A stretch of 64,000 bases of DNA, taken from Bryobacteraceae bacterium (GTDB lineage: Bacteria; Acidobacteriota; Terriglobia; Bryobacterales; Bryobacteraceae). Below the pieces are notes generated by a model. The model was given only the letters and a program-made list of their open reading frames with translations, did no database searches and was not told the origin of the DNA. Each line of letters opens with the position of its first letter. The stretch's first letter is position 1. Shown one piece after another: positions 1-64,000 of the stretch. Position numbers and translations under genes: made by a program. The stretch is from positions 2,248-66,247 of the forward strand of contig DATIFQ010000359.1 in NCBI GenBank assembly GCA_035455185.1. Reading direction: 5' to 3'.

Positions 1-1281
1 GAGCGGAAGGCAGGCCGCGGGCTTCCAAGGGCAGCGCGCGGCGTGATCCCGCTCGATCTCGAGCAGACGGTTGTACTTGGCAAGCCGTTCGGAGCGGGCC
101 ACGGATCCCACTTTGATCTGTCCCGCTCCGGAGGCGACCGCGAGGTCCGCCAGGAAGGAATCCTCCGTTTCCCCGGAGCGGGCTGAAATCACAGCCCGAA
201 AGCCGGCCTCGCGGGCCATGTCGATCACCTGGAACGTTTCCGTCAGCGTGCCGATCTGATTCATCTTGACCAACACGGCGTTGGCGGCGCGCTCCCGGAT
301 GCCCCGCTCGACGCGGGCGGGGTTGGTCGTGAAAAAGTCGTCCCCGACCAGTTGTATCCTCGAGCCGAGCGCTGCATTCAGCGATTTCCAGCCATCCCAG
401 TCATCCTCGGCCAGCCCATCTTCGATGGAGATCACCGGATAGCGGCGACTCCAGCCGTCGAGCAGCTCGATCATCTCGGCGCCCGTCAGCTTCCTCCCTT
501 CGCTGCGCAGTTCGTAAGCGCCGTCTCGCAGGAAGTGGGTGGCGGCGACGTCAATAGCAATCAGAACCTGATCTCCTGCGCGGAATTCGGCCAACTCGAT
601 GGCGCGGAGGAGCACCAGAAGCGCCATCTCGTTGCTCGCGAGAAGCGGCCCCCAACCGCCCTCGTCCGCGAGACCGCTGACAGGCCGCCCGGCGGCCTCC
701 AGCACCTCCTGCGTGGCACGGTGGACGCGCACCGCCGCCTCGAGCGCCGCCGAATAGGACTGGAAGCCGTGCGGGATGATCATGAAATCCTGAAACTCAA
801 AGTTGTGTCCGGCGTGGATGCCACCGGAAATGATGTTGATCATCGGGACCGGTAAGCGCGGGGTCCGGCCTCCGCAAAGGTATTCCCATAGTTCGAGGCC
901 ACGCGCGCTGGCGGCTGCGCGGGCCACTGCACAGGAGACTCCGAGGATTGCGTTCGCTCCGAGACGCGACTTCGCCTCGGTGCCGTCGAGGGAGATCATC
1001 AGGCGGTCAAGACCCGCCTGGTCCTCGGCGTCGGAGCCAGCCAGTGCGGGAGCGAGAACTTTTTCGACCGAAGCAACCGCTCGATAAACGCCTTTGCCTC
1101 CGTAGCGCGCCGGGTCCCCATCCCGGAGTTCCACTGCTTCGTGCCTGCCAGTGGAAGCCCCTGAGGGGACCTGCGCCGCCCCGCGTGTGCCGTCGGAAAG
1201 CTCTACGTCGACCGAGAGCGTGGGGTTGCCGCGGCTGTCGAGAATTTCGAGGGCGCGCACGCGCCGGACCGTCAATTTCAA
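1..1281 (-). CDS. eno: Enolase (phosphopyruvate hydratase); C-terminal end runs off the left window edge
   Basis: Absent from the ORF track because there is no stop inside the window. Manual minus-strand translation from TTG at 1281 (or TTG at 1275) reads MKLTVRRVRALEILDSRGNPTLSVDVELSDGTRGAAQVPSGASTGRHEAVELRDGD. At the window edge it reads QIKVGSVARSERLAKYNRLLEIERD. Both are hallmark enolase segments, and the frame is open over the whole span. Confidence 0.9.
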   Translation of the reverse strand, partial: MKLTVRRVRALEILDSRGNPTLSVDVELSDGTRGAAQVPSGASTGRHEAVELRDGDPARYGGKGVYRAVASVEKVLAPALAGSDAEDQAGLDRLMISLDGTEAKSRLGANAILGVSCAVARAAASARGLELWEYLCGGRTPRLPVPMINIISGGIHAGHNFEFQDFMIIPHGFQSYSAALEAAVRVHRATQEVLEAAGRPVSGLADEGGWGPLLASNEMALLVLLRAIELAEFRAGDQVLIAIDVAATHFLRDGAYELRSEGRKLTGAEMIELLDGWSRRYPVISIEDGLAEDDWDGWKSLNAALGSRIQLVGDDFFTTNPARVERGIRERAANAVLVKMNQIGTLTETFQVIDMAREAGFRAVISARSGETEDSFLADLAVASGAGQIKVGSVARSERLAKYNRLLEIERDHAARCPWKPAACLPL

Positions 1282-2276
1282 CGTTCTAACCTCCGGAAGA
1301 TTTCCTGCACAGTGGGTGGGGGGGTGAGAATCAGCCGTCTCGCAAAACTCCGGATTTGGTCGCGAGCTCCGGAATCACGAATGTACTCGGCGGGAGACTT
1401 CCCGTCGATCCGGGCGAGCAACAGACCACCGAGGTGGCGAATCGTTCGTTCTTCAAAACCGGCATCCTCGGCCGGGTACCCGTCGAGCAGAGTCCGCCAG
1501 AAAACATCCGCCAGGGCGGCGAATTCGGCCGCGACGTCGGGCAAGTGGAATGACTTGAGCAGCAGGTGATTCAACAGAAATGCGGCGTCGAAGGCGGGAT
1601 CGCCGTAGTGGATCACTTCGAAATCGATCGCCATCGCGGACGACCCGTCAACGAGGAAGTTCTTCGGGCTCCAGTCGCCGTGTACTAACGTCAGCCGGAA
1701 GCCGCGGCAGTCCTCGACCAGACGATCGAAGTGCGGCCTCAGATCGGGGTGACGGGAGGCGGTACTGCGGTAATACGGGTCGAGACGCAATTGGTCGAAC
1801 ACCGTCTGGTCGCCGAAGATACTCTCGAATTCCGGATTGCGCCAACCGAGCCGAATCATGCCGGCGAGCATGCGGGCAACCCGAGCGGCGATTTCGGCCT
1901 GAAGAAGCCGGCCAAGCAGCAGGGACTTCCAGTTTTGCGCTGACGGGGGAGCGGCGCTCATTGCGAAAAGGCAGTTCTCGCGATCCTCGAAGAGCACGTC
2001 GGGGACCGCGCCTGGTTCGAGGTGGGGAGCAAGCCGCCGCAACGCCTCGCACTCGCGGAAGATTCGATGACGGTCGGAAAACCAGTCCTGCTCGACGCGA
2101 AGCTTGCCGAGGGCTTGCTTGAGCACGAACGGGGCGGCAGGGGTATCAACCAACAAGACCGTGTTGGAGATTCCGCCGCCGAGGGTAGTTATTTTCACCA
2201 ATTCCGGATCGAGCCCCCGGGCAGACTGGAGGTAGCGGGCTGCGTTCAGTGCGTCCAGTTCGAACAATCCACACAT
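1278..2276 (-). CDS. Kinase-fold phosphotransferase (aminoglycoside phosphotransferase / methylthioribose-kinase-like family)
   Basis: 332-aa ORF with catalytic loop LVHGDWSPKNFLV and an IDFE metal-binding motif typical of the APH/choline-kinase fold. Its TGA stop overlaps the candidate TTG start of eno. Confidence 0.7.
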   Translation of the reverse strand: MCGLFELDALNAARYLQSARGLDPELVKITTLGGGISNTVLLVDTPAAPFVLKQALGKLRVEQDWFSDRHRIFRECEALRRLAPHLEPGAVPDVLFEDRENCLFAMSAAPPSAQNWKSLLLGRLLQAEIAARVARMLAGMIRLGWRNPEFESIFGDQTVFDQLRLDPYYRSTASRHPDLRPHFDRLVEDCRGFRLTLVHGDWSPKNFLVDGSSAMAIDFEVIHYGDPAFDAAFLLNHLLLKSFHLPDVAAEFAALADVFWRTLLDGYPAEDAGFEERTIRHLGGLLLARIDGKSPAEYIRDSGARDQIRSFARRLILTPPPTVQEIFRRLER

Positions 2277-2314
2277 GATACCAGCGGCAAGCCGGACGGA
2301 TCCGGCAGCCGCGG

Positions 2315-3520
2315 TCAGGCTCGGGAGAACAGCGAAAGAAGGCCGCCGGCCTGTGGCTTGCGAGCGGCGGTCTCCCGGTCGGCGAGGCGGGCGGCGAGTT
2401 CGGCAAGGCTCTTGCCGAACTGGCTGTTTCCGGTAACCGGTCTCGCCTCGATCAGGGCGCTATCGATTGCTTCCCGATCGTAGGGCAGCAGTTGAGTGAT
2501 TTCTACACCCAGGGCGGATTCGACGTCTCCGGGCTCAAGACCGTAGTCCTTGCGAAAACGATTGACCAGCAACCGGACGCGGTGGCGGGCGATGCCGTTC
2601 CTTTCCAGGCAGGCGAGCGTCCGTTGCGCGCCGTAGACTGCCGGGACATCGGTGGTCACAACCAGCAGAACCTCATCGGCAACTCTCGCCGCTTTCAGGT
2701 TCCACGCGCCGTAAGGGTTTCCAAGATCAAGGAAGACAAGGTCATAGACGCCTCGGCAGTACTCGATGAGCTCGGCTAGTTGGGGCGCGTCCCCGGCGCA
2801 GTCCGAGGGATTCTCGGGCGAGGGCAGGACATCGAGCCCACGGTAGCCAGACACAAGCGCCTTCCACAGGTCGGCGTCGAGTTCGTTCACATGGCTTAGC
2901 GCATCGGCGAAGCTGTACTGCGGCTTCAGCTTCCAGAGAAAAGAGAGGGTGCTTGTGAGCGGATCCAGATCCACGAGCAGTACCTTCGAGACACCGAGCT
3001 GCTTGGCCTGACACGCCAGGTTGGATGCAATAGTTGTGGCGCCGCACGACCCTTTCGCCGGTACGACGCTAACCACCTTCCCCGCGCCGTTCGCTACGCC
3101 GCGACCCTGCGGGAAGAGAGCCGCGACCTTCTCGAGGGCTGCCTTCAGTTGCTCCTTCGAGAACGGCCGAAGCAGAAAGCCTGCGGCTCCCCGACGCAAA
3201 TGCCGGAGGATCCGTTCCGGCTCGTTGCGGCCGAGCAAGGCGATGACGGGCAGCTTGGTGGGCTGGTCGGAGAGCTGGGCGAGGATACGATCAGCCTGGT
3301 CCGGCGTCGAACAGACGTCCAGGAAACAAAGATCCGGCGGCCCCGAAACGAGCAGTTCGGCGAGCGGTCGGGATGCCAGGTAGGTTTTGCAGTCGAGGAT
3401 CTCCCCTACGATAGTCTCCCGCGAAAGGACGGCACCGAGTTCGTCGGCCATACTGCGGTCCGGGCACACCAGTAACGCCCGCTTGAAATTGCCGCCTGCC
3501 AATGGTTCTCGTACCCTCAA
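2315..3520 (-). CDS. TadZ/CpaE-like protein (receiver-like N-domain + ParA/MinD-like domain with degenerate Walker A), orphan copy
   Basis: C-terminal two thirds of the 627-aa track ORF. The N-terminal extension is Arg/Ser-rich non-coding-looking sequence antisense to the LuxR gene. Likely start is TTG 3520 or TTG 3502 (ATG 3451 also possible), just before KRALLVCPD (receiver-like beta1). The ParA/MinD-like core is VVSVVPAKGSCGATTIASNLA...LLVDLDP...VFLDLG, with no GK[ST] lysine. Length matches the tad-locus TadZ at 29013. Confidence 0.65.
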   Translation of the reverse strand: MRVREPLAGGNFKRALLVCPDRSMADELGAVLSRETIVGEILDCKTYLASRPLAELLVSGPPDLCFLDVCSTPDQADRILAQLSDQPTKLPVIALLGRNEPERILRHLRRGAAGFLLRPFSKEQLKAALEKVAALFPQGRGVANGAGKVVSVVPAKGSCGATTIASNLACQAKQLGVSKVLLVDLDPLTSTLSFLWKLKPQYSFADALSHVNELDADLWKALVSGYRGLDVLPSPENPSDCAGDAPQLAELIEYCRGVYDLVFLDLGNPYGAWNLKAARVADEVLLVVTTDVPAVYGAQRTLACLERNGIARHRVRLLVNRFRKDYGLEPGDVESALGVEITQLLPYDREAIDSALIEARPVTGNSQFGKSLAELAARLADRETAARKPQAGGLLSLFSRA

Positions 3521-3635
3521 ACTACATCGGCAGGTGGTCAAGAAAAGGTGAGAGATGGCGCGGGAGCCGGCAACTAAAGTTCTTGAAAAGCATGACCGAT
3601 CTCGTCTGTGTGCGCTCGCCTGTACCAACCCTTCC

Positions 3636-4283
3636 ATGACTCCCTTATCCTCCCGAATCACCGTCGTAGTCTGCGACACGCAGCCTGTCACGGCCGAGGG
3701 CCTACGGGCTGTTCTGAGCGCTTGCCCGGATCTGGAGTTCATGCGCTCTGCACACTCGCTGGCGTCCGGTGCGGAGGTGATCCGAACAGAGCGCCCGAAA
3801 GTGGCGCTTCTCGACAAGGCGTTCGGCATCCACGGGCTGGTGCAGTGGATGGCGGACCTGGGTCCAATGCTGAGGGAGACTTCGGTAGCTGTCTGGGGGG
3901 TGTCGATCAACGAAACGGAAGCGTTACGGTTTATCCAAGCCGGAGCGAAGGGAGTTATCCGGAAGACGGCCGACACTTGTGTGTTGCTCAACTGCTTGCG
4001 GACAATCGCCGCGGGATCCACCTGGATGGAGGACTCGATTTTCCGTGATTTCCCGCGCCTGGTGCGTTGTCCCCACTCGGATCTCACCCCACGCGAACTC
4101 CAGGTGCTGTCGCTGGTGGAGCACGGCATGAAAAACCAGGAGATTGCGCGCGAACTGGGGATCCGTCCAGGTACGGTAAAAATCCACCTGAAACACATTT
4201 TCGAGAAGACTGGCGTCCGAGGGCGACACGGACTGGCGCTTTCCGGTCTTCGCGAGAGAGGCGCACTCTCACTTCCATCATGA
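3636..4283 (+). CDS. NarL/FixJ (LuxR-type HTH) response regulator
   Basis: Start moved to ATG 3636 (MTPLSSRITVVVCDTQP). Receiver elements are VALLDKAFG and GAKGVIRK. The C-terminal LuxR HTH reads LTPRELQVLSLVEHGMKNQEIARELGIRPGTVKIHLKHIFEKTGV. Confidence 0.8.
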   Translation: MTPLSSRITVVVCDTQPVTAEGLRAVLSACPDLEFMRSAHSLASGAEVIRTERPKVALLDKAFGIHGLVQWMADLGPMLRETSVAVWGVSINETEALRFIQAGAKGVIRKTADTCVLLNCLRTIAAGSTWMEDSIFRDFPRLVRCPHSDLTPRELQVLSLVEHGMKNQEIARELGIRPGTVKIHLKHIFEKTGVRGRHGLALSGLRERGALSLPS

Positions 4284-4348
4284 ACAACCGCTGCGAATCG
4301 ACACCGTATTTCGGCGCATGTTCTAACTAATTTCGGTATTCTGGGTGC

Positions 4349-6025
4349 GTGCAGCGAGTTCTGCGGACCGTGATCCTTGCGCTCTGGGCGGCCACGATTT
4401 TCGGCAACTCCGCGTCGTTGCTTGACATTCTTTCGGGCGAACTGGAACGGAATTTTCGTGTTCTACATGAAAAGGGAGACCCGCCGGCATATTACATCGC
4501 GTATGCCGTGACCGATCAGGAATCGCACAATGTCGGCGCCACCCTGGGGGCGCTCCAGGTGGCCAGCCATGCGTCCTCGCGGTGGCTGGACGTCACCGTG
4601 CGGGTCGGTTCGCCTGAGTTGGACAACTACCACCGGCTTTCCGGCGATCGGTTCGCCTTCTCATCGGCAGTGCGGTTGCCGCTGGAGAATGTGCCGGCCG
4701 CCATATGCCAGCGACTTTGGATGGATACCGATGGCACGTACCGCCGGGCGGCGGAACGCCTGATCAAGGTCCGGACTGCGGCGCAGGTGAAGGCAGTTGA
4801 GGCCGACAGTGCGGCCGATTTTTCGAAAGAGGAGCCGGCAATCTACGAGGACGCGCCGCAGCCCCTGGAATTCTCGCCGCAGGACTGGCAAGATCGGGTT
4901 CGAAAGTGGTCTGCCGCGTTTGGCCGTTATCCGCGGATCCTGGCATCCAGTGTCTCAGTCTCCGCGCAACTGGAGACGAAGTATCTCGTCACCTCCGAAG
5001 GCTCACGGATCGAGCAGGGCAAGGGGCTGGCTCGAATCGCGCTCTCGGCGCAAACCAAGGCGCCCGACGGAATGGATCTCACCAGCGAGGAAAGTTTCGA
5101 GTCGGAAACGGTGAGGGGGCTGCCCGGAGACAAGGAAGTCCTGGGGGCGGTCGAACGTGTCGCGAAGGAGTTGACGGCATTGCTGTCGGCTCCGGACGCG
5201 GAGCCGTTTGTGGGTCCGGCCATCCTGTCCGGACGCGCGGCCGGCGTCTTCTTCCATGAGATTTTCGGCCACCGGATCGAAGGGCACCGCCAGAACGACG
5301 AAACCGAAGGGCAGACATTCGCCAAGGCTGTTGGCACGAAGGTACTTCCAGATTTCCTCTCGGTGTTCTCCGATCCTACGATCAGGAAGCTGCACGGAGT
5401 CGACCTATCCGGTCACTACCTGTATGACGATGAAGGAGTGAAAGCACGCAGGGTGACGGTAGTGGAGAGCGGAATTCTCAGGAATTTCCTGCTTTCCCGG
5501 TCGCCGATGCCGGGTTTCGACCACTCAAACGGCCACGGCCGGCGCCAGCCTGGGTTCGATGTCGTTTCGCGCCAGTCCACGCTGATCGTGGAGTCGTCGA
5601 AGACCGTAGACGAGGCGCGGCTGCGGGGATTGCTGATCGAGGAGATCCGCCGGCAGAAGAAGCCGTACGGGTTGTACTTCGAGAAGGTGACCGGCGGCTA
5701 CACGCAGACGTCGCGCCGGGGCCTCCAAGCGTACACGGTCGTCCCGATCATCGTTTACCGGGTTTACGCCGACGGGCGGCCCGACGAGCTCGTCCGCGGC
5801 GCCGACATCGTAGGGACGCCGCTGGCGAGCTTCTCGAAGATACTGGCCGCTTCGGATCAGCCGGGAGTATTCAACGGCTACTGTGGCGCCGAGTCCGGCA
5901 GCCTGCCGGTTTCGGCGGTAGCCCCGTCGCTGCTTGTCTCAGAGATCGAGATTCAGAAGAAGGAGAAGGGCCAGGACAGACCACCGTTGCTGCCGGCGCC
6001 CTCCGGAGAATGGAGGTCGCATTGA
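4349..6025 (+). CDS. TldD/PmbA-family metallopeptidase, catalytic (TldD-like) subunit, secreted
   Basis: 558 aa with an N-terminal signal-like segment (VILALWAATIFG) and the HExxxH motif FFHEIFGHRIEGH. The C-terminal GYCGAESGSLPVS is typical of the family. Confidence 0.8.
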   Translation: MQRVLRTVILALWAATIFGNSASLLDILSGELERNFRVLHEKGDPPAYYIAYAVTDQESHNVGATLGALQVASHASSRWLDVTVRVGSPELDNYHRLSGDRFAFSSAVRLPLENVPAAICQRLWMDTDGTYRRAAERLIKVRTAAQVKAVEADSAADFSKEEPAIYEDAPQPLEFSPQDWQDRVRKWSAAFGRYPRILASSVSVSAQLETKYLVTSEGSRIEQGKGLARIALSAQTKAPDGMDLTSEESFESETVRGLPGDKEVLGAVERVAKELTALLSAPDAEPFVGPAILSGRAAGVFFHEIFGHRIEGHRQNDETEGQTFAKAVGTKVLPDFLSVFSDPTIRKLHGVDLSGHYLYDDEGVKARRVTVVESGILRNFLLSRSPMPGFDHSNGHGRRQPGFDVVSRQSTLIVESSKTVDEARLRGLLIEEIRRQKKPYGLYFEKVTGGYTQTSRRGLQAYTVVPIIVYRVYADGRPDELVRGADIVGTPLASFSKILAASDQPGVFNGYCGAESGSLPVSAVAPSLLVSEIEIQKKEKGQDRPPLLPAPSGEWRSH

Positions 6026-7818
6026 TGCCGACGGCCGCCGTGCGGCAGAGATCTTCCGCGCCAGCCGCTCTCCTCGTGACGCTGGTTTTACCGCTCGCGG
6101 CTGGTCAGGGAACGCCGCCTCGTGAGGACGTCATTCTGCGCGCGATGCACGACGAACTGGAGCGGGCGCGAGAGCTGACTGTCGAGACGCTGGAGTCGCC
6201 CTACTACGTAGAGTATGCGCTCCACGACGGCGAAACTTTGATTATCGACGCCTCTTTGGGCGCTCTGGCGGGCGTGCGGCAGGCCCGTTTTCGGCAACCC
6301 ACCGTGCAAGTGCGCGTCGGTAGCCCGCAATTCGACAACACGAACCATGTTCTCAGCGACTACATGTTCGGTGCGCGCTACGACGCCGGTCAGACACCGC
6401 TGGACAACAGTTACGATCTTCTGCGGCGATACTTCTGGCTCGCCACGGACCGGGCTTACAAATCGGCACTCGAGGTCATCGCGCGCAAGCGTGCCGCGCT
6501 CAGGAACTTCAACTCGGGCGAACAGCCGCCGGATTTCGCCAAGGCGGAGCCATCGAAGATTATCCTCCGCGTCGAAACGGAGCAGCTCGACGTCGAGTCG
6601 TGGAAGGCCCGGCTTCGGAGTCTCTCCGCTGTGTTTACCGGCTATCCGGCAGTCGTGAGCTCGGGCGTCCAACTACAGGCCAACCAGGGCGCGTTCTACT
6701 TTGCTAACTCCGAGGGCGCCGAGGTCCGCATTCCGGAGACGCTGATCTTTCTGGAGGTTCGCGCCCGCGCACTGGCTCCCGACGGTATGATGTTGCGGGA
6801 CTCGATGGTCTTCCAATCCCGTAGCGTCTCAGGCCTGCCTACGGATGCTGAAATGCAGCGGGGCATTGAGGAGGTCGGCGACAGCCTCAAGGCACTCATC
6901 GAAGCTGCTCCGGCGAACACGTATACGGGCCCGGTTCTGTTTGAAGCCCGCGCTGCGGCCCAGATGTTTGCGGAAGTACTCGGCAGAAGCCTCGGGCTCA
7001 GGCGGAAGCCTGTTTCCGAGCCGGGCCGGCCGCTGCCGTCGCCTCCCAATGAATTGGAAGGCCGCATAGGATCCCAGATTCTGCCTTCGTGGATGGATGT
7101 CGTCGACGATCCGGCCCAAGCGGAATGGCGCGGCAGGCCGCTGTTCGGACACTACCTGGTGGATCTGGAGGGTGTGACGCCCAAGCCGCTGTCTCTGGTT
7201 GAGAAGGGTGTACTGAAAACCTACCTGCTCACGCGGCAGCCGGTCGGTGGATTCTCTGAATCAAACGGGCGGGCAAGGCTTCCAGGCGGTTTCGGAGTGA
7301 AGGCGCCGGGATTCGGCAACCTCTTCGTCCGGGCGAGCCAGACTGTCGCGCAGGCAGAGCTGAAGCGGCAAATGCTCGAACTTTGCCGGTTGCGGGACAA
7401 ACCGTATGGGATCCTGATTCGAAAGATGGATTTCCCCTCGTCCGCTTCGCTTGAGGAGTTTCGCCGGCTGGCGCCTCGGATGTCACAGGTCGCGTCCGGC
7501 GCCCGACCGGTAAGCTTGCCGGTTCTGGTGTACCGCGTCTATCCGGACGGCAGGGAGGAACTGGTACGTGGATTGCGCTTCCGTGACCTGGCGGTTCGTT
7601 CGCTGCGGGACATTGTGGCCGCTTCCGATGAGCACCATGTTTTTGAATTCCTGGATAATAATGCGCCGTTTGCGTTGATGGGGGCAGGCGGATTTGCCGC
7701 CGAGAGCGCCGTTGTCGCCCCCGCCGTTTTGTTTGACGAACTCCAATTGGACCGGGCCGAGGAGCAGATTCCGAAACCGCCGGTTGTGCCTCCGCCACCG
7801 CTGTCCGGCACACGCTGA
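6025..7818 (+). CDS. TldD/PmbA-family protein, PmbA-like (no HExxxH) partner subunit, secreted
   Basis: The track ORF starts at 6010. ATG 6025 overlaps the upstream TGA (TGATG) and has GGAGG 8 nt upstream. Signal-like PAALLVTLVLPLAAGQ is present. The architecture parallels the preceding gene, but the metal-binding position reads AAQMFAEVLGRSL. Confidence 0.75.
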   Translation: MPTAAVRQRSSAPAALLVTLVLPLAAGQGTPPREDVILRAMHDELERARELTVETLESPYYVEYALHDGETLIIDASLGALAGVRQARFRQPTVQVRVGSPQFDNTNHVLSDYMFGARYDAGQTPLDNSYDLLRRYFWLATDRAYKSALEVIARKRAALRNFNSGEQPPDFAKAEPSKIILRVETEQLDVESWKARLRSLSAVFTGYPAVVSSGVQLQANQGAFYFANSEGAEVRIPETLIFLEVRARALAPDGMMLRDSMVFQSRSVSGLPTDAEMQRGIEEVGDSLKALIEAAPANTYTGPVLFEARAAAQMFAEVLGRSLGLRRKPVSEPGRPLPSPPNELEGRIGSQILPSWMDVVDDPAQAEWRGRPLFGHYLVDLEGVTPKPLSLVEKGVLKTYLLTRQPVGGFSESNGRARLPGGFGVKAPGFGNLFVRASQTVAQAELKRQMLELCRLRDKPYGILIRKMDFPSSASLEEFRRLAPRMSQVASGARPVSLPVLVYRVYPDGREELVRGLRFRDLAVRSLRDIVAASDEHHVFEFLDNNAPFALMGAGGFAAESAVVAPAVLFDELQLDRAEEQIPKPPVVPPPPLSGTR

Positions 7819-7820
7819 CT

Positions 7821-10142
7821 ATGGGCATACTCAACCGGCGGGTCTTTCGCGAGATTGCTTCCGGGGCGTTACTAGGGGGCGTTCTCTTCACTTTCGTCCT
7901 CTTTCTACAGCGAATCGGCCGGCTTTTTGAGCTGCTGGTCCGCAGTTCGGCATCTCCCTCGACGGTGGCCGAACTTTTTGCCCTGGTCCTCCCGCCCACC
8001 TTACCGTTTACCGTCCCGATTGGCGTTCTGGTTGGGATCCTGTTGGGCCTGAGCCGGATGTCGAGCGACGGGGAAATCACGGCGATGCGGTCGGCAGGAA
8101 TTCCCAGCCGGCGCCTCCTTTCCCCCGTGATTCTGTTCGCCGCCTTCGCCACCGCGATCACGGCGGCTGCTTCCTTATGGCTTACCCCCTGGTCGATCCG
8201 GGAGACCTATCGAATCGTGAACCGGCTGGCGGCGGCGCAGTTGACGGCGGAGATCCAGCCGCGAGTGTTCGAGGAGCAATTCCCAAACAAGATCCTCTAC
8301 GTCGCCGACGTCATCTCGGGGCCTAAGGTCCGCTGGCGCAACGTCTTCATGGCTGATCTGACTCCCCCCGCGGAGCGCCGGGCCGGCGCCGGAGAAACCG
8401 GCGAGGGCCCGCGGATTACTGTCGCTCGCGAAGCCATCGCCGTTCCGGACGTGGCGCGGAACACCATCCAGCTTTCGATGATCGACGGCAGTACGCACGA
8501 GGCGGCAAAGGACCCCGCGGAGTACTACAACAGCGCCTTCCCGCGAGGAGATCAGGTCCTTGACGCATCGCCGCCTGACGAGAGGCGAGCCCGTCCGTTT
8601 CAGGAAACGGATACGCCGCCGCTGTTCCGGATCGCGAAGGATTCCGTGGACGCGCGCATCGAACTGCATCAGCGGCTGGCACTCCCGCCGGCCTGCATCC
8701 TCCTAGCTCTGGTGGGGTTACCACTCGGCGTCTCGGTCCGCAAAGCCGGAAAGTCGTCGGCGCTCGTGCTGACGGTGTTCCTTGCATTCCTGTATTACAT
8801 GGGTCTGATCAGCCTGATCGGGCTGGCACGAGAGAAGACGCTTCCGGTCGAGTTGGCAGTCTGGACTCCCAACGCGTTGTTCGCGTTGGGCGGACTGCTG
8901 CTGGCATGGCGCCTCGAGAAGCCTGGCGACCGGGACGTCGTCGGCGCAATTCGTGGCCGACTTGGCTCAGCGTGGAGGTGGTTGCGGGAGCGGTTTGTGC
9001 ATACCAAGAACGGTCTCCGCAGCGACGCCACCGCCGGCCGCATGCCCCTGCTTCCACAGGTTCTGGATACGTACATTCTTTCGAGTTTCCTTGTTTTTCT
9101 GACTCTCTCGCTCACCAGCTTCGTACTGATGACCCACGTGTTCACGTTCTTCGAGCTCCTCGGCGACATCATCAAAAACCACATCCCAATGACGCGCGTG
9201 CTCACCTACCTGGTTTTCCTGACGCCGAAGCTCATCTATGACTCGACGCCTGTCAGCGTGATGGTCGCTGTGCTGGTGACCTTCGGGGTACTTACGAAGC
9301 ACAACGAGGTGATCGCCTTTCGGGCATGCGGAGTAAGTATTCATCGGCTGGCAATCCCGATCATGCTGGCGAGCACACTCTTAAGCGTCACCCTGTTCGC
9401 GTTCGACTACTATTACATTCCGCACTCGAACCGGATTCAGGACGCCATCCGCGCCGAGATCAAAGGGCGCCCGGTGCAAACGTACCTGCGACCCGACCGG
9501 AAATGGATCTTCGGGCAGGGACCGCGGATCTACTACTATCGGTACTTTGACCCTGTCGCGAACATGATGGCGGGTGTCAGTGTGTTCTACCTCGAGCCCG
9601 GTTCGTTCCGCCTCCGGCGACATATAACGGCGGAGCAGGCGCGCTGGTCTCCGACCCTGAGAACCTGGGTGTTCGAGAACGGCTGGAGCCGCGACATTCG
9701 CGGGATTCAGGAGTCTAACTTCCAGCAGTTCCAGGCGACGACTTTTCCGGAGTTGAACGAGCCGCCCGGCTGGTTTCTCAAGGAGGTCAAGCAGGACAAG
9801 CAGATGAACTTCCAGGAACTGTCAGCTTACATCGGGGAACTTCGCCAAAGCGGCTTCGATACGGTCCGGTTGAGTGTCCAGTTCCACAAGAAGTTCTCCG
9901 TGCCCCTGTTTGCGCTGATCCTCGCCATGATTTCCTTCCCGTTCGCATTCGTTGCCGGGAATCGTGGAGCGTTGGCGGGCGTTGGCGTAAGTTTCGGTAT
10001 TGCAATCGCTTACTGGGCCGTCAGCCAGCTTTTTGAACAGATTGGGAACGTCAATCAGTTGCCGGCTACCCTAGCTGCTTGGGCACCGGACGCCGTGTTC
10101 TCCCTTGCTGGGATGTACCTGATCGCCCGGATGAGAACCTGA
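7821..10142 (+). CDS. Fused LptF-LptG lipopolysaccharide export permease (two YjgP/YjgQ modules in one ORF)
   Basis: 773 aa. Module 1 reads MGILNRRVFREIASGALLGGVLFTFVLFLQRIGRLFELL...MSSDGEITAMRSAGIPSRRLL. Module 2 begins near ATG 9042 with MPLLPQVLDTYILSSFLVFLTL...LTKHNEVIAFRACGVSIHRLAIPIML. Each module has the N-terminal TM bundle, a periplasmic insert and C-terminal TMs. No stop separates them. Confidence 0.75.
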   Translation: MGILNRRVFREIASGALLGGVLFTFVLFLQRIGRLFELLVRSSASPSTVAELFALVLPPTLPFTVPIGVLVGILLGLSRMSSDGEITAMRSAGIPSRRLLSPVILFAAFATAITAAASLWLTPWSIRETYRIVNRLAAAQLTAEIQPRVFEEQFPNKILYVADVISGPKVRWRNVFMADLTPPAERRAGAGETGEGPRITVAREAIAVPDVARNTIQLSMIDGSTHEAAKDPAEYYNSAFPRGDQVLDASPPDERRARPFQETDTPPLFRIAKDSVDARIELHQRLALPPACILLALVGLPLGVSVRKAGKSSALVLTVFLAFLYYMGLISLIGLAREKTLPVELAVWTPNALFALGGLLLAWRLEKPGDRDVVGAIRGRLGSAWRWLRERFVHTKNGLRSDATAGRMPLLPQVLDTYILSSFLVFLTLSLTSFVLMTHVFTFFELLGDIIKNHIPMTRVLTYLVFLTPKLIYDSTPVSVMVAVLVTFGVLTKHNEVIAFRACGVSIHRLAIPIMLASTLLSVTLFAFDYYYIPHSNRIQDAIRAEIKGRPVQTYLRPDRKWIFGQGPRIYYYRYFDPVANMMAGVSVFYLEPGSFRLRRHITAEQARWSPTLRTWVFENGWSRDIRGIQESNFQQFQATTFPELNEPPGWFLKEVKQDKQMNFQELSAYIGELRQSGFDTVRLSVQFHKKFSVPLFALILAMISFPFAFVAGNRGALAGVGVSFGIAIAYWAVSQLFEQIGNVNQLPATLAAWAPDAVFSLAGMYLIARMRT

Positions 10143-10231
10143 GAGCGGCCCGAGGGGCCAGAGCTAATCTCCGAGTACCAGGTACTAGGACTGTTTGGTG
10201 GTCCGCTAGGGGCCTATTTGCCTTGGTTTCC

Positions 10232-10260
10232 TTGACAACAGCAGCGAAATGCAGCAGAAT
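10232..10260 (+). promoter_or_regulatory. Candidate sigma70-type promoter upstream of the PEP-CTERM gene
   Basis: TTGACA (10232-10237), 17-nt spacer, CAGAAT (10255-10260), about 65 nt upstream of ATG 10327. Pattern match only. Confidence 0.3.
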
Positions 10261-10326
10261 TTCAGAGTACGGTTGGGATTACCGCGCACGGAAGCTGTCG
10301 ACAGACTATTTAGTGAAAGCGAGGAG

Positions 10327-11016
10327 ATGAAACCAATGACACGGGCGCTTATGTTTCTGCTGGTTGGGTTGCTGGCTGCCGGGTCCGCAGCGTTCGCCGC
10401 TCCAATCTACTTCAATGACTTTCAGAGTAGCGTTGGCGCGGGGTGGTCAAATACGACGACTTCCACTACGCCGGCCGGCTGCACAACGTGCACGACCTAC
10501 CTTGGACAGTTCGGCAACCAGAGCGTCACTCTCACGCTCACCGGTTTGCCGACAAGCACTCAGCTTACCATCTCGTTCGACGAATTCATCATCCGCTCGT
10601 GGGACGGAAACGGGGAACAGGGCTTTGGACCTGATACAGCCGCGTTCTCGATTGGGGGCGCCAATACTCTGACCACGACGTTCGCAAACGGCCTGGTAGG
10701 GAATACGCAGAACTATCCTACCGCAGGCAGCGCCGCACAGACGGGCGCCGCTCAGGTCAACACCCTCGGCTACACTTTCATAGGAGTGCCGCGAGACTCG
10801 ATTTACGCGCTGTCCTTCAATTGGTTCAACACGAGTTCTACCCAAACGTTTACTTGGAGTGCAAGCGGTCTCCAGGAACTTGCCGACGAATCGTGGGGGA
10901 TCGACAACGTTTCCGTTAGCGGGCCCGACGAGGCGATTCCCGAGCCGGGTACGGCGCTCCTGCTCGGCAGTGGGGTGCTGGCGTTCCTTCTCTATCGCCG
11001 GCGTCGCAGCGCGTAG
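10327..11016 (+). CDS. PEP-CTERM-anchored secreted protein
   Basis: Start set at ATG 10327, preceded by GAGGAG. Signal peptide is MKPMTRALMFLLVGLLAAGSAAFA. The body is Thr/Ser/Asn/Gly-rich. The C-terminal sorting signal is IPEPGTALLLGSGVLAFLLYRRRRSA (PEP motif, TM helix, Arg cluster). Confidence 0.85.
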   Translation: MKPMTRALMFLLVGLLAAGSAAFAAPIYFNDFQSSVGAGWSNTTTSTTPAGCTTCTTYLGQFGNQSVTLTLTGLPTSTQLTISFDEFIIRSWDGNGEQGFGPDTAAFSIGGANTLTTTFANGLVGNTQNYPTAGSAAQTGAAQVNTLGYTFIGVPRDSIYALSFNWFNTSSTQTFTWSASGLQELADESWGIDNVSVSGPDEAIPEPGTALLLGSGVLAFLLYRRRRSA

Positions 11017-11044
11017 GCCCCCAGTCAGGCGAGAACGTTTCCAG

Positions 11045-11087
11045 ATCCCGGGTTCTTCCGAAAGGCGGCCCGGGATTTGTATTTCTT
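11045..11087 (+). terminator. Rho-independent terminator after the PEP-CTERM gene
   Basis: 8-bp stem ATCCCGGG (11045-11052) / CCCGGGAT (11069-11076) followed by the T-rich tail TTGTATTTCTT. Confidence 0.6.
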
Positions 11088-11212
11088 GCTTGCCCGCCCG
11101 TCGAGCGGCGCTTGCATCGAGTGATCGGCAATTGCTACCATCGCAGTTTCCTGGGCAGTCCTCAGCGCAAGGATTTCGTCTGCGCTTCGCTGCGGCCTGA
11201 CCGTTCGCTGAT

Positions 11213-12238
11213 ATGCGCAAAGTTCCCCTCGCAGAATCCCTGAAGATTATCGGCCGCGGTTCGCTGAACTGGATTGCGGAGCGGCCGATCGTCGTGTCGT
11301 TTGAAGTGACCGACGCCTGCACCTGCTACTGCCGGCATTGCGATCACGGGGGACCTAGAGACGGATCACGCAATCTTAAGGCTTCGGACTTCCGGCGCTA
11401 CGTGGATGCACTGCGCCCGTGCGTGGTACAGGTTTCCGGCGGCGAGCCGCTGATGAGACGGGACATCGTTGACATTGTCCGTAGTATCAAGTCTGACGGA
11501 CGGATCCCCTACACGATTCTGGTTTCCAACTGGTCGGAGATGACCGAGGAGATCTACCTGAAACTCCACAAAGCGGGAGTCGACCAGTTTTCTGTCAGCC
11601 TCGATTTCCCAGACAACAGACACGATGATTTCCGCGGCTATCCTGGCCTCTATTCGCATCTGAGCGATCTCGTCCCACGGCTCGCAAAGTACGGTTACGA
11701 TGACATCGTGCTGAACTCCTGCATCACGAGCGTGAATGTCCGAGAGATCAACGCGATGGCCGACAAAGCGCAAGAGTGGGGCGTCAACATTTGCTATAGC
11801 GCATACTCCGCCCGGAGAACCGGCTGCCGGGATTACTTCCTCAATACGAGCGAGGAACTGGAAACCCTGAACCAAGAATTGAACCGGGTGGAATCGCGGC
11901 GAGACGAAAGCAACTGGATTGTTAACGCCACCACGACGCTGGAGGCAACCCGGCGCTATTTTGAGAATCGGGGCGCTCCTGGCTGCAAAGCAGGTCTGCG
12001 GTTCCTTGTGGTGACCGCGGACGGCCAGCTTCAACCTTGCTCGATGCAGTTCAAGCGCTATCCTCTGCAGGAACAGGCTCGAATGGTCCAGGAGTTCACC
12101 GCCAACAACACTTGCGACGAATGCTACGTCTCAATCCGTTCCTACCTCGACAAGTCGTTTCCTCAACTTCTGTGGGAAAACGTCGCCGGCTTCCTGTCGT
12201 TCAAGGCCGGTACACGCGCTCGTAGTTCCGGGAATTGA
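11213..12238 (+). CDS. Radical SAM enzyme with C-terminal SPASM/twitch-like Cys motifs, substrate unknown
   Basis: 341 aa. CX3CX2C motif is DACTCYCRHC and the SAM-binding motif is VSGGEPLM. C-terminal Cys pattern is GCKAGLRFLVVTADGQLQPC ... CDEC. Confidence 0.75.
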   Translation: MRKVPLAESLKIIGRGSLNWIAERPIVVSFEVTDACTCYCRHCDHGGPRDGSRNLKASDFRRYVDALRPCVVQVSGGEPLMRRDIVDIVRSIKSDGRIPYTILVSNWSEMTEEIYLKLHKAGVDQFSVSLDFPDNRHDDFRGYPGLYSHLSDLVPRLAKYGYDDIVLNSCITSVNVREINAMADKAQEWGVNICYSAYSARRTGCRDYFLNTSEELETLNQELNRVESRRDESNWIVNATTTLEATRRYFENRGAPGCKAGLRFLVVTADGQLQPCSMQFKRYPLQEQARMVQEFTANNTCDECYVSIRSYLDKSFPQLLWENVAGFLSFKAGTRARSSGN

Positions 12239-12245
12239 CGCAGGG

Positions 12246-13475
12246 CTAGCCGAGGAACACGATGTGCTCGTCGGGATAATCGAGCGCAAGCATCATGAGC
12301 ATGTAGTCTTTCAGGTGGCGGGTCAGCAGGAAATTCTGTTTTACGTGCTGATGGCCGTTTTCCCCCAGCCACCGGCAGAGTTCCGGATCGCGCAATAGCT
12401 GGACCGTCCGTTGCGCCGCCCCTTCGGGCGAGTGGATCAGAAACCCGGTGATGCCGTTGATGATCTGCTGTTTGATGCCTCCGACCGCGCCACCAATCAC
12501 CGGCTTCTTTTTCCAGAGCGCCTCGCTTACGGTCAGGCCAAAGCCTTCCCGGATCGATTTCTGCATCACGACGGTGGAAGCGCGGACAAGCGCGTTGATC
12601 TCCAGGTCGCTGAACGGAGGCAGCAGGAGAACATGGATGTCCGGATCCTCCCCGGCACGCTCCTGAACTTCCTGGAGCACCTGCGCACCCTCCGGGTCAT
12701 CGGGGGCGCCTCCACCGGCCAGAACCAACTGGCAATCGACCCGCTTCCTCGTCATGCGGTAGGCGGCAATCACGCCAAGGGGATCCTTGAGGCGATCAAA
12801 CCGGGAAATCTGCGTCACGATCGGACGATCCGGATCGAGACCGAACTTCGCGAGCACCGTGTCGATGCAGCCCGGCTCGAGATCGCGGTTCTTGTCGCTC
12901 AGCGGGTCGATCGATGGCGCGACCATGTACTGCGGGATCGGCAACTCCTGTGCGAAATCGGGCATCGAGAAAATCGCCGCGTTGTATTGCTCGACGTAAG
13001 GTCGCAGGAAAGCCCAAACCTCGGGATTCGGCGCCGAGACGTCAATGTGGCAGCGCCACGTCCACTTGCGACCGATTTCCGGCTTGCGAAGAATGAGTCC
13101 GGCGGGTTGCGGGTCGTGAATCAGCACGACATCTCCGGTGAACTCCATCTCGCGCAGGTTTACCTCCGTGTTCGCGCGAAAAACCTCGAACATTCGGTTC
13201 GTGACTTCCTGCGGGTCTCCGTGCAGGGCATTATGGAAAGCCTTCGTCACTTCGAAGAATTCCTGGTCGCCCTTGATCACGTCCCAGCGAGCGTCGACAC
13301 CGACTTCGCGCAATAGCGGTACCAGCCTCGTTAGAATCTCGGCAACACCTCCACCCACCGGCGTCGAGTTGATGTTTTGAAGGCAGCGGCCCCGTACACG
13401 GTCCGCTACAACCTGGATCTCCTCGATGACTTCCGGACCAACAATCTCCTCGTAGTCTTTCAGCTTGCGAGCCAT
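12246..13475 (-). CDS. GT4 glycosyltransferase, TreT-like (trehalose glycosyltransferring synthase family)
   Basis: 409 aa. The N-terminal INSTPVGGGVAEIL and LIHDPQP motifs and the overall length resemble archaeal/bacterial TreT as I remember it. Last gene of the otsA operon. Confidence 0.65.
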   Translation of the reverse strand: MARKLKDYEEIVGPEVIEEIQVVADRVRGRCLQNINSTPVGGGVAEILTRLVPLLREVGVDARWDVIKGDQEFFEVTKAFHNALHGDPQEVTNRMFEVFRANTEVNLREMEFTGDVVLIHDPQPAGLILRKPEIGRKWTWRCHIDVSAPNPEVWAFLRPYVEQYNAAIFSMPDFAQELPIPQYMVAPSIDPLSDKNRDLEPGCIDTVLAKFGLDPDRPIVTQISRFDRLKDPLGVIAAYRMTRKRVDCQLVLAGGGAPDDPEGAQVLQEVQERAGEDPDIHVLLLPPFSDLEINALVRASTVVMQKSIREGFGLTVSEALWKKKPVIGGAVGGIKQQIINGITGFLIHSPEGAAQRTVQLLRDPELCRWLGENGHQHVKQNFLLTRHLKDYMLMMLALDYPDEHIVFLG

Positions 13476-13476
13476 G

Positions 13477-14151
13477 TTACGCTACTTCGTGCCGGCTGCC
13501 GCAGCGGATCATCTCGTCGCGGAGTTCGTCCAGCGTCATGCCGTAGGGATCGAGCTGGTCGATCTCCCGGGCCAGTGCCTCCTGACCGCGGTAGCACAAC
13601 CACTGTGAGAAATCGTTCGTCGGTTCGCCAAGGCGGAGACGTGCCTGGAAAAAGTGGAAGAACAGAGACACGTTTGAGACACGCCGCAAGGTCGAGAAAA
13701 ACTCGGGAACATCGTCCGCCACCAGACCTGTGGGCATGACAAAGCTCTGCGACTCGCAGAAGTGGAATTCCTCACCTGGGCGGCACGAACGGGTGTCACC
13801 GGCATCCGCGCGCAGCTGGCTTTCGATGCGAGCGAGCAGTTCCTCCCGAATCTGTCGGACGGTCGTACAGGCGAGCAGATCGACGGCCGTCAGTTCCTCG
13901 GACAGCCGCCTGTACTGGAGCGCATCTCCGACCCAGTTCGCGAACTCGTTATGGTAGACAGGCTTCTCAAAATGATGCGAGAGGAACTGGTGATGCGTAT
14001 GGTAGAAAACCGAGGCACCTGACACATCGCTCAGGTGGTGCGCCAGTTCGTCGAGGGTTCTCGCCCTGCGGCTGGTGAGCCGCACCAGGCGGCGTTCGGT
14101 GTAAAACGTGAATGGGGACATTTCGTTCACTGACAGGTCTCCCCGATCCAT
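13477..14151 (-). CDS. Conserved hypothetical protein (His-rich YHTHHQFLSHHF motif) embedded in the trehalose operon
   Basis: 224-aa ORF. The start is either ATG 14151 or, more likely, GTG 14130, which overlaps the otsB stop (GTGA) with GGGGAG upstream. Its stop lies 1 nt before the TreT-like start. I do not recognise a catalytic motif. Confidence 0.55.
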   Translation of the reverse strand: MDRGDLSVNEMSPFTFYTERRLVRLTSRRARTLDELAHHLSDVSGASVFYHTHHQFLSHHFEKPVYHNEFANWVGDALQYRRLSEELTAVDLLACTTVRQIREELLARIESQLRADAGDTRSCRPGEEFHFCESQSFVMPTGLVADDVPEFFSTLRRVSNVSLFFHFFQARLRLGEPTNDFSQWLCYRGQEALAREIDQLDPYGMTLDELRDEMIRCGSRHEVA

Positions 14152-14945
14152 TTAAGAAATTGTCCGACGTCATCCGGCCCGGCGACATAGTACGCCGCGG
14201 CGGTCCCTAGCGGGTCGCCCACTTTCACGGTCACCCCGCCGGGAAGCGCCGCAAACGCATCTTCGTCGGTTTGGTCATCCCCGGCGCAGATCGGCAACAC
14301 CGTCTCCCCGTCTGCCAGCCGCGAGCATAGCCACAAAGCCGCCGAACCCTTGTTCCAGTCGACCGCGGGGCGCACCTCACAGATCATCTTTCCCATCCGG
14401 AGGGCGAGGCCACGATCGCGCCGGACGACCTCGTCCCAGACGGCCTCAATCACTCGATTTTGCGACTCAGGAGCGTTCCGGTAATGGACAGCGGCGGTAA
14501 GTCCCTTGTCCTCCACTTCAACGCCCGGCACTCCCCGGAGTCGCCTTGAAAGAGACATACAGGCCCCCGCGATCAACGGACGGAGCCGTTCGGCTTCGGG
14601 CTGGACGAATCGGAAACCCGGGCCTTCGATTTCGAGCCCGTGATTGCCCGCATAGGTCAGGCCCGGGATGCCGACGCGTGTTCGAACGTCATCCAAAGCC
14701 CGGCCACTGATTACCGCCGGCAGAGTGCTCCGGGATCCCACCAGAGATACGAGCAAATCCCGAACTGGCAGCGGAAGGCGGGCAGCCGATGGATCCGCGA
14801 CAATCGGCGCCAACGTTCCATCGAAATCGAGCAGCAGTAGAAGGCGCCCGGAATTCTGGATGCGTGCACGGATTTCGTCAATACGCTCCCAGAGAGGGTG
14901 CGCCACGTCAGGCTTAGTGGACGGCGGCTTCAAAGTGGCTAACAT
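14127..14945 (-). CDS. otsB: Trehalose-6-phosphate phosphatase (HAD superfamily)
   Basis: 272 aa with HAD motif I LLLDFDGTLAP and C-terminal GDDQTDEDAF. Overlaps the otsA 3' end by 32 nt. Confidence 0.85.
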   Translation of the reverse strand: MLATLKPPSTKPDVAHPLWERIDEIRARIQNSGRLLLLLDFDGTLAPIVADPSAARLPLPVRDLLVSLVGSRSTLPAVISGRALDDVRTRVGIPGLTYAGNHGLEIEGPGFRFVQPEAERLRPLIAGACMSLSRRLRGVPGVEVEDKGLTAAVHYRNAPESQNRVIEAVWDEVVRRDRGLALRMGKMICEVRPAVDWNKGSAALWLCSRLADGETVLPICAGDDQTDEDAFAALPGGVTVKVGDPLGTAAAYYVAGPDDVGQFLKWIGETCQ

Positions 14946-16431
14946 CGGCGTTCTCCGGAAAATCGAACTTCAGAATGGTGGAGAGGATCTTTCCCGCCCA
15001 CCGGTAGATGTTATTCTCGGAAACAACGCCTCGCAGCCGCTGCATGCGCCTCCGTCGCTCCTCAGTCGGCATCTCAAGGGCCTGGCGGACGGCTTCCGCC
15101 ATCTCTTCCTGAGAGAACGGGTTGACGAGCAGAGCGTCGGTGAGCTCGTACGCCGCACCCGCGAACCGGCTCAAAATCAGCACGCCGTCGTCATCGTTGC
15201 GGCTTGCGACGAACTCCTTCGCCACCAGGTTCATCCCGTCGTGGAGTGAACTCACAAAACAGAACCGCGCGAGTCGGTGCAACGCCATCATCCGCACGGA
15301 ACCCACGTGCCTGGAGAGTAGGATGACAGGACGCCACGAGTCCGTGCTCCATTTCCGGTTGATCTCGTCGGCCAGCGCTTCGATCTCGTAGCCCAGGGAC
15401 CGGTAACGCCCGATGTCGACGCGGCTGGGAACACCGACTTGAATGAACACCAGCTTACCTCGGTACTCCGGATATTCGTCCAGCAGACGATCGATTGCCT
15501 GGAGCCGGTCGGGAATCCCCTTGGTGTAATCGATCCGATCGAGCCCGATGCCAACAAGTTCGTCGCCCAGTCCCAGTTCCTGGCGCCAGCGTTCCATCTC
15601 CGACTCAACCTGTTCCGAAGAAGCGGAGGCGGAATGCGACTCGAAATCGACGCTGATCGGGAACGGCCGCACCGCCGTAGTCCGTTCTCTGCGAGTAATT
15701 TCGTACAGTTCCGGGTCGATTCGGGCTTCCAGCGTTCGGTCTACAGTGTCGAGGAAGTTCTGGCAATGGTACCGGATGTGGAAGCCCAACAGGTCATTCC
15801 CCAACAACCCGTCGAGCAGTTCCTCACCCCAAGGGAAAGCCCGGAAGACCTCGCGGTTTGGCCATGGTATATGCCAGAACTGCGCCACAAACAGATTCGG
15901 CAAGCCGGAGTCTTTGAGCATCCGGGGGAGAAGGCCGAAGTGGTAGTCCTGGATGAACACGAAGGTGGGACGATCTCCGATCTCGTCCAGCACCGCGCGG
16001 GCAAAGATTTCGTTCACCTCGCGGTAAGCGCGCCAGTCTTCCGGACGGAACACCGGACGCGTGAATGCAATATGACAGAGCGGCCAGAGTCCCTCGTTGG
16101 AGAGACCGTAATAGTAGCGGTTCTCCTGCTCCTTCGTGAGCCAGACGCGCCTCAGCGTGTACTTCTGAGAATTTCCCGGAGGTACCGCTACGTGGTTGTT
16201 CGCATCTACGGTCCTTCGATCTGCATTTCCTGCTCCGTGTGCGATCCAGACACCGCCGGCAGCGCGCATGATCGGATCCAGGGCCGCCGTCATCCCGCTG
16301 GCCGGCTGAATACACTCGATCTCCCGGCCGGAAAGACGGTGAAGATATGGCTCACGGTTGGAAACGACAACAAACTGAAGGCCTTGCAGCCGCAAGGCAA
16401 TCAGCTCATGTAAGTCTTGTTTAGTCCACAC
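14914..16431 (-). CDS. otsA: Alpha,alpha-trehalose-phosphate synthase (GT20)
   Basis: 505 aa with a GTG start. Family-typical segments are VVVSNREP, YYYGLSNEGLWPLCH, IQDYHF, GIGLDRIDYTKGI, SLHDGMNLVAKEF and LILSRFAGAA. Confidence 0.9.
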   Translation of the reverse strand: MWTKQDLHELIALRLQGLQFVVVSNREPYLHRLSGREIECIQPASGMTAALDPIMRAAGGVWIAHGAGNADRRTVDANNHVAVPPGNSQKYTLRRVWLTKEQENRYYYGLSNEGLWPLCHIAFTRPVFRPEDWRAYREVNEIFARAVLDEIGDRPTFVFIQDYHFGLLPRMLKDSGLPNLFVAQFWHIPWPNREVFRAFPWGEELLDGLLGNDLLGFHIRYHCQNFLDTVDRTLEARIDPELYEITRRERTTAVRPFPISVDFESHSASASSEQVESEMERWRQELGLGDELVGIGLDRIDYTKGIPDRLQAIDRLLDEYPEYRGKLVFIQVGVPSRVDIGRYRSLGYEIEALADEINRKWSTDSWRPVILLSRHVGSVRMMALHRLARFCFVSSLHDGMNLVAKEFVASRNDDDGVLILSRFAGAAYELTDALLVNPFSQEEMAEAVRQALEMPTEERRRRMQRLRGVVSENNIYRWAGKILSTILKFDFPENADVSHFEAAVH

Positions 16432-16572
16432 TATCGCTCCACTTGCCAGAGGGCTCTTTTCTATTTTTGAGGATGACCGGACAGGAGAACCATCCCCTGA
16501 TCGGTGTAGTTGAAGCCTGGAAACAGGGTACGAGAGAAACCTAAGTCTCCTGATGTGAGGAAATCTGAGCTA

Positions 16573-17352
16573 TTACCGCATTGGGCTGCGCTCAGTGGAC
16601 TTTCGAGCGATCACTTCAAAGCTGCTCGCGAAACGTCGAAACAGAGGAATTCGAAGAAACACTTCGTCAATCGCCCGCACCACCCGGTAGCCAGAACGCC
16701 ATCCCGGCAGCAGTCCGCCGAGGGGGGTTGACAGCATGTCGTAGTACTCATGCCGCGCATCGAGACCTGCTTGACGGAACAAGTCGGCAGTCGGTGATGG
16801 CGGCAACTCCCGCTCATCCGGCGTTTGATACTTCCGCATTAGATGGGGAACAAGCAGCTTGCCAAGCGCGCCAGACAGCCGGTAGCGATTTGGATCGAGC
16901 GAATAGAACCAGCCGCCCGGACGGAGGCGTCCGGCAATCGTCCTCGCCGTCCCGGGAAGGCTCTCATCCGGAAGGTGGTGCAGGAAGAAGATCGCGTAGA
17001 TAAAATCGAACTCACCCTCCACATCGTCAATCGTGCCGTGGAGGAACCGCGCGTTCGTGAGGCCTGCAGTTGCGGCATCGGCTTGCGCCTGACGGATTCC
17101 CGCGGGCGACAAATCCACACCGATCAATTCGCCGACGTGCGGAGCCAGCAGAAGTTCCGTGTCTCCGATCCCGCACCCGAGGCTCAGCACGCGCGATTCA
17201 AGTCCAACCGGACACATCGACAGCATGCGCCCAACGAGGTGGGCCCGGAGTTCACGAACTGCCGCTTTGCTGAAGTGCTTCTGAGCAAAACCGGAATACA
17301 GCCGCTCGTGATACTCGACTTCGCGTTGCAGAACGTCTCGCGGCACATTCAT
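16573..17352 (-). CDS. Class I SAM-dependent methyltransferase
   Basis: 259 aa with SAM-binding motif I VLSLGCGIGDTEL and GVDLSP. Starts 18 nt downstream of the membrane-protein gene. Confidence 0.8.
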   Translation of the reverse strand: MNVPRDVLQREVEYHERLYSGFAQKHFSKAAVRELRAHLVGRMLSMCPVGLESRVLSLGCGIGDTELLLAPHVGELIGVDLSPAGIRQAQADAATAGLTNARFLHGTIDDVEGEFDFIYAIFFLHHLPDESLPGTARTIAGRLRPGGWFYSLDPNRYRLSGALGKLLVPHLMRKYQTPDERELPPSPTADLFRQAGLDARHEYYDMLSTPLGGLLPGWRSGYRVVRAIDEVFLRIPLFRRFASSFEVIARKSTERSPMR

Positions 17353-17370
17353 CGGATTGGTCGTCCAATT

Positions 17371-18717
17371 TTATCCGGAACGCAGGCGATCAAGGATATC
17401 GACAATCGGGCCGAGCCTGGGCCCTGCCTTCACGCTACGAGAAATCGGGTTGTCAGTCCAATCCCATAACCGGCTGGGCCGCTCTCCGATGTTCACTGGC
17501 TTCTCGTCCCACATGGACGCTGAGTAGCAGAAGGCTCCTACTGCCTGCACGAAGATGGAGAAGGTCAGCAGAACCACAAACACCGCCCGCAGGGTACGCG
17601 AACGAAAGATCGTCTCCGTCGCCGGCGCCATTAGGACCACGAACGCCGGCAGCGCGTCGGAGAGCAGCCTGGGACCGTAGCAGTGACCGCCCCACCAGAC
17701 ACGCCATGTTGCGATCAGAACAACCTGGGACACAGCAAACACCAGCGCCGCCAGATAAACGGGTTGAGCGGGCCATTTCCGTCGCCTGAACAAAAAGAAC
17801 ACGCCGGCCACAAAGAACAGTAGGACAGGGGAGTACACGAAGAGGCCCCTTGCGGGACTGAAGAGCACGCCGGCGAGCCCGCGCCAAAGATTCCCGTCAA
17901 AGGACAGAGCAGGTGCGCCCTGAACGGCACCGAACACGCCGACGTTATAGGCGACCGTGACCACACCAGCCAAGACCGGAAACAGCCAGAAGGCCGCCAT
18001 TAACCTGACCCGGCGCGACGAGGCAAGCAGCCCGGTGAATGCGGCGGCAACGAACAGAATGTTCGTGGGCCGGATGGCGGCGCTCAGACCGGCGAACAGT
18101 CCCGTCAGCAACGCAGCCTGTCGGTCGTCCGCACACTCACGGAGTCTGTCCAAGAAAAACAGCGCCAGGATGATCGCGACCTGGCTGCCGCCGTGTTGCC
18201 ACAGGGCCTGGCTGGAGATTGTCCAGGTAGCAGTACCGAAACCGTAGAGAATCGCGAGCCAGCGGGCTCGCTTTTCGTCAGCCAGCCTGACTGCCAGGAG
18301 GTAAAAAAGCGCGACAGAGCCGGCGGCAATCAGCGACGCGGTGAGCTTCTCCAGCACCCCAGCGAGAACCATGACCTGCGCCGGACTCCAGCCGGCGGCC
18401 GTCACATATACCGCCGCGGGGACGTAAAGCGGAGTGAGCAATATCGGCAGTGCAATCGGGTACTCCGAGTACGCGTGCCCGCTCACAATCGGCAGGGCGC
18501 GCAAATGTTGAGGTACGTGCTCGCGGACCGCCGGATAAAAGAAGTCCAGGTTGACTGTGCGGTCGAGCAATATTGAAAACGGCAACAGCGAAGCGGGGAG
18601 CGTGTCGCCCGAGGCGATGCGCTGGAAGTTCAGATTATAGACAACGAGCGAGCAGGCAAAAAGCAGCAGCGTAAATCGCGCCGGCCGATGCCCGGTGTCA
18701 TCGGATGCCTGTTTCAA
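17371..18717 (-). CDS. Polytopic membrane protein, GT-C-like (ArnT/PMT/DUF2029-style) putative glycosyltransferase
   Basis: The track ORF runs to 18819, but its first 34 codons are Arg-rich and overlap the radical-SAM 3' end. The likely start is TTG 18717 ([21 protein letters not shown]). About 10 or more hydrophobic helices. The fold class is inferred from topology only. Confidence 0.55.
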
Positions 18718-19744
18718 TATGGACCAGTTCCGATTCCCGTGATTCGCTCTCCGTGGCGGGCGTAGCCGCGATCGTCTGGGGCGCGCGCCAGAAGTCCATA
18801 TATGATACCTGGTGCACACAGGACACGGTGCAGAAGGGAGCGCACGGTTTCTCGGTGAGGAACTCCCGGCGGATGTCGTCCTTCGTGTACTCAGCCAGCG
18901 GTTTCGCCGGATAGCCGCGCTGCTGGGAGCAATAGTGGACGAGGCCGTCCTCGCACACGTACAGGTAGCGCGAGCCGGCGCGGCATCGCCAGTTGCTCGG
19001 ACGGCCGTTCGCGATGTTGTTCTGGAAGTAATTGATCTGCGAGTAGCTGGATTTTTCCAGCCCTTTCATCGCGAGGAACACTTCACGCTCCTGGTCGCCG
19101 AGCGGCCTGAGCTGCCCCGAGCCGTCGTGGATGATGCCGACCGTCGAAGTGAAGCCCAGTTCGACCGCACGCCGTCCAACGGTAAGTGCGTCCTGGGGAT
19201 TGCGGATGCCACCCCCGACCACGGAGTTGATGTTGACGTGAAATTCGGCGTGCCCGGCAAGAAGCTGAAGTTTCTTGTCCAATACCTTGAGGCTCTTCTT
19301 CGAGACGTCGTCGGGTGTCACGTTGTCGATGCTGATCTGAAGATGATCGAGCCCCGCCCGGTTCAGCCGGTGAATTCGCGCCGCTGTCAGCAGGTAGCCG
19401 TTCGTGATCAGGCCGGCGATGATCCCCCGGCGGTGGATGTGGGCGATGATCTCGTCAAGGTCGGGGTGCAACAACGGTTCTCCACCGCTCAGCGTTATGA
19501 CCGTCGTGCCAAGTTCGCGCAGGCGATCTACGCGCTGAAGCATCGTCTCGGTTGGCAGCGGCTTCGACACGTCATCGTACTCGTTGCAATAGGCACACGA
19601 AAGGTTGCAGCGGCGGATCGGGATGAGATGCGCCAGGACCGGATGGTCGGTAGACACCAGTCCCTTGAAAATCATTTGCAGTTCTCGCGCTCTCCGGCCT
19701 GCCGCACGCAGACGGCGCTTCAAGCGTAGGGCCTTATCAGGCAT
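18698..19744 (-). CDS. Radical SAM enzyme with SPASM/twitch-like C-terminal domain, substrate unknown
   Basis: 348 aa. CX3CX2C is [13 protein letters not shown] and the SAM motif is LSGGEPLL. The auxiliary Cys region is [19 protein letters not shown] ... CAPFCTVSC. Confidence 0.8.
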
Positions 19745-19839
19745 AGAGTTACAGGGCTTTCTCTATTACAGCACAGGGTTGCCCCGGAGGCCAAAGCTAC
19801 CCTGTTTCCGGTCTGTTTTCCCGCCCGAACGGTGAAAAA

Positions 19840-20652
19840 TCAGGGTTTCTTGGCAGCCTCCGGCGCCGGAGGGGTGGGAGGAGCCGGAGGCGTGGGCTTT
19901 ACCTCCTCACCGTACTTGATCTGCACCTCGCTCTTGAACTGCTTGTAGTCCTCGTAGCGGACGGTCATCCGGATGGGCACGCGCATCCCGCTCTCGAACT
20001 GCAACACGTCGTTGGAGATCGTGTACGTCGGAAACCAGTACTTGCCGTCAATTTGCTCGCGGTAGGTTTCGAATTTCGGAAACTGGTTGTCGGATCCCCG
20101 TTTCAGGAGCCCGACGCCCCGCCCATACGTTTTCACAATCTGGAGGTCACGGTCATCCACCCAGATCTGGCCGGAGAAGTACCGCTGTCCCTGCTCCATC
20201 TTTTTCGGTTTCACCGCAAAGAGATAGCAGGGAATCTCGTCGGCCATCTGCTTGCCCAAGTAGCGAATGTCGTACTTTGGCAGTTCCTTGGTAGTCAGCA
20301 CAAACGGCTGGACATTCCGCAAATCCTGCTCATCTTCCGGGGTCAATAGCAGATTCTGGAGAGTGGAAACAGGCGCGCGGACCACCCGTTCGGTCCGCTT
20401 GCCGTCGGACGAGAAGATGATGTCCGACACCATCTCATGCCGCCCGCGGACCCTGCCCGAATCGTCGAGCTCTTGAATCCGAGCCGTCTGGCGGTACGTG
20501 TAGTTCTCGCGCGCGAGCGCGAATTCCGCCTCCTTGGCGGCAAACTTGTTGATGATTTCGTCCGTCTCCGCCGGAGTGAGCTCCTCTTTGCCGGCCCTCA
20601 CAGCGGTAAACGCCATTGCAGTGATCAGAAACAGCCGTAATGCGCGCAGCAT
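19840..20652 (-). CDS. LolA-like / outer-membrane lipoprotein-sorting-like periplasmic protein with Pro-rich tail
   Basis: 270 aa with signal peptide MLRALRLFLITAMAFTAVRA. The body looks like a beta-rich LolA-like family (family call from memory). C-terminal tail is KPTPPAPPTPPAPEAAKKP. Confidence 0.5.
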   Translation of the reverse strand: MLRALRLFLITAMAFTAVRAGKEELTPAETDEIINKFAAKEAEFALARENYTYRQTARIQELDDSGRVRGRHEMVSDIIFSSDGKRTERVVRAPVSTLQNLLLTPEDEQDLRNVQPFVLTTKELPKYDIRYLGKQMADEIPCYLFAVKPKKMEQGQRYFSGQIWVDDRDLQIVKTYGRGVGLLKRGSDNQFPKFETYREQIDGKYWFPTYTISNDVLQFESGMRVPIRMTVRYEDYKQFKSEVQIKYGEEVKPTPPAPPTPPAPEAAKKP

Positions 20653-20686
20653 ACCCCTCTCCTCTTGTGCGACGAACGAGCAGCCA

Positions 20687-21859
20687 TTAAGGTTTCCCGA
20701 GGATTTGGCGGGCGATCGTCATCAGTTGCATATTGCTCGTTCCTTCGTAGATGCGCCCGATCTTGGCATCGCGGTAGAACTTCTCTGCCGGGCAGTCCTT
20801 CGTGAAACCCACTCCTCCGAATACCTCGACCGCCTTGGACGCGACCGTCTCCGCGATCTCCGAGCTGTAGTACTTTGCCATCGCCGCCTCCGTAAGAAAC
20901 GGCATCCCGGCATCCCGCAACCGGGCGGCATTGTACGTCAGCAATCTGGCAGCCTCCAGTTCGGTTGCCATCCTGGCAAGGTCGAACTGAATGCCCTGGA
21001 ACTCCGCGATCGGCTTGCCGAACTGTTTCCGCTGCCGGGCATACGAAAGTGCTTGCTCAAGTGCTCCGCGAGCCAGGCCGATCATCTGTGCGCTGATGCC
21101 GATCCGGCCTTCATTCAGCGTCTCGATGGCGATCTTGTAACCTTTGCCGAGCTCCCCCATCAGGTTCGATTTCGGCACGCGGCAGTTGTCCAGAATCAGT
21201 TCGCAGGTTGAGGAAGCACGGATGCCGAGTTTGTCTTCCTTCTTTCCGACCTCGAAGCCGGGAGAATTGCGCTCGACCAGGAAACACGTGATGCCGCGGT
21301 GGCCGGCTTCGGGGTTCGCATTGGCGAATACCAGGAAGAGGCCCGCCTCCGCGCCATTGGTGGTCCAGAGTTTCCGTCCGGACAGCAGAAAGTGATCCCC
21401 TTGATCGGCAGCCCGGGCGGCCAAGGCGAAGGCATCCGACCCGGCCCCTGCCTCGGAAAGCGCGTACGCCCCAACCGTATCCGCAGCGAGCTTCGGGAGG
21501 TACCGCTTTCTTTGTTCGTCATTTCCCCAGCGCAACAGGGCGTTGTTGACCAGAGTGTTCTGGACGTCAACGATCACGGCCGCCGCGGGGTCTACCGCCG
21601 CGATTTCCTCGACCGCGAGCACCGACTGGAAGAACGTTCCGCCCTGTCCTCCGTGTTCCTCCGGAATTTCGATGCCCATCAACCCGAGTTCAAAGAATTC
21701 GCGCAGGATCTCTTTGCGGAAGACTCCGGCTTCGTCCATGGCCCGGACGTGCGGGCTGACCTGCTCCTTCGCGAACTGCCGCACCGACGCCTGGAAGAGC
21801 TTTTCATCCTCGCTGAGCTGGCTAAGCGGCCGGGCCGGCCCCTCGGCGACTGTCGACAT
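20687..21859 (-). CDS. Acyl-CoA dehydrogenase (short/branched-chain type)
   Basis: 390 aa with typical ACAD segments GAYALSEAGAGSDA, WTTNG, QFGKPIAEFQGIQF and IYEGTSNMQ. Confidence 0.9.
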   Translation of the reverse strand: MSTVAEGPARPLSQLSEDEKLFQASVRQFAKEQVSPHVRAMDEAGVFRKEILREFFELGLMGIEIPEEHGGQGGTFFQSVLAVEEIAAVDPAAAVIVDVQNTLVNNALLRWGNDEQRKRYLPKLAADTVGAYALSEAGAGSDAFALAARAADQGDHFLLSGRKLWTTNGAEAGLFLVFANANPEAGHRGITCFLVERNSPGFEVGKKEDKLGIRASSTCELILDNCRVPKSNLMGELGKGYKIAIETLNEGRIGISAQMIGLARGALEQALSYARQRKQFGKPIAEFQGIQFDLARMATELEAARLLTYNAARLRDAGMPFLTEAAMAKYYSSEIAETVASKAVEVFGGVGFTKDCPAEKFYRDAKIGRIYEGTSNMQLMTIARQILGKP

Positions 21860-21918
21860 GCTTTCAGTCTAACGCCTGACGGCTGGATTGCTTCGGCCTG
21901 CAGTAGAATAGGCATCTC

Positions 21919-22098
21919 ATGAAGAATTGGAAACTGATCGCTCAGGGATTGGACGTCGCCATCCCCGAGGCCGACCTTCCGAAACTCTCACAAACCCTCG
22001 AGGCGATGGACACCGCTTTCCGGCCGCTGGCCGAGGCGATCCCCGACGAGATGGAACCGGCCGTCATTTTCCACATTCAGCCGGAGGAGCAGGTATGA
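21919..22098 (+). CDS. 59-aa GatC/AtzG-like small protein, translationally coupled to the amidase (not in the ORF track)
   Basis: Manual translation gives MKNWKLIAQGLDVAIPEADLPKLSQTLEAMDTAFRPLAEAIPDEMEPAVIFHIQPEEQV. Its TGA (22096-22098) overlaps the amidase ATG (22095-22097) as ATGA. The amidase SD (GGAGGAG) lies in its last codons. The helical amphipathic pattern and the C-terminal EP..(V/I)F resemble GatC-type helper subunits. Confidence 0.55.
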   Translation: MKNWKLIAQGLDVAIPEADLPKLSQTLEAMDTAFRPLAEAIPDEMEPAVIFHIQPEEQV

Positions 22099-23483
22099 CC
22101 ATCCTCGAGGCTGCCGCCGCAATACGGGCAAAGAAAGTAACGTCCGCCGAGCTAACCGCGGAATCGCTCTCCAGCATCGCGCGGTTGCAGCCGCGGCTCA
22201 ACGCCTTCATTACTGTCGCCGAGGAGAGAGCACGCGAGCGCGCACGCCGCGCCGACGAGGAACTCAAGCGCGGGATGGACCGCGGCCCGCTGCACGGAAT
22301 TCCAATCGCCGTGAAAGACGTCTTCTGCATGAGAGGAATGCGGACAACTTGCGGCTCAAAGCTGTTCGAGAATCACGTGCCGGACCGCGACGCTGCTGCC
22401 GTCGAAAGGCTGGAAGCCGCGGGCGCCGTGATCACCGGCAAGGCGAACATGCATGAGCTTGCTTACGGCATCACCTCGAGCAACCCGCATTTCGGTTTCG
22501 TGCGAAACGCGCGGAACCCGGAGCACATCCCTGGCGGTTCGAGTGGAGGCTCCGGTTCGGCGGTCGCCGCAGGAATGGTGTTCATGGCGATGGGCAGTGA
22601 CACGGGCGGATCGATTCGCATCCCGGCGTCCTTCTGCGGGACCGTTGGAATCAAGCCGACTTTTGGGCGCGTCAGCCGGTATGGCGTCATGCCGCTCGAC
22701 TTCAGCCTGGACCACATGGGTCCGTTGACGCGCACCGTCCGTGACGCCGCGGTGTGCCTCGGCGCCATCGCCGGCCACGATCCGCGGGATGAGACCTCCA
22801 GCCGTCAGCCGGTTCCTGAGTTTCTCCCGCCCAGGCAGGTTTCGATTCAGGGCCTCCGGATTGGAATTCCGGAGAACTTCTACTTCGAGCGGGTCGATCC
22901 GGAGGTGGAAGCCGCGGTCCGCCGTATGGCGTCCGCCGCCGCGAACCTTGGCGCCACACTCGTGCCGGTTCGGGTGCCTGACATCCGTGAGCTCAATGTG
23001 ATTGCACGCGTGATCCTACTCGCCGAGGCGTCGGCGGTAATGGAGAAGCATCTCTCCAGGCGGGAGAACTTCGGCGCCGACGTTCTGTCGCTGCTCGATC
23101 AGGGCCGGCTCATTGCGGCGACGGACTACGTGAACGCGCAGCGCCTGCGTCGAGTGAAACAGCAGGAGTTCCGGCGCATTTGGCGGCACGCCGACTGCCT
23201 GCTCACTCCGTGCACTCCGACCCCTGCGCCGAAGATTGGGCAGACCGCAATCACGATCGCCGGAGAGGCAGAGGATGCCCGGCTCGCCTCCACGCGACTG
23301 GTGCGGGCGATCAATCTGCTCGGGCTGCCGGCGCTGGCGCTGCCATGCGGGGTGCACACGTTGGGGTTGCCGATGGGAACGCAACTGATCGGGCGGCCAT
23401 TCACCGAACCGCTCTTGTTCCGTGTGGGGGCCGCACTCGAAGACGTGACCGGCTTCGACAAGCGCGTGCCCCCGGAGTGCTAA
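22095..23483 (+). CDS. Amidase-signature (GatA/AtzE-like) amidohydrolase
   Basis: Start reset to ATG 22095 (MTILEAAAAIRAKKVTSAEL); the track ORF from 21927 is an upstream read-through. Catalytic elements are GIPIAVKDV, GGSSGGSGSAVAAG and GSDTGGSIRIPA. Confidence 0.85.
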   Translation: MTILEAAAAIRAKKVTSAELTAESLSSIARLQPRLNAFITVAEERARERARRADEELKRGMDRGPLHGIPIAVKDVFCMRGMRTTCGSKLFENHVPDRDAAAVERLEAAGAVITGKANMHELAYGITSSNPHFGFVRNARNPEHIPGGSSGGSGSAVAAGMVFMAMGSDTGGSIRIPASFCGTVGIKPTFGRVSRYGVMPLDFSLDHMGPLTRTVRDAAVCLGAIAGHDPRDETSSRQPVPEFLPPRQVSIQGLRIGIPENFYFERVDPEVEAAVRRMASAAANLGATLVPVRVPDIRELNVIARVILLAEASAVMEKHLSRRENFGADVLSLLDQGRLIAATDYVNAQRLRRVKQQEFRRIWRHADCLLTPCTPTPAPKIGQTAITIAGEAEDARLASTRLVRAINLLGLPALALPCGVHTLGLPMGTQLIGRPFTEPLLFRVGAALEDVTGFDKRVPPEC

Positions 23484-23493
23484 TCTGACCTCT

Positions 23494-23523
23494 GGCGCGT
23501 GTACCGCCGTGCTGACACGCGCC
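23494..23523 (+). terminator. GC-rich hairpin after the amidase (no U-tract)
   Basis: 9-bp stem GGCGCGTGT (23494-23502) / ACACGCGCC (23515-23523) with a 12-nt loop, 10 nt after the TAA stop. No T-run follows. Confidence 0.35.
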
Positions 23524-23548
23524 ACAGGTAACAAACCAGGAGATCTCC

Positions 23549-24865
23549 ATGCAGTTAAGCCGTCGTAACTTCCTACAGACAGGCGCCGCGCTCGCCGCCG
23601 CGCCAGCCACGTCCAGATCGTACGCCGCCAACGACCGAGTCCAGTTCGGATTCATCGGCGTAGGCGCCCGCGCTCATCAACTCATCCCCTGCCTGCTCGA
23701 CAACCCGGGCGCAGAGATAGTGGCCGTGGTCGACGCGTATAGGGGACGCGTCGGGCGCGCCATCGAACGCACCAGCAGTCGCGCCAAGGCAGTCAAGGAC
23801 TACCGCGAGATCATCGCTGACAAGTCCATCGACGCGGTCGTCGTTGCAACACCCGATCACTGGCATAAGCAGATGGTGATCGAGGCCCTCCGGGCGGGCA
23901 AGGACGTCTATTGCGAGAAGCCGCTGACCTACCGGTCCTCCGAGGGTGTAGAGATCATCCAGGCCGCGAAGGAAACCGGACGGATGCTTCAAGTCGGCAG
24001 CCAGGGCATGAGCTCCGAGACCGAGCGAAAGGCGAAGGAGATCATCAAGTCCGGCCGGCTGGGCAAAATCACGATGATCCGTGCGGCGTACAACCGCAAC
24101 ACGCCGTCCGGCGCGTGGATTTATCCCATCCCCCCGGACGCCTCGCCGGAGACAGTGAATTGGGAAATGTTCCTCGGATCGGCGCCGAAACGGCCGTTCA
24201 ATCTCGAGCGGTTTTTCCGTTGGCGCTGTTTCTGGGATTACTCCGGCGGCATTGCGACCGACCTGTTCGTGCACCTTTGCACAACCATTCATTTCCTGAT
24301 GGAAGCGAAGATGCCCTCCAAGGCGGCTGCGCTTGCCCAACTCTACCGCTGGAAAGAGACGCGCGAAGTACCGGACACCGTCAACGGCGTGCTCGAGTAC
24401 CCGGACGGCTTCTCGGTGAACCTCAGCGGCACGTTTAACAACGAAGCTGCCGCGGAGTCTAACTTCCAGATCCTTGGTACCGAGGGCACTCTGTCCATCG
24501 GTTTCGCCGACCTGAGTTTCCGTCCCGAACGGGTGAATGATGATAACCGCTGGATCGTCGACAGTTGGTCGCAGGAGCTCGAAGACGCCTACTACCGCGA
24601 TCCGAAGATCCAGGCGCGGGAAGTGCCAAGCAGCAGGAAGGCGCGTATCCTACCGGGCAGCGAATCGTACCGCGAGGAAGGCAAGGATTCCACAGTGGCT
24701 CACTTCGGGCACTTCCTCGAGTCGATCCGGACCCGCGAGCCGTACTGGCAGGACGCAACCGCCGGTCATCATGCGGCCGCCTGTGCCCACATGGTGAACC
24801 TCTCTTCCCGTGAGGGCCGCGTCGTTGAGTGGGAGTTCGGAAAGGACGACATCAAGAAGGCGTAG
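23549..24865 (+). CDS. Tat-exported Gfo/Idh/MocA-family NAD(P)-dependent oxidoreductase (possibly GH109-like)
   Basis: 438 aa with twin-arginine signal MQLSRRNFLQTGAALAAAPA. Rossmann motif is FGFIGVGARA, with VVVATPDHWH and EKP motifs. Confidence 0.8.
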   Translation: MQLSRRNFLQTGAALAAAPATSRSYAANDRVQFGFIGVGARAHQLIPCLLDNPGAEIVAVVDAYRGRVGRAIERTSSRAKAVKDYREIIADKSIDAVVVATPDHWHKQMVIEALRAGKDVYCEKPLTYRSSEGVEIIQAAKETGRMLQVGSQGMSSETERKAKEIIKSGRLGKITMIRAAYNRNTPSGAWIYPIPPDASPETVNWEMFLGSAPKRPFNLERFFRWRCFWDYSGGIATDLFVHLCTTIHFLMEAKMPSKAAALAQLYRWKETREVPDTVNGVLEYPDGFSVNLSGTFNNEAAAESNFQILGTEGTLSIGFADLSFRPERVNDDNRWIVDSWSQELEDAYYRDPKIQAREVPSSRKARILPGSESYREEGKDSTVAHFGHFLESIRTREPYWQDATAGHHAAACAHMVNLSSREGRVVEWEFGKDDIKKA

Positions 24866-24922
24866 AACGTGCTGCGCCCCTAAACTCCGCGCTGTGCGGC
24901 TCCGATTTCAATACAGGGAGCC

Positions 24923-26590
24923 GTGTACATTCGTCGCGAAGTCGGCCGCCTGCTTCCGCACGCCGCGCCGTCATTGTCGGATTTCCTGTTCGTGTCCCTG
25001 CTCGTGTGGCTGTTCGCCACCGGGAGTGGGTGGGAAGCCTTGCTGGCCGACGGCGACACCGGTTGGCACATTCGTACCGGCGATTACGTTCTCAATACGG
25101 GTTCCATACCTACGACCGACCTGTTCTCGTTTTCGCGGCCGGGAGAGCCATGGTTCGCCTGGGAGTGGCTCGCCGATGTCATCTTTGCTCTGCTCCACGA
25201 CCGGTGGGATCTTGTCGGCGTGGTCGTGGTAGCCGGGGTCGTGATCGCGCTCACTGCTGTCGTCCTCTTCCTTCACATGCTCTGGAGGGGCGCCAATGTC
25301 TTCGCGGCCCTGGCCGTCGTGTTGCCTTGCGTGGGTGCGGCGTCCATTCATTTCCTGGCTCGGCCGCATATTTTCACCCTTCTTCTGCTCGCCGTGTCGC
25401 TATGGGTGCTGGACCGGGACCGTCGCGCGCCAGGGGTCTCTGTCTGGATTCTCGTGCCGCTGTCAGCCCTCTGGGCGAATCTTCACGGCGGGTTTCTCGC
25501 TCTTCTGGCCTGTGTCGGATTGCTCGCGGCGGGCTGCGCGGCTGAGGCGCTTCTCGTCTCCGGCAGATGCTGGACTGCGGCGCGCCGTTACGCGGCCCTG
25601 ACCGGCGCCTGCTCTCTGGCAACCCTGCTGAACCCGTTCGGTTACCGACTGCATCTGCACATCGCGCAGTATCTCCGCTCGGACTGGATCAAGGAGGCGG
25701 TGGACGAGTTCCAGTCGCCGAAGTTCCGATCGGAGAGTCTGCTTCAATTCGAGCTGCTGCTGCTGGTGAGCCTGCTGCTTGCCGGCATCCTGCTTTCGAA
25801 ACGGCGCATCGCGGACGCGCTGCCGGTGCTGTTCTGGGCGCATCTTTCACTCAGCTCGGTCCGCCACGTTCCCGTGTTTGTGATCGTCGTGGGGCCGTTG
25901 ATCGCCCGGGAGTTGACCTGCCTTTGGGAAAGCTGGACCGCCACGGCTCCAACGAGATCGCTGGCCGGGATTCTGAACGCCGTGGCACAAGACCTCGCAC
26001 CCGGTTTCCGAAGGGTGAGCCCCTGGTCGGTGGCGCTGGTGCTGGCCGTGCTCTGGCTGACGCCGTCTTCCCGATGGCCGCGGGACTTTCCGGCGGCTAA
26101 GTTCCCGGTCGGTCTTGTCGGTGCGAACCGCGACCGGCTGGCTTCGGCTAGGATCTTCACCTCAGATGAGTGGGCGGATTACCTGATTTACCGCGGCTGG
26201 CCCCGCCAGCGGGTGTTTCTGGACGGGCGGAGCGACTTCTACGGACCGGTCCTCGGCAAGGAATACCTGCGGCTCCTCGAAGGTCGTACCGGCTGGCGGG
26301 ATTCATTGAAAAAACACGGGTTCCGGTTCGTCCTGTTGCCGGAAGACGCACCGCTCGCCAGCCATCTCCATGCGTGCGGAGACTGGAGACAGACTGCTGC
26401 GGACCGTCAGGCCGTGCTGTTCGAACGGATCTCTTCAGCCCCCGTGAGGTCCCTAATCAAAGGGCGATGCTCCACCGATAGTTCCGTGTTGGAAGCCTCA
26501 CGGCATGAAATCCAAAGAGAGGGACACCCAGCGACAACGACCTTGTCCGTCCCGGGCGGATTCCGCGGCGGCCTCGCAAGAGCTCGGTGA
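24923..26590 (+). CDS. Polytopic membrane protein with C-terminal soluble domain (GT-C-like, function unknown)
   Basis: 555 aa with a GTG start and many hydrophobic helices. N-terminal periplasmic-loop motif is DGDTGWHIRTGDYVL...DLFSFS...PWFAWEWL. Fold class inferred only. Confidence 0.5.
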   Translation: MYIRREVGRLLPHAAPSLSDFLFVSLLVWLFATGSGWEALLADGDTGWHIRTGDYVLNTGSIPTTDLFSFSRPGEPWFAWEWLADVIFALLHDRWDLVGVVVVAGVVIALTAVVLFLHMLWRGANVFAALAVVLPCVGAASIHFLARPHIFTLLLLAVSLWVLDRDRRAPGVSVWILVPLSALWANLHGGFLALLACVGLLAAGCAAEALLVSGRCWTAARRYAALTGACSLATLLNPFGYRLHLHIAQYLRSDWIKEAVDEFQSPKFRSESLLQFELLLLVSLLLAGILLSKRRIADALPVLFWAHLSLSSVRHVPVFVIVVGPLIARELTCLWESWTATAPTRSLAGILNAVAQDLAPGFRRVSPWSVALVLAVLWLTPSSRWPRDFPAAKFPVGLVGANRDRLASARIFTSDEWADYLIYRGWPRQRVFLDGRSDFYGPVLGKEYLRLLEGRTGWRDSLKKHGFRFVLLPEDAPLASHLHACGDWRQTAADRQAVLFERISSAPVRSLIKGRCSTDSSVLEASRHEIQREGHPATTTLSVPGGFRGGLARAR

Positions 26591-26730
26591 TCCGGCGGAA
26601 CTGCCTGCCTGGCGCGTGCCCTCCGGACCTGCCCTGGGTGAATTCGCCCTGCGGTCCGGTTTCATCGCCGGAAGGCTTTTGAAGCCCGCAGGGAACTGAG
26701 CGGCCGCCAAGGCAGAGGGGAGGGAAACAG

Positions 26731-27618
26731 ATGGATCGCCGGTTTCTGACCGTCTTAGGGGTGAGCCTCCTGTTCGCCCTGGTAGTCGCTAGCGTGTTTT
26801 ACCAGATGAACGCGCGGTTCCGGGGCTCAGCTCGTAAACGGGACAAGCCGAAGCAGGCCGAGTTGGTCGTGGCGGCTGCCTCACTGCCGGTTGGCGTGAC
26901 CATTAAGCCCGCCGACGTCAAGGTAGTCAAGGTCGAAGGAGAGCGTTTTCCGAAGGGCGCCTTCGCGAAAGTGGAAGACGTGTTGGGCCGGCCGGTGGTA
27001 AGCAACATCCTGGCTGAAGAACCGGTTATGGAGGGACGGCTCGCGGAACGAGGCAGCGGCGTGGGCTTGGCGCCGGTTATCCCGGTGGGTATGCGTGCGG
27101 TCTCCGTTAAGGTGAACGAGGTCGTCGGGGTGGCAGGCTTTGTTCTGCCCGGGATGCGCGTCGATGTTCTGGCGACCTTGCGGCCCCAGAGCGGAGATGG
27201 TGCACGCACCTCAACCGTCTTGCAGAACATCCTCGTTCTCTCGGCGGGACAAAATATTCAGACTGACAGCCGCGGCCAGGCTGTCAACGTTCCAGTGGTC
27301 ACCCTGATGGTCTCACCCGAACAGGCCGAAACTCTGACGCTGGCCGGCAACGAGGGGCGTATCCAACTTGTGCTGCGCAATGGCGCGGACCAAACGGTCC
27401 AGCCGACGCCAGGCAAGGATCTTACAGAACTGTACGGCCACCGGAAGCCGCAACTCGCCGAGGTATCCGAAGCACGGCCAAGGCCACAACCCCAGCCGCG
27501 CGTCGCGCCGGCGCCGTTCCCTCCCCCAGCGCCGCCGGAACCGATCCGCGACGAGATCGTTGTGATTCGCGGAACGCAGAAAAGTCTCGAGGTGATCGGT
27601 GAAACGAAATCCAACTAG
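26731..27618 (+). CDS. cpaB: Flp pilus assembly protein CpaB/RcpC
   Basis: 295 aa with N-terminal TM LTVLGVSLLFALVVASVFY, a SAF-like segment VVAAASLPVGVTIKPADVKVVKV and an RcpC-type beta domain. The C-terminus is Pro-rich. Confidence 0.8.
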   Translation: MDRRFLTVLGVSLLFALVVASVFYQMNARFRGSARKRDKPKQAELVVAAASLPVGVTIKPADVKVVKVEGERFPKGAFAKVEDVLGRPVVSNILAEEPVMEGRLAERGSGVGLAPVIPVGMRAVSVKVNEVVGVAGFVLPGMRVDVLATLRPQSGDGARTSTVLQNILVLSAGQNIQTDSRGQAVNVPVVTLMVSPEQAETLTLAGNEGRIQLVLRNGADQTVQPTPGKDLTELYGHRKPQLAEVSEARPRPQPQPRVAPAPFPPPAPPEPIRDEIVVIRGTQKSLEVIGETKSN

Positions 27619-29002
27619 CCCTCCCAGGCCGGAAGCGAGGCGGCGGCGCCTTTTCTTGCTGATGTTGGGTCTCCTGGCTGCGATCGGCACGGCATCTCCG
27701 GCTCAGCCTCCGGCAGAGGACCTCGCGCTGGCCATCGGCGGCAGCGCCGTCATCGACTATCCGGAAGACATCGGCCGCCTCGCTACCAGCAATCCAGAGG
27801 TTGTTGATGCGTTAGCGGTAACCAAACGCGAGGTGCTTCTCCAGGCGAAGTCGCACGGCATGGCAACGATCGTCATCTGGTCCAAGTCCGGCCGGAGGGA
27901 TTTTTACCGGGCGACCGTTTCCTACAACCTGGAACCGGTCCGTAAGCTCCTGCGCGATACATTTCCCGGAGAGGAGATCCAGGTTCAGGCGGCGAAGGAT
28001 TCGCTCTCGCTAACGGGCAGGGTGAGCAGCCAGGCGGTGGCTGAGCGTGCCGGCACGCTCGTAACACCACTCGCAAAAAGTGTAGTCAACAATCTCGATG
28101 TTTCGAGCTCTGCTGAGAAGCAGATTCTGCTGCGAGTGCGTTTCGCCGAGCTTGACCACACTGCGTCGGCCAGCTTCGGGGCAAGTCTCATTTCAACCGG
28201 GGCTTTGAATACCCCCGGCCGGATCACAACCGGGCAGTTCTCCGCCCCAGCGCCGCAGAAGATCTTTCCGCCGGGACACGATCTCTCCGGGGTCACCGGC
28301 GTCATTCCGGGCGGCAACCCTGGGACCTTCAGCAACTTCTCGATTGGAGACGCGCTGAACATCTTCGCGTTCCGCCCCGACCTGAATCTCGGAGCGGTGA
28401 TCCAGGCGCTGCGGAACCGAGGCCTGTTGCAGATCCTGGCGGAACCAAACCTGGTGACGACAAACAACAAGGAAGCAAGCTTTCTGGTGGGCGGCGAGTT
28501 TCCGGTGCCGATCGTCCAGGGGGGCGCCAACGCAGGTGCGGTAACGGTGCAATTCCGCGAGTTTGGCATTCGGCTCGCGTTTCTCCCGGCGGTGACCGGG
28601 CACGACACGATCAAGCTTCATGTGAAGCCGGAGGTGTCGTCGCTCGACTTCGCCAACGGCATTTCGGTTTCCGGTTTCAGCATCCCTGCCCTGTCCACCC
28701 GCCGCATGGAGACAAACATCGAGCTCGGGCTGGGACAGAGCTTCGTGATCGCCGGCCTGATCGATGACCGCGCGACGGAAAATCTGGCGAAGATTCCCGG
28801 CCTTTCGCAGATCCCGGTTCTGGGGGCGCTCTTCAAGAGCCGCTCCGAGAAAAAGACGAAGACCGAGCTGATCGTGCTGGTCACGCCGGAGATCACCGGC
28901 CCGGTAGATGCGTCGCGGGTCCCCTCCGGCCCCACGATGCCGCTAGACTTCATTCCGAAAGTGGACCGGCCGCCGGCGGCCCGCGAAGAAGGCCGGAAGT
29001 AA
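27599..29002 (+). CDS. cpaC: Type II/III secretin-family pilus secretin CpaC/RcpA
   Basis: 467 aa with a signal peptide and a BON-like N-domain. Secretin core is LLQILAEPNLVTTNNKEASFLVGGEFPVP ... IPGLSQIPVLGALFKS...TELIVLVTPEI. Overlaps cpaB by 20 nt. Confidence 0.85.
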   Translation: MKRNPTSPPRPEARRRRLFLLMLGLLAAIGTASPAQPPAEDLALAIGGSAVIDYPEDIGRLATSNPEVVDALAVTKREVLLQAKSHGMATIVIWSKSGRRDFYRATVSYNLEPVRKLLRDTFPGEEIQVQAAKDSLSLTGRVSSQAVAERAGTLVTPLAKSVVNNLDVSSSAEKQILLRVRFAELDHTASASFGASLISTGALNTPGRITTGQFSAPAPQKIFPPGHDLSGVTGVIPGGNPGTFSNFSIGDALNIFAFRPDLNLGAVIQALRNRGLLQILAEPNLVTTNNKEASFLVGGEFPVPIVQGGANAGAVTVQFREFGIRLAFLPAVTGHDTIKLHVKPEVSSLDFANGISVSGFSIPALSTRRMETNIELGLGQSFVIAGLIDDRATENLAKIPGLSQIPVLGALFKSRSEKKTKTELIVLVTPEITGPVDASRVPSGPTMPLDFIPKVDRPPAAREEGRK

Positions 29003-29012
29003 GAGGCGAGGA

Positions 29013-30221
29013 ATGGGCCGGCCGGGCAAATGGCGAAGCGCGGAGTTGTCGGCGGTGTTGATTGCACCGGACCGGGAACTGGCGGCTCAATTCTGCCGGA
29101 CCCTGGAGACCACGCGTGCGTTTCAAATCGTCGCCGAGCTGAAGAAATACCCGAGTGAACAAACGCTCGATATCCGCCTGCGGCAACTCCGGCCGGACGC
29201 AGTACTGGTCGATCTCGCCAGCAACTTCGAGACGGCCGCCGGCCTGCTGCGGGCTCTGGCGGCGTTTCGGCCTGCCGTTCATGTGATCGGACTGCATCGA
29301 ACTAACGATCCGGACGTGGTGTTGCGGGCGCTGCAACTCGGGGCGAGCGAGTTCTTCCATGCGCCGTTTGACCCGGCCGTTCAGCGGGACGCCGTCGCCG
29401 GCTTCCTGAGGCTGCGCCGCGTCGAGGTCCAGGCCGGCGTTCCACCGGGAAAGGTCGTGGTGTTCTCCAGCGCCAAGCCCGGCTCCGGCGCATCCGTGCT
29501 GGCCTGCCAGACGGCGCTGGCCCTACGCGAGGCGACGGGCGAGCGGATCCTGCTCGCGGATCTCGACCTGACAGGCGGCACCGTGGGCTTCTACCTGAAA
29601 GTGAAGTGCGCGCACTCGCTGATCGACGCGGTGGAGCGATGCGAACACCTTGAACCGGCGGCATGGGCCGCGCTGACCACCACGTGCGATGGTCTCGATG
29701 TGCTGCCGGCCCCGGCTGTTCCTCGTGAAGCGAACCCAGACAACGACCGCCTGAGAGCGGTGCTCGATCAGTCGCGCCACCTCTACGACTGGGTCCTGCT
29801 CGACCTGCCGGCGATCTTCCACCCGGTGAGCCTGACCGCGTTAGTCGAATGCGACAGCGCGTTTCTCGTCTCGACCGCGGAACTGCCCAGCCTGCATCTT
29901 GCCCGGAAGGCCGTGACCCTGCTCGCACAGTTGGGAATCGGCAAGGAACGGCTGAACGTTCTAGTGAACCAAGCAGGCCGGGGAGACGGCATGAGCGGAT
30001 CGGACTTGGAAAAGATCTTTGGCTGCGCCGTCCATTCGTCCTTTCCTAGCGATTATTCCTCGCTTCATAAGGTGGTGACTCTCGGGGAAGCTGTGGCTCC
30101 GGATTCGAATCTCGGGAAGGCGGTGGGAGAGTTTGCCAGCCGGTTGGCAGGCCTCGCCCGGAGTGAGAAGCGGCGGGCAGGCATGGTGTTCAATTCAGAC
30201 CCGGCCTTCGCCGGAACGTAA
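29013..30221 (+). CDS. cpaE: TadZ/CpaE pilus-localisation protein (receiver-like + atypical ParA/MinD domain)
   Basis: 402 aa with receiver-like N-domain AVLIAPDRELA. The atypical P-loop is VVVFSSAKPGSGASVLA (no GK[ST]), followed by LLADLDL and VLLDLP. Confidence 0.75.
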   Translation: MGRPGKWRSAELSAVLIAPDRELAAQFCRTLETTRAFQIVAELKKYPSEQTLDIRLRQLRPDAVLVDLASNFETAAGLLRALAAFRPAVHVIGLHRTNDPDVVLRALQLGASEFFHAPFDPAVQRDAVAGFLRLRRVEVQAGVPPGKVVVFSSAKPGSGASVLACQTALALREATGERILLADLDLTGGTVGFYLKVKCAHSLIDAVERCEHLEPAAWAALTTTCDGLDVLPAPAVPREANPDNDRLRAVLDQSRHLYDWVLLDLPAIFHPVSLTALVECDSAFLVSTAELPSLHLARKAVTLLAQLGIGKERLNVLVNQAGRGDGMSGSDLEKIFGCAVHSSFPSDYSSLHKVVTLGEAVAPDSNLGKAVGEFASRLAGLARSEKRRAGMVFNSDPAFAGT

Positions 30222-30242
30222 GTCGGAGCGACGGGAAACAGT

Positions 30243-31604
30243 ATGTTGACACACGGGGACACAAAAGCTTCGGCGGAGGTTACCTGGGAGCAGCGGCTGC
30301 TTCGGAACTCTGCCCGCCCCAAAACCGCCCTGAAGCCTGAATGTCAGGAACTGAAATTCATCCTCCACCGAAAGCTGCTCGAGAAGATCAATCTCGAGGC
30401 GCTGGCAACCATCGAGAACCAGCGTGTGCGCGGCGAGGTCCGGCAGGCGCTCATCACGCTGATGGAGGGCGAGCCCACGCTGTTGAGCTCACTGGAGAAA
30501 CAACAGATCGTCGAGGAAGTGCTCGACGAGGTCTTCGGACTCGGTCCGCTTGAGGCGCTGCTTCAGGACACAACCATCTCCGACATCCTCGTGAACACCC
30601 ACCGGGCGGTCTTCGTCGAGCGGCGCGGTCTTCTGGAGCCGACCAACGTCAGTTTTCGAGACGACAACCACTTGCTTCACATCATCGACAAGATCGTCTC
30701 GCAGGTAGGTCGCCGGATTGACGAATCGACTCCGATGGTGGATGCGCGGCTCAGCGACGGCTCACGCGTGAACGCGATCATCCCGCCGCTCGCTGTAGAC
30801 GGGCCGCTGTTGTCGATTCGCCGTTTCTCGGTCGACAAACTGATGCCGCGGGACTTGGTGGAGCGCAAGGCGATGACGCCGGGCATGATGGATCTCCTTG
30901 AAGCGGCCGTAAAGGCCCGGTTGAACATCATCATCGCCGGGGGGACCGGCGCCGGAAAGACCACGCTGCTGAACGCGCTGTCGGCCTTCATCGCCCCCCG
31001 GGAGCGTATCGTCACCATCGAAGACGCGGCCGAACTTCAATTGAAACAGCCGCATGTCTGCCGGTTGGAAACCAGGCCAGCCAACCTGGAGGGACAAGGA
31101 GCGGTCCGCCAGCGGGAGTTGCTGGTCAACAGTCTCCGCATGCGGCCGGACCGTGTCGTCGTCGGCGAGGTCCGCGGTGCGGAGGCTCTCGACATGCTTC
31201 AGGCGATGAACACAGGTCACGACGGATCGCTGACGACGGTCCACGCCAACAGTCCGCGCGACGCGATCTCGCGCCTCGAGGTGATGGTCTCGCTGGCAAA
31301 CGCAAACATGCAGTTGAGTGCCATTCGCCAACAGATCGCGAGCGCGGTACATCTGTTCGTCCAGGCGGCGCGTCTGAGCGACGGCTCTCGCCGTGTAGTT
31401 AACGTCACCGAAGTGACCGGCATGGAGGGCGAGGTCATTACACTCCAGGACATCTTCGTCTTCGAGAAGCGCGGCCTGTCACCCGAGGGCAGGGTCATCG
31501 GCAGATTCGCCGCGACTGGCATCCGCCCGCGGTTTTACGAGAAGTTTCTTGCCGCCGGCATCCAACTTCGCCCGGACCTGTTCGACGAGCAGTTGGAGAT
31601 CTGA
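30243..31604 (+). CDS. cpaF: CpaF/TadA secretion ATPase
   Basis: 453 aa with Walker [26 protein letters not shown], Walker B/His box [32 protein letters not shown]. Confidence 0.92.
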
Positions 31605-31615
31605 GGAGGTAGGAG

Positions 31616-32596
31616 GTGGCGTTCTTCTGGATCCTGTTTGTCACCCTCTGGCTGCTGGCGATTGCCTGCTGGTGGTGTGCCTCGAGGGTGCTGCGGAATT
31701 CCGATCGCAGCCGCATCCGCGGCCGTTTGCTCGGCACGCCAAGCTCCAGCACCGGCAAGAAGGAGGGTTCGCCGGCGCCGGTGCTGATTCCGACCGAGGA
31801 CAAGGATACGGGGAAGATCGTCCTGCGGCTGCTTGACCGCTTCCGGTTGAACGTCCGCCTCCAGGAACTCCTGGAGCAGTCCGGCCTCAAGTGGCACGTC
31901 GCCAGGCTGACGCACGCATGCCTGGCGCTGGCGCTTGCCGGATTCGCAATCGGCGGGTGGACGGCGCCCCCAGGCCACGCGGAGATTCCGGTCCTGCTCG
32001 CGTGCGCTGGTGGCGCGCTTCCGCTTCTGCTGGTGTCGCGGAAGCGAAGGAAACGGCTACGCCGCTTTGAGGAACAGTTTCCGGACAGCCTGGAATTCGT
32101 AGCACGATCCATGCGTGCCGGGCATGCGTTCTCGGTGTCGCTCGAAATGTTGCACCGCGAGTTTCAGGATCCATTGGCCTCGGAGTTCCACCGCACGTTC
32201 GACGAACACAATCTTGGCCTGCCGCTCGACGCCGCACTCGAAAAACTGGCGCGGCGAGTGCCGCTGATGGATGTTCACTTCTTCGTGTCGGCGGTGCTGC
32301 TGCAAAAGCGGACGGGTGGCAACCTAGCCGAACTGCTCGACAAGCTGGCCTACGTCATTCGTGAGCGGTTTAAGCTTCGTGGCCGCATCCGGGCGGTCAG
32401 CGCGCACGGCCGGATGACGGGTGCGGCGCTGTCCACAATCCCGGTGGGAGTGGCGGGAATGATGTTCTTCGTCAACCGGGAGTACGTCACCTTTTTCGCC
32501 AACGACCCGACCGGCCAGTGGATGGCCGGGGGCGCGGTGGCGCTTCAGTTGATCGGCTACGGAATCATCAGAAAGATCGTGTCCATCGAGGTATGA
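31616..32596 (+). CDS. tadB: TadB (type II secretion F-domain inner-membrane platform protein)
   Basis: 326 aa with a GTG start after GAGGAGGTAGGAG. T2SS-F-like segments are FPDSLEFVARSMRAGHAF and LLQKRTGGNLAELLDKLA. Confidence 0.85.
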   Translation: MAFFWILFVTLWLLAIACWWCASRVLRNSDRSRIRGRLLGTPSSSTGKKEGSPAPVLIPTEDKDTGKIVLRLLDRFRLNVRLQELLEQSGLKWHVARLTHACLALALAGFAIGGWTAPPGHAEIPVLLACAGGALPLLLVSRKRRKRLRRFEEQFPDSLEFVARSMRAGHAFSVSLEMLHREFQDPLASEFHRTFDEHNLGLPLDAALEKLARRVPLMDVHFFVSAVLLQKRTGGNLAELLDKLAYVIRERFKLRGRIRAVSAHGRMTGAALSTIPVGVAGMMFFVNREYVTFFANDPTGQWMAGGAVALQLIGYGIIRKIVSIEV

Positions 32597-32673
32597 GGCG
32601 TGGAACAAGTCAGCAAAACCGGCGGACGGCACCGTTGCCCGGCGGCGAGAAGGTTTCGGAACGGATGTGAGAA

Positions 32674-33594
32674 ATGGAACTGCTGCTGACTGGGATCCTG
32701 TTCGTGGTTGTCATGGGCGCCGTCTCGGCGGCGGGAGTACGGCTCTGGGTTAGGCCGAAAGCGGCGATGGAGCGTGTCACCGGAGCGATTGTCGGCGCAG
32801 AACGCGGTGTCCCGGTTCATCCGAGCTTAGTCTTTCGGGATCTGATCCACCGAATGGGCGCGCTGCTTCCAGCGTCCAGCCGGGAGGCAGGGCTGACACA
32901 ACGGCGGATGATTCGAGCTGGCTTCCGGAATCCCGGCGCGGTCAAGATCCTCTACGGCGCCAAGATCTTTCTCGGAGCCGTTCTCCCACTCGCTGCCGGC
33001 CTCGCTGTCGCCGGGTGGGAGGGGCCGTCGGATACCAAGATGGTCGTCGTCGCCGGCGCAGCGGCGGCTGGGTTTATGGCTCCCGGATACTGCTTGAAGC
33101 TGGTGGTAAAGCGAAGGCAGAAGCGTATCCGGCGCGGGCTGCCGGACGCGTTGGACCTGCTGGTGATCTGTGTCGAATCGGGGCTGGGGCTCGACCAGGC
33201 CATCCTCCAGGCCGCCAAGGAACTCGAAATCTCCCATCCCGCCATCAGCGAGGAATTCGCGCTCGTCAACCTCGAGCTGAAAGCCGGCAAGCGGCGTGCC
33301 GAAGCGCTGCGAAACTTGGCCGACCGGACGTCGGTGGACGAACTCAAGAAGCTCGTTGCTGTCCTCATCCAGGCGGACCGGTTCGGCACGAGCATTTCGC
33401 AGAGCCTGCGTACGCATTCGGACTTCATGCGCGTGCAGGCGCGCCAGCAGGCGGAGGAGAAGGCGGCCAAGCTCGGCGTGAAGCTGGTGTTCCCGATCTT
33501 CTTCTGTATCCTGCCGACGCTCTTTGTAGTGACTGTCGGCCCGGTGGCGGTGCGGATCGTCCGTGACCTGCTCCCGATGATGAACAACATGTAG
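32674..33594 (+). CDS. tadC: TadC (type II secretion F-domain inner-membrane platform protein)
   Basis: 306 aa with LPDALDLLVICVESGLGLDQA and LIQADRFGTSISQSLR, plus C-terminal TM helices. Confidence 0.85.
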   Translation: MELLLTGILFVVVMGAVSAAGVRLWVRPKAAMERVTGAIVGAERGVPVHPSLVFRDLIHRMGALLPASSREAGLTQRRMIRAGFRNPGAVKILYGAKIFLGAVLPLAAGLAVAGWEGPSDTKMVVVAGAAAAGFMAPGYCLKLVVKRRQKRIRRGLPDALDLLVICVESGLGLDQAILQAAKELEISHPAISEEFALVNLELKAGKRRAEALRNLADRTSVDELKKLVAVLIQADRFGTSISQSLRTHSDFMRVQARQQAEEKAAKLGVKLVFPIFFCILPTLFVVTVGPVAVRIVRDLLPMMNNM

Positions 33595-33630
33595 CCGCAA
33601 GGCGCGGCGACTTTGGAAAGGAGAAACGCA

Positions 33631-33723
33631 ATGGACTCTTTCACGATTCGGATCATTTGCACCGTGCTCGCGGTGCTGCTGCTAGGCGTAATTGTCCTTC
33701 GGCGTCGCAAGAGCGCCGAATAA
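33631..33723 (+). CDS. 30-aa single-pass membrane microprotein downstream of tadC (not in the ORF track)
   Basis: Sequence is MDSFTIRIICTVLAVLLLGVIVLRRRKSAE. A strong SD (AAGGAG) lies 7 nt upstream of the ATG, 36 nt after the tadC stop. It is one hydrophobic helix followed by RRRK. No Flp G/XXXXEY processing motif. Confidence 0.45.
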   Translation: MDSFTIRIICTVLAVLLLGVIVLRRRKSAE

Positions 33724-33847
33724 ACGGCCAGGGACCGGATACCCGGGCCAACACTGAGGTCGCACCGACGAGCGTCGCCACCGCTGGCTGTGGGTCGCGC
33801 CGCAGTCCAGCAGGGGCGGGACCGAGGGTGCATGTAAGGAGGAGTAC

Positions 33848-36811
33848 GTGATGAAAAGGGAAGCATGGTGGAGCCTTGTTCTGTGCGGCTGCCTGGCGGC
33901 GCCGGTATGCGGGGGCACATTCGGGAAGGCTGTCTCGATCGGAGGGCACGCGTCCGATCTCGTCCTCGACGAAACGCGCGGCGAGCTCTACGTCGCGAAT
34001 TTCACAGCGAACCGGATCGAGGCACTGGCGGTCCCCGATGGCACACTGAAACACTCGATCAACGTCGCGCCGCAGCCCGGCTCGCTCGCCCTCTCGCCCG
34101 ACGGCCGCTACCTGCTCGTCACGCACTACGCCAACTACCAGACCCCCGGCATGCCCCGTAACGCCATTACCCTGCTCGATCTCGCGACCGGCGCCAGGCA
34201 GACTTTCGCGCTCTCGGCGCCGCCGCTCGGGGCTGCCTTCCTGATCAACGGCCGCGCGCTGATCGTAACCACCACGGAATTCCTCTCGTTTGAGCCGGTC
34301 TCCGGCACCGTCCGGCTGCTCGATACGGTGGAAGGAGTCACGGCCACAACGCTCCCGGCGCCGCCGGCCAACTTTCCCCCACAGATCATCGCCGCCTCGG
34401 TGGCCGCCTCGCGGGACCAACAGGTGGTCTACGGCCTTACCGACACTATCCGCTTCCGCTACGATCTACTCAGCGGCCGCGTCGTCTCCCTCGGCTACAC
34501 CGCGGAGCCGCCGCTCGGGCCGCGCGTGGTCAGCGTCAGCCGGGATGGCGCGTATTACACCGCCGGATGGGCGCTCTTTGACCGTCAGGGCTCCGTGATC
34601 GCTCAGTTTCCCGGCGCTTCCGGGCTTCTCAATGTCGGCAGCCACGCCATCGACTCGGACCGCGGAGTGATTTACGCTCAGATCCCGGCAGAAGAGGGCG
34701 CGCCACCGGTCTTGATGATCGCCGACGCGGACAATCTCACGGTGCGCGAACGGGTCCAACTGCCTGAAAACCTCGCCGGCCGCAGCGTGCTTAGCTCCGA
34801 CGGTTCCATGATGTATTCGGCTTCCGACAGCGGGGTGCTCATTCTGCCGGTGGGAAACTACAGCCGCGCCCGCCGCTTGAAAACCTCGTCGGAGGAGATC
34901 TTCCTACGGACAGGATTCTGCAACCGCCGGGTGGCGGTTCAGGGTCTCTGGATCGAAGACGAAAGCGGCGCCACCACTGACTTCACGATCGCCTCAAGCC
35001 ATCCCGCAATCACCGTATCGCCGTCTTACGGAACCACGCCGGCCCGGGTGGAGGTCCGGGCTGATCCGAACGCCCTTCAGAACCGATCTGGCACGGCTGT
35101 GGCCTGGCTGGACATCCGCTCGTCCGGGGCGGTGAATCTGCCGTCCCGTGTACGCGTGCTGGCCAGTCTCCTCGAACCTGACCAGCGTGGCACCGTGATC
35201 CACATCCCGGGACGCCTGGTCGACATTCTCGCCGACCCTGTTCGCAATCGCTTCTATGTGCTGCGACAGGACCGGAACGAGGTTCTGGTCTTCGACGCCG
35301 CCGACTACCGCCGGATCGCCGTCCTCCGAACCGGAAACACGCCCACGCAAATGGCGATCACCGCCGACCGCCGTCTCCTGCTCGTCGGCAACGATAACTC
35401 CCAAATTGCGAATGTCTACGATCTCGATACCCTGGTACAGACCGCTCCGGTACGCTTCCCGCCCGGTCATTACCCACGGTCTCTGGCGGCGGCCGCTGGA
35501 GCTATTCTAGCCGCCTCCCGCGTGGCCGGCCCGAACCACACGATCGATCGCGTCGACTTGCTCACCCGCACCGCCAGCGAATTGCCCACACTCGGCGTTT
35601 ACGAGAACAAGGTCGATCTCCACACAGTTTTGGTAGCCTCCGGCAACGGCTCCTCCATCCTGGTCGCCGAGGCGGACGGCAGCCTCATGCTTTACGACGC
35701 CAACGCCGCCACATTCACCATCTCACGGAAGGACTACACGTCTCTCGAAGGCGCGTATGCCGCATCGAACAGCGGCATGTTCGTGGTCGATAACCTTTTA
35801 CTGAACTCGTCTCTTGTCCCGGTCGGGCGCTTCGAGAAGGGAGCGAACCTTTCCTCGGGCTTCGCCTTCGACGGCGATTCCGGCTTGCTGACCCTCGCTC
35901 CCCCTGGAGGAGGCGCCGGGGTAATGGAACGCGTCGACCTCTCCTCGGCGGCCGCTGTCCGGCCGACCAGGATCGCCGAAGCGCCACCGGAGCGTGAACC
36001 AGGCTTTGCGCTGACTCGCACGCTCGCGCCGCTGGCCAACCGCCAGGCGATCGTCTCGCTTACGACCGCCGGGTTTACCGTGCTTTCCTGGAACTACGAT
36101 GCCGCAACCGCGCCGCCCAGAATCGACGCCGTCGTCAACGCCGCCGACTTCAGCCGGCCAGTGGCCCCCGGCGGACTGATCGCCGTATTCGGTGAGGACC
36201 TGAGCCCGGTGAATATGGCCACGAGCGAGATGCCGCTTCCCACCGCCCTCGGCGACACGTGCCTCACCGTCAACGGAGCACCTGTACCAATGCTGTTCGT
36301 GTCACCCGGACAGGTGAACGCCCAGTTGCCGTTTGAGGCCGAGGGAAACGTTACGCTGGCCCTGCACACGCCGGGAGGCGTCAGCGACAACTTTCCGCTG
36401 AGTGTGTCGTCCACTGCTCCGAGCCTGTTCCACAGCGGATCTGCTGGACCGTTGGTAGACATAGCGACCGTCGTGCGCGCCGAGAACAACCAGCTCGCCA
36501 CTCAAGCCAATCCCGTTCACGGCGGCGACGCCCTCGTGATCTACCTCACCGGACTTGGCCGCGTTTGGCCGGCCGTTCCCGCCGGCTCTGCCGCACCGTA
36601 CGATCCCCTCGCACAGGTTGTGATCCCGCCTGCGGTCACGCTCGGCGGCACGGAACTGCCGGTACTGTACGCCGGCCTTACGCCGGGTTGTGCCGGCGTC
36701 TATCAGATCAACGTCCGTGTGCCGCATTGGGCCCCGGCAGGCAGCAAGGTTCCGCTGACGATCGATCAAGGGGACTCTTCGACCACCGTTACCGTCCGCG
36801 TCGTGCAATAA
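33848..36811 (+). CDS. Large secreted/surface beta-propeller-repeat protein with two C-terminal Ig-like (Solibacter-type C-terminal) domains
   Basis: 987 aa with a signal/lipoprotein-like N-terminus MMKREAWWSLVLCGCLAAPVCGG. YVTN/YncE-like repeats include ELYVANFTANRIEAL, LALSPDGRYLLVTH and RFYVLRQDRNEVLVFD. There are two C-terminal repeats of the pattern NAADFS..VAPGGLIAVFGEDLSP...LTVNGAPVPMLFVSPGQVNAQLP. Confidence 0.7.
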   Translation: MMKREAWWSLVLCGCLAAPVCGGTFGKAVSIGGHASDLVLDETRGELYVANFTANRIEALAVPDGTLKHSINVAPQPGSLALSPDGRYLLVTHYANYQTPGMPRNAITLLDLATGARQTFALSAPPLGAAFLINGRALIVTTTEFLSFEPVSGTVRLLDTVEGVTATTLPAPPANFPPQIIAASVAASRDQQVVYGLTDTIRFRYDLLSGRVVSLGYTAEPPLGPRVVSVSRDGAYYTAGWALFDRQGSVIAQFPGASGLLNVGSHAIDSDRGVIYAQIPAEEGAPPVLMIADADNLTVRERVQLPENLAGRSVLSSDGSMMYSASDSGVLILPVGNYSRARRLKTSSEEIFLRTGFCNRRVAVQGLWIEDESGATTDFTIASSHPAITVSPSYGTTPARVEVRADPNALQNRSGTAVAWLDIRSSGAVNLPSRVRVLASLLEPDQRGTVIHIPGRLVDILADPVRNRFYVLRQDRNEVLVFDAADYRRIAVLRTGNTPTQMAITADRRLLLVGNDNSQIANVYDLDTLVQTAPVRFPPGHYPRSLAAAAGAILAASRVAGPNHTIDRVDLLTRTASELPTLGVYENKVDLHTVLVASGNGSSILVAEADGSLMLYDANAATFTISRKDYTSLEGAYAASNSGMFVVDNLLLNSSLVPVGRFEKGANLSSGFAFDGDSGLLTLAPPGGGAGVMERVDLSSAAAVRPTRIAEAPPEREPGFALTRTLAPLANRQAIVSLTTAGFTVLSWNYDAATAPPRIDAVVNAADFSRPVAPGGLIAVFGEDLSPVNMATSEMPLPTALGDTCLTVNGAPVPMLFVSPGQVNAQLPFEAEGNVTLALHTPGGVSDNFPLSVSSTAPSLFHSGSAGPLVDIATVVRAENNQLATQANPVHGGDALVIYLTGLGRVWPAVPAGSAAPYDPLAQVVIPPAVTLGGTELPVLYAGLTPGCAGVYQINVRVPHWAPAGSKVPLTIDQGDSSTTVTVRVVQ

Positions 36812-36822
36812 GTCCAATCGAA

Positions 36823-36847
36823 GCCACGGGAGATCTCCTCCCGTGGC
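36823..36847 (+). terminator. Perfect 10-bp GC-rich hairpin after the beta-propeller gene (no U-tract)
   Basis: GCCACGGGAG (36823-36832) / CTCCCGTGGC (36838-36847) with a 5-nt loop, 11 nt after the TAA stop. Confidence 0.4.
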
Positions 36848-36878
36848 TCGGACCTGCCGATCTAACCCTCGGAAGCTT

Positions 36879-37511
36879 ATGCGGATTTTGATGCCAGTTG
36901 TCCTGCTCACGGCCGCCGCGGCAGGCCTTGCCCAGACATGGGAGGCCGGCGGTTCCGCCGGCGGAAGCTTGTCGAGGAATGTCGGCGTGTCCAGCCAATT
37001 GGGTCAGGCCAGCGCCGGTCTTGCTAGCGGCGCCGCCTTCGGCGCAGTCCTCGGACAGAGCATCCACCGCATCGTCAGCGGCGAGATTCGCTACACCTTC
37101 CAACCGGGCGAAATCCAGGTTGCCTCCGGCGGCACACGGACCAGCTTCCGCAGCCAATTCCACGCGATTCACTACGACCTCCTGTTCCACACGCGTCCGG
37201 AAGGTTCCTCCGTCCGGCCCTTCTTCGCAGCCGGCGGAGGCGGACGGATCTTTAAGGGCACGGGAAAGGAGAACGCCTACCAACCGCTTCAGGAGTACGC
37301 TCTGCTCACAAGGACGCGGGAGTGGAAGCCGATGGCCAGCGTTGGGGGAGGCGTCAAAATCGCAATCTCTCCACGAATGTTCCTGCGTGTCGAGTTCCGC
37401 GATTACATCAGCCCCTTCCCCAAACAGGTGATCGCTCCCGCCGATGGTTCGAAGATCAGCGGCTGGCTCCACTCCGTCGTCCCACTAGTGGGAATCAGCG
37501 TGCCCCTTTAA
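36879..37511 (+). CDS. Small outer-membrane beta-barrel protein (OmpA-beta-barrel/OmpW-like size class)
   Basis: Start reset to ATG 36879 (MRILMPVVLLTAAAAGLAQT signal peptide). About 190 mature residues show alternating-hydrophobic strands with Gly/aromatic girdles (IRYTF, HYDLLFH, FLRVEFRDY). Confidence 0.6.
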   Translation: MRILMPVVLLTAAAAGLAQTWEAGGSAGGSLSRNVGVSSQLGQASAGLASGAAFGAVLGQSIHRIVSGEIRYTFQPGEIQVASGGTRTSFRSQFHAIHYDLLFHTRPEGSSVRPFFAAGGGGRIFKGTGKENAYQPLQEYALLTRTREWKPMASVGGGVKIAISPRMFLRVEFRDYISPFPKQVIAPADGSKISGWLHSVVPLVGISVPL

Positions 37512-37583
37512 AACAGGGCGGCCAGCCCATTAAATCCGCCAACCACCAGAATTAGCAACTGTTTCGACGCTTTTCGCCTTATA

Positions 37584-38519
37584 GTGGGGGAGGTGCGAGC
37601 TTCGTTCTTCTGGGTCATTTCCTCACTCGCTGTCCCGCTCACGCTCGCGGGACAGAACGCTCCGGCGAATCAGTACGTTGGCGGCGAAGTTTGCCGAAAG
37701 TGTCATCCGAACGTCTGGCTCAATTTCTACAAGAACCCGCATTACAAGAGCGTCGCGAGCGGCACTGAGGCTCCGGATAAGACCGGATGCGAGGGTTGCC
37801 ACGGCCCGGGGCAGGCGCATGTGCAGGCGTCCGGCGGCAAAGCCACCATCCGCGCCTTCTCCGTCATGGAACCGAAACAGGTGATTGACGCCTGCCTCGC
37901 CTGCCATAGCAGGGATCTCTCGAAGGCGAACATCCGCCGTTCGTCGCACACCCTGGCAGGCGTCGCGTGTTCAGACTGCCATTCCATTCACCGCTCGCCG
38001 ATCCCGAAATTCCTGCTTGCGAAAGAGCAGCGGGACGTCTGCTACGGCTGCCACGCGCCGGTTCGCAGCCAGTTCTCGATGCCTTTCAAGCACCGTGTGA
38101 ACGAAGGCTTCATGCAGTGCACGGACTGCCATAATCCACACGGCGCACCCGCGGCGACGTGGCGCATGGGAGCCCGTCCGCGAATGGTTGAGCATGCGCT
38201 CGCCAATGAGGAGCCGTGCCTGAAGTGCCACTCGGACAAACGCGGCCCGTTCGTCTTCGAGCATCCGTCAGTGCGTGTCGACGGCTGTGAAACCTGCCAC
38301 AATCCCCACGGCTCGACGAACGCCAAGCTTCTGCGGCGGCCGGTCGTATTCACGGTCTGCCTCGAATGCCACAACGGCGCGGGTGCCTTTGGCCGGCAGG
38401 GCGACGGGATCAGGACGCAGTCTGCCTCACACAACATGGCCGACCCACGCTACCAGAACTGCACTGCGTGTCACGTGCGAATCCACGGCTCGAACGCCGA
38501 CCCTCTCTTTCTGCGATGA
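37584..38519 (+). CDS. Periplasmic decaheme c-type cytochrome, MtrA/DmsE/PioA/MtoA-like
   Basis: 311 aa (start GTG 37584 or GTG 37593) with signal peptide FFWVISSLAVPLTLAGQ. Exactly ten CXXCH motifs: CRKCH, CEGCH, CLACH, CSDCH, CYGCH, CTDCH, CLKCH, CETCH, CLECH, CTACH. The C-terminal CTACHVRIHGSN resembles the MtrA/NrfB-type ending. Confidence 0.85.
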   Translation: MGEVRASFFWVISSLAVPLTLAGQNAPANQYVGGEVCRKCHPNVWLNFYKNPHYKSVASGTEAPDKTGCEGCHGPGQAHVQASGGKATIRAFSVMEPKQVIDACLACHSRDLSKANIRRSSHTLAGVACSDCHSIHRSPIPKFLLAKEQRDVCYGCHAPVRSQFSMPFKHRVNEGFMQCTDCHNPHGAPAATWRMGARPRMVEHALANEEPCLKCHSDKRGPFVFEHPSVRVDGCETCHNPHGSTNAKLLRRPVVFTVCLECHNGAGAFGRQGDGIRTQSASHNMADPRYQNCTACHVRIHGSNADPLFLR

Positions 38520-40498
38520 GGTCACTTCTGATGAGGCGCACCGTGTTCTTAATCCTCGCTTCCCTCGGGCCGCTGGCGGGCCAGCAGACCGTCACTCCTA
38601 CGGCAGCCACGGTCGGGCCTCCTCGCGGAACGGAGATCGGCAACTACAATGTGATGAACTCCTTCGAGACGGGATACCGGTTCCGCTCCGTGGGTGGCGA
38701 TCTCGGCAAGTATCGAAGCGACGTCAACTTCGGCAACGGCATCCGGCTTCTCGGAAGCAGGCTCACCGTCAACTCGAAGGACGGTCACGGCAGCCTCTTC
38801 GACGAGATTGTGCTGTCCACTCAGGGTCTCGGAAACGATCCATACCAGTTCTCGTCGCTGAGGATTCAGAAGAACGGCCTCTACCGTTACGATCTCCTCT
38901 GGCGGCTCAGCGATTACTTCAACCCAGCGCTTCCGCTTGCCGGAGGCCTGCACCGCATGGACACCGAGCGCCGGATGCAGGATCACGATCTGGCGCTACT
39001 TCCGCAGTCCCCCGTGCGGTTGCTGCTCGGCTACACGCGGAATTCCCAAGACGGCGCGGCCCTCACGACCGTGCAGTCCTTCAGCGCTGGCGACGTCTCA
39101 CCGGTGTTTGCCGACATCCGCCGCATCCGGAATGAGTACCGGCTCGGAGGCGAAGCCGAACTGTTCGGCATGAAGCTGCACGTCGTGCGCGGCTGGGACG
39201 ACTTCAAGGAGGACACGCCCTTTACGCTTGCGCCCGGTACCGCTGGCACATCCTCCCCATTCACTACCTTCCGGCGGAACGAGCCGTATCACGGGACAAC
39301 GCCTTGGTGGCGCGTTCATCTTCGCGGAGAAAACAAGTACTGGGCTGCGGCGGGACATTTCACGTACGCAATTGGCCGGCGCGATTTTATCTTCGATGAG
39401 GCCGCCGTCGGAACCGACCGGTTCGGCTCCGAGCGTAACCGGCAGGTCCTTGTCGCCGGCGACGGGCGGCGCCCGGTCACCTCTGGAAACGTCACTCTCA
39501 GCTTTTTTCCGACGGACAACCTAACCATCTCCAACCACACCGCCTTCCACAACACGCGCATGGAAGGCGATTCCGTGTACAGAGAGTTAAACAACGCCAC
39601 GGCCTCCGGCCCGTATCTGTTCTTCAACTTCCTCGGAATCCGGTCCATAACAAACACGACCGACGCGACCCTGCGCGTCTCGAAATGGCTGGGGCTTTAC
39701 GGCGGCTATTACTACTCCACCCGGCGCATCCGTTCCGTCGAGCAGGTGGAGATTGATGGTGTTCCACAGCGGCTGCCTGCGAGTCAGGACAACCGCCTCC
39801 AATCTGGGCTCGCGGGAATTCGTCTGAACTTCGCCCGCTCCCTGACGGTAAGCCTCGACGCCGAGGTAGGACGCGCCGACCGGCCGTTCTTCCCGATTTC
39901 CGAGCGTGACTATCACGGCTTCAACGCCCGCGTGCGGTACAAGTCAAAGTCGTTCGCCCTCTCGGCGTCCGCACGGACGAACTACAACACGAACTCTGTT
40001 TCTCTGTCGAGCCACAGCTCCCGAGGCCGTAATTATTCGGTGGACGGCTCGTGGACACCACGTGACTGGTTCTCTGTAGACGGCGGTTATTCGAAACTTC
40101 ACCTCGATACGGCTTCAGGGATCGCCTACTTCGTCGATTTTGAGTTGATTCAGGGCGAGCGGTCGATCTATGTCAGCAACATTCATGCAGCCAACCTCGG
40201 CGTCCGTTTCGGTCTCGGAAAACGCGCTGACGTCTACACCGGCTACAGTCATGTTGAAGACACGGGTGACGGCCGCGTCAATCCTTTCATCGGGTCGGGC
40301 GCGCGACCCGATCCCTTCGTGCCCGCACAGACCTTCCCACTTGCGTTCCGGAGCCCGCTCGCCCGCTTATCGGTCCGCCTTCACGGCAACCTGCGCTGGA
40401 ATGCCGGCTACCAGCACTACAACTATCGCGAGGACTTCTTCGGCCGGCAGAGCTACCGCGCCCACACCGGCTATACGAGCGTGCTATGGTCTTTCTAA
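38516..40498 (+). CDS. Large outer-membrane beta-barrel, candidate MtrB/PioB-type porin partner of the decaheme cytochrome
   Basis: Start reset to ATG 38516, overlapping the cytochrome TGA as ATGA. 660 aa with signal peptide MRSLLMRRTVFLILASLGPLAGQ. Amphipathic beta-strand periodicity runs throughout with many Y/F/W-G/N turns. The C-terminus YTSVLWSF ends in Phe (OMP signature). No CXXCH. Confidence 0.65.
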   Translation: MRSLLMRRTVFLILASLGPLAGQQTVTPTAATVGPPRGTEIGNYNVMNSFETGYRFRSVGGDLGKYRSDVNFGNGIRLLGSRLTVNSKDGHGSLFDEIVLSTQGLGNDPYQFSSLRIQKNGLYRYDLLWRLSDYFNPALPLAGGLHRMDTERRMQDHDLALLPQSPVRLLLGYTRNSQDGAALTTVQSFSAGDVSPVFADIRRIRNEYRLGGEAELFGMKLHVVRGWDDFKEDTPFTLAPGTAGTSSPFTTFRRNEPYHGTTPWWRVHLRGENKYWAAAGHFTYAIGRRDFIFDEAAVGTDRFGSERNRQVLVAGDGRRPVTSGNVTLSFFPTDNLTISNHTAFHNTRMEGDSVYRELNNATASGPYLFFNFLGIRSITNTTDATLRVSKWLGLYGGYYYSTRRIRSVEQVEIDGVPQRLPASQDNRLQSGLAGIRLNFARSLTVSLDAEVGRADRPFFPISERDYHGFNARVRYKSKSFALSASARTNYNTNSVSLSSHSSRGRNYSVDGSWTPRDWFSVDGGYSKLHLDTASGIAYFVDFELIQGERSIYVSNIHAANLGVRFGLGKRADVYTGYSHVEDTGDGRVNPFIGSGARPDPFVPAQTFPLAFRSPLARLSVRLHGNLRWNAGYQHYNYREDFFGRQSYRAHTGYTSVLWSF

Positions 40499-40501
40499 AC
40501 C

Positions 40502-40855
40502 ATGGAGCTCAAGCTCACGCTCTTCAACAGCATCACGCTGATGATCATGGGCTTTACGCTGCTGACGGTGATCCCGCTCGCGCGAGGACGCCTGAACCGT
40601 AACTGGCCGTTTCTTTACTTTCCTTTGGTTTTCGCCTACTGGCGAGCCTTCGACGGCGCCCTGAATACCTGGTGGATCTGCGCCGGACTGGTCATTGCCC
40701 TGCTCCTGCGCTTCGAGATCATCGGTGCAAGATCCCGTGCGCCGTTGCGGTGGCTGTCAGTCATCGCACTGGCTTATGTTTTTCTGCGGGGAGTGGATCT
40801 GCTGGTGGGAGGGGAACTGTTCTACTTCTTTTCCGTCGGCAGGCCGGACGCCTGA
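40502..40855 (+). CDS. Small 4-TM membrane protein of unknown function
   Basis: 117 aa, ATG 3 nt after the barrel stop. It has four hydrophobic segments, no His and only one Cys. Its 3' end overlaps the convergent rhodanese gene by 34 nt. Confidence 0.5.
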   Translation: MELKLTLFNSITLMIMGFTLLTVIPLARGRLNRNWPFLYFPLVFAYWRAFDGALNTWWICAGLVIALLLRFEIIGARSRAPLRWLSVIALAYVFLRGVDLLVGGELFYFFSVGRPDA

Positions 40856-41219
40856 TACGCCCGCCAGCCTCCGTCGAGCGAGATAACGTCCGTGTAGCCC
40901 ATCTTCTGGAGCGCGTCTGCCGCGAGCGCGGAGCGATACCCACCGCCGCAATAAAGCACCATTTTTGTGCTCTTTTCCGGGACATGAGTCTCGATATCGC
41001 GCTCGATAATTCCCTTGCCGAGATGCAGCGCGCCGGCGGCATGCCCGGCAGCCCACTCGCTCTCCTCGCGGGTGTCAACGAGGAGGAACTTCTCGCCCGA
41101 GGAGACCAGCCTCTTGTAGCCGTCGATGTCGATCTGCCGCACCCGCGACTTGGAGTCGTTGACCAGCGCGAGAAAGCCTGGGTTGTGCCGTTTGCCGCCG
41201 TGAGAGAGAGCCATAAGAG

Positions 41220-41223
<4 letters not shown>
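40822..41223 (-). CDS. Single-domain rhodanese (sulfurtransferase)
   Basis: 133 aa with [10 protein letters not shown] and active-site loop YCGGGYRS. Its ATG overlaps the murA stop (ATGA). Confidence 0.85.
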
Positions 41224-42468
<1,245 letters not shown>

Positions 42469-42476
<8 letters not shown>

Positions 42477-43362
42477 GCCGCAACGCCTCCGACACCCGGC
42501 CGCCGCAGGCCGTCAACTTCTTTTCGGCTTCCTCGCGGGAGACCCCGAGCCTCGCCATCACAATCGCAGTTCTGACGGTGCCGCCGGACTGTTCGAGCAA
42601 CGCTCCGGCCTGCTCGTAATCGACTTCCGCTGCCTTTGCAATGATTCTCCTCGCACGATTGACGAGTTTCTCGTTGGTCGGCTGCACGTTGACCATGAGG
42701 TTGCCGAACACGTACCCAAGGCGAATCATCGTCGCAGTCGAGATCATGTTCAAGACAAGCTTGGTCGCCGTGCCAGCCTTCAGCCGCGTCGAACCGGTCA
42801 CGACCTCTGGTCCCGGAAGCGGCGCGATCGGAATTTCCACTGCCCGCGAAAGCTCCGAGTCCGGCGTGCAACTGATCCCTGCTGTCACGGCGCCGATTCT
42901 CCGCGCGGCGGCGACCGCACCCAGCACATATGGGGTGCGGCCACTGGCCGCGATCCCCACAAGCACGTCTTTCGCGCTGAAGCCGCGATCCTTAAGGTCG
43001 CGCGCGCCTCGCTCCGGATCGTCCTCAATCCCCTCGGCCGAATGGGCGAGCGCCCGCTCGCCGCCGGCGATGATGCCCTGCACCGTTCCCGGCGATACGT
43101 TGAACGTCGGTGGGCATTCGGAGGCGTCCAGCACACCGAGCCGTCCGCTCGTGCCTGCGCCGATGTAGAACAACCGCCCGCCCTGCTTGATCGCCGCTAC
43201 GGCCGCATCCACCAGGCGGGCGACGTTAGGAATTTGGGAAGTCACCGAGGCGGCGACCTTCATATCCTCGGCGTTGAAGATCTGAAGTATTCCTTCGGTG
43301 GAGAGGGCGTCAATTCCTTCGGATTCGGGATTCGGCTGTTCGGTCAGGAGTTTACCGAGCAT
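42469..43362 (-). CDS. murQ: N-acetylmuramic acid 6-phosphate etherase
   Basis: 297 aa with an SIS domain. Motifs are [26 protein letters not shown] and [18 protein letters not shown]. Overlaps the murA start by 8 nt. Confidence 0.88.
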
Positions 43363-43366
43363 GGCC

Positions 43367-44203
43367 CTACACTGCGCCTGCCTTCTTCATCACCACAAGT
43401 GTGGTCTGCAGACCGAGGCGCGCCCCGTCCTCGGGGGCCGTGTCCTTCTTCAGTCGGCCAAGCACTTCTGGACTCACGCCGTACTTGTAACCCACCTTCT
43501 TCAGAGCTTGGAAGAAGCCGGCCAGGTCGATGACACCTTCTCCCGGCATCAGCCGCTGGTTGTCGCGTATCTGATCCGGGGGCAGCTTCGGCGCGTCGGA
43601 CACATGCACGTGTACGATCCGCTCGGCCCCTGCGTCCTCGATGTCGCGGGTCGTAGCGCCCGCATGATGCCAATGCCACGCATCGAGCAGCAACCCCACG
43701 GTCGGTCCGCACTCCTTGCAGAAATCGAGCATCTCGTCCATTCGCCAGATAAACTCGTGCGGATGCAGTTTCCGGAGATGCATCGGGCTCACGAACTCAA
43801 GGCCCAGGCGCATTCGCGAGGGCGCCAGGATCGCTGCGACCGCCTGAAATCGGTCTTTGTAAATCTTGCGCAGCTCCGCCTTCGGAGTGTCGCTCGAAGG
43901 CAGAATCCAAGTCAGCAGCCCCGGCGCTCCGATGGAGGCTGAGAACTTCACTGTCGGCTCGAGCTTCTTGAGGTCCGCCTGGAACGTTGCTTCGTCTTTT
44001 CGGAACTCAACCAGCAGGTCGGTCGCCGCGGGCTTGAGTTTGAGCGTCTTCAGAAGTGCGCGGGTCGAATCCAGTCCCTCACTCATCGCCCGGCTGAGAT
44101 AGATTTCCGTTCCGGGATAACCCAGCCGGGCGGCCATGTGAGCGAACTCCGGCCAGCCCACCTTCGCACCTGCGAGCAGCGAACCGTTCAAACAGACGTA
44201 CAC
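43367..44203 (-). CDS. Sugar phosphate isomerase/epimerase (xylose-isomerase-like TIM barrel)
   Basis: 278 aa with LLLDAWHWHHAG, VHVSD and PGEGVID motifs typical of the AP-endonuclease-2/xylose-isomerase-like TIM-barrel family. Confidence 0.7.
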   Translation of the reverse strand: MYVCLNGSLLAGAKVGWPEFAHMAARLGYPGTEIYLSRAMSEGLDSTRALLKTLKLKPAATDLLVEFRKDEATFQADLKKLEPTVKFSASIGAPGLLTWILPSSDTPKAELRKIYKDRFQAVAAILAPSRMRLGLEFVSPMHLRKLHPHEFIWRMDEMLDFCKECGPTVGLLLDAWHWHHAGATTRDIEDAGAERIVHVHVSDAPKLPPDQIRDNQRLMPGEGVIDLAGFFQALKKVGYKYGVSPEVLGRLKKDTAPEDGARLGLQTTLVVMKKAGAV

Positions 44204-44212
44204 CGCATCCTC

Positions 44213-45526
44213 CTAATAGTTCTTTTCTTTCTCTACCCGCGGTCGGTCGGCACGGCTCATCGACTTGACGCCTGCCAGGGACATGTCCGCTTTCACCAAC
44301 GCATCCGTACCCGCCATCACCTTCGCGACCGCTCTCCCGATGTCCTCGACATCGGCCTCGTCGCCAAGCAGCAGGAATTGCGGAAGCCACACCGATTCCT
44401 CGTAGGCCGCCCGCTCCGCTACCGGGCAGCGGAAGGCACGGTAGTTGACTGGCTCCTCACGGTCGATCCGAAGCTGCGGGAAGTCCTCCGGCTTCGCACC
44501 GAAGAGGTCGCTGCGATAGACCGGCTCATAGAACCGTCCGTCGCTCGGAATGCCCTCAGCATCCAGCGCCGCGACGAACAGGTCGCGAGAGACGCGCCGA
44601 TCCGCCGGCCGATATTGGAAATCGTAGTTGTAGATGGCCTCGCGCGTCAGCGCGGGCTGGGCAGGCAACGGACGGACACCGTCGATTCCAGCCAGCATTT
44701 TGGTCAGCAGCGTGGCGTGCCTCGACCGCTTTGCGGCAAGCTCTTCCAGCCGCTCCAGTTGTCCAAGCAATACCGCTGCCTGGAACTCCGTGATCCGGTA
44801 GTTCGATCCGACGATCCGCTTCTTGAACTGGTCCGTGACGCTCGCCCGGCCGCAGTTGACCAGCGACTGCACCAGCTCGAAGCAATCCAGCCGTGAGGTA
44901 ATGACAATCCCGCCCTCGCCCGAGGTCATCAGCTTGCTGGACTGGAGGCTGAAACAGCCGATGTCGCCCATTGACCCAGCGCCCCTGCCCTTGTACTGTC
45001 CGCCGTGCACGTGGGCGCAATCCTCGATCACGATCAGATCGCGCTCCTCGGCGAGCTTCAGCAGCGGGTCCATTTCGGCAAATCGCATGGCGAGGTGTAC
45101 TGGCAGTAGCGCTTTTGTGCGTGGCGTCAGCGCTTGCCGGGCCGCCTCGACGTCCATGCAATACGTATCGGGATCGACGTCCACGAAGATCGGGATCGCG
45201 CCGGCGTCTAGCACCGCCGTGGCAGTACCGTCCCAGGTGTAGGCCGGGACGATCACTTCGTCGCCGAAGCCGACGCCTGCAGCCTTCAGCGCTGCCAGTA
45301 TGGCAATCGTCCCGTTGGCAAGGCAGCAGCCGTACCGCGCCCCATGATGGGAGGCGAATTTCCGCGCAAACTCATCCGCAAGCAGGTTTGGAAACGGGTA
45401 ACCACCCCAGTTGCGGCTCTCGAGCACAGCTACCAACCGCTCTCGGTCGCGGCCGTCGTATTGGGGCCATGCCGGAAAGGGCTTGTTTCGAACGGGCTTG
45501 CCGCCGAGGATCGCCAAGTCGCTCAT
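44213..45526 (-). CDS. DegT/DnrJ/EryC1/StrS-family PLP-dependent sugar aminotransferase
   Basis: Start reset to ATG 45526 (MSDLAILGGKPV). The PLP-lysine region is CFSLQSSKLMTSGEGG, with VIEDCAHVHG. Confidence 0.85.
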   Translation of the reverse strand: MSDLAILGGKPVRNKPFPAWPQYDGRDRERLVAVLESRNWGGYPFPNLLADEFARKFASHHGARYGCCLANGTIAILAALKAAGVGFGDEVIVPAYTWDGTATAVLDAGAIPIFVDVDPDTYCMDVEAARQALTPRTKALLPVHLAMRFAEMDPLLKLAEERDLIVIEDCAHVHGGQYKGRGAGSMGDIGCFSLQSSKLMTSGEGGIVITSRLDCFELVQSLVNCGRASVTDQFKKRIVGSNYRITEFQAAVLLGQLERLEELAAKRSRHATLLTKMLAGIDGVRPLPAQPALTREAIYNYDFQYRPADRRVSRDLFVAALDAEGIPSDGRFYEPVYRSDLFGAKPEDFPQLRIDREEPVNYRAFRCPVAERAAYEESVWLPQFLLLGDEADVEDIGRAVAKVMAGTDALVKADMSLAGVKSMSRADRPRVEKEKNY

Positions 45527-45654
45527 CTGAACTAGTATCCTATAGGGAACTTCCCGGCGATACCGCTTTCGGCTTATGGACCGGGCGGTCTCAAGGAGAG
45601 CGATGGGCACTCCCGTGGCGTTGGGACGGCAGGTCTGTGGAAGTGCGTTGATAC

Positions 45655-45685
45655 CCCCGGGCGCGGCGTGAACCGGCGCCCGGGG
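45655..45685 (-). terminator. GC-rich hairpin downstream of the IscA/ErpA-like gene (no U-tract)
   Basis: 10-bp stem CCCCGGGCGC (45655-45664) / GCGCCCGGGG (45676-45685) with an 11-nt loop, about 25 nt past the stop at 45708. Confidence 0.4.
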
Positions 45686-45707
45686 CGGAAGGAATCCCGG
45701 ATGGGCC

Positions 45708-46031
45708 TCAAGCGTTGAATGAACTGCCGCAGCCGCATGTCGACTTCACGTTCGGGTTATCGAACTTAAACCCTGACCCTTCAAGGGTTTCCACGTAGTC
45801 GACTTTGGCGCCATCAAGATAGAGCATGCTCGCTTGGTCAACGAAGACTTTGAGGCCGTCAAATTCGTAAGTTTTGTCGAGGAGGCCCGGGCTGTTCTCG
45901 AAAGCCATGGAGTAGCTGAAACCGGAGCAACCCCCACCCACTACTGCGATTCGAAGACCAGCCGGCTTGGGCTCCTGCATGTCCAGGATTTCCTTCACCT
46001 TGCCGACGGCCGTCTCGGTAATCTGAATCAT
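45708..46031 (-). CDS. IscA/ErpA (HesB) family iron-sulfur cluster insertion protein
   Basis: 107 aa with GLRIAVVGGGCSGFSY and the C-terminal CGCGSSF motif. Confidence 0.9.
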   Translation of the reverse strand: MIQITETAVGKVKEILDMQEPKPAGLRIAVVGGGCSGFSYSMAFENSPGLLDKTYEFDGLKVFVDQASMLYLDGAKVDYVETLEGSGFKFDNPNVKSTCGCGSSFNA

Positions 46032-46235
46032 ATGTAATCTCCCTCTATCAGGACTCCTACCCCTCCCATTCTACAGGTTGAGGCGGTAGCCCGCCAATCT
46101 ACCCCGTCACTGCCACTTTATATCGATGTGGCTCCCAGGCGCAGGTTTCGCGAATCTGGTATGTTGTTCGAGGAGCCGTCGGGGGAGAAACGGCGCCGGG
46201 TCTTCGGAAAGGGAGATCGAGGCGCCGCAAGACGC

Positions 46236-46262
46236 TGAAACCGCTCGGTTGTCTGCCGCGTC
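46236..46262 (+). promoter_or_regulatory. Candidate ECF-type promoter upstream of the ECF sigma gene
   Basis: TGAAAC (46236-46241), 17-nt spacer, CGTC (46259-46262; CGTA at 46262-46265). This resembles the TGAAAC-N16/17-CGT class of autoregulated ECF promoters. Pattern match only. Confidence 0.3.
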
Positions 46263-46273
46263 GTAACAACTGT

Positions 46274-46939
46274 ATGAGCGGGATCAGCGGTGCACTCCCA
46301 TTACCGTTGGCGGGCGGACGAGAGCGCGCAAAGGGCAAGGTGGACTACCGCAATACCGAGGAGGGCCTTCTTGTACGCCGGGTGCAAAAAGGCGACGAGA
46401 TGGCCTTCCGGGACGTCGTGGAACGATACCAATCGAAGGTGTTCTCCATCATCTACGGTATTTTGCGGAATCACAACGATGCGGAGGACATCGCCCAGCA
46501 GGTGTTCTCCAAAGTCTATTTCTCGATCCGGAATTTCGATTTCCGCAGTTCCCTGCTCACATGGATTTACAAGATCACAGTGAACGAGTGTTACGACTAT
46601 CTTCGGAAGAAGAGGGTCCGGAAGCTCGTTTACGAGAGCGATTTCAGTGAAGAGGACACCGCTCGCCTGCATAGCTCTGCGGCGGTGAAAGACGCAAGTC
46701 CCTCGTTTGATACAAGCCTTGCGCAGCGCGACTACGTGTGGAAACTGCTCGAGAAAGTCTCCGAAGAAGACCGCAGGCTTATGCTTTTGAAAGAGGTCGA
46801 GGGACATTCGGTTGAAGAGTTGGCTGCGATGACGGGCATGAATGAGAATACAATCAAGGTGAAGCTCTTTCGTGCCCGTCAGAAGCTGCTGAAGGTTGCC
46901 CAGCGACTGGCCCGTTCCACGGGCACGGCGACGGCATGA
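46274..46939 (+). CDS. ECF (sigma-70 family group IV) RNA polymerase sigma factor
   Basis: Region 2 is DAEDIAQQVFSKVYFSIRNFDFRSSLLTWIYKITVNECYDYLRKKR and region 4 is LKEVEGHSVEELAAMTGMNENTIKVKLFRARQKL. The start is uncertain: ATG 46274 (possibly leaderless) or GTG 46340. Confidence 0.85.
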   Translation: MSGISGALPLPLAGGRERAKGKVDYRNTEEGLLVRRVQKGDEMAFRDVVERYQSKVFSIIYGILRNHNDAEDIAQQVFSKVYFSIRNFDFRSSLLTWIYKITVNECYDYLRKKRVRKLVYESDFSEEDTARLHSSAAVKDASPSFDTSLAQRDYVWKLLEKVSEEDRRLMLLKEVEGHSVEELAAMTGMNENTIKVKLFRARQKLLKVAQRLARSTGTATA

Positions 46940-47050
46940 CTTGAGGAACGCGGACGGAAGTGTATAATCCGCACAATATGGTGGAAACGCTCTCCGGCAG
47001 AACGGACAAAAGATCCGAAATGGAGACCGGGGAGGCGGATTTCGCAGGCT

Positions 47051-47536
47051 TTGAGGGAAGAAGTGATGCATTATCCCATTCGGGAAAAGCTTGAGGAATA
47101 CCTGCGAGGCGAAGCTGGTCCCGGCGAGCTTCGGGAGTTCCACTCGCACATGGAAACGTGCAGGGAGTGCCGTGACAGTGTGACCGGAATGCGGGATCAG
47201 GCTCGGCTGTTGCAATGCCTGCGGGCGTCCGATGCGGTGGAGCCACTCCCCGGTTTCTACGCGCGGGTGATGGGGCGCATCGAGTCGCAGCGCGCCAATT
47301 CAATATGGAGCTTTCTCCTGGAGCCCGTTTTCAGCCGGAGCCTGGTTGTAGCATCCGTGCTTCTGGTGCTTCTGCTTGGAGGCTATGTCGCTTCGGGTGA
47401 GTTTGACAGGCCGCTCAACCCTTCCAGCCCTGAAGTCATTCTGGCTGCCGAACCGAATCCCTCGGAGATGGTTGGCCTCAACCCGCAACGCGACCGCAAC
47501 ACGGTCCTGCTGACGCTGGCCACATACCGGGATTAA
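47051..47536 (+). CDS. Membrane-anchored zinc-finger (zf-HC2) anti-sigma factor
   Basis: HX3CX2C motif HMETCRECR, a single TM helix (LVVASVLLVLLLGGYV) and a short periplasmic tail. The start may be ATG 47066. Confidence 0.75.
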   Translation: MREEVMHYPIREKLEEYLRGEAGPGELREFHSHMETCRECRDSVTGMRDQARLLQCLRASDAVEPLPGFYARVMGRIESQRANSIWSFLLEPVFSRSLVVASVLLVLLLGGYVASGEFDRPLNPSSPEVILAAEPNPSEMVGLNPQRDRNTVLLTLATYRD

Positions 47537-47542
47537 GGTCAA

Positions 47543-47938
47543 ATGTCCTGGGAAAACTGCTCATCCTGGCGGAATCCACGGGTTCTCCTGAGTTTGACTC
47601 TGATCTTCCTCTGTGGTGTCGTCGGCGGCGCCATGGTCATGCGGTTTGCGGTTCACGGCATCGTTGATAAGGCTGAGACGGGCTTGCCGGGTGGCGAAAA
47701 GGCGATCGCGCTGGAGCGCATGACCAAAGAACTCGACCTCAGTGCCGACCAGCGGCGGGAACTCGAGACGGTCCTTGACGATTTCGTCATGTACGTGCAA
47801 ACACTCCAGGCGCAGATGGACGAAGTTCGCGCCAACGGAAAACAACGGATCCTCCGTATCCTGAACGACCAACAGAAGCAGAAGTTCGAAAAGATCCTGG
47901 TCGACGTACAGGCGCGGCAGACCGCGCGGGTTCCTTGA
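47543..47938 (+). CDS. Spy/CpxP-like periplasmic protein (LTXXQ-type repeats)
   Basis: 131 aa with an N-terminal TM/signal anchor. Helical repeats are LSADQRRELE and LNDQQKQKFE. Starts 6 nt after the anti-sigma stop. Confidence 0.6.
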   Translation: MSWENCSSWRNPRVLLSLTLIFLCGVVGGAMVMRFAVHGIVDKAETGLPGGEKAIALERMTKELDLSADQRRELETVLDDFVMYVQTLQAQMDEVRANGKQRILRILNDQQKQKFEKILVDVQARQTARVP

Positions 47939-48000
47939 CGGTTCGCGTTGATTCGTAGGGCTTCCTTTACTTCCGTTAGGTCTACAATACGGGTGAGGCC

Positions 48001-49431
48001 ATGTCCGTGGCGGCCACCCACGATTCGCCGTACAGTGGTTCCTGGTACCCGGCTGACCGGATCGAACTCGATGAGCTGATTGACCGCTTGTGGAAGTCGT
48101 CCGGGCAGCGAACGGGTGCATACCTGCTCGAAAATCCTCTCGGATTCGTCGTGCCGCACGCGGGCCTCGTGTACTCCGGAACGGTAGCGGCGTCCGCCTA
48201 CCGTCACATCGAAAGATGCCGCCCCAAGCGTATCGTGCTACTCGGGTTTGCCCATCGCGGCTGTCCACCGGGGCTGTGGATTCCCGATGTCACCTCTGTC
48301 CGGACGCCGCTTGGAGAAGTCCGGATCGACGCGGAGGCCGTCGCAGACCTCACGGTCGGGGGTGAATTCCAGATTCTGCCTGAGGCACGGCTCTGCGACC
48401 ATTCCATCGAAATCCAGTTGCCGCTCATCCAAAGGGCGGCGCCAGACTCGAGTGTTGTGCCTGTCTATGTCGGCCAGTTGAGCGACCAAGCTCGCCGCGA
48501 AGAGGCGAGCGCCCTCGCGCGGCGGATCCGCGCGGGCGACCTGCTGATAGCCAGCTCCGACCTGACCCATTACGGCAGCGCATTCCGATACCAACCCTTC
48601 CCGGTGGACAACCGTGTGCAGGAACGCCTGCGGGTCCTGGATTTCGGCGTATTGGATGCGGCGGCAAGCCTTCGACCGGAACTGTTTCTCAAGACCTTGC
48701 TCGAATCATCCGCCACCGTCTGCGGCTATGAGCCGGTTTCCCTGCTGCTGTCCGCGATGCGGGCGAGCGAAGAGCAGGGAGAGGTCTTCCAGCAGGTCAT
48801 CGACTACCAAACCTCGGGGGAGATCACCGGCGACTTTCACCACTCGGTGAGCTATGGTGCGGCCGGTTATTTTCCGTATTCATCGTTCGAGGTAAACTCC
48901 GAGGCGCGGGAAGTGCTGCTCGATCTCGCCAGGCGGACGCTTCGGCAGTACCAGACAACCGGCCGGCGGCCCGTTTCCGTGGCACCCGGGCAAGATCACG
49001 CCGTTCTTGAGAAGAGGTCGGCAGCGTTCGTGACGCTTCACCGGGGCGGTCAGTTGCGCGGGTGTATCGGGCGCAACACGAGCGACGCGCCCCTCAGAGA
49101 GGTGATTCCGGAGCTGACGATGGCAGCGGCACTGGACGACACGCGTTTCGGACGCGTCACCCCGGACGAGACTGGCATCGACATCGAGATCTCACTACTG
49201 ACACCAATGAAGCGAATCGTGGACCGCTCTGACTTCCGGGTAAACGCGCACGGTGTGTTACTGCAATCCGGTTACCGGCACGGTCTGCTGCTTCCTCAGG
49301 TGGCCACCGAACGGAATTGGGGCGCCGAACAGTTCTTTCTCGCACTGGCACGCAAAGCGGGATTTGACCCGGGTGTGTACGACGATCCAGCCACCAAGCT
49401 GCATGTTTTCCGCGCGCAGATCATCCACTAA
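48001..49431 (+). CDS. Fused AmmeMemoRadiSam system protein B (Memo-like) + protein A (AMMECR1 domain)
   Basis: 476 aa. The N-half is Memo-like: SGSWYP, VVPHAGLVYSG, CDHSIEIQLPLIQ. The C-half is AMMECR1: AAFVTLHRGGQLRGCIG, LDDTRFGRV, IEISLLTP, HGLLLPQVA. Confidence 0.85.
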   Translation: MSVAATHDSPYSGSWYPADRIELDELIDRLWKSSGQRTGAYLLENPLGFVVPHAGLVYSGTVAASAYRHIERCRPKRIVLLGFAHRGCPPGLWIPDVTSVRTPLGEVRIDAEAVADLTVGGEFQILPEARLCDHSIEIQLPLIQRAAPDSSVVPVYVGQLSDQARREEASALARRIRAGDLLIASSDLTHYGSAFRYQPFPVDNRVQERLRVLDFGVLDAAASLRPELFLKTLLESSATVCGYEPVSLLLSAMRASEEQGEVFQQVIDYQTSGEITGDFHHSVSYGAAGYFPYSSFEVNSEAREVLLDLARRTLRQYQTTGRRPVSVAPGQDHAVLEKRSAAFVTLHRGGQLRGCIGRNTSDAPLREVIPELTMAAALDDTRFGRVTPDETGIDIEISLLTPMKRIVDRSDFRVNAHGVLLQSGYRHGLLLPQVATERNWGAEQFFLALARKAGFDPGVYDDPATKLHVFRAQIIH

Positions 49432-49455
49432 TTCGGCCTCCCGTATACTGAGCTG

Positions 49456-52176
49456 GTGATGCTCCTTCTGACCGGTCCTACCGGCTCTGGAAAGACGCGC
49501 CATGTGCTTGAGCGTGTCCGGGAGGCGCTCGCCTCCCGGCGCACGGATTTTCGTCTGCTCGTGCCCACCGCGACGATGGCGGAGCACATCCGAAACGAGC
49601 TTGCGCGGGAGGGCTTTGTACCGCGCCGCTCGTTGATCGGGACTCTTTCCGGATTTGTCGAGCAATTGGCCGGGGACACCCCACAAGTAACTGGAGGGCA
49701 GCTCAACCTGATTGTGGAGGAGGTTCTGGCGTCGATTTCCCCGAACGAGTTCCGCGAGGTTGCTTCGCTCCCAGGTTTCCGCACGGCCCTCGCTGGTCTG
49801 ATCGACGAACTGACCTCAGCCGGGTGTGACTCCGTGCAAGTTCGTGCTGCCGTCGTCCGACGGCTGCCAGGCCGGACTTTGGCGGCCGCTTTTGGCGACG
49901 TCTTCGAGGAAGCGGAGCGGAGCTGGCGGCGGCGTGGGGCGGCTGCCCGGGGCGAGCGTCTGCGGTTCGCGGCGAGCCGCATCCGGGAGCAAGGGCTACC
50001 CGGCGTCCGCGCCGTCTACATGGATGGTTTTTTCACACTGTCCCAGCCGGAGATCGAATTGGTCGAGGCTCTCCGCGCGCACGCCGATCTCACCGTGACA
50101 CTGCCGCGTTGGGAGGGTTCACAACAGGCTCGGGCCCGGCTGCTCGGGATGGGCTTCGTCGAGGAGGAGCACACCCGGGCCCGACAGCAGCCCCGCATTG
50201 TTCTGCTTGCTGCCCGGACCACGGAGGAGGAGCTCGGAGAGATCGCGCGGCGCATTCTGGCCGAGGCATCGGCCGGCCGGCCGTTTCGGGAAATGGGCGT
50301 CGTTGTGAGGAGCCGCGAGCCCTATGTACCTGCGCTCCGTGCCGTTCTCGAACGGTTCGGAATCCCGGCGCGTTTCTACTTCGCCGAGCCGCCGGTGGCC
50401 TACTCGCCGGTGCGTTATCTGGCGGGCGCGGTGGACGCGATGCTGGGTGGTTGGGACCACGAAGAGACGCTCGGGGTGCTCCGGATGACCTCCTCCGCCG
50501 CGGGTCGCTGTTCGGACATGGACCGGTTTGACTTCGAGGTGCGGAAAAACCTGCCCGGACGCGGGCTGGCGCCGCTCCGGCTTCTTGCTCGGCACCCAGC
50601 GATTCGCACCCTGATCGACTCCCTGGCGCCGCTCGATGCATGGCGGGAAGGTGAATGCCAGCCGGGGGAGTGGGCCACTCGGGTAAAGAATCTCAGTTCC
50701 CGGCTGTTCCGCCCGGTGGCCCCTTCGGACTCACCGTCACGATCCCTCATTACAGTCTGGCGCGGGCAGGCAGCCGCGCTTCGAGCGTGGGAGGGAGCCG
50801 CTAACGAGGCCGCCGCCGCTCTCGACGGCAAAGGCCCCGTCGCATTCGAGCCCTTCTGGCACGCGGTGAATGAAGCGCTGAGCGAGACGAACGTGCGCGT
50901 ACCCGACCAGCGGCGCAACGTCGTACACGTCCTGGACGTTTATGAGGCACGGCAGTGGGAGCTTCCGGTGGTCTTCGTCTGCGGTCTCCTCGAGAGGCAA
51001 TTCCCGCTGTATCACCCTCAGGACCCCGTCCTCCCGGATAATGTGCGCTCCGTCTTGCGACAAGAAGGAGTGACGCTTCGAACAGCCGCCGAGCGGGATC
51101 GCGAGGAGCGTTTTCTCTTTGACCTGGCGGTCTCTCGCGCGACATCCACGCTGGTGCTGAGTTACCCGCAATTCAACGAGAGCGGAGACGCCAATCTCAG
51201 GTCCTTCTTTCTCGACGAGATCCAGGCTACGGCGGTTCAGGAACAGAGCCGCCCGGTACGGCTCGCCGGCGGCCCCACCAGCCGCGTGGACCGGCCGGTT
51301 GTGATCCGCGACCCCGGCCTCCTCGACCGGCTGGTCGAGAAGCACGCATCGACAAGCTCGTCCGCCGTCGAGGGGTTTCTCCAGTGCCCATTCCTCTTTT
51401 TTGCGCGGAACACTCTGGGCCTCGAGGGCCCGCCTCGCCACCCCTCTGAACGGTTTGACCAACTCGCGCAAGGAGACGTCATCCACTGTGTTCTCGCGCT
51501 GTGCATTGGGTCCGGTGTGCCTCTGGAGGAAGCGTTCGACGCCGAGTTGCGGTGGGTCTACAAGGAAAGAGGTATTCCCGACGGTTACCGGCGCGAAGCC
51601 ATCCGACTGGAGCTGTTTCGCGATTTGCGCCGGTTCCTGACGGATCTCGAACTACCGCCTGCAAGCAAACGCCTGTACGAGCACTCCTTCCAGTTCACGC
51701 TTCGTGAAGGCGTTCGGCTGCGGGGGAGGATGGACCGCGTTGACGTCTACGAGGATGGCCTCGCCCTGGTTGTCGATTACAAGTACAGCCATGCCCAAAA
51801 GGTGCGTGACCGCCGCAAAGGAACGGAACAGGGTCGATTCGTACAGGCGGGGTTGTATCTGTTGGCTGTCAAGCAGGTGCTCGGCCACGAACCGGCCGGA
51901 ATGCTATTTGCCGGACTGCGGCGGGAGACGAGTCTTGAAGGCTGGCATCTTCCTCTTCCAGGCCTCGAGGCCGGCGCAGATTGTACGTCGGAGGTACTGG
52001 CCGAACTGTCGGCGACTGCGTCCGGGCAGGTCGCCGGAGTGCTGGACGCCGTACACGGTGGGCGGATCGCCCCATCTCCTGCCGACGAACGCCTCTGCGA
52101 GTACTGCGAGTTCGTCGACATCTGCAGGGTAGAGAGCGCCACGGGCGCGACGGCCGCGGGAGGGTTCGAGGAATGA
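49456..52176 (+). CDS. addB: AddB-type helicase-nuclease subunit B (PD-(D/E)XK nuclease with Fe-S cluster)
   Basis: 906 aa with Walker A LTGPTGSGKT. The C-terminal nuclease region has VVDYKY and the Fe-S Cys set FLQCPFLFF plus CEYCEFVDIC (CX2CX5C). Confidence 0.8.
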   Translation: MMLLLTGPTGSGKTRHVLERVREALASRRTDFRLLVPTATMAEHIRNELAREGFVPRRSLIGTLSGFVEQLAGDTPQVTGGQLNLIVEEVLASISPNEFREVASLPGFRTALAGLIDELTSAGCDSVQVRAAVVRRLPGRTLAAAFGDVFEEAERSWRRRGAAARGERLRFAASRIREQGLPGVRAVYMDGFFTLSQPEIELVEALRAHADLTVTLPRWEGSQQARARLLGMGFVEEEHTRARQQPRIVLLAARTTEEELGEIARRILAEASAGRPFREMGVVVRSREPYVPALRAVLERFGIPARFYFAEPPVAYSPVRYLAGAVDAMLGGWDHEETLGVLRMTSSAAGRCSDMDRFDFEVRKNLPGRGLAPLRLLARHPAIRTLIDSLAPLDAWREGECQPGEWATRVKNLSSRLFRPVAPSDSPSRSLITVWRGQAAALRAWEGAANEAAAALDGKGPVAFEPFWHAVNEALSETNVRVPDQRRNVVHVLDVYEARQWELPVVFVCGLLERQFPLYHPQDPVLPDNVRSVLRQEGVTLRTAAERDREERFLFDLAVSRATSTLVLSYPQFNESGDANLRSFFLDEIQATAVQEQSRPVRLAGGPTSRVDRPVVIRDPGLLDRLVEKHASTSSSAVEGFLQCPFLFFARNTLGLEGPPRHPSERFDQLAQGDVIHCVLALCIGSGVPLEEAFDAELRWVYKERGIPDGYRREAIRLELFRDLRRFLTDLELPPASKRLYEHSFQFTLREGVRLRGRMDRVDVYEDGLALVVDYKYSHAQKVRDRRKGTEQGRFVQAGLYLLAVKQVLGHEPAGMLFAGLRRETSLEGWHLPLPGLEAGADCTSEVLAELSATASGQVAGVLDAVHGGRIAPSPADERLCEYCEFVDICRVESATGATAAGGFEE

Positions 52177-55100
52177 CACTCTCGCCAAAGCAGAAGGCGG
52201 CCGTCGAACGCAGTGGACAGGATGTCTGCGTCGTCGCGGGACCTGGCTCCGGCAAGACCCGTGTGCTGGTGGAGCGGTTTTGCTGGCTGGTGTCCGCGCG
52301 TGGCGTATCACCGCTCCGCGTTCTTGCCATAACGTTCACCGAAAAGGCCGCAACAGAGATCAAGCAGCGCCTGGTCAACGCCTTCTCCGGCGATGCGAAA
52401 GTCCGTGAGCAGATCGAGCGCACGTACGTTTCAACCATCCATGGTTTTTGCGCACGGCTGCTCCGCGAGAACTCGGTGGCCGCGGGACTCGATCCCAGAT
52501 TCATAGTGATGGACGCACCGGCGAGCGCGGCCGAACTCGACCATGCGGCCGATGCGGCACTCGAACGGCTCTACACCGAGCGGCCGTCCGAGTTTCGCGG
52601 GCTGCTGGACGCGAGCTACTTCTCGACAGACCTCGCAAGTTGCCTGATCCACGTCTATCATGCGCAACGAGTTGCCGGCGTCCCGCTCGCGCGCGGAAGG
52701 GATGCATCGCCCCCTGCAGAGAGCCTCTCCGGCATTGTCCAGGAGTTGTACGACCTGCTCTCGAGGGTTCCGCCGCCAAAGACAACACCACAGATAGGCA
52801 GAATTACCTCGATCAAGGGCTGGTTGGAGCGCGCCGGAACGTTGGAACGGAAACCCTTGGGTGCGGAACACTTCCGCCTGCTTAAAGATTTCAAGTGCGA
52901 CCTTAACACGTTCAAGCCAGGTCCCGATCGCGAAGCCGCCCGCGATTTACGGAAGAGACGGATTCCCCGACTTCAAGCATTGCTGGCAACGGAATACTAC
53001 GAGCGGTTCCGCGCGTTGCTGGTGGAGGCAATCGAGCGGATCGACGAGGCCTACAGGTCGCGAAAGCGGGAACTGAGCGCGCTCGATTTTTCCGATCTGG
53101 AGGAGCACACGATCAGGCTGCTCGAAGGAAATCCCGAGGTGCGCGATTCCCTCCGGAAGAGCTTCGACTACATTCTGATGGACGAGCTTCAGGACACGAA
53201 TCCGCTCCAATGGAAGATCGTGAACCTGATCCGGTCACCGGAACGGTTCTTTGCTGTCGGTGACATCAACCAGTCCATTTACGGATTCCGGCAAGCCGCG
53301 CCGGAAGCGTTCCGGGAGTACCGGAAAGGCATCGAGAGCGCAAGATGGAAAGTCGACGATCTCGACGAGAATTACCGCAGCCGTCAGGCGATCCTTTCGG
53401 CGGCGGAATGCGTCCTGGCGGGCGCTCCGGGTATCGAGCTGCGCGAATTGAAGGCGAAGCGGCAATTCTGCCGGAAAACCGAACCGTCGGTGGAGGTGAT
53501 CGTAGCTTGTGCCGCGAAACCGGCGGATCCGGCGGACGTCGAGGCCCGCTGGATCGCACGGCGCATCCGCGAGCTCGAAGGGAAACTGAAAATCGGATCT
53601 CTCACCGATCCCCGCGCGGCCCGTTTTCGCGATTTTGCGATTCTTGTGCGCGCGAACACCGCCCTCCCGCCGATTGAGCGCGCCTTTAAGGAATTTGATG
53701 TTCCCTATCTGACGACAGGTGGGCAAACCTTTTATGAGGCCCGCGAAGTGCGGGATCTGGTTCTGCTTCTCCGCACGATCGACAATCCACGGGACGAGAT
53801 CGCGCTGGCAGGCGTTCTGCGATCTCCCCTGGGAGGTGTCGCCGACGAGACACTGTTGCGGATGAAATCGCACGACAGGCTCGGCACTGTGCTGCGGCGG
53901 CTCGATCATCTGGACCTTTCCTCGTTCGACGCCGGGGACCTCGAGCGGCTCCGGGGATTCCGCGATCTGTTGAACCGGCTTCGGAGCGTACGCGACGACG
54001 TTCCGCCCGATCGCCTGCTGCTTGACGCCATCGACGGCTCGGGATACGGAAGTCAACTGGATGGGCGCGCCCGGGCCAATGTGGATAAGCTGCTCGCGCT
54101 GGTTTGTGACTGGCACTGTGCGCAGCCGCGTCCGGTGAACGAACTCGTCGAGGATCTCGAATGGATTCGCGAGGCGGCAACAGAGGCCGACGCGCCGCCG
54201 GACGACTCCTCGAATGCCGTGCGGGTGATGTCCATCCATCAGGCGAAGGGGCTGGAGTTCCCGGTTGTCTTGCTCGCGGCGCTCCATCGCCATACGAACG
54301 ACACCCAGCCTTCACTGTGCCTTGCGCCGGAAGGCCGACTCGGAGTCCGGTGGCGGAATCCGGCGGGAAGCGGCTATGTGGACGACGTCTTCCATGTGGA
54401 GTCCATGGCCCTGACCGACGCCCGTGAGCGTGAGGAGGAGGACCGCCTGCTGTACGTCGCCATGACTCGGGCGGAGGAGCACCTTGTACTCTCGTTCGCG
54501 AGGACTGACCGGCCCGGCGCGAGGGCGGAGAGGGTCGCTGGAGCGTTCGGCATCGATCTCCAACAGACCGACGCAGGGCCGCGGGTTTTTGCCCCCGTAG
54601 GCGCCCATTTCGAGGTGCGGTTGTTTCGCGCAGCCGGCCCACCTGAGGCGGTGGAAATGCGTGAGGGAGACTTCTCGTTGCCGGTGGAAGAACTCCTCGT
54701 ACCTCATGGCGCGGCGTCCAGCCAGCACGATTCCTCCGCTTCGGTGACGGCGATTCTTGCCTTCGAACAATGCCCACGCCGCTATTTTCTCGACCGCTAC
54801 CTAGGATGGAGCGGCGTCTCCCAGCCGGCCGCCGCTGAAGAATACGAGAGTCAGTCCGCACGCGAGGAGTTGGACGAACCCGACGCAGCCGAGTTCGGGC
54901 TTCAGGTGCACGCTCTGCTTGCGGGCGCCGCCATAGAGTCTCCGGACGCGGAGGCTGTGGAACTGAAGGCTCGTTTCGATGCGAGCGCCCTTGGACGCCG
55001 GGTCCGTCGCGCGGACAGGATCGAACGGGAGTTCGATTTCCTCCTTGCCGTAGACGACATCGTGCTGCACGGCCAGATCGACCTCTGGTTCGAGGAAAAC

Positions 55101-55478
55101 GGCCGGCTTGTGCTCGTGGACTACAAAACCAACGACATTCGGGATGAGGATGCCCACTCTCGGGCCGATGACTACTCGTTGCAACTGCGCCTCTACGCGC
55201 TTGCCCTCGAACGGGTGTGCGGGCGACTGCCTGACGAAGCGTACATCTGCTTCCTCAGGCCGGGCAGGTCAGTCTCTGTGGATCTCTCCGAAGCGGCCCT
55301 CGCCTCTGCACGCGGAAGCGTGGGGAGGTTTCGCGAGGCGCAAAACAAACTCAGTTTCCCGTTACGCGAAAGCCCGCAGTGCCGAGCGTGTCCGTTCTAC
55401 CGCGGTTTATGTCCCGCCGGACGCGGACAGGCTGCTAAGGATGCGGACCCGCCATCTTCTTTTCAAGAGCGTTCATGA
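52173..55478 (+). CDS. addA: AddA/UvrD-type helicase-nuclease subunit A
   Basis: Start reset to ATG 52173, overlapping the addB TGA (ATGA). UvrD motifs are VVAGPGSGKT, ILMDELQDTNP, VGDINQSIYGFRQA and MSIHQAKGLEF. The C-terminal RecB-type nuclease has FEQCPRRYF and VLVDYKT. Confidence 0.85.
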   Translation: MTLSPKQKAAVERSGQDVCVVAGPGSGKTRVLVERFCWLVSARGVSPLRVLAITFTEKAATEIKQRLVNAFSGDAKVREQIERTYVSTIHGFCARLLRENSVAAGLDPRFIVMDAPASAAELDHAADAALERLYTERPSEFRGLLDASYFSTDLASCLIHVYHAQRVAGVPLARGRDASPPAESLSGIVQELYDLLSRVPPPKTTPQIGRITSIKGWLERAGTLERKPLGAEHFRLLKDFKCDLNTFKPGPDREAARDLRKRRIPRLQALLATEYYERFRALLVEAIERIDEAYRSRKRELSALDFSDLEEHTIRLLEGNPEVRDSLRKSFDYILMDELQDTNPLQWKIVNLIRSPERFFAVGDINQSIYGFRQAAPEAFREYRKGIESARWKVDDLDENYRSRQAILSAAECVLAGAPGIELRELKAKRQFCRKTEPSVEVIVACAAKPADPADVEARWIARRIRELEGKLKIGSLTDPRAARFRDFAILVRANTALPPIERAFKEFDVPYLTTGGQTFYEAREVRDLVLLLRTIDNPRDEIALAGVLRSPLGGVADETLLRMKSHDRLGTVLRRLDHLDLSSFDAGDLERLRGFRDLLNRLRSVRDDVPPDRLLLDAIDGSGYGSQLDGRARANVDKLLALVCDWHCAQPRPVNELVEDLEWIREAATEADAPPDDSSNAVRVMSIHQAKGLEFPVVLLAALHRHTNDTQPSLCLAPEGRLGVRWRNPAGSGYVDDVFHVESMALTDAREREEEDRLLYVAMTRAEEHLVLSFARTDRPGARAERVAGAFGIDLQQTDAGPRVFAPVGAHFEVRLFRAAGPPEAVEMREGDFSLPVEELLVPHGAASSQHDSSASVTAILAFEQCPRRYFLDRYLGWSGVSQPAAAEEYESQSAREELDEPDAAEFGLQVHALLAGAAIESPDAEAVELKARFDASALGRRVRRADRIEREFDFLLAVDDIVLHGQIDLWFEENGRLVLVDYKTNDIRDEDAHSRADDYSLQLRLYALALERVCGRLPDEAYICFLRPGRSVSVDLSEAALASARGSVGRFREAQNKLSFPLRESPQCRACPFYRGLCPAGRGQAAKDADPPSSFQERS

Positions 55479-55677
55479 GGCGGCGGTGCAGATCCTCAGC
55501 CAGGGGCTGAGGGTCCATGCCCTTGTAAATCTGGATGGTCCGCTTGGTGGTATCCACCATCACCCAGCAGTTCGGGCACTCCGTAACGTGCGCCTCGAGT
55601 TGCTGGCGCATCTCCTCCTGGATGGTACCGTCGAGGTACTCGGAGAGTTCGTCCATGAAGGCCTTACAAGTAAGCAA
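55435..55677 (-). CDS. Soluble zinc-binding anti-sigma factor (ZAS, RsrA-like size)
   Basis: 80 aa with no TM segment. Has the HX3CX2C motif HVTECPNC plus N-terminal Cys4. Overlaps the upstream ECF sigma gene by 14 nt. Its 3' end overlaps the addA 3' end by 44 nt. Confidence 0.75.
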   Translation of the reverse strand: MLTCKAFMDELSEYLDGTIQEEMRQQLEAHVTECPNCWVMVDTTKRTIQIYKGMDPQPLAEDLHRRLMNALEKKMAGPHP

Positions 55678-56293
55678 AGACGTCGTCTCCTTTCCGCTTG
55701 AAAAATCGCGTGAGCCGGTCCCTAAGCTGCAACCGCGCGCGCAGAAGCCGGCTCTTGACGGCGGGAATGGATATGTTCAGCACGCCGGCCGTCTCTTCCG
55801 TGGAAAGCTCATCGATATCGCGGAGCACGAACACGGTACGAAAGATCGGCGGCAGGGCGTCGATCGCCTCGTCGAGAATCCTGCGCAACTCCTCTCTCGA
55901 ATACCGTTCCTCGGGATTGTCTTCCCAGACCGCGATCTCTCGCGCTACAGTCTCTTCTCCAGTGTCGATGCCCTCGTCCAGAGACACCGTCCGTGCCGTC
56001 CTGCGCTTGCGGAGCTTCATCAGCGACTCGTTTACCGCAATTCGCACAAGCCACGTGTAGAACTTTGACTGCCGCTGGAACTCGGGCAGGTGTCCGTAAG
56101 CCTTCAGGAACGTCTCCTGAAGAACGTCTTCCGCGTCTTCCTGGCTCTGTGTGATGTGCTTCGCAAGCCTGAAAATCTTACGCTCGTACTGGTTGACGAG
56201 TTCTGTGAAGGCACGCGCATCACCGCCCTGGGCCCGTTCTACCAGGTTCGATTCGTCAAACGTAATGGCTTGCGTGGAAGGCTGGCCCATCAC
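55664..56293 (-). CDS. ECF RNA polymerase sigma factor
   Basis: 209 aa. Region 2 is DAEDVLQETFLKAYGHLPEFQRQSKFYTWLVRIAVNESLMKLRKRR and region 4 is DELSTEETAGVLNISIPAVKSRLLRARLQL. Confidence 0.88.
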   Translation of the reverse strand: MMGQPSTQAITFDESNLVERAQGGDARAFTELVNQYERKIFRLAKHITQSQEDAEDVLQETFLKAYGHLPEFQRQSKFYTWLVRIAVNESLMKLRKRRTARTVSLDEGIDTGEETVAREIAVWEDNPEERYSREELRRILDEAIDALPPIFRTVFVLRDIDELSTEETAGVLNISIPAVKSRLLRARLQLRDRLTRFFKRKGDDVFAYL

Positions 56294-56399
56294 GGACCCG
56301 TGTTCTCCTCCTTCAATCTTAGCGCGGAAGCCGGCCGCGGCGCTGCCGCAGCGCGACGGACGAAAGTGGAGCCTGTGTTACGCTGAAAATTCAGCCCTT

Positions 56400-58340
56400 A
56401 TGAGCACCATCAGTGTCACTCTGCCGGATGGCAGCCGGCAAGAGCATCCGGCGGGTGTCCGTCCCATCGATATCGCCAGAAAGATCGGATCGCGCCTCGC
56501 CGACGAGGCCGTCGTCGCGCGCGTTAATGGGAGCCTGTACGACCTGACGCGCCCCCTTGAATCGGATGTAACACTCGAAATCCTGACGACGAAGAACCCG
56601 GAAGCCCTCGAAGTCTACCGCCACTCCACCGCTCATTTGATGGCTGCCGCCGTGCTCGAACTGTATCCAAGTACGAAGCTCGGGATCGGGCCGCCGATCG
56701 ACAACGGTTTCTACTACGACTTCCTGCGCAACGAGCCGTTCACGCCGGAAGACCTCGAGAAAATCGAGGCCAAGATGTGGGAGCTTCAGGGGAAGGACCT
56801 GCCCTACGAGCGCAAGCTCACGCCCAAGGCAGAAGGCCTGAAGAAGTACGCCGAAATGGGCGAGCAGATGAAGTGCGAGCTGATCGAGGAACGCGCCGAC
56901 GACATGTTCTCCGAATACACCCTGGGCCCGCATTTCATCGACTTCTGCCGCGGCCCGCACCTTCCTTCCACCTCGCGGATCAAGGCGTTCAAGCTGCTCT
57001 CCGTCGCCGGCGCGTACTGGCGTGGCGACGAGCATAGCCACCAGATGCAGCGCATCTACGGGACGGCTTTCTTTACCCGGAAGGAACTCGAGGCCTACCT
57101 GCGTCAGCTTGAGGAGGCCAAGAAGCGTGATCACCGGAAGCTCGGCAGGGAACTCGACCTGTTCAGCATCCAGGAACTGGCCGGTCCGGGGCTTGCGTTC
57201 TTCCACCCCAAAGGCGGAGTCGTCCGCAAGCTCATCGAGGACTGGATGCGCGACCAGTATGTCGCCCGCGGATATTCGCTCGTCTACACTCCCCACGTGG
57301 CCCGTGCAGACCTCTGGAAGACGTCCGGCCACTACAACTTCTACGCCGAGAACATGTTCGCCCGGATGGAGTTGGACGACGCCGAGTATCAGCTCAGGCC
57401 CATGAACTGTCCGTTCCACATCCTCATCTACCAGGACAGGATGCGAAGCTACCGGGACCTGCCAGTCCGCCTGGGCGAGCTCGGCACCGTCTACCGGTAC
57501 GAACGCTCCGGCGTCATGCACGGGCTGTTGCGTGTCCGCGGCTTCACGCAGGATGACGCTCACATCTTCTGCGCGCCCGAGCAGATCGAAGATGAGATTG
57601 TGAACTGCCTTCAGTTCGCGGTGGACGTGCTGAGCACCTTCGGTTTCGACTCGTACGAAGCGGAGTTGTCAACCTGGGACGGCGGCAAGAGCGGGAAGTA
57701 CGACGGCTCGCCGGATCAGTGGCAGCTCGCAGAGAGCGCACTCCACAAGGCGACGGACCGCCTGAGCATGAAGGTAAAAGTGATACCCGATGAGGCGGCC
57801 TTCTACGGCCCGAAGATCGACGTCAAGCTTGTCGACGCCATCGGCCGGCTTTGGCAGCTTTCCACGGTACAGTTCGACTTCACGCTGCCGAGACGCTTCG
57901 GCCTCGAGTACATCGCCGAGGACGGTAAGGCACACCAGCCGCTGATGGTGCACCGCGCCCTGTACGGCTCGGTGGAGCGGTTCTTCGGGATTCTACTCGA
58001 ACACTATGCCGGTGCCTTCCCGGTGTGGTTGGCGCCGGTGCAGGCGGCGGTGTTGCCGATCACCGACCGGCATGTCGACTACGCCAAGCAGGTCGCCGAA
58101 CGTCTCAAGGCCGCCGGTGTCCGCGCGCACCTCGACGACCGTAACGAAAAGGTCAACCTCAAAATCCGTGAGGCGCAATTGCAGAAGGTGCCTTACATGC
58201 TGGTGGTGGGCGACCGCGAAGCGCAGAACGGAACGGTCTCGGTGCGGAACCGGAAGCACGGCGATCAGGGAGCCAAACCCGTCGAGGAGTTCCTTGCGGC
58301 GATCAGATCACTGATCGAGACCAAGTCCGTTTCCGAGTAG
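56400..58340 (+). CDS. thrS: Threonine--tRNA ligase
   Basis: Start reset to ATG 56400 (MSTISVTLPDGS, TGS domain). Also HSTAHLMA, class II motifs FHPKGG / YQLRPMNCPFH / TVYRYERSG / RGFTQDDAHIF, and a C-terminal anticodon-binding domain. Confidence 0.93.
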   Translation: MSTISVTLPDGSRQEHPAGVRPIDIARKIGSRLADEAVVARVNGSLYDLTRPLESDVTLEILTTKNPEALEVYRHSTAHLMAAAVLELYPSTKLGIGPPIDNGFYYDFLRNEPFTPEDLEKIEAKMWELQGKDLPYERKLTPKAEGLKKYAEMGEQMKCELIEERADDMFSEYTLGPHFIDFCRGPHLPSTSRIKAFKLLSVAGAYWRGDEHSHQMQRIYGTAFFTRKELEAYLRQLEEAKKRDHRKLGRELDLFSIQELAGPGLAFFHPKGGVVRKLIEDWMRDQYVARGYSLVYTPHVARADLWKTSGHYNFYAENMFARMELDDAEYQLRPMNCPFHILIYQDRMRSYRDLPVRLGELGTVYRYERSGVMHGLLRVRGFTQDDAHIFCAPEQIEDEIVNCLQFAVDVLSTFGFDSYEAELSTWDGGKSGKYDGSPDQWQLAESALHKATDRLSMKVKVIPDEAAFYGPKIDVKLVDAIGRLWQLSTVQFDFTLPRRFGLEYIAEDGKAHQPLMVHRALYGSVERFFGILLEHYAGAFPVWLAPVQAAVLPITDRHVDYAKQVAERLKAAGVRAHLDDRNEKVNLKIREAQLQKVPYMLVVGDREAQNGTVSVRNRKHGDQGAKPVEEFLAAIRSLIETKSVSE

Positions 58341-58851
58341 CGGTCCCCAGCGGGCTGCCTGTCGTCAGGTACTTCTCGACCTTCGCCAACGCGGTGTCGA
58401 TGGGAAGTGTGCTATCCACCGTCACACCCTCGCTGAAAAACGGGTAACCGGACACAAGTTCGATCACGCGCTCGGGCGTCAGATCGATGCCCGGATGGTT
58501 CCCCCAACGCTGTTGCGCCCGCTCGACTGCGATCTCGGGAGGAACCGTGCATTCAATCAGGTAGAGCGCCGCTCCGGCCCGCCCGGCGGCCTCTTCAAGG
58601 TCGGATCGGTCCTCCGCGCGGCCATAGCACGCGTTCACAATGACAGTCGCGCCGGATGTCGCCAGCAACTCCGCTCCAAGGTGCATGGCTCGGTACGCGA
58701 CAGCCCGGTCCTGGCGCGTATGCGCCGAGTCCGGCAGCAGGCGGACACGGACCGCATCCATTTCGAGATGTACAATCCCCCGCCGCGAGGCCAGCAGATC
58801 GCCGAGAGTCGACTTGCCGGAACACGGCGGTCCGGAAACGACGATGATCAT
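58303..58851 (-). CDS. P-loop kinase/ATPase (AAA_33 / gluconate-kinase-like fold)
   Basis: 182 aa with Walker A VSGPPCSGKST. Its ATG overlaps the acylase TGA (ATGA). Its 3' end overlaps the thrS 3' end by 38 nt. Confidence 0.65.
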   Translation of the reverse strand: MIIVVSGPPCSGKSTLGDLLASRRGIVHLEMDAVRVRLLPDSAHTRQDRAVAYRAMHLGAELLATSGATVIVNACYGRAEDRSDLEEAAGRAGAALYLIECTVPPEIAVERAQQRWGNHPGIDLTPERVIELVSGYPFFSEGVTVDSTLPIDTALAKVEKYLTTGSPLGTATRKRTWSRSVI

Positions 58852-61121
58852 TCCTCGGTCGGAGTGAATCGTAGTGTCTCCTTTGCCTCAATGTTGCGGA
58901 ACTGCATACGGAAACTCCGACCCTCGAGGTACGACTTCCATTGGTCGCGGTAATGCCGCGAGAGCACTTGTCCGGACTGGCCGAAAGGAATGTTCAGGAC
59001 GGAGCGGTCGAGATCCGAGAAGTCGACAACCATCCTCATTGACGGGCCGACTCGCGGCACGAAGCGGACCTGTTTCACCGTCGTCGGTGCGCCTCCGAAT
59101 GGAACCGGTCCGAAGTTGAAGTACTTCCCAGCAAGCGGAAGTTGCCCGGCAATGGGATGGTTGATACCCAGCTGGTTGTAACGCCCGTAGTCCCATTTCG
59201 TCACATCGCGGCCTTGTGTACGCTGCCCTTCCGCGATCGCGTTTGCCAGGTTGCTGACAAGAAGCTTGTCCCAATCGCCGGCCCATTCCGGCGGGCGTGT
59301 GCGAAGCAACCGTTCAACGACGGCCCGCGACATCTCGTAGGAATAGACGACCCCTTTGCCCGGAGAAGCGCGCTCGGCGAGGGCCCTGCACACATGCTGG
59401 CTCGCGAGTTCGGCGATCAACGCCGCCGCCGAACCGTTCCGCATCTGGCCGTCGAAATCTCGAAGTAGCTTCGCCGCCTCATCGACCGGAGCGCCTTTCG
59501 CGCCGCGACGGCCACATGCCGCGGCGATCTCGCGGGCGAGGTAGTGATGAAACGCCGAGTACTCGTCCGTCTGGAGCCGCAGCGTATCCTCCGTCGACCA
59601 TCCTTTCCGGGATGACAGCCGCGCACGAATCTGGTTCGCGCGGTAGGGAGACGAAAAATTCCCGCCGACTCGGTAGGGGTAATCTTCCGGGAACGGATTC
59701 TGATTCGCGCTGATGATGATACCCGAAGCCGGGTTGAAGACGGACGGAAGCTGCTCAAACGGAATGAACCCCCGCCATTCGAACTCACCGAAGCTGCCAT
59801 CCACCGGGACATCGCCGGAGTAGTTCGCACGAATCGGGAACCGGCCGGCTGCTTGGTAGCCGATGTTGCCGTCGAGATCGGCATACACGAAGTTGGAGCC
59901 GGGGGCTGGAAGACGCGCCAGGGCGGCTCGGAATTCGCCCCAGTTGCAGGCGCGGTCGAGGTCGAGGATCGGATATTGAAACCCACCCGATTCGGCTGGC
60001 GCCCAACGCACCGAAAGATAACGGCCGCCTTGCGACAGAAAGATCGGTCCGTTCCGGGTGACCCAGGTTACCAGTTGCTCCGGTCTTCCGTCCCTCACCC
60101 GGATGACCTCACGCTCGGGACGGGCAGTCTCGACCTGGCCACGATAAACGTAGCTTCCGCCGGCAGGATCGAACTTTTCGACATAGAGGTCCTGCACGTC
60201 AAACTGCAAGTTCGTGACCGACCAGGCGATGCGCTCGTTGTGGCCGATGATGACCCCGGGCAGCCCGGGAAGCGACACTCCGGAAACGTTGAGTCCCGGC
60301 GCCTTCAGGTGCACCATGTACCAAGTTCCCGGCACCGAGTACTCGAGGTGCGGGTCGCCGGCAAGCAGTGCCTTCCCTGTGGCGGTGCGTGATCCCGCGA
60401 TCGCCCATGCATTGGAGCCGGGTTGGAACTCCGAGCCGCTGCGCACGGGAAAAAGTGCTTCGACCTTTTGACGGTCTCCGCCGGCAAGCAGGTTCTCCTT
60501 GCGTAACTCGATCTTCCACATTGATGAGAGCATGCTCTCCATTTGCAGCGCGGACAGAATCGTATCGACCACGCTCCACGGGCGCGGCTCGTACCGCAGC
60601 AGCGTAAACTCGATGGGAAGCTGTCTGCGGTGCGTTTCGATGAAGAAGTTCACGCCGCCGGCGTAAGCGGCCAACGCCGTACGATCGTTCTGAGTGATGG
60701 CCTTGTAGTGCTCCTCAGCGACACGGCGCACCCGCATCTGCCGGGCTTCGCGGTCGGAATTCAGCGCACCCGGTCCGACAATCTCGGCCAGTTCGCCGGC
60801 CGCGAGGCGGCGAATCGCATCCATTTGCCAGAGGCGGTCTTGCGCCGTCACGAACCCTTGAAGGAACAGAGCGTCCTGCTCGGAGGCTGCGGATATGTGA
60901 GGCACGCCCAGAGCGTCTCGTGTGACCGTCGCCTGGGCCTCGATGGGCGCTGTAAGCGAGCCGGAGGTCACCGGTAGCGGCCGCCAGACGAACCAATACA
61001 CACCGATGAGCGCGGCGGCCAGCGCAACCGCAATGGCCAAGTTTATATACTTGAGAATCCGATGGCTGGCCACTCCGCAATTGTACTGAAAAGCGTCCAG
61101 CCCGCCGCCCGGTGACCTCAA
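58848..61121 (-). CDS. Penicillin/AHL acylase family Ntn-hydrolase (PvdQ/QuiP-like)
   Basis: About 740-757 aa with an N-terminal membrane anchor/signal (INLAIAVALAAALIGVYWFVW). The autoprocessing site is PGSNAWAIAGSRTATG (G|SN nucleophile Ser). The start may be the internal GTG near 61073. Confidence 0.8.
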   Translation of the reverse strand: MRSPGGGLDAFQYNCGVASHRILKYINLAIAVALAAALIGVYWFVWRPLPVTSGSLTAPIEAQATVTRDALGVPHISAASEQDALFLQGFVTAQDRLWQMDAIRRLAAGELAEIVGPGALNSDREARQMRVRRVAEEHYKAITQNDRTALAAYAGGVNFFIETHRRQLPIEFTLLRYEPRPWSVVDTILSALQMESMLSSMWKIELRKENLLAGGDRQKVEALFPVRSGSEFQPGSNAWAIAGSRTATGKALLAGDPHLEYSVPGTWYMVHLKAPGLNVSGVSLPGLPGVIIGHNERIAWSVTNLQFDVQDLYVEKFDPAGGSYVYRGQVETARPEREVIRVRDGRPEQLVTWVTRNGPIFLSQGGRYLSVRWAPAESGGFQYPILDLDRACNWGEFRAALARLPAPGSNFVYADLDGNIGYQAAGRFPIRANYSGDVPVDGSFGEFEWRGFIPFEQLPSVFNPASGIIISANQNPFPEDYPYRVGGNFSSPYRANQIRARLSSRKGWSTEDTLRLQTDEYSAFHHYLAREIAAACGRRGAKGAPVDEAAKLLRDFDGQMRNGSAAALIAELASQHVCRALAERASPGKGVVYSYEMSRAVVERLLRTRPPEWAGDWDKLLVSNLANAIAEGQRTQGRDVTKWDYGRYNQLGINHPIAGQLPLAGKYFNFGPVPFGGAPTTVKQVRFVPRVGPSMRMVVDFSDLDRSVLNIPFGQSGQVLSRHYRDQWKSYLEGRSFRMQFRNIEAKETLRFTPTEE

Positions 61122-62464
61122 TGGAAGAAGTTTATTACGGTTACCGTTTTCTTGTGCTGGCGCTCATCATCGGCGCGAATGCCTTTTTTGCCGGCTCCGA
61201 GGTCGCGCTGCTTTCCGTTCGTCCTTCGCGGCTGAGAGAACTCGCTGAGGAGGGCAGCGTCGGAGCGCAGGCAGCGCTCAGAGTGCTGGCCAACCCTGAG
61301 CGGCTGCTATCGGTGGTCCAGGTCGGCGTGACGCTTGCGAGCCTGGGCCTTGGATGGGCGGGCGAGGACACGCTCTTTCGCTTTATTAGTGGCGTGTTTC
61401 ATCCGGTGCTCACTCCGGCGACCGAGAAGATCCTCCACGCAGTGAGCTTTTTCCTGGCCTTCCTGGTGATGGCCTTCTTCCATGTCGTGGTCGGCGAAGT
61501 CGTACCCAAAAATCTTGCGATAGAGAAAGCTGACCGGCTTGCCATCCTAGTTGCTCCGGCGCTGCTGTTGTTCTACAGAGTCTCGGAGCCTTTCGTTTAT
61601 GTGATCGAGCGCTCCGCCGCAGTTCTTTCCAGGATGTTGGGACTGCGGGGCGAGCCGCGTGGAGGCGGGCATTCCACCGAGGAACTGAAACTGATCATCA
61701 GCGCGAGCCGTGGGGAAGGCAACCTGCCGAAGTTCGAGGAGAACGTCATCCACCGCATCCTGGACCTGCCGGACTTAGTCGTGCGCGAAATCATGGTGCC
61801 TCGCAACGATATCGTCTCGGCGCCTGTTGATTCGAGCCTCGACGAGATCCTCCGCAAGATGATCGAGCACCAGTACTCGCGCTTGCCTGTTTACGAGGAC
61901 CGCCCCGAGCAGATTGTCGGGTACCTCCATCTGAAAGACGTCGCCCGCGCGAGAGAGGAGCTTCGAACCTCCGGACTGCCTCGGATGCCTTCGCCAAGGC
62001 TTCGCCTCCGGTCCCTGTTGTACAAGCCCCTGGTTGTGCCGGAGACCAAGCCGGCAAGCCAGCTCGTGGACGAATTCCGCGAGGGCCATGTTCACATCGC
62101 GATGGTCGTGGACGAGTTCGGCACGATTGTCGGTATGGTCACCTTCGAGGACGTCATCGAGCAGGTCTTCGGCAAAATCGAGGACGAGCACGACCTTCGC
62201 ACCCAGCCACCCGCGTTGGAAGCGCTTGCCGCCGACGTCGAAGGCACGATCACGATCCGCGACCTGGAAATGCAGTACGGAATCGAGTTGCCTGCCGGTG
62301 CGGGCTTCGAGACCCTGGCGGGCTTTCTCCTTTATCACCTCGGCTACATTCCAAGGCCTGGCGACGTGGTCGAGTATGGTGGACGCCGTTTCACCGTACT
62401 CGAAATGGAGCGGAACCGCATCGCGCAAGTCCGGATCGAGAAGGTCGAGGGAGACACTGCCTGA
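61112..62464 (+). CDS. CNNM/HlyC-CorC family transporter (DUF21 + CBS pair + CorC_HlyC domain)
   Basis: 450 aa with the DUF21 TM region (NAFFAGSEVALLSV), a CBS pair (VREIMVPRNDIV, AMVVDEFGTIVGMVTFEDVIEQV) and a C-terminal transporter-associated domain. The start may be ATG 61121. Confidence 0.85.
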   Translation: MTSMEEVYYGYRFLVLALIIGANAFFAGSEVALLSVRPSRLRELAEEGSVGAQAALRVLANPERLLSVVQVGVTLASLGLGWAGEDTLFRFISGVFHPVLTPATEKILHAVSFFLAFLVMAFFHVVVGEVVPKNLAIEKADRLAILVAPALLLFYRVSEPFVYVIERSAAVLSRMLGLRGEPRGGGHSTEELKLIISASRGEGNLPKFEENVIHRILDLPDLVVREIMVPRNDIVSAPVDSSLDEILRKMIEHQYSRLPVYEDRPEQIVGYLHLKDVARAREELRTSGLPRMPSPRLRLRSLLYKPLVVPETKPASQLVDEFREGHVHIAMVVDEFGTIVGMVTFEDVIEQVFGKIEDEHDLRTQPPALEALAADVEGTITIRDLEMQYGIELPAGAGFETLAGFLLYHLGYIPRPGDVVEYGGRRFTVLEMERNRIAQVRIEKVEGDTA

Positions 62465-62470
62465 AGGCCC

Positions 62471-63454
62471 TCAACGCCCGCCGCGGAGATACCAGCGGGC
62501 CAGGACGTCCATGGCGGGCTTACCCCACGGAGTGTGAGAGCCGTCCTCGGGTCCGCCAAAACCGTTGCTACCCACCTTCCACCAGTAAACACCATGGAAC
62601 CAGGGCTTCCGGTAGAACGCCTTGAGGACGGCATCGTAGCAGCGAGCCTGCTCTTCGAGTGACAGCTTTCGGGGCGTCTCGTCCCACGGCTGACGGTTCG
62701 ACCCCTCGAGACTGGCGAAGCCGGCTTCCGTGAAGATGACCGGACGGTGGTATTTCCGGTGGACCGATTCGATTTTCCCGACGACAGCGCCCGTCGAGAG
62801 GTCGTCGGGCAGCGGATAGTATTGGTTCAATCCGATGTAGTCGAGAGCGTCCCAAAACGGCAGATTCTCGAATTCCTCGCCCCAGTTGGCAGCATAGACG
62901 AGGGGACCTGCGTAAATTGTGCGAACCCGTGCGATAACCGCCCGCCAATGCTTCTCGTGACGGGTCACCCGGGAGAGTTCGACGCCGACACAAAACACGT
63001 CGGCCCGAATCCGTGAAGCGAGTGAGGCGTAGTGGCAGATGAAGGCGTCGTACTGAGTGAACCACGGCTCCAAATCGGCGGGCGAGGAGAAGTCGAGGTC
63101 ACCGGGGTAGCCGCGGCGGACCCAAAGTTGCGGTTTCAGCAATACCTTGATGCCGCGTTCGTGGGCCAGGCGGGCAACCCGCACGACCGACCCGTCCTTC
63201 TCCCATATGCGATTGCCGCCAAAACGGATGACCGGGGTGTCGCGGCGAGCGAAGCCGTAAGGAATGATCGCGACCGCGTTGATACCGTACGCAGGCAGCT
63301 TCGACAGGATTGCCGCGGAGCGGTCCGAGGCGTAAACATCGGGCCATTCCGAAGTGAAGTTCACGCCGCGCTGGAAGAAGAGTCCGGGGCCGGGTGACAC
63401 TCCCAGCAAGAGAAGACAGGCCGCCATGAGGGCGGCGACGGCCGCGTATCTCAT
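62471..63454 (-). CDS. Secreted TIM-barrel glycoside hydrolase-like protein (GH5/GH113-like clan)
   Basis: Start reset to ATG 63454 (MRYAAVAALMAACLLLLG signal peptide); the upstream part of the track ORF overlaps the preceding gene in another frame. (beta/alpha)8-type motifs are GINAVAI, NWGEEF and FTEAGF, with candidate acid/base and nucleophile Glu. The exact family is not assignable by eye. Confidence 0.55.
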   Translation of the reverse strand: MRYAAVAALMAACLLLLGVSPGPGLFFQRGVNFTSEWPDVYASDRSAAILSKLPAYGINAVAIIPYGFARRDTPVIRFGGNRIWEKDGSVVRVARLAHERGIKVLLKPQLWVRRGYPGDLDFSSPADLEPWFTQYDAFICHYASLASRIRADVFCVGVELSRVTRHEKHWRAVIARVRTIYAGPLVYAANWGEEFENLPFWDALDYIGLNQYYPLPDDLSTGAVVGKIESVHRKYHRPVIFTEAGFASLEGSNRQPWDETPRKLSLEEQARCYDAVLKAFYRKPWFHGVYWWKVGSNGFGGPEDGSHTPWGKPAMDVLARWYLRGGR

Positions 63455-63459
63455 GGAAT

Positions 63460-64000
63460 TCAATAGGGGCTGATGGCTTGGAGTTCCTGGGCGCCCGCCT
63501 GGCGGAGAAGCCGTTCGACTTCCTTCTTCAGCGGCGACACGCTCTTGCCGAAGATCATCTTGTAGGCCTGGCAAAAGTAGTCGAGGTCCTCGAAATTGTG
63601 CCTGGGGCCGTGCCGGAACTTCGGACAACCGGCGTGGCAGATCGACTGGTACTCGCAGACCTGGCACTCGGGGTGGGCGATCGTCTTTTTGCTCGCGAAA
63701 CTGTACCGGCGCTGGCGGCGCGCGATCTCGGGCCACGAGTCAATCAGGATATTCCCGAGCTTCCAGTCTTTCTCGACAAAGAAGTCGCAGGGGTAGATGT
63801 CCCCGTTGTACTCGACCACGACGTAGCTGTCACAGGTCTCGTGCATCGTGCAAGTGCCGGGTTTCTGGCCGGCGAGTGCTTCGGCGAGGTTGTCAAAGAA
63901 GCGGATGCGCGCTTTCCGGCGCTCGGGCCACCATAGGTCGAAAGTCTCGCAGAGAAACCGGCCGTACTGTTCCGGCGTGATCGTGAACGGCAGGCGGTTG
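63460..64000 (-). CDS. Anaerobic-sulfatase-maturase-like radical SAM/SPASM protein, N-terminus beyond the right window edge
   Basis: The frame is open to the window edge. Manual translation upstream of the track ORF reads NRLPFTITPEQYGRFLCETFDLWWPERRKARIRFFDNLAEALAGQKPGTCTMHETC. The SPASM signature is GDIYPCDFF ... CQVCEYQSICHAGC (CX2CX5CX3C). Confidence 0.75.
   Translation of the reverse strand, partial: NRLPFTITPEQYGRFLCETFDLWWPERRKARIRFFDNLAEALAGQKPGTCTMHETCDSYVVVEYNGDIYPCDFFVEKDWKLGNILIDSWPEIARRQRRYSFASKKTIAHPECQVCEYQSICHAGCPKFRHGPRHNFEDLDYFCQAYKMIFGKSVSPLKKEVERLLRQAGAQELQAISPY

Follow-up and report, generated by a model that had tools for sequence, protein, structure and literature searches.

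The window, that is, the whole 64-kb stretch of DNA analyzed, carries a gene for a multiheme cytochrome directly followed by a gene for a predicted outer-membrane β-barrel, the pair being located between a Tad pilus operon and murA/murQ (Table 1). The TGA of the cytochrome gene overlaps the ATG of the barrel gene (ATGA, 38516-38519); this overlap was borne out as the initial annotation of the region had given it, together with the 660-aa length, the leader and the C-terminal Phe of the downstream product. On the 3' side, the gene of a small membrane protein is followed by those of a rhodanese, MurA and MurQ on the opposite strand. On the 5' side, a secreted propeller protein displayed weak YncE/PQQ-propeller matches besides TIGR03437 and contained no heme motif.

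Table 1. Coordinates of the cytochrome-barrel pair and of its neighbors in the window.
Feature	Position	Strand	Characteristics and evidence
Secreted protein, 987 aa, two YncE-like β-propellers and Solibacter C-terminal domain	33848..36811	+	TIGR03437 Soli_cterm, 202.8 bits
Small outer-membrane β-barrel, ~210 aa, signal peptide	36879..37511	+	PF13505 OMP_b-brl, 33.7 bits
Periplasmic decaheme c-type cytochrome, MtrA/DmsE family (predicted)	37584..38519	+	311 aa; ten CXXCH, TIGR03508
Outer-membrane β-barrel, ~26 strands, remote MtrB/PioB homologue (predicted)	38516..40498	+	AF2 model, Foldseek, hhalign
Small hydrophobic membrane protein, 117 aa, 3-4 predicted TM segments	40502..40855	+	Starts 4 nt past barrel stop

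Pfam and NCBIfam scans of about 40 ORFs found no MtrC/OmcA, CymA/NapC, HiPIP or terminal reductase in the window, in agreement with the initial annotation, and neither a molybdopterin reductase nor an Fe-S subunit was found after the barrel. No Rfam match was obtained between 30 and 48 kb of the window, and scans for promoter and terminator consensus sequences near the pair stayed at background level.

Cytochrome and barrel proteins

Exactly ten CXXCH motifs were counted in the product of the first gene, as previously annotated (CRKCH, CEGCH, CLACH, CSDCH, CYGCH, CTDCH, CLKCH, CETCH, CLECH, and CTACH). According to a six-frame scan of ORFs of at least 60 aa, CXXCH occurs in this ORF alone within the window, which excludes a chance origin of the ten motifs. 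The motif with which the protein had been said to end is indeed present there, close to the C-terminus (...CTACHVRIHGSNADPLFLR) and not at its very end. A hydrophobic N-terminal leader was visible, and the start codon is ambiguous (GTG at 37584 or the in-frame GTG at 37593) because a promoter-like TATAGT overlaps position 37584. The DmsE-family model suggested as a check (TIGR03508, NCBIfam) gave 265.7 bits, above its curated cut-off of 192.2, with residues 33-306 aligned to profile positions 1-257 of 258, whereas NrfB models scored 27-37 bits; the GSU2203-family decaheme model (NF041028) gave 215.6 bits, below its cut-off of 325, and four Paired_CXXCH_1 stretches were found in the Pfam scan. 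The best solved relative in phmmer was MtrA of the Shewanella MtrCAB complex (6r2q_A of 6R2Q; 6.2e-32, residues 32-305; identity around 32%), to which the cytochrome aligned over its full length with the heme-binding and distal His ligands kept. When the cytochrome was aligned to 30 MtrA/DmsE proteins of Gammaproteobacteria, all ten CXXCH columns were invariant, as were His53, 79, 122, 136, 170, 186, 227, 242, and 301, and H268 was nearly so; in view of the MtrA structure, these histidines are presumably the distal ligands of bis-His hemes. The sequence thus assigns the cytochrome to the MtrA/DmsE family. The AF2 model built from the same alignment, without hemes, was too poor for a fold search (pLDDT 45.4, pTM 0.37).

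The barrel protein has no cysteine, starts with the hydrophobic leader MRSLLMRRTVFLILASLGPLAGQQ and terminates in ...YTSVLWSF. Its AF2 model (pLDDT 78.5, pTM 0.72) presented about 26-27 long strand segments from residue 39 to 659, an approximate count made without coordinates; strands begin directly behind the signal peptide, with no N-terminal plug domain. MtrB was the top Foldseek match in the PDB (6r2q_B; E 5.7e-14, TM 0.63/0.64) at about 10% identity, as compared to TM ≤0.47 for 22-strand TonB-dependent transporters. The predicted fold is that of a large, unplugged MtrB-like barrel, and not the small or plugged one that the initial annotation had named as the finding that would speak against a conduit.

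The companion check on the barrel, a search with MtrB/PioB models, was negative: neither PF11854 (Pfam) nor TIGR03509 (NCBIfam) matched it at E ≤1. Its sole HMM matches were both sub-threshold (Porin_4, 22.2 bits for a GA of 27; EpsL, 20.1 bits for a cut-off of 275), no match was obtained in PDB sequence searches with the single sequence or with a profile, and PF11854 recognized one of 10 distant barrel relatives (E 0.014). The homology to MtrB/PioB surfaced only when deeper profiles were used on both sides in hhalign: a shallow alignment gave insignificant values against single MtrB or DmsF (E 0.32 and 0.11, respectively) and E 7.9e-12 against 45 PF11854 MtrB/PioB proteins, and an alignment of 48 sequences of the barrel family against these same 45 reached Prob 99.7 and E 7.9e-26 over 574 aligned columns, colinear over the full length (positions 72-696 vs. 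54-708). Reversed-sequence controls remained at E 0.006-0.14. The remark in the initial annotation that the barrel lacks any MtrB hallmark therefore holds for curated HMMs, which see none, but not for profile-profile comparison. These alignments indicate that the barrel genuinely belongs among the relatives of MtrB/PioB, though at a great distance, and has gone unannotated so far; its label in public databases is "hypothetical protein", with no domain. The consensus of the 45 MtrB/PioB proteins has WxCxxC near the N-terminus, and this CXXC, absent from the cysteine-free barrel, we take to be a feature of gammaproteobacterial MtrB that is not family-wide.

Linkage and spread of the pair

The cytochrome gene was found directly upstream of the barrel gene in all of the 83 related Acidobacteriota (Bryobacterales) loci, none of which had a periplasmic reductase as neighbor. 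Of 77 loci, 38 had a distance of -4 nt between the two genes and 73 one of 10 nt or less, and the divergences of the two proteins co-varied across loci. The adjacency of cytochrome and barrel is obligate and the genes are coupled. No other multi-CXXCH ORF occurred within 6 kb on either side in 75/83 loci, and MtoD, Cyc1-like, bc-complex and HiPIP genes were absent both from the window and from the 83 loci. Boxes of the FNR/CRP type upstream of the cytochrome gave no signal (3 matches in 69 loci). A scan of a genome collection retrieved 521 matching stretches among species-representative genomes, and the locus is present in Paludibaculum fermentans, a cultured member of Bryobacterales for which Fe(III) reduction has been reported.

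A homologue of the 117-aa membrane protein lay directly 3' of the barrel in 58 of the 71 loci with enough flank (82%; jackhmmer). The family keeps the motifs NWPL.YY and LLLRFEF, has no conserved His and gave no Pfam or NCBIfam match; the protein is probably co-transcribed with the pair. Upstream, the propeller protein was present in 52/83 loci and the small outer-membrane protein in 50/83, without exception together with the propeller protein. Both are thus frequent neighbors whose membership in the system is uncertain; as obligate partners they were rejected, being missing in some loci (L001, L005, L007, and L044) despite a kept Tad-to-MurA context, as well as wherever the pair sits in another context. 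One locus (L062) has a gene for a PQQ dehydrogenase that overlaps the stop of the barrel gene.

A profile search with the barrel collected 1685 representatives at 50% identity. The distant relatives looked up (L084 and L087-L092) each lie directly behind an MtrA-like gene with 10 CXXCH motifs, with variable additional genes: a monoheme cytochrome c and a NapC/NirT tetraheme in L090 and L091, a Rieske protein and a cytochrome b next to the barrel in L088, a pentaheme downstream in L089, the barrel of which is 32% identical, and two 9-heme T9SS-tailed cytochromes in L092. With DmsEFAB of Shewanella and Ferrimonas, the locus shares a cytochrome of the TIGR03508 family, named after DmsE, and the order cytochrome-barrel, as seen in L086; in L086, however, a molybdopterin reductase and an Fe-S subunit come directly behind the barrel, neither of which is present here.

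Proposed electron conduit and alternative readings

Sequence and model evidence taken together point to a porin-cytochrome conduit of the MtrAB/PioAB/MtoAB type, a reading to which we give a probability of around 0.85. The initial annotation had already interpreted the pair in this way, and the TIGR03508 match, the fold match to MtrB, the hhalign results and the constant adjacency lend it support. Weighing against it are the silence of the curated MtrB/PioB models on the barrel, the lack of a linked inner-membrane electron source or surface acceptor in the window and within 6 kb on either side in 75/83 loci, and the missing FNR- and Fur-type boxes. We infer that the decaheme would be exported by Sec, acquire its ten bis-His hemes by covalent attachment and come to lie lengthwise inside the lumen of the ~26-strand barrel, so that its heme chain could work as an insulated wire linking periplasm and cell surface. 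The tight coupling of translation would supply both subunits together and in matching amounts. Since genes for a surface decaheme, a quinol dehydrogenase or a reductase are missing from the surroundings, the pair may represent a minimal two-protein form, with a conserved small membrane protein behind it. The terminal heme facing outward, presumably surface-exposed, would be in direct electron exchange with Fe(III)/Mn (soluble or chelated), humic quinones and shuttles or, alternatively, with partners whose genes lie in other parts of the genome. Outward flow, by which the cell would rid itself of electrons from respiration or fermentation when oxygen is limiting, appears more likely than inward flow, but the wire should be able to run both ways.

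The pair might instead be just the part of a more extensive Mtr-like system that spans the membrane, not functional alone, with an MtrC/OmcA-like protein and a quinol dehydrogenase encoded elsewhere, which we regard as possible, although the odds are clearly against it. In Bryobacterales genomes, a separate MtrC-DmsE-porin-CytC cluster has been reported as Group 5 MtrCAB (PMC8805035) and as EET2 (bioRxiv 10.64898/2026.05.27.727921), and barrel relatives in other lineages adjoin large extracellular-type cytochromes (L092). These clusters resemble the locus in combining a DmsE-family decaheme with a domain-less MtrB-like porin, whose TM to 6r2q_B is ~0.68 in EET2 (bioRxiv 10.64898/2026.05.27.727921) as compared to 0.63 for our barrel, and L089 may be one of them. 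They differ, however, in having four conserved genes, among them those for an MtrC-like decaheme and for a cytochrome downstream, neither of which is present here, and in genomic position, the present locus lying between the Tad and mur genes. The pair also appears far commoner, with 521 stretches vs. only five Acidobacteriia MtrCAB hits (PMC8805035) and 28 MAGs for those clusters. Likewise, an MtrC/OmcA gene and CymA, present in Shewanella, are unlinked here. The scarcity of further multi-CXXCH ORFs around the loci argues against a larger system as well, and so do PioAB and MtoAB, which function without MtrC.

These two systems, from Rhodopseudomonas palustris and Sideroxydans lithotrophicus, respectively, are also the precedent for the same conduit working mainly inward, where extracellular Fe(II), reduced humics or minerals would deliver electrons to periplasmic carriers in a PioAB/MtoAB-like uptake or Fe(II) oxidation. 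We consider this unlikely, even though the resemblance is considerable: the decaheme gene, of the MtrA family, directly precedes the barrel gene, of the MtrB/PioB family, and the cluster has no gene for an MtrC-type surface cytochrome (PMC6831781, PMC3274759), the barrel is free of the N-terminal CXXC of the MtrB-family consensus, L090 (decaheme, barrel, monoheme cytochrome c, NapC/NirT) reproduces a gene order like that of mtoA-mtoB-mtoD-cymA, and L088 has its Rieske protein and cytochrome b beside the barrel. In contrast, PioC HiPIP, MtoD and CymA are unlinked in the present case, as are Cyc1-like and bc-complex genes, the barrel is too diverged for PF11854 and TIGR03509, a conserved small membrane protein stands behind it, and the host is a member of the acidobacterial order Bryobacterales, whereas PioAB and MtoAB were studied in phototrophic or lithotrophic Fe(II) oxidizers. 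Furthermore, a literature search found no Fe(II)-oxidizing member of Bryobacterales, and the cultured carrier of the locus is reported as an Fe(III) reducer.

An assimilatory role, in which extracellular Fe(III) minerals or chelates would be reduced for iron supply and not for energy conservation, would suit the wide occurrence of the pair at a conserved chromosomal site in the midst of housekeeping genes (Tad pilus, MurA, MurQ) with respiratory genes unlinked. It is nevertheless rather improbable, given that a Fur-type box upstream of the cytochrome was matched in one of 69 loci, i.e., no signal in what was a crude scan with the E. coli consensus, that no iron transporter is linked, and that no precedent was found in a literature search. 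Finally, a purely periplasmic NrfB-like carrier next to an unrelated porin or polysaccharide-export barrel, adjacent by chance, would agree with the sub-threshold Porin_4 and EpsL matches but is very improbable and already disfavored, since the two genes are neighbors in 83/83 loci with overlapping start and stop codons, the barrel is homologous to MtrB/PioB over its full length with negative controls and has MtrB as best fold match, and the cytochrome scores far higher with DmsE than with NrfB; the clustering with NrfB or with a periplasmic reductase that the initial annotation had envisaged as counter-evidence was thus not observed.

Significance of the proposed conduit in Bryobacterales

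The novelty of the locus had been overrated, because Mtr-like genes in Acidobacteria are already published: earlier work describes candidate mtrA/mtrB genes for Ca. Solibacter usitatus as well as Bryobacter aggregatus, along with Mtr-like clusters from Bryobacterales (PMC3669403, PMC5900883, PMC8805035, bioRxiv 10.64898/2026.05.27.727921), an order reported to be abundant in soils and peat (PMC5900883; bioRxiv 10.64898/2026.05.27.727921). New here is a widespread, diverged barrel of the MtrB type accompanied by a decaheme, the mechanism itself being already known. HMM surveys demanding an MtrB/PioB match would miss the pair because of the domain-less "hypothetical protein" label of the barrel. 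The diverged MtrB/PioB barrel, its constant coupling to a decaheme and the 521 matching stretches suggest that outer-membrane electron transfer is a more common capacity among Acidobacteriota than has been counted so far.

Bryobacterales are known chiefly from aerobic soil and peat heterotrophs and, apart from P. fermentans, the cultured members are generally regarded as aerobic heterotrophs, so that a dedicated role in metal respiration fits oddly with the wide distribution of the pair in the order. It is conceivable, albeit doubtful, that the pair and the small membrane protein form a self-sufficient conduit without a surface cytochrome, belonging to the core genome of Bryobacterales and serving a physiology undescribed for Mtr-type systems. 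Such a physiology could perhaps consist of routine electron disposal to humics or Mn/Fe oxides during oxygen fluctuation or, just as tentatively, of coupling to periplasmic dehydrogenases (cf. the PQQ dehydrogenase of L062). If the conduit were of this self-sufficient kind, extracellular electron transfer would have an overlooked major contributor in a lineage that ranks among the most abundant in soil. The presence of the locus in the cultured Fe(III) reducer P. fermentans makes its function testable, and the family of 1685 barrel representatives constitutes a basis for new Pfam or NCBIfam models.

The decaheme cytochrome

Translation of the cytochrome gene bore out the ten CXXCH motifs described in the initial annotation for the 311-aa protein, and no other ORF of at least 60 aa carried CXXCH when all 64 kb were scanned in six frames; this confinement to a single ORF indicated that the cluster of ten is not due to chance. 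The cytochrome matched the NCBIfam model TIGR03508 ('DmsE family decaheme c-type cytochrome') from end to end (265.7 bits, cut-off 192.2), in agreement with the family proposed initially. NrfB/NrfH models reached only 27-37 bits, and four Paired_CXXCH_1 stretches were recognized by Pfam. The nearest solved relative was MtrA, chain A of the Shewanella MtrCAB structure 6R2Q (E 6.2e-32, residues 32-305). Alignment with 30 MtrA/DmsE proteins from Gammaproteobacteria (32-37% identity) showed every CXXCH motif and nine other histidines to be invariant and a tenth histidine nearly so, which fits ten bis-His hemes. The heme-free AlphaFold model was of too low confidence to be used (pLDDT 45). PDB entry 6r2q_A (MtrA) bears the molecule name 'cystathionine beta-synthase', as do several MtrA homologues of Shewanella/Paraferrimonas in NCBI/UniRef (database proteins P0283, P0306, P0310, P0311, and P0313); this looks like a propagated misannotation.

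The promoter-like element 5' of the cytochrome was found again in several related loci (L068, L070, L072, and L077). Since its TATAGT overlaps the GTG at 37584, the cytochrome may start either at this codon or at the in-frame GTG at 37593; in the latter case, the transcript would possibly be near-leaderless. No FNR or Fur box hinting at regulation was found upstream of the cytochrome-barrel pair.

The barrel as a relative of MtrB

The overlap between the cytochrome TGA and the barrel ATG was confirmed, as were the signal-peptide-like leader and C-terminal Phe of the 660-aa product. The initial annotation had pointed to profile models for both proteins; in contrast to the cytochrome, the barrel matched neither PF11854 nor TIGR03509, and Pfam and NCBIfam returned only sub-threshold Porin_4 and EpsL. 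No PDB sequence was matched with either the single sequence or a profile. A database clustered at 90% contained more than 1600 homologues; no Pfam domain was recorded for any of them, and 'hypothetical protein' was the only name among the matches listed; a profile search (E ≤1e-3) gave a family of 1685 representatives at 50% identity.

The AlphaFold model of the barrel (50 sequences; pLDDT 78.5, pTM 0.72) predicted about 26-27 long strands running from residue 39 to 659 and no plug domain, rather than the small (<20 strands) or plugged porin that the initial annotation had considered incompatible with a conduit. The top Foldseek match of this model in the PDB was MtrB (6r2q_B; E 5.7e-14, TM 0.63/0.64), and 22-strand TonB-dependent transporters ranked after it (TM ≤0.47).

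For profile comparison, true MtrB and DmsF genes were taken next to Shewanella and Ferrimonas MtrA/DmsE, and 108 PF11854 proteins, with identity down to 23%, were collected, of which 45 were aligned. In hhalign, the widened barrel-family alignment matched this set with Prob 99.7 and E 7.9e-26, the 574 colinear columns extending across both proteins, and the shallow alignment with E 7.9e-12. When either one was reversed, a control that preserves composition and strand periodicity, E was only 0.006-0.14. The barrel is thus a genuine, if deeply diverged, homologue of MtrB/PioB. It contains no cysteine and thus lacks the N-terminal CXXC of the MtrB consensus. What this adds is the demonstration that a 'hypothetical' barrel is an MtrB/PioB homologue missed by current HMMs.

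Coupling, partners and conduit function

A one-genome-per-species scan gave 521 matching stretches; the 80 retrieved were all from Acidobacteriota, mostly Bryobacteraceae and Solibacteraceae, and included the cultured Paludibaculum fermentans. Complete genomes with the pair include that of P. fermentans P105 (CP063849) and chromosome OY764903.1. The decaheme lay directly upstream of the barrel in 83 of 83 loci; the two genes shared 4 nt at the stop-start junction in 38/77, and the barrel start lay within 10 nt of the cytochrome stop in 73/77. The coupling is obligate. The third gene, encoding the small membrane protein, had a homologue at the same place in 58/71 loci, with conserved motifs NWPL.YY and LLLRFEF and no conserved His. 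The obligate coupling and this conserved third gene are the other two main additions of the analysis. In locus L074, from a MAG, the decaheme is split, owing to a frameshift in the assembly or because the gene is a pseudogene.

As already noted in the initial annotation, no quinol dehydrogenase (CymA/NapC), surface cytochrome (MtrC/OmcA), HiPIP or terminal reductase was found in the 64 kb, and in 75/83 loci there was no other multi-CXXCH ORF within 6 kb of the pair. Distant barrel members (25-32% identical) are likewise preceded by MtrA-like genes with 10 CXXCH, and cytochrome and barrel identities drop in step across these loci. Their partners vary (loci L088 to L092 in the table), which places this decaheme-associated barrel family in several electron-transfer architectures, embedded in EET clusters by different lineages; the Bryobacterales pair is a stripped-down form of these. 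NrfA/NrfH-like genes lie near the L090 pair.

Cytochrome family, barrel homology and fold, and obligate coupling all supported the conduit proposed initially, and an MtrAB/PioAB-type conduit is the best-supported reading of the pair. The decaheme would be threaded through the barrel, and its hemes would act as an insulated wire spanning the outer membrane; we infer this threading, as we do surface exposure, direction of flow and substrates. Mtr conduits are generally regarded as reversible. Service of the pair in electron uptake specifically, like PioAB/MtoAB, seems rather unlikely; in its favor, the two-gene form matches that of the electron-uptake systems PioAB and MtoAB (PMC6831781, PMC3274759).

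As early as 2013, Solibacter usitatus and Terriglobus were reported to have MtrA homologues (PMC3669403). Candidate mtrA/mtrB genes 'without complete mtr/omc operons' were listed in 2018 for Ca. S. usitatus, Bryobacter aggregatus and others (PMC5900883). The five members of the 'Group 5' MtrCAB clade, described from Bryobacterales in 2022 (PMC8805035), have a tetraheme downstream and lack CymA. For the same order, a 2026 preprint described the cluster MtrC-DmsE-porin-CytC, in which no domain is recognised in the porin, but the latter matches MtrB with TM 0.68 (bioRxiv 10.64898/2026.05.27.727921). Unlike these last two clusters, the pair lacks MtrC and the downstream cytochrome, occupies a fixed chromosomal position and is much more widespread, although it is the same kind of machine. 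The pair itself is new, widespread and unannotated, and the kind of machine is already known.

Genomic neighbourhood

The usual order was Tad pilus genes, an optional propeller protein plus small OMP, cytochrome, barrel and small membrane protein, followed by rhodanese, murA and murQ on the other strand. The Tad operon, directly 5' in the window, adjoins the pair in the majority of Bryobacterales loci (TadC in 46/83). In about 60% of loci, it is separated from the cytochrome by the propeller protein and the small OMP, which carry no heme motif; the remaining loci lack both. These two proteins were rejected as parts of the unit and treated as neighbours, because they are missing from several usual-context loci and from loci with the pair elsewhere. 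In two of the loci with the pair in another context, L062 and L010, it is flanked by other genes (table).

Features of the window and of related loci (L handles)
Feature	Location	Strand	Description
Decaheme cytochrome	37584-38519	+	311 aa, exactly ten CXXCH, C-terminus ...CTACHVRIHGSNADPLFLR
Outer-membrane barrel	38516-40498	+	660 aa, signal-peptide-like leader, C-terminus ...LWSF
Small membrane protein	40502-40855	+	117 aa, starts 4 nt after barrel
Promoter-like element	37555-37595		TTAGCAAYTGT...N...TATAGT, just 5' of cytochrome
Tad/Flp pilus operon	26731-33594	+	Complete: RcpC, secretin, CpaE-like, CpaF ATPase, TadB, TadC
Propeller protein, small OMP	33848-37511	+	987 aa with two YncE-like beta-propellers and Solibacter C-terminal domain (TIGR03437), then small OMP beta-barrel
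Trehalose cluster	12246-16431	-	TreT-like glycosyltransferase, DUF5752, trehalose-phosphatase, GT20 trehalose-6-phosphate synthase
PmbA/TldD-like	4349-7818		Two adjacent ORFs
AddAB-type helicase-nuclease pair	49456-55478		ORFs overlap by ~200 nt
L062	8010-9884		Barrel stop overlaps start of PQQ-dependent alcohol/glucose dehydrogenase (PF01011, E 2e-218)
L010	3048-4814		Haem_bd (PF14376) protein and OmpR-type response regulator just upstream of cytochrome
L074	4975-5962		Decaheme as two overlapping ORFs, 4 and 6 CXXCH
L088	3313-4705		Rieske protein and cytochrome b
L089			Pentaheme beside decaheme-barrel
L090/L091	L090 4516-6019 and 8438-10346		Monoheme cytochrome c and NapC/NirT tetraheme, Mto-like order; in L090, NrfA/NrfH-like genes nearby
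L092	475-6036		Two 9-heme cytochromes with FlgD_ig and T9SS-tail domains

GC skew changed from +0.09 at 32-34 kb to between -0.05 and -0.13 at 34001-46000, the propeller-to-aminotransferase stretch; as the switch falls within a run of + strand genes, gene orientation alone is not the explanation.
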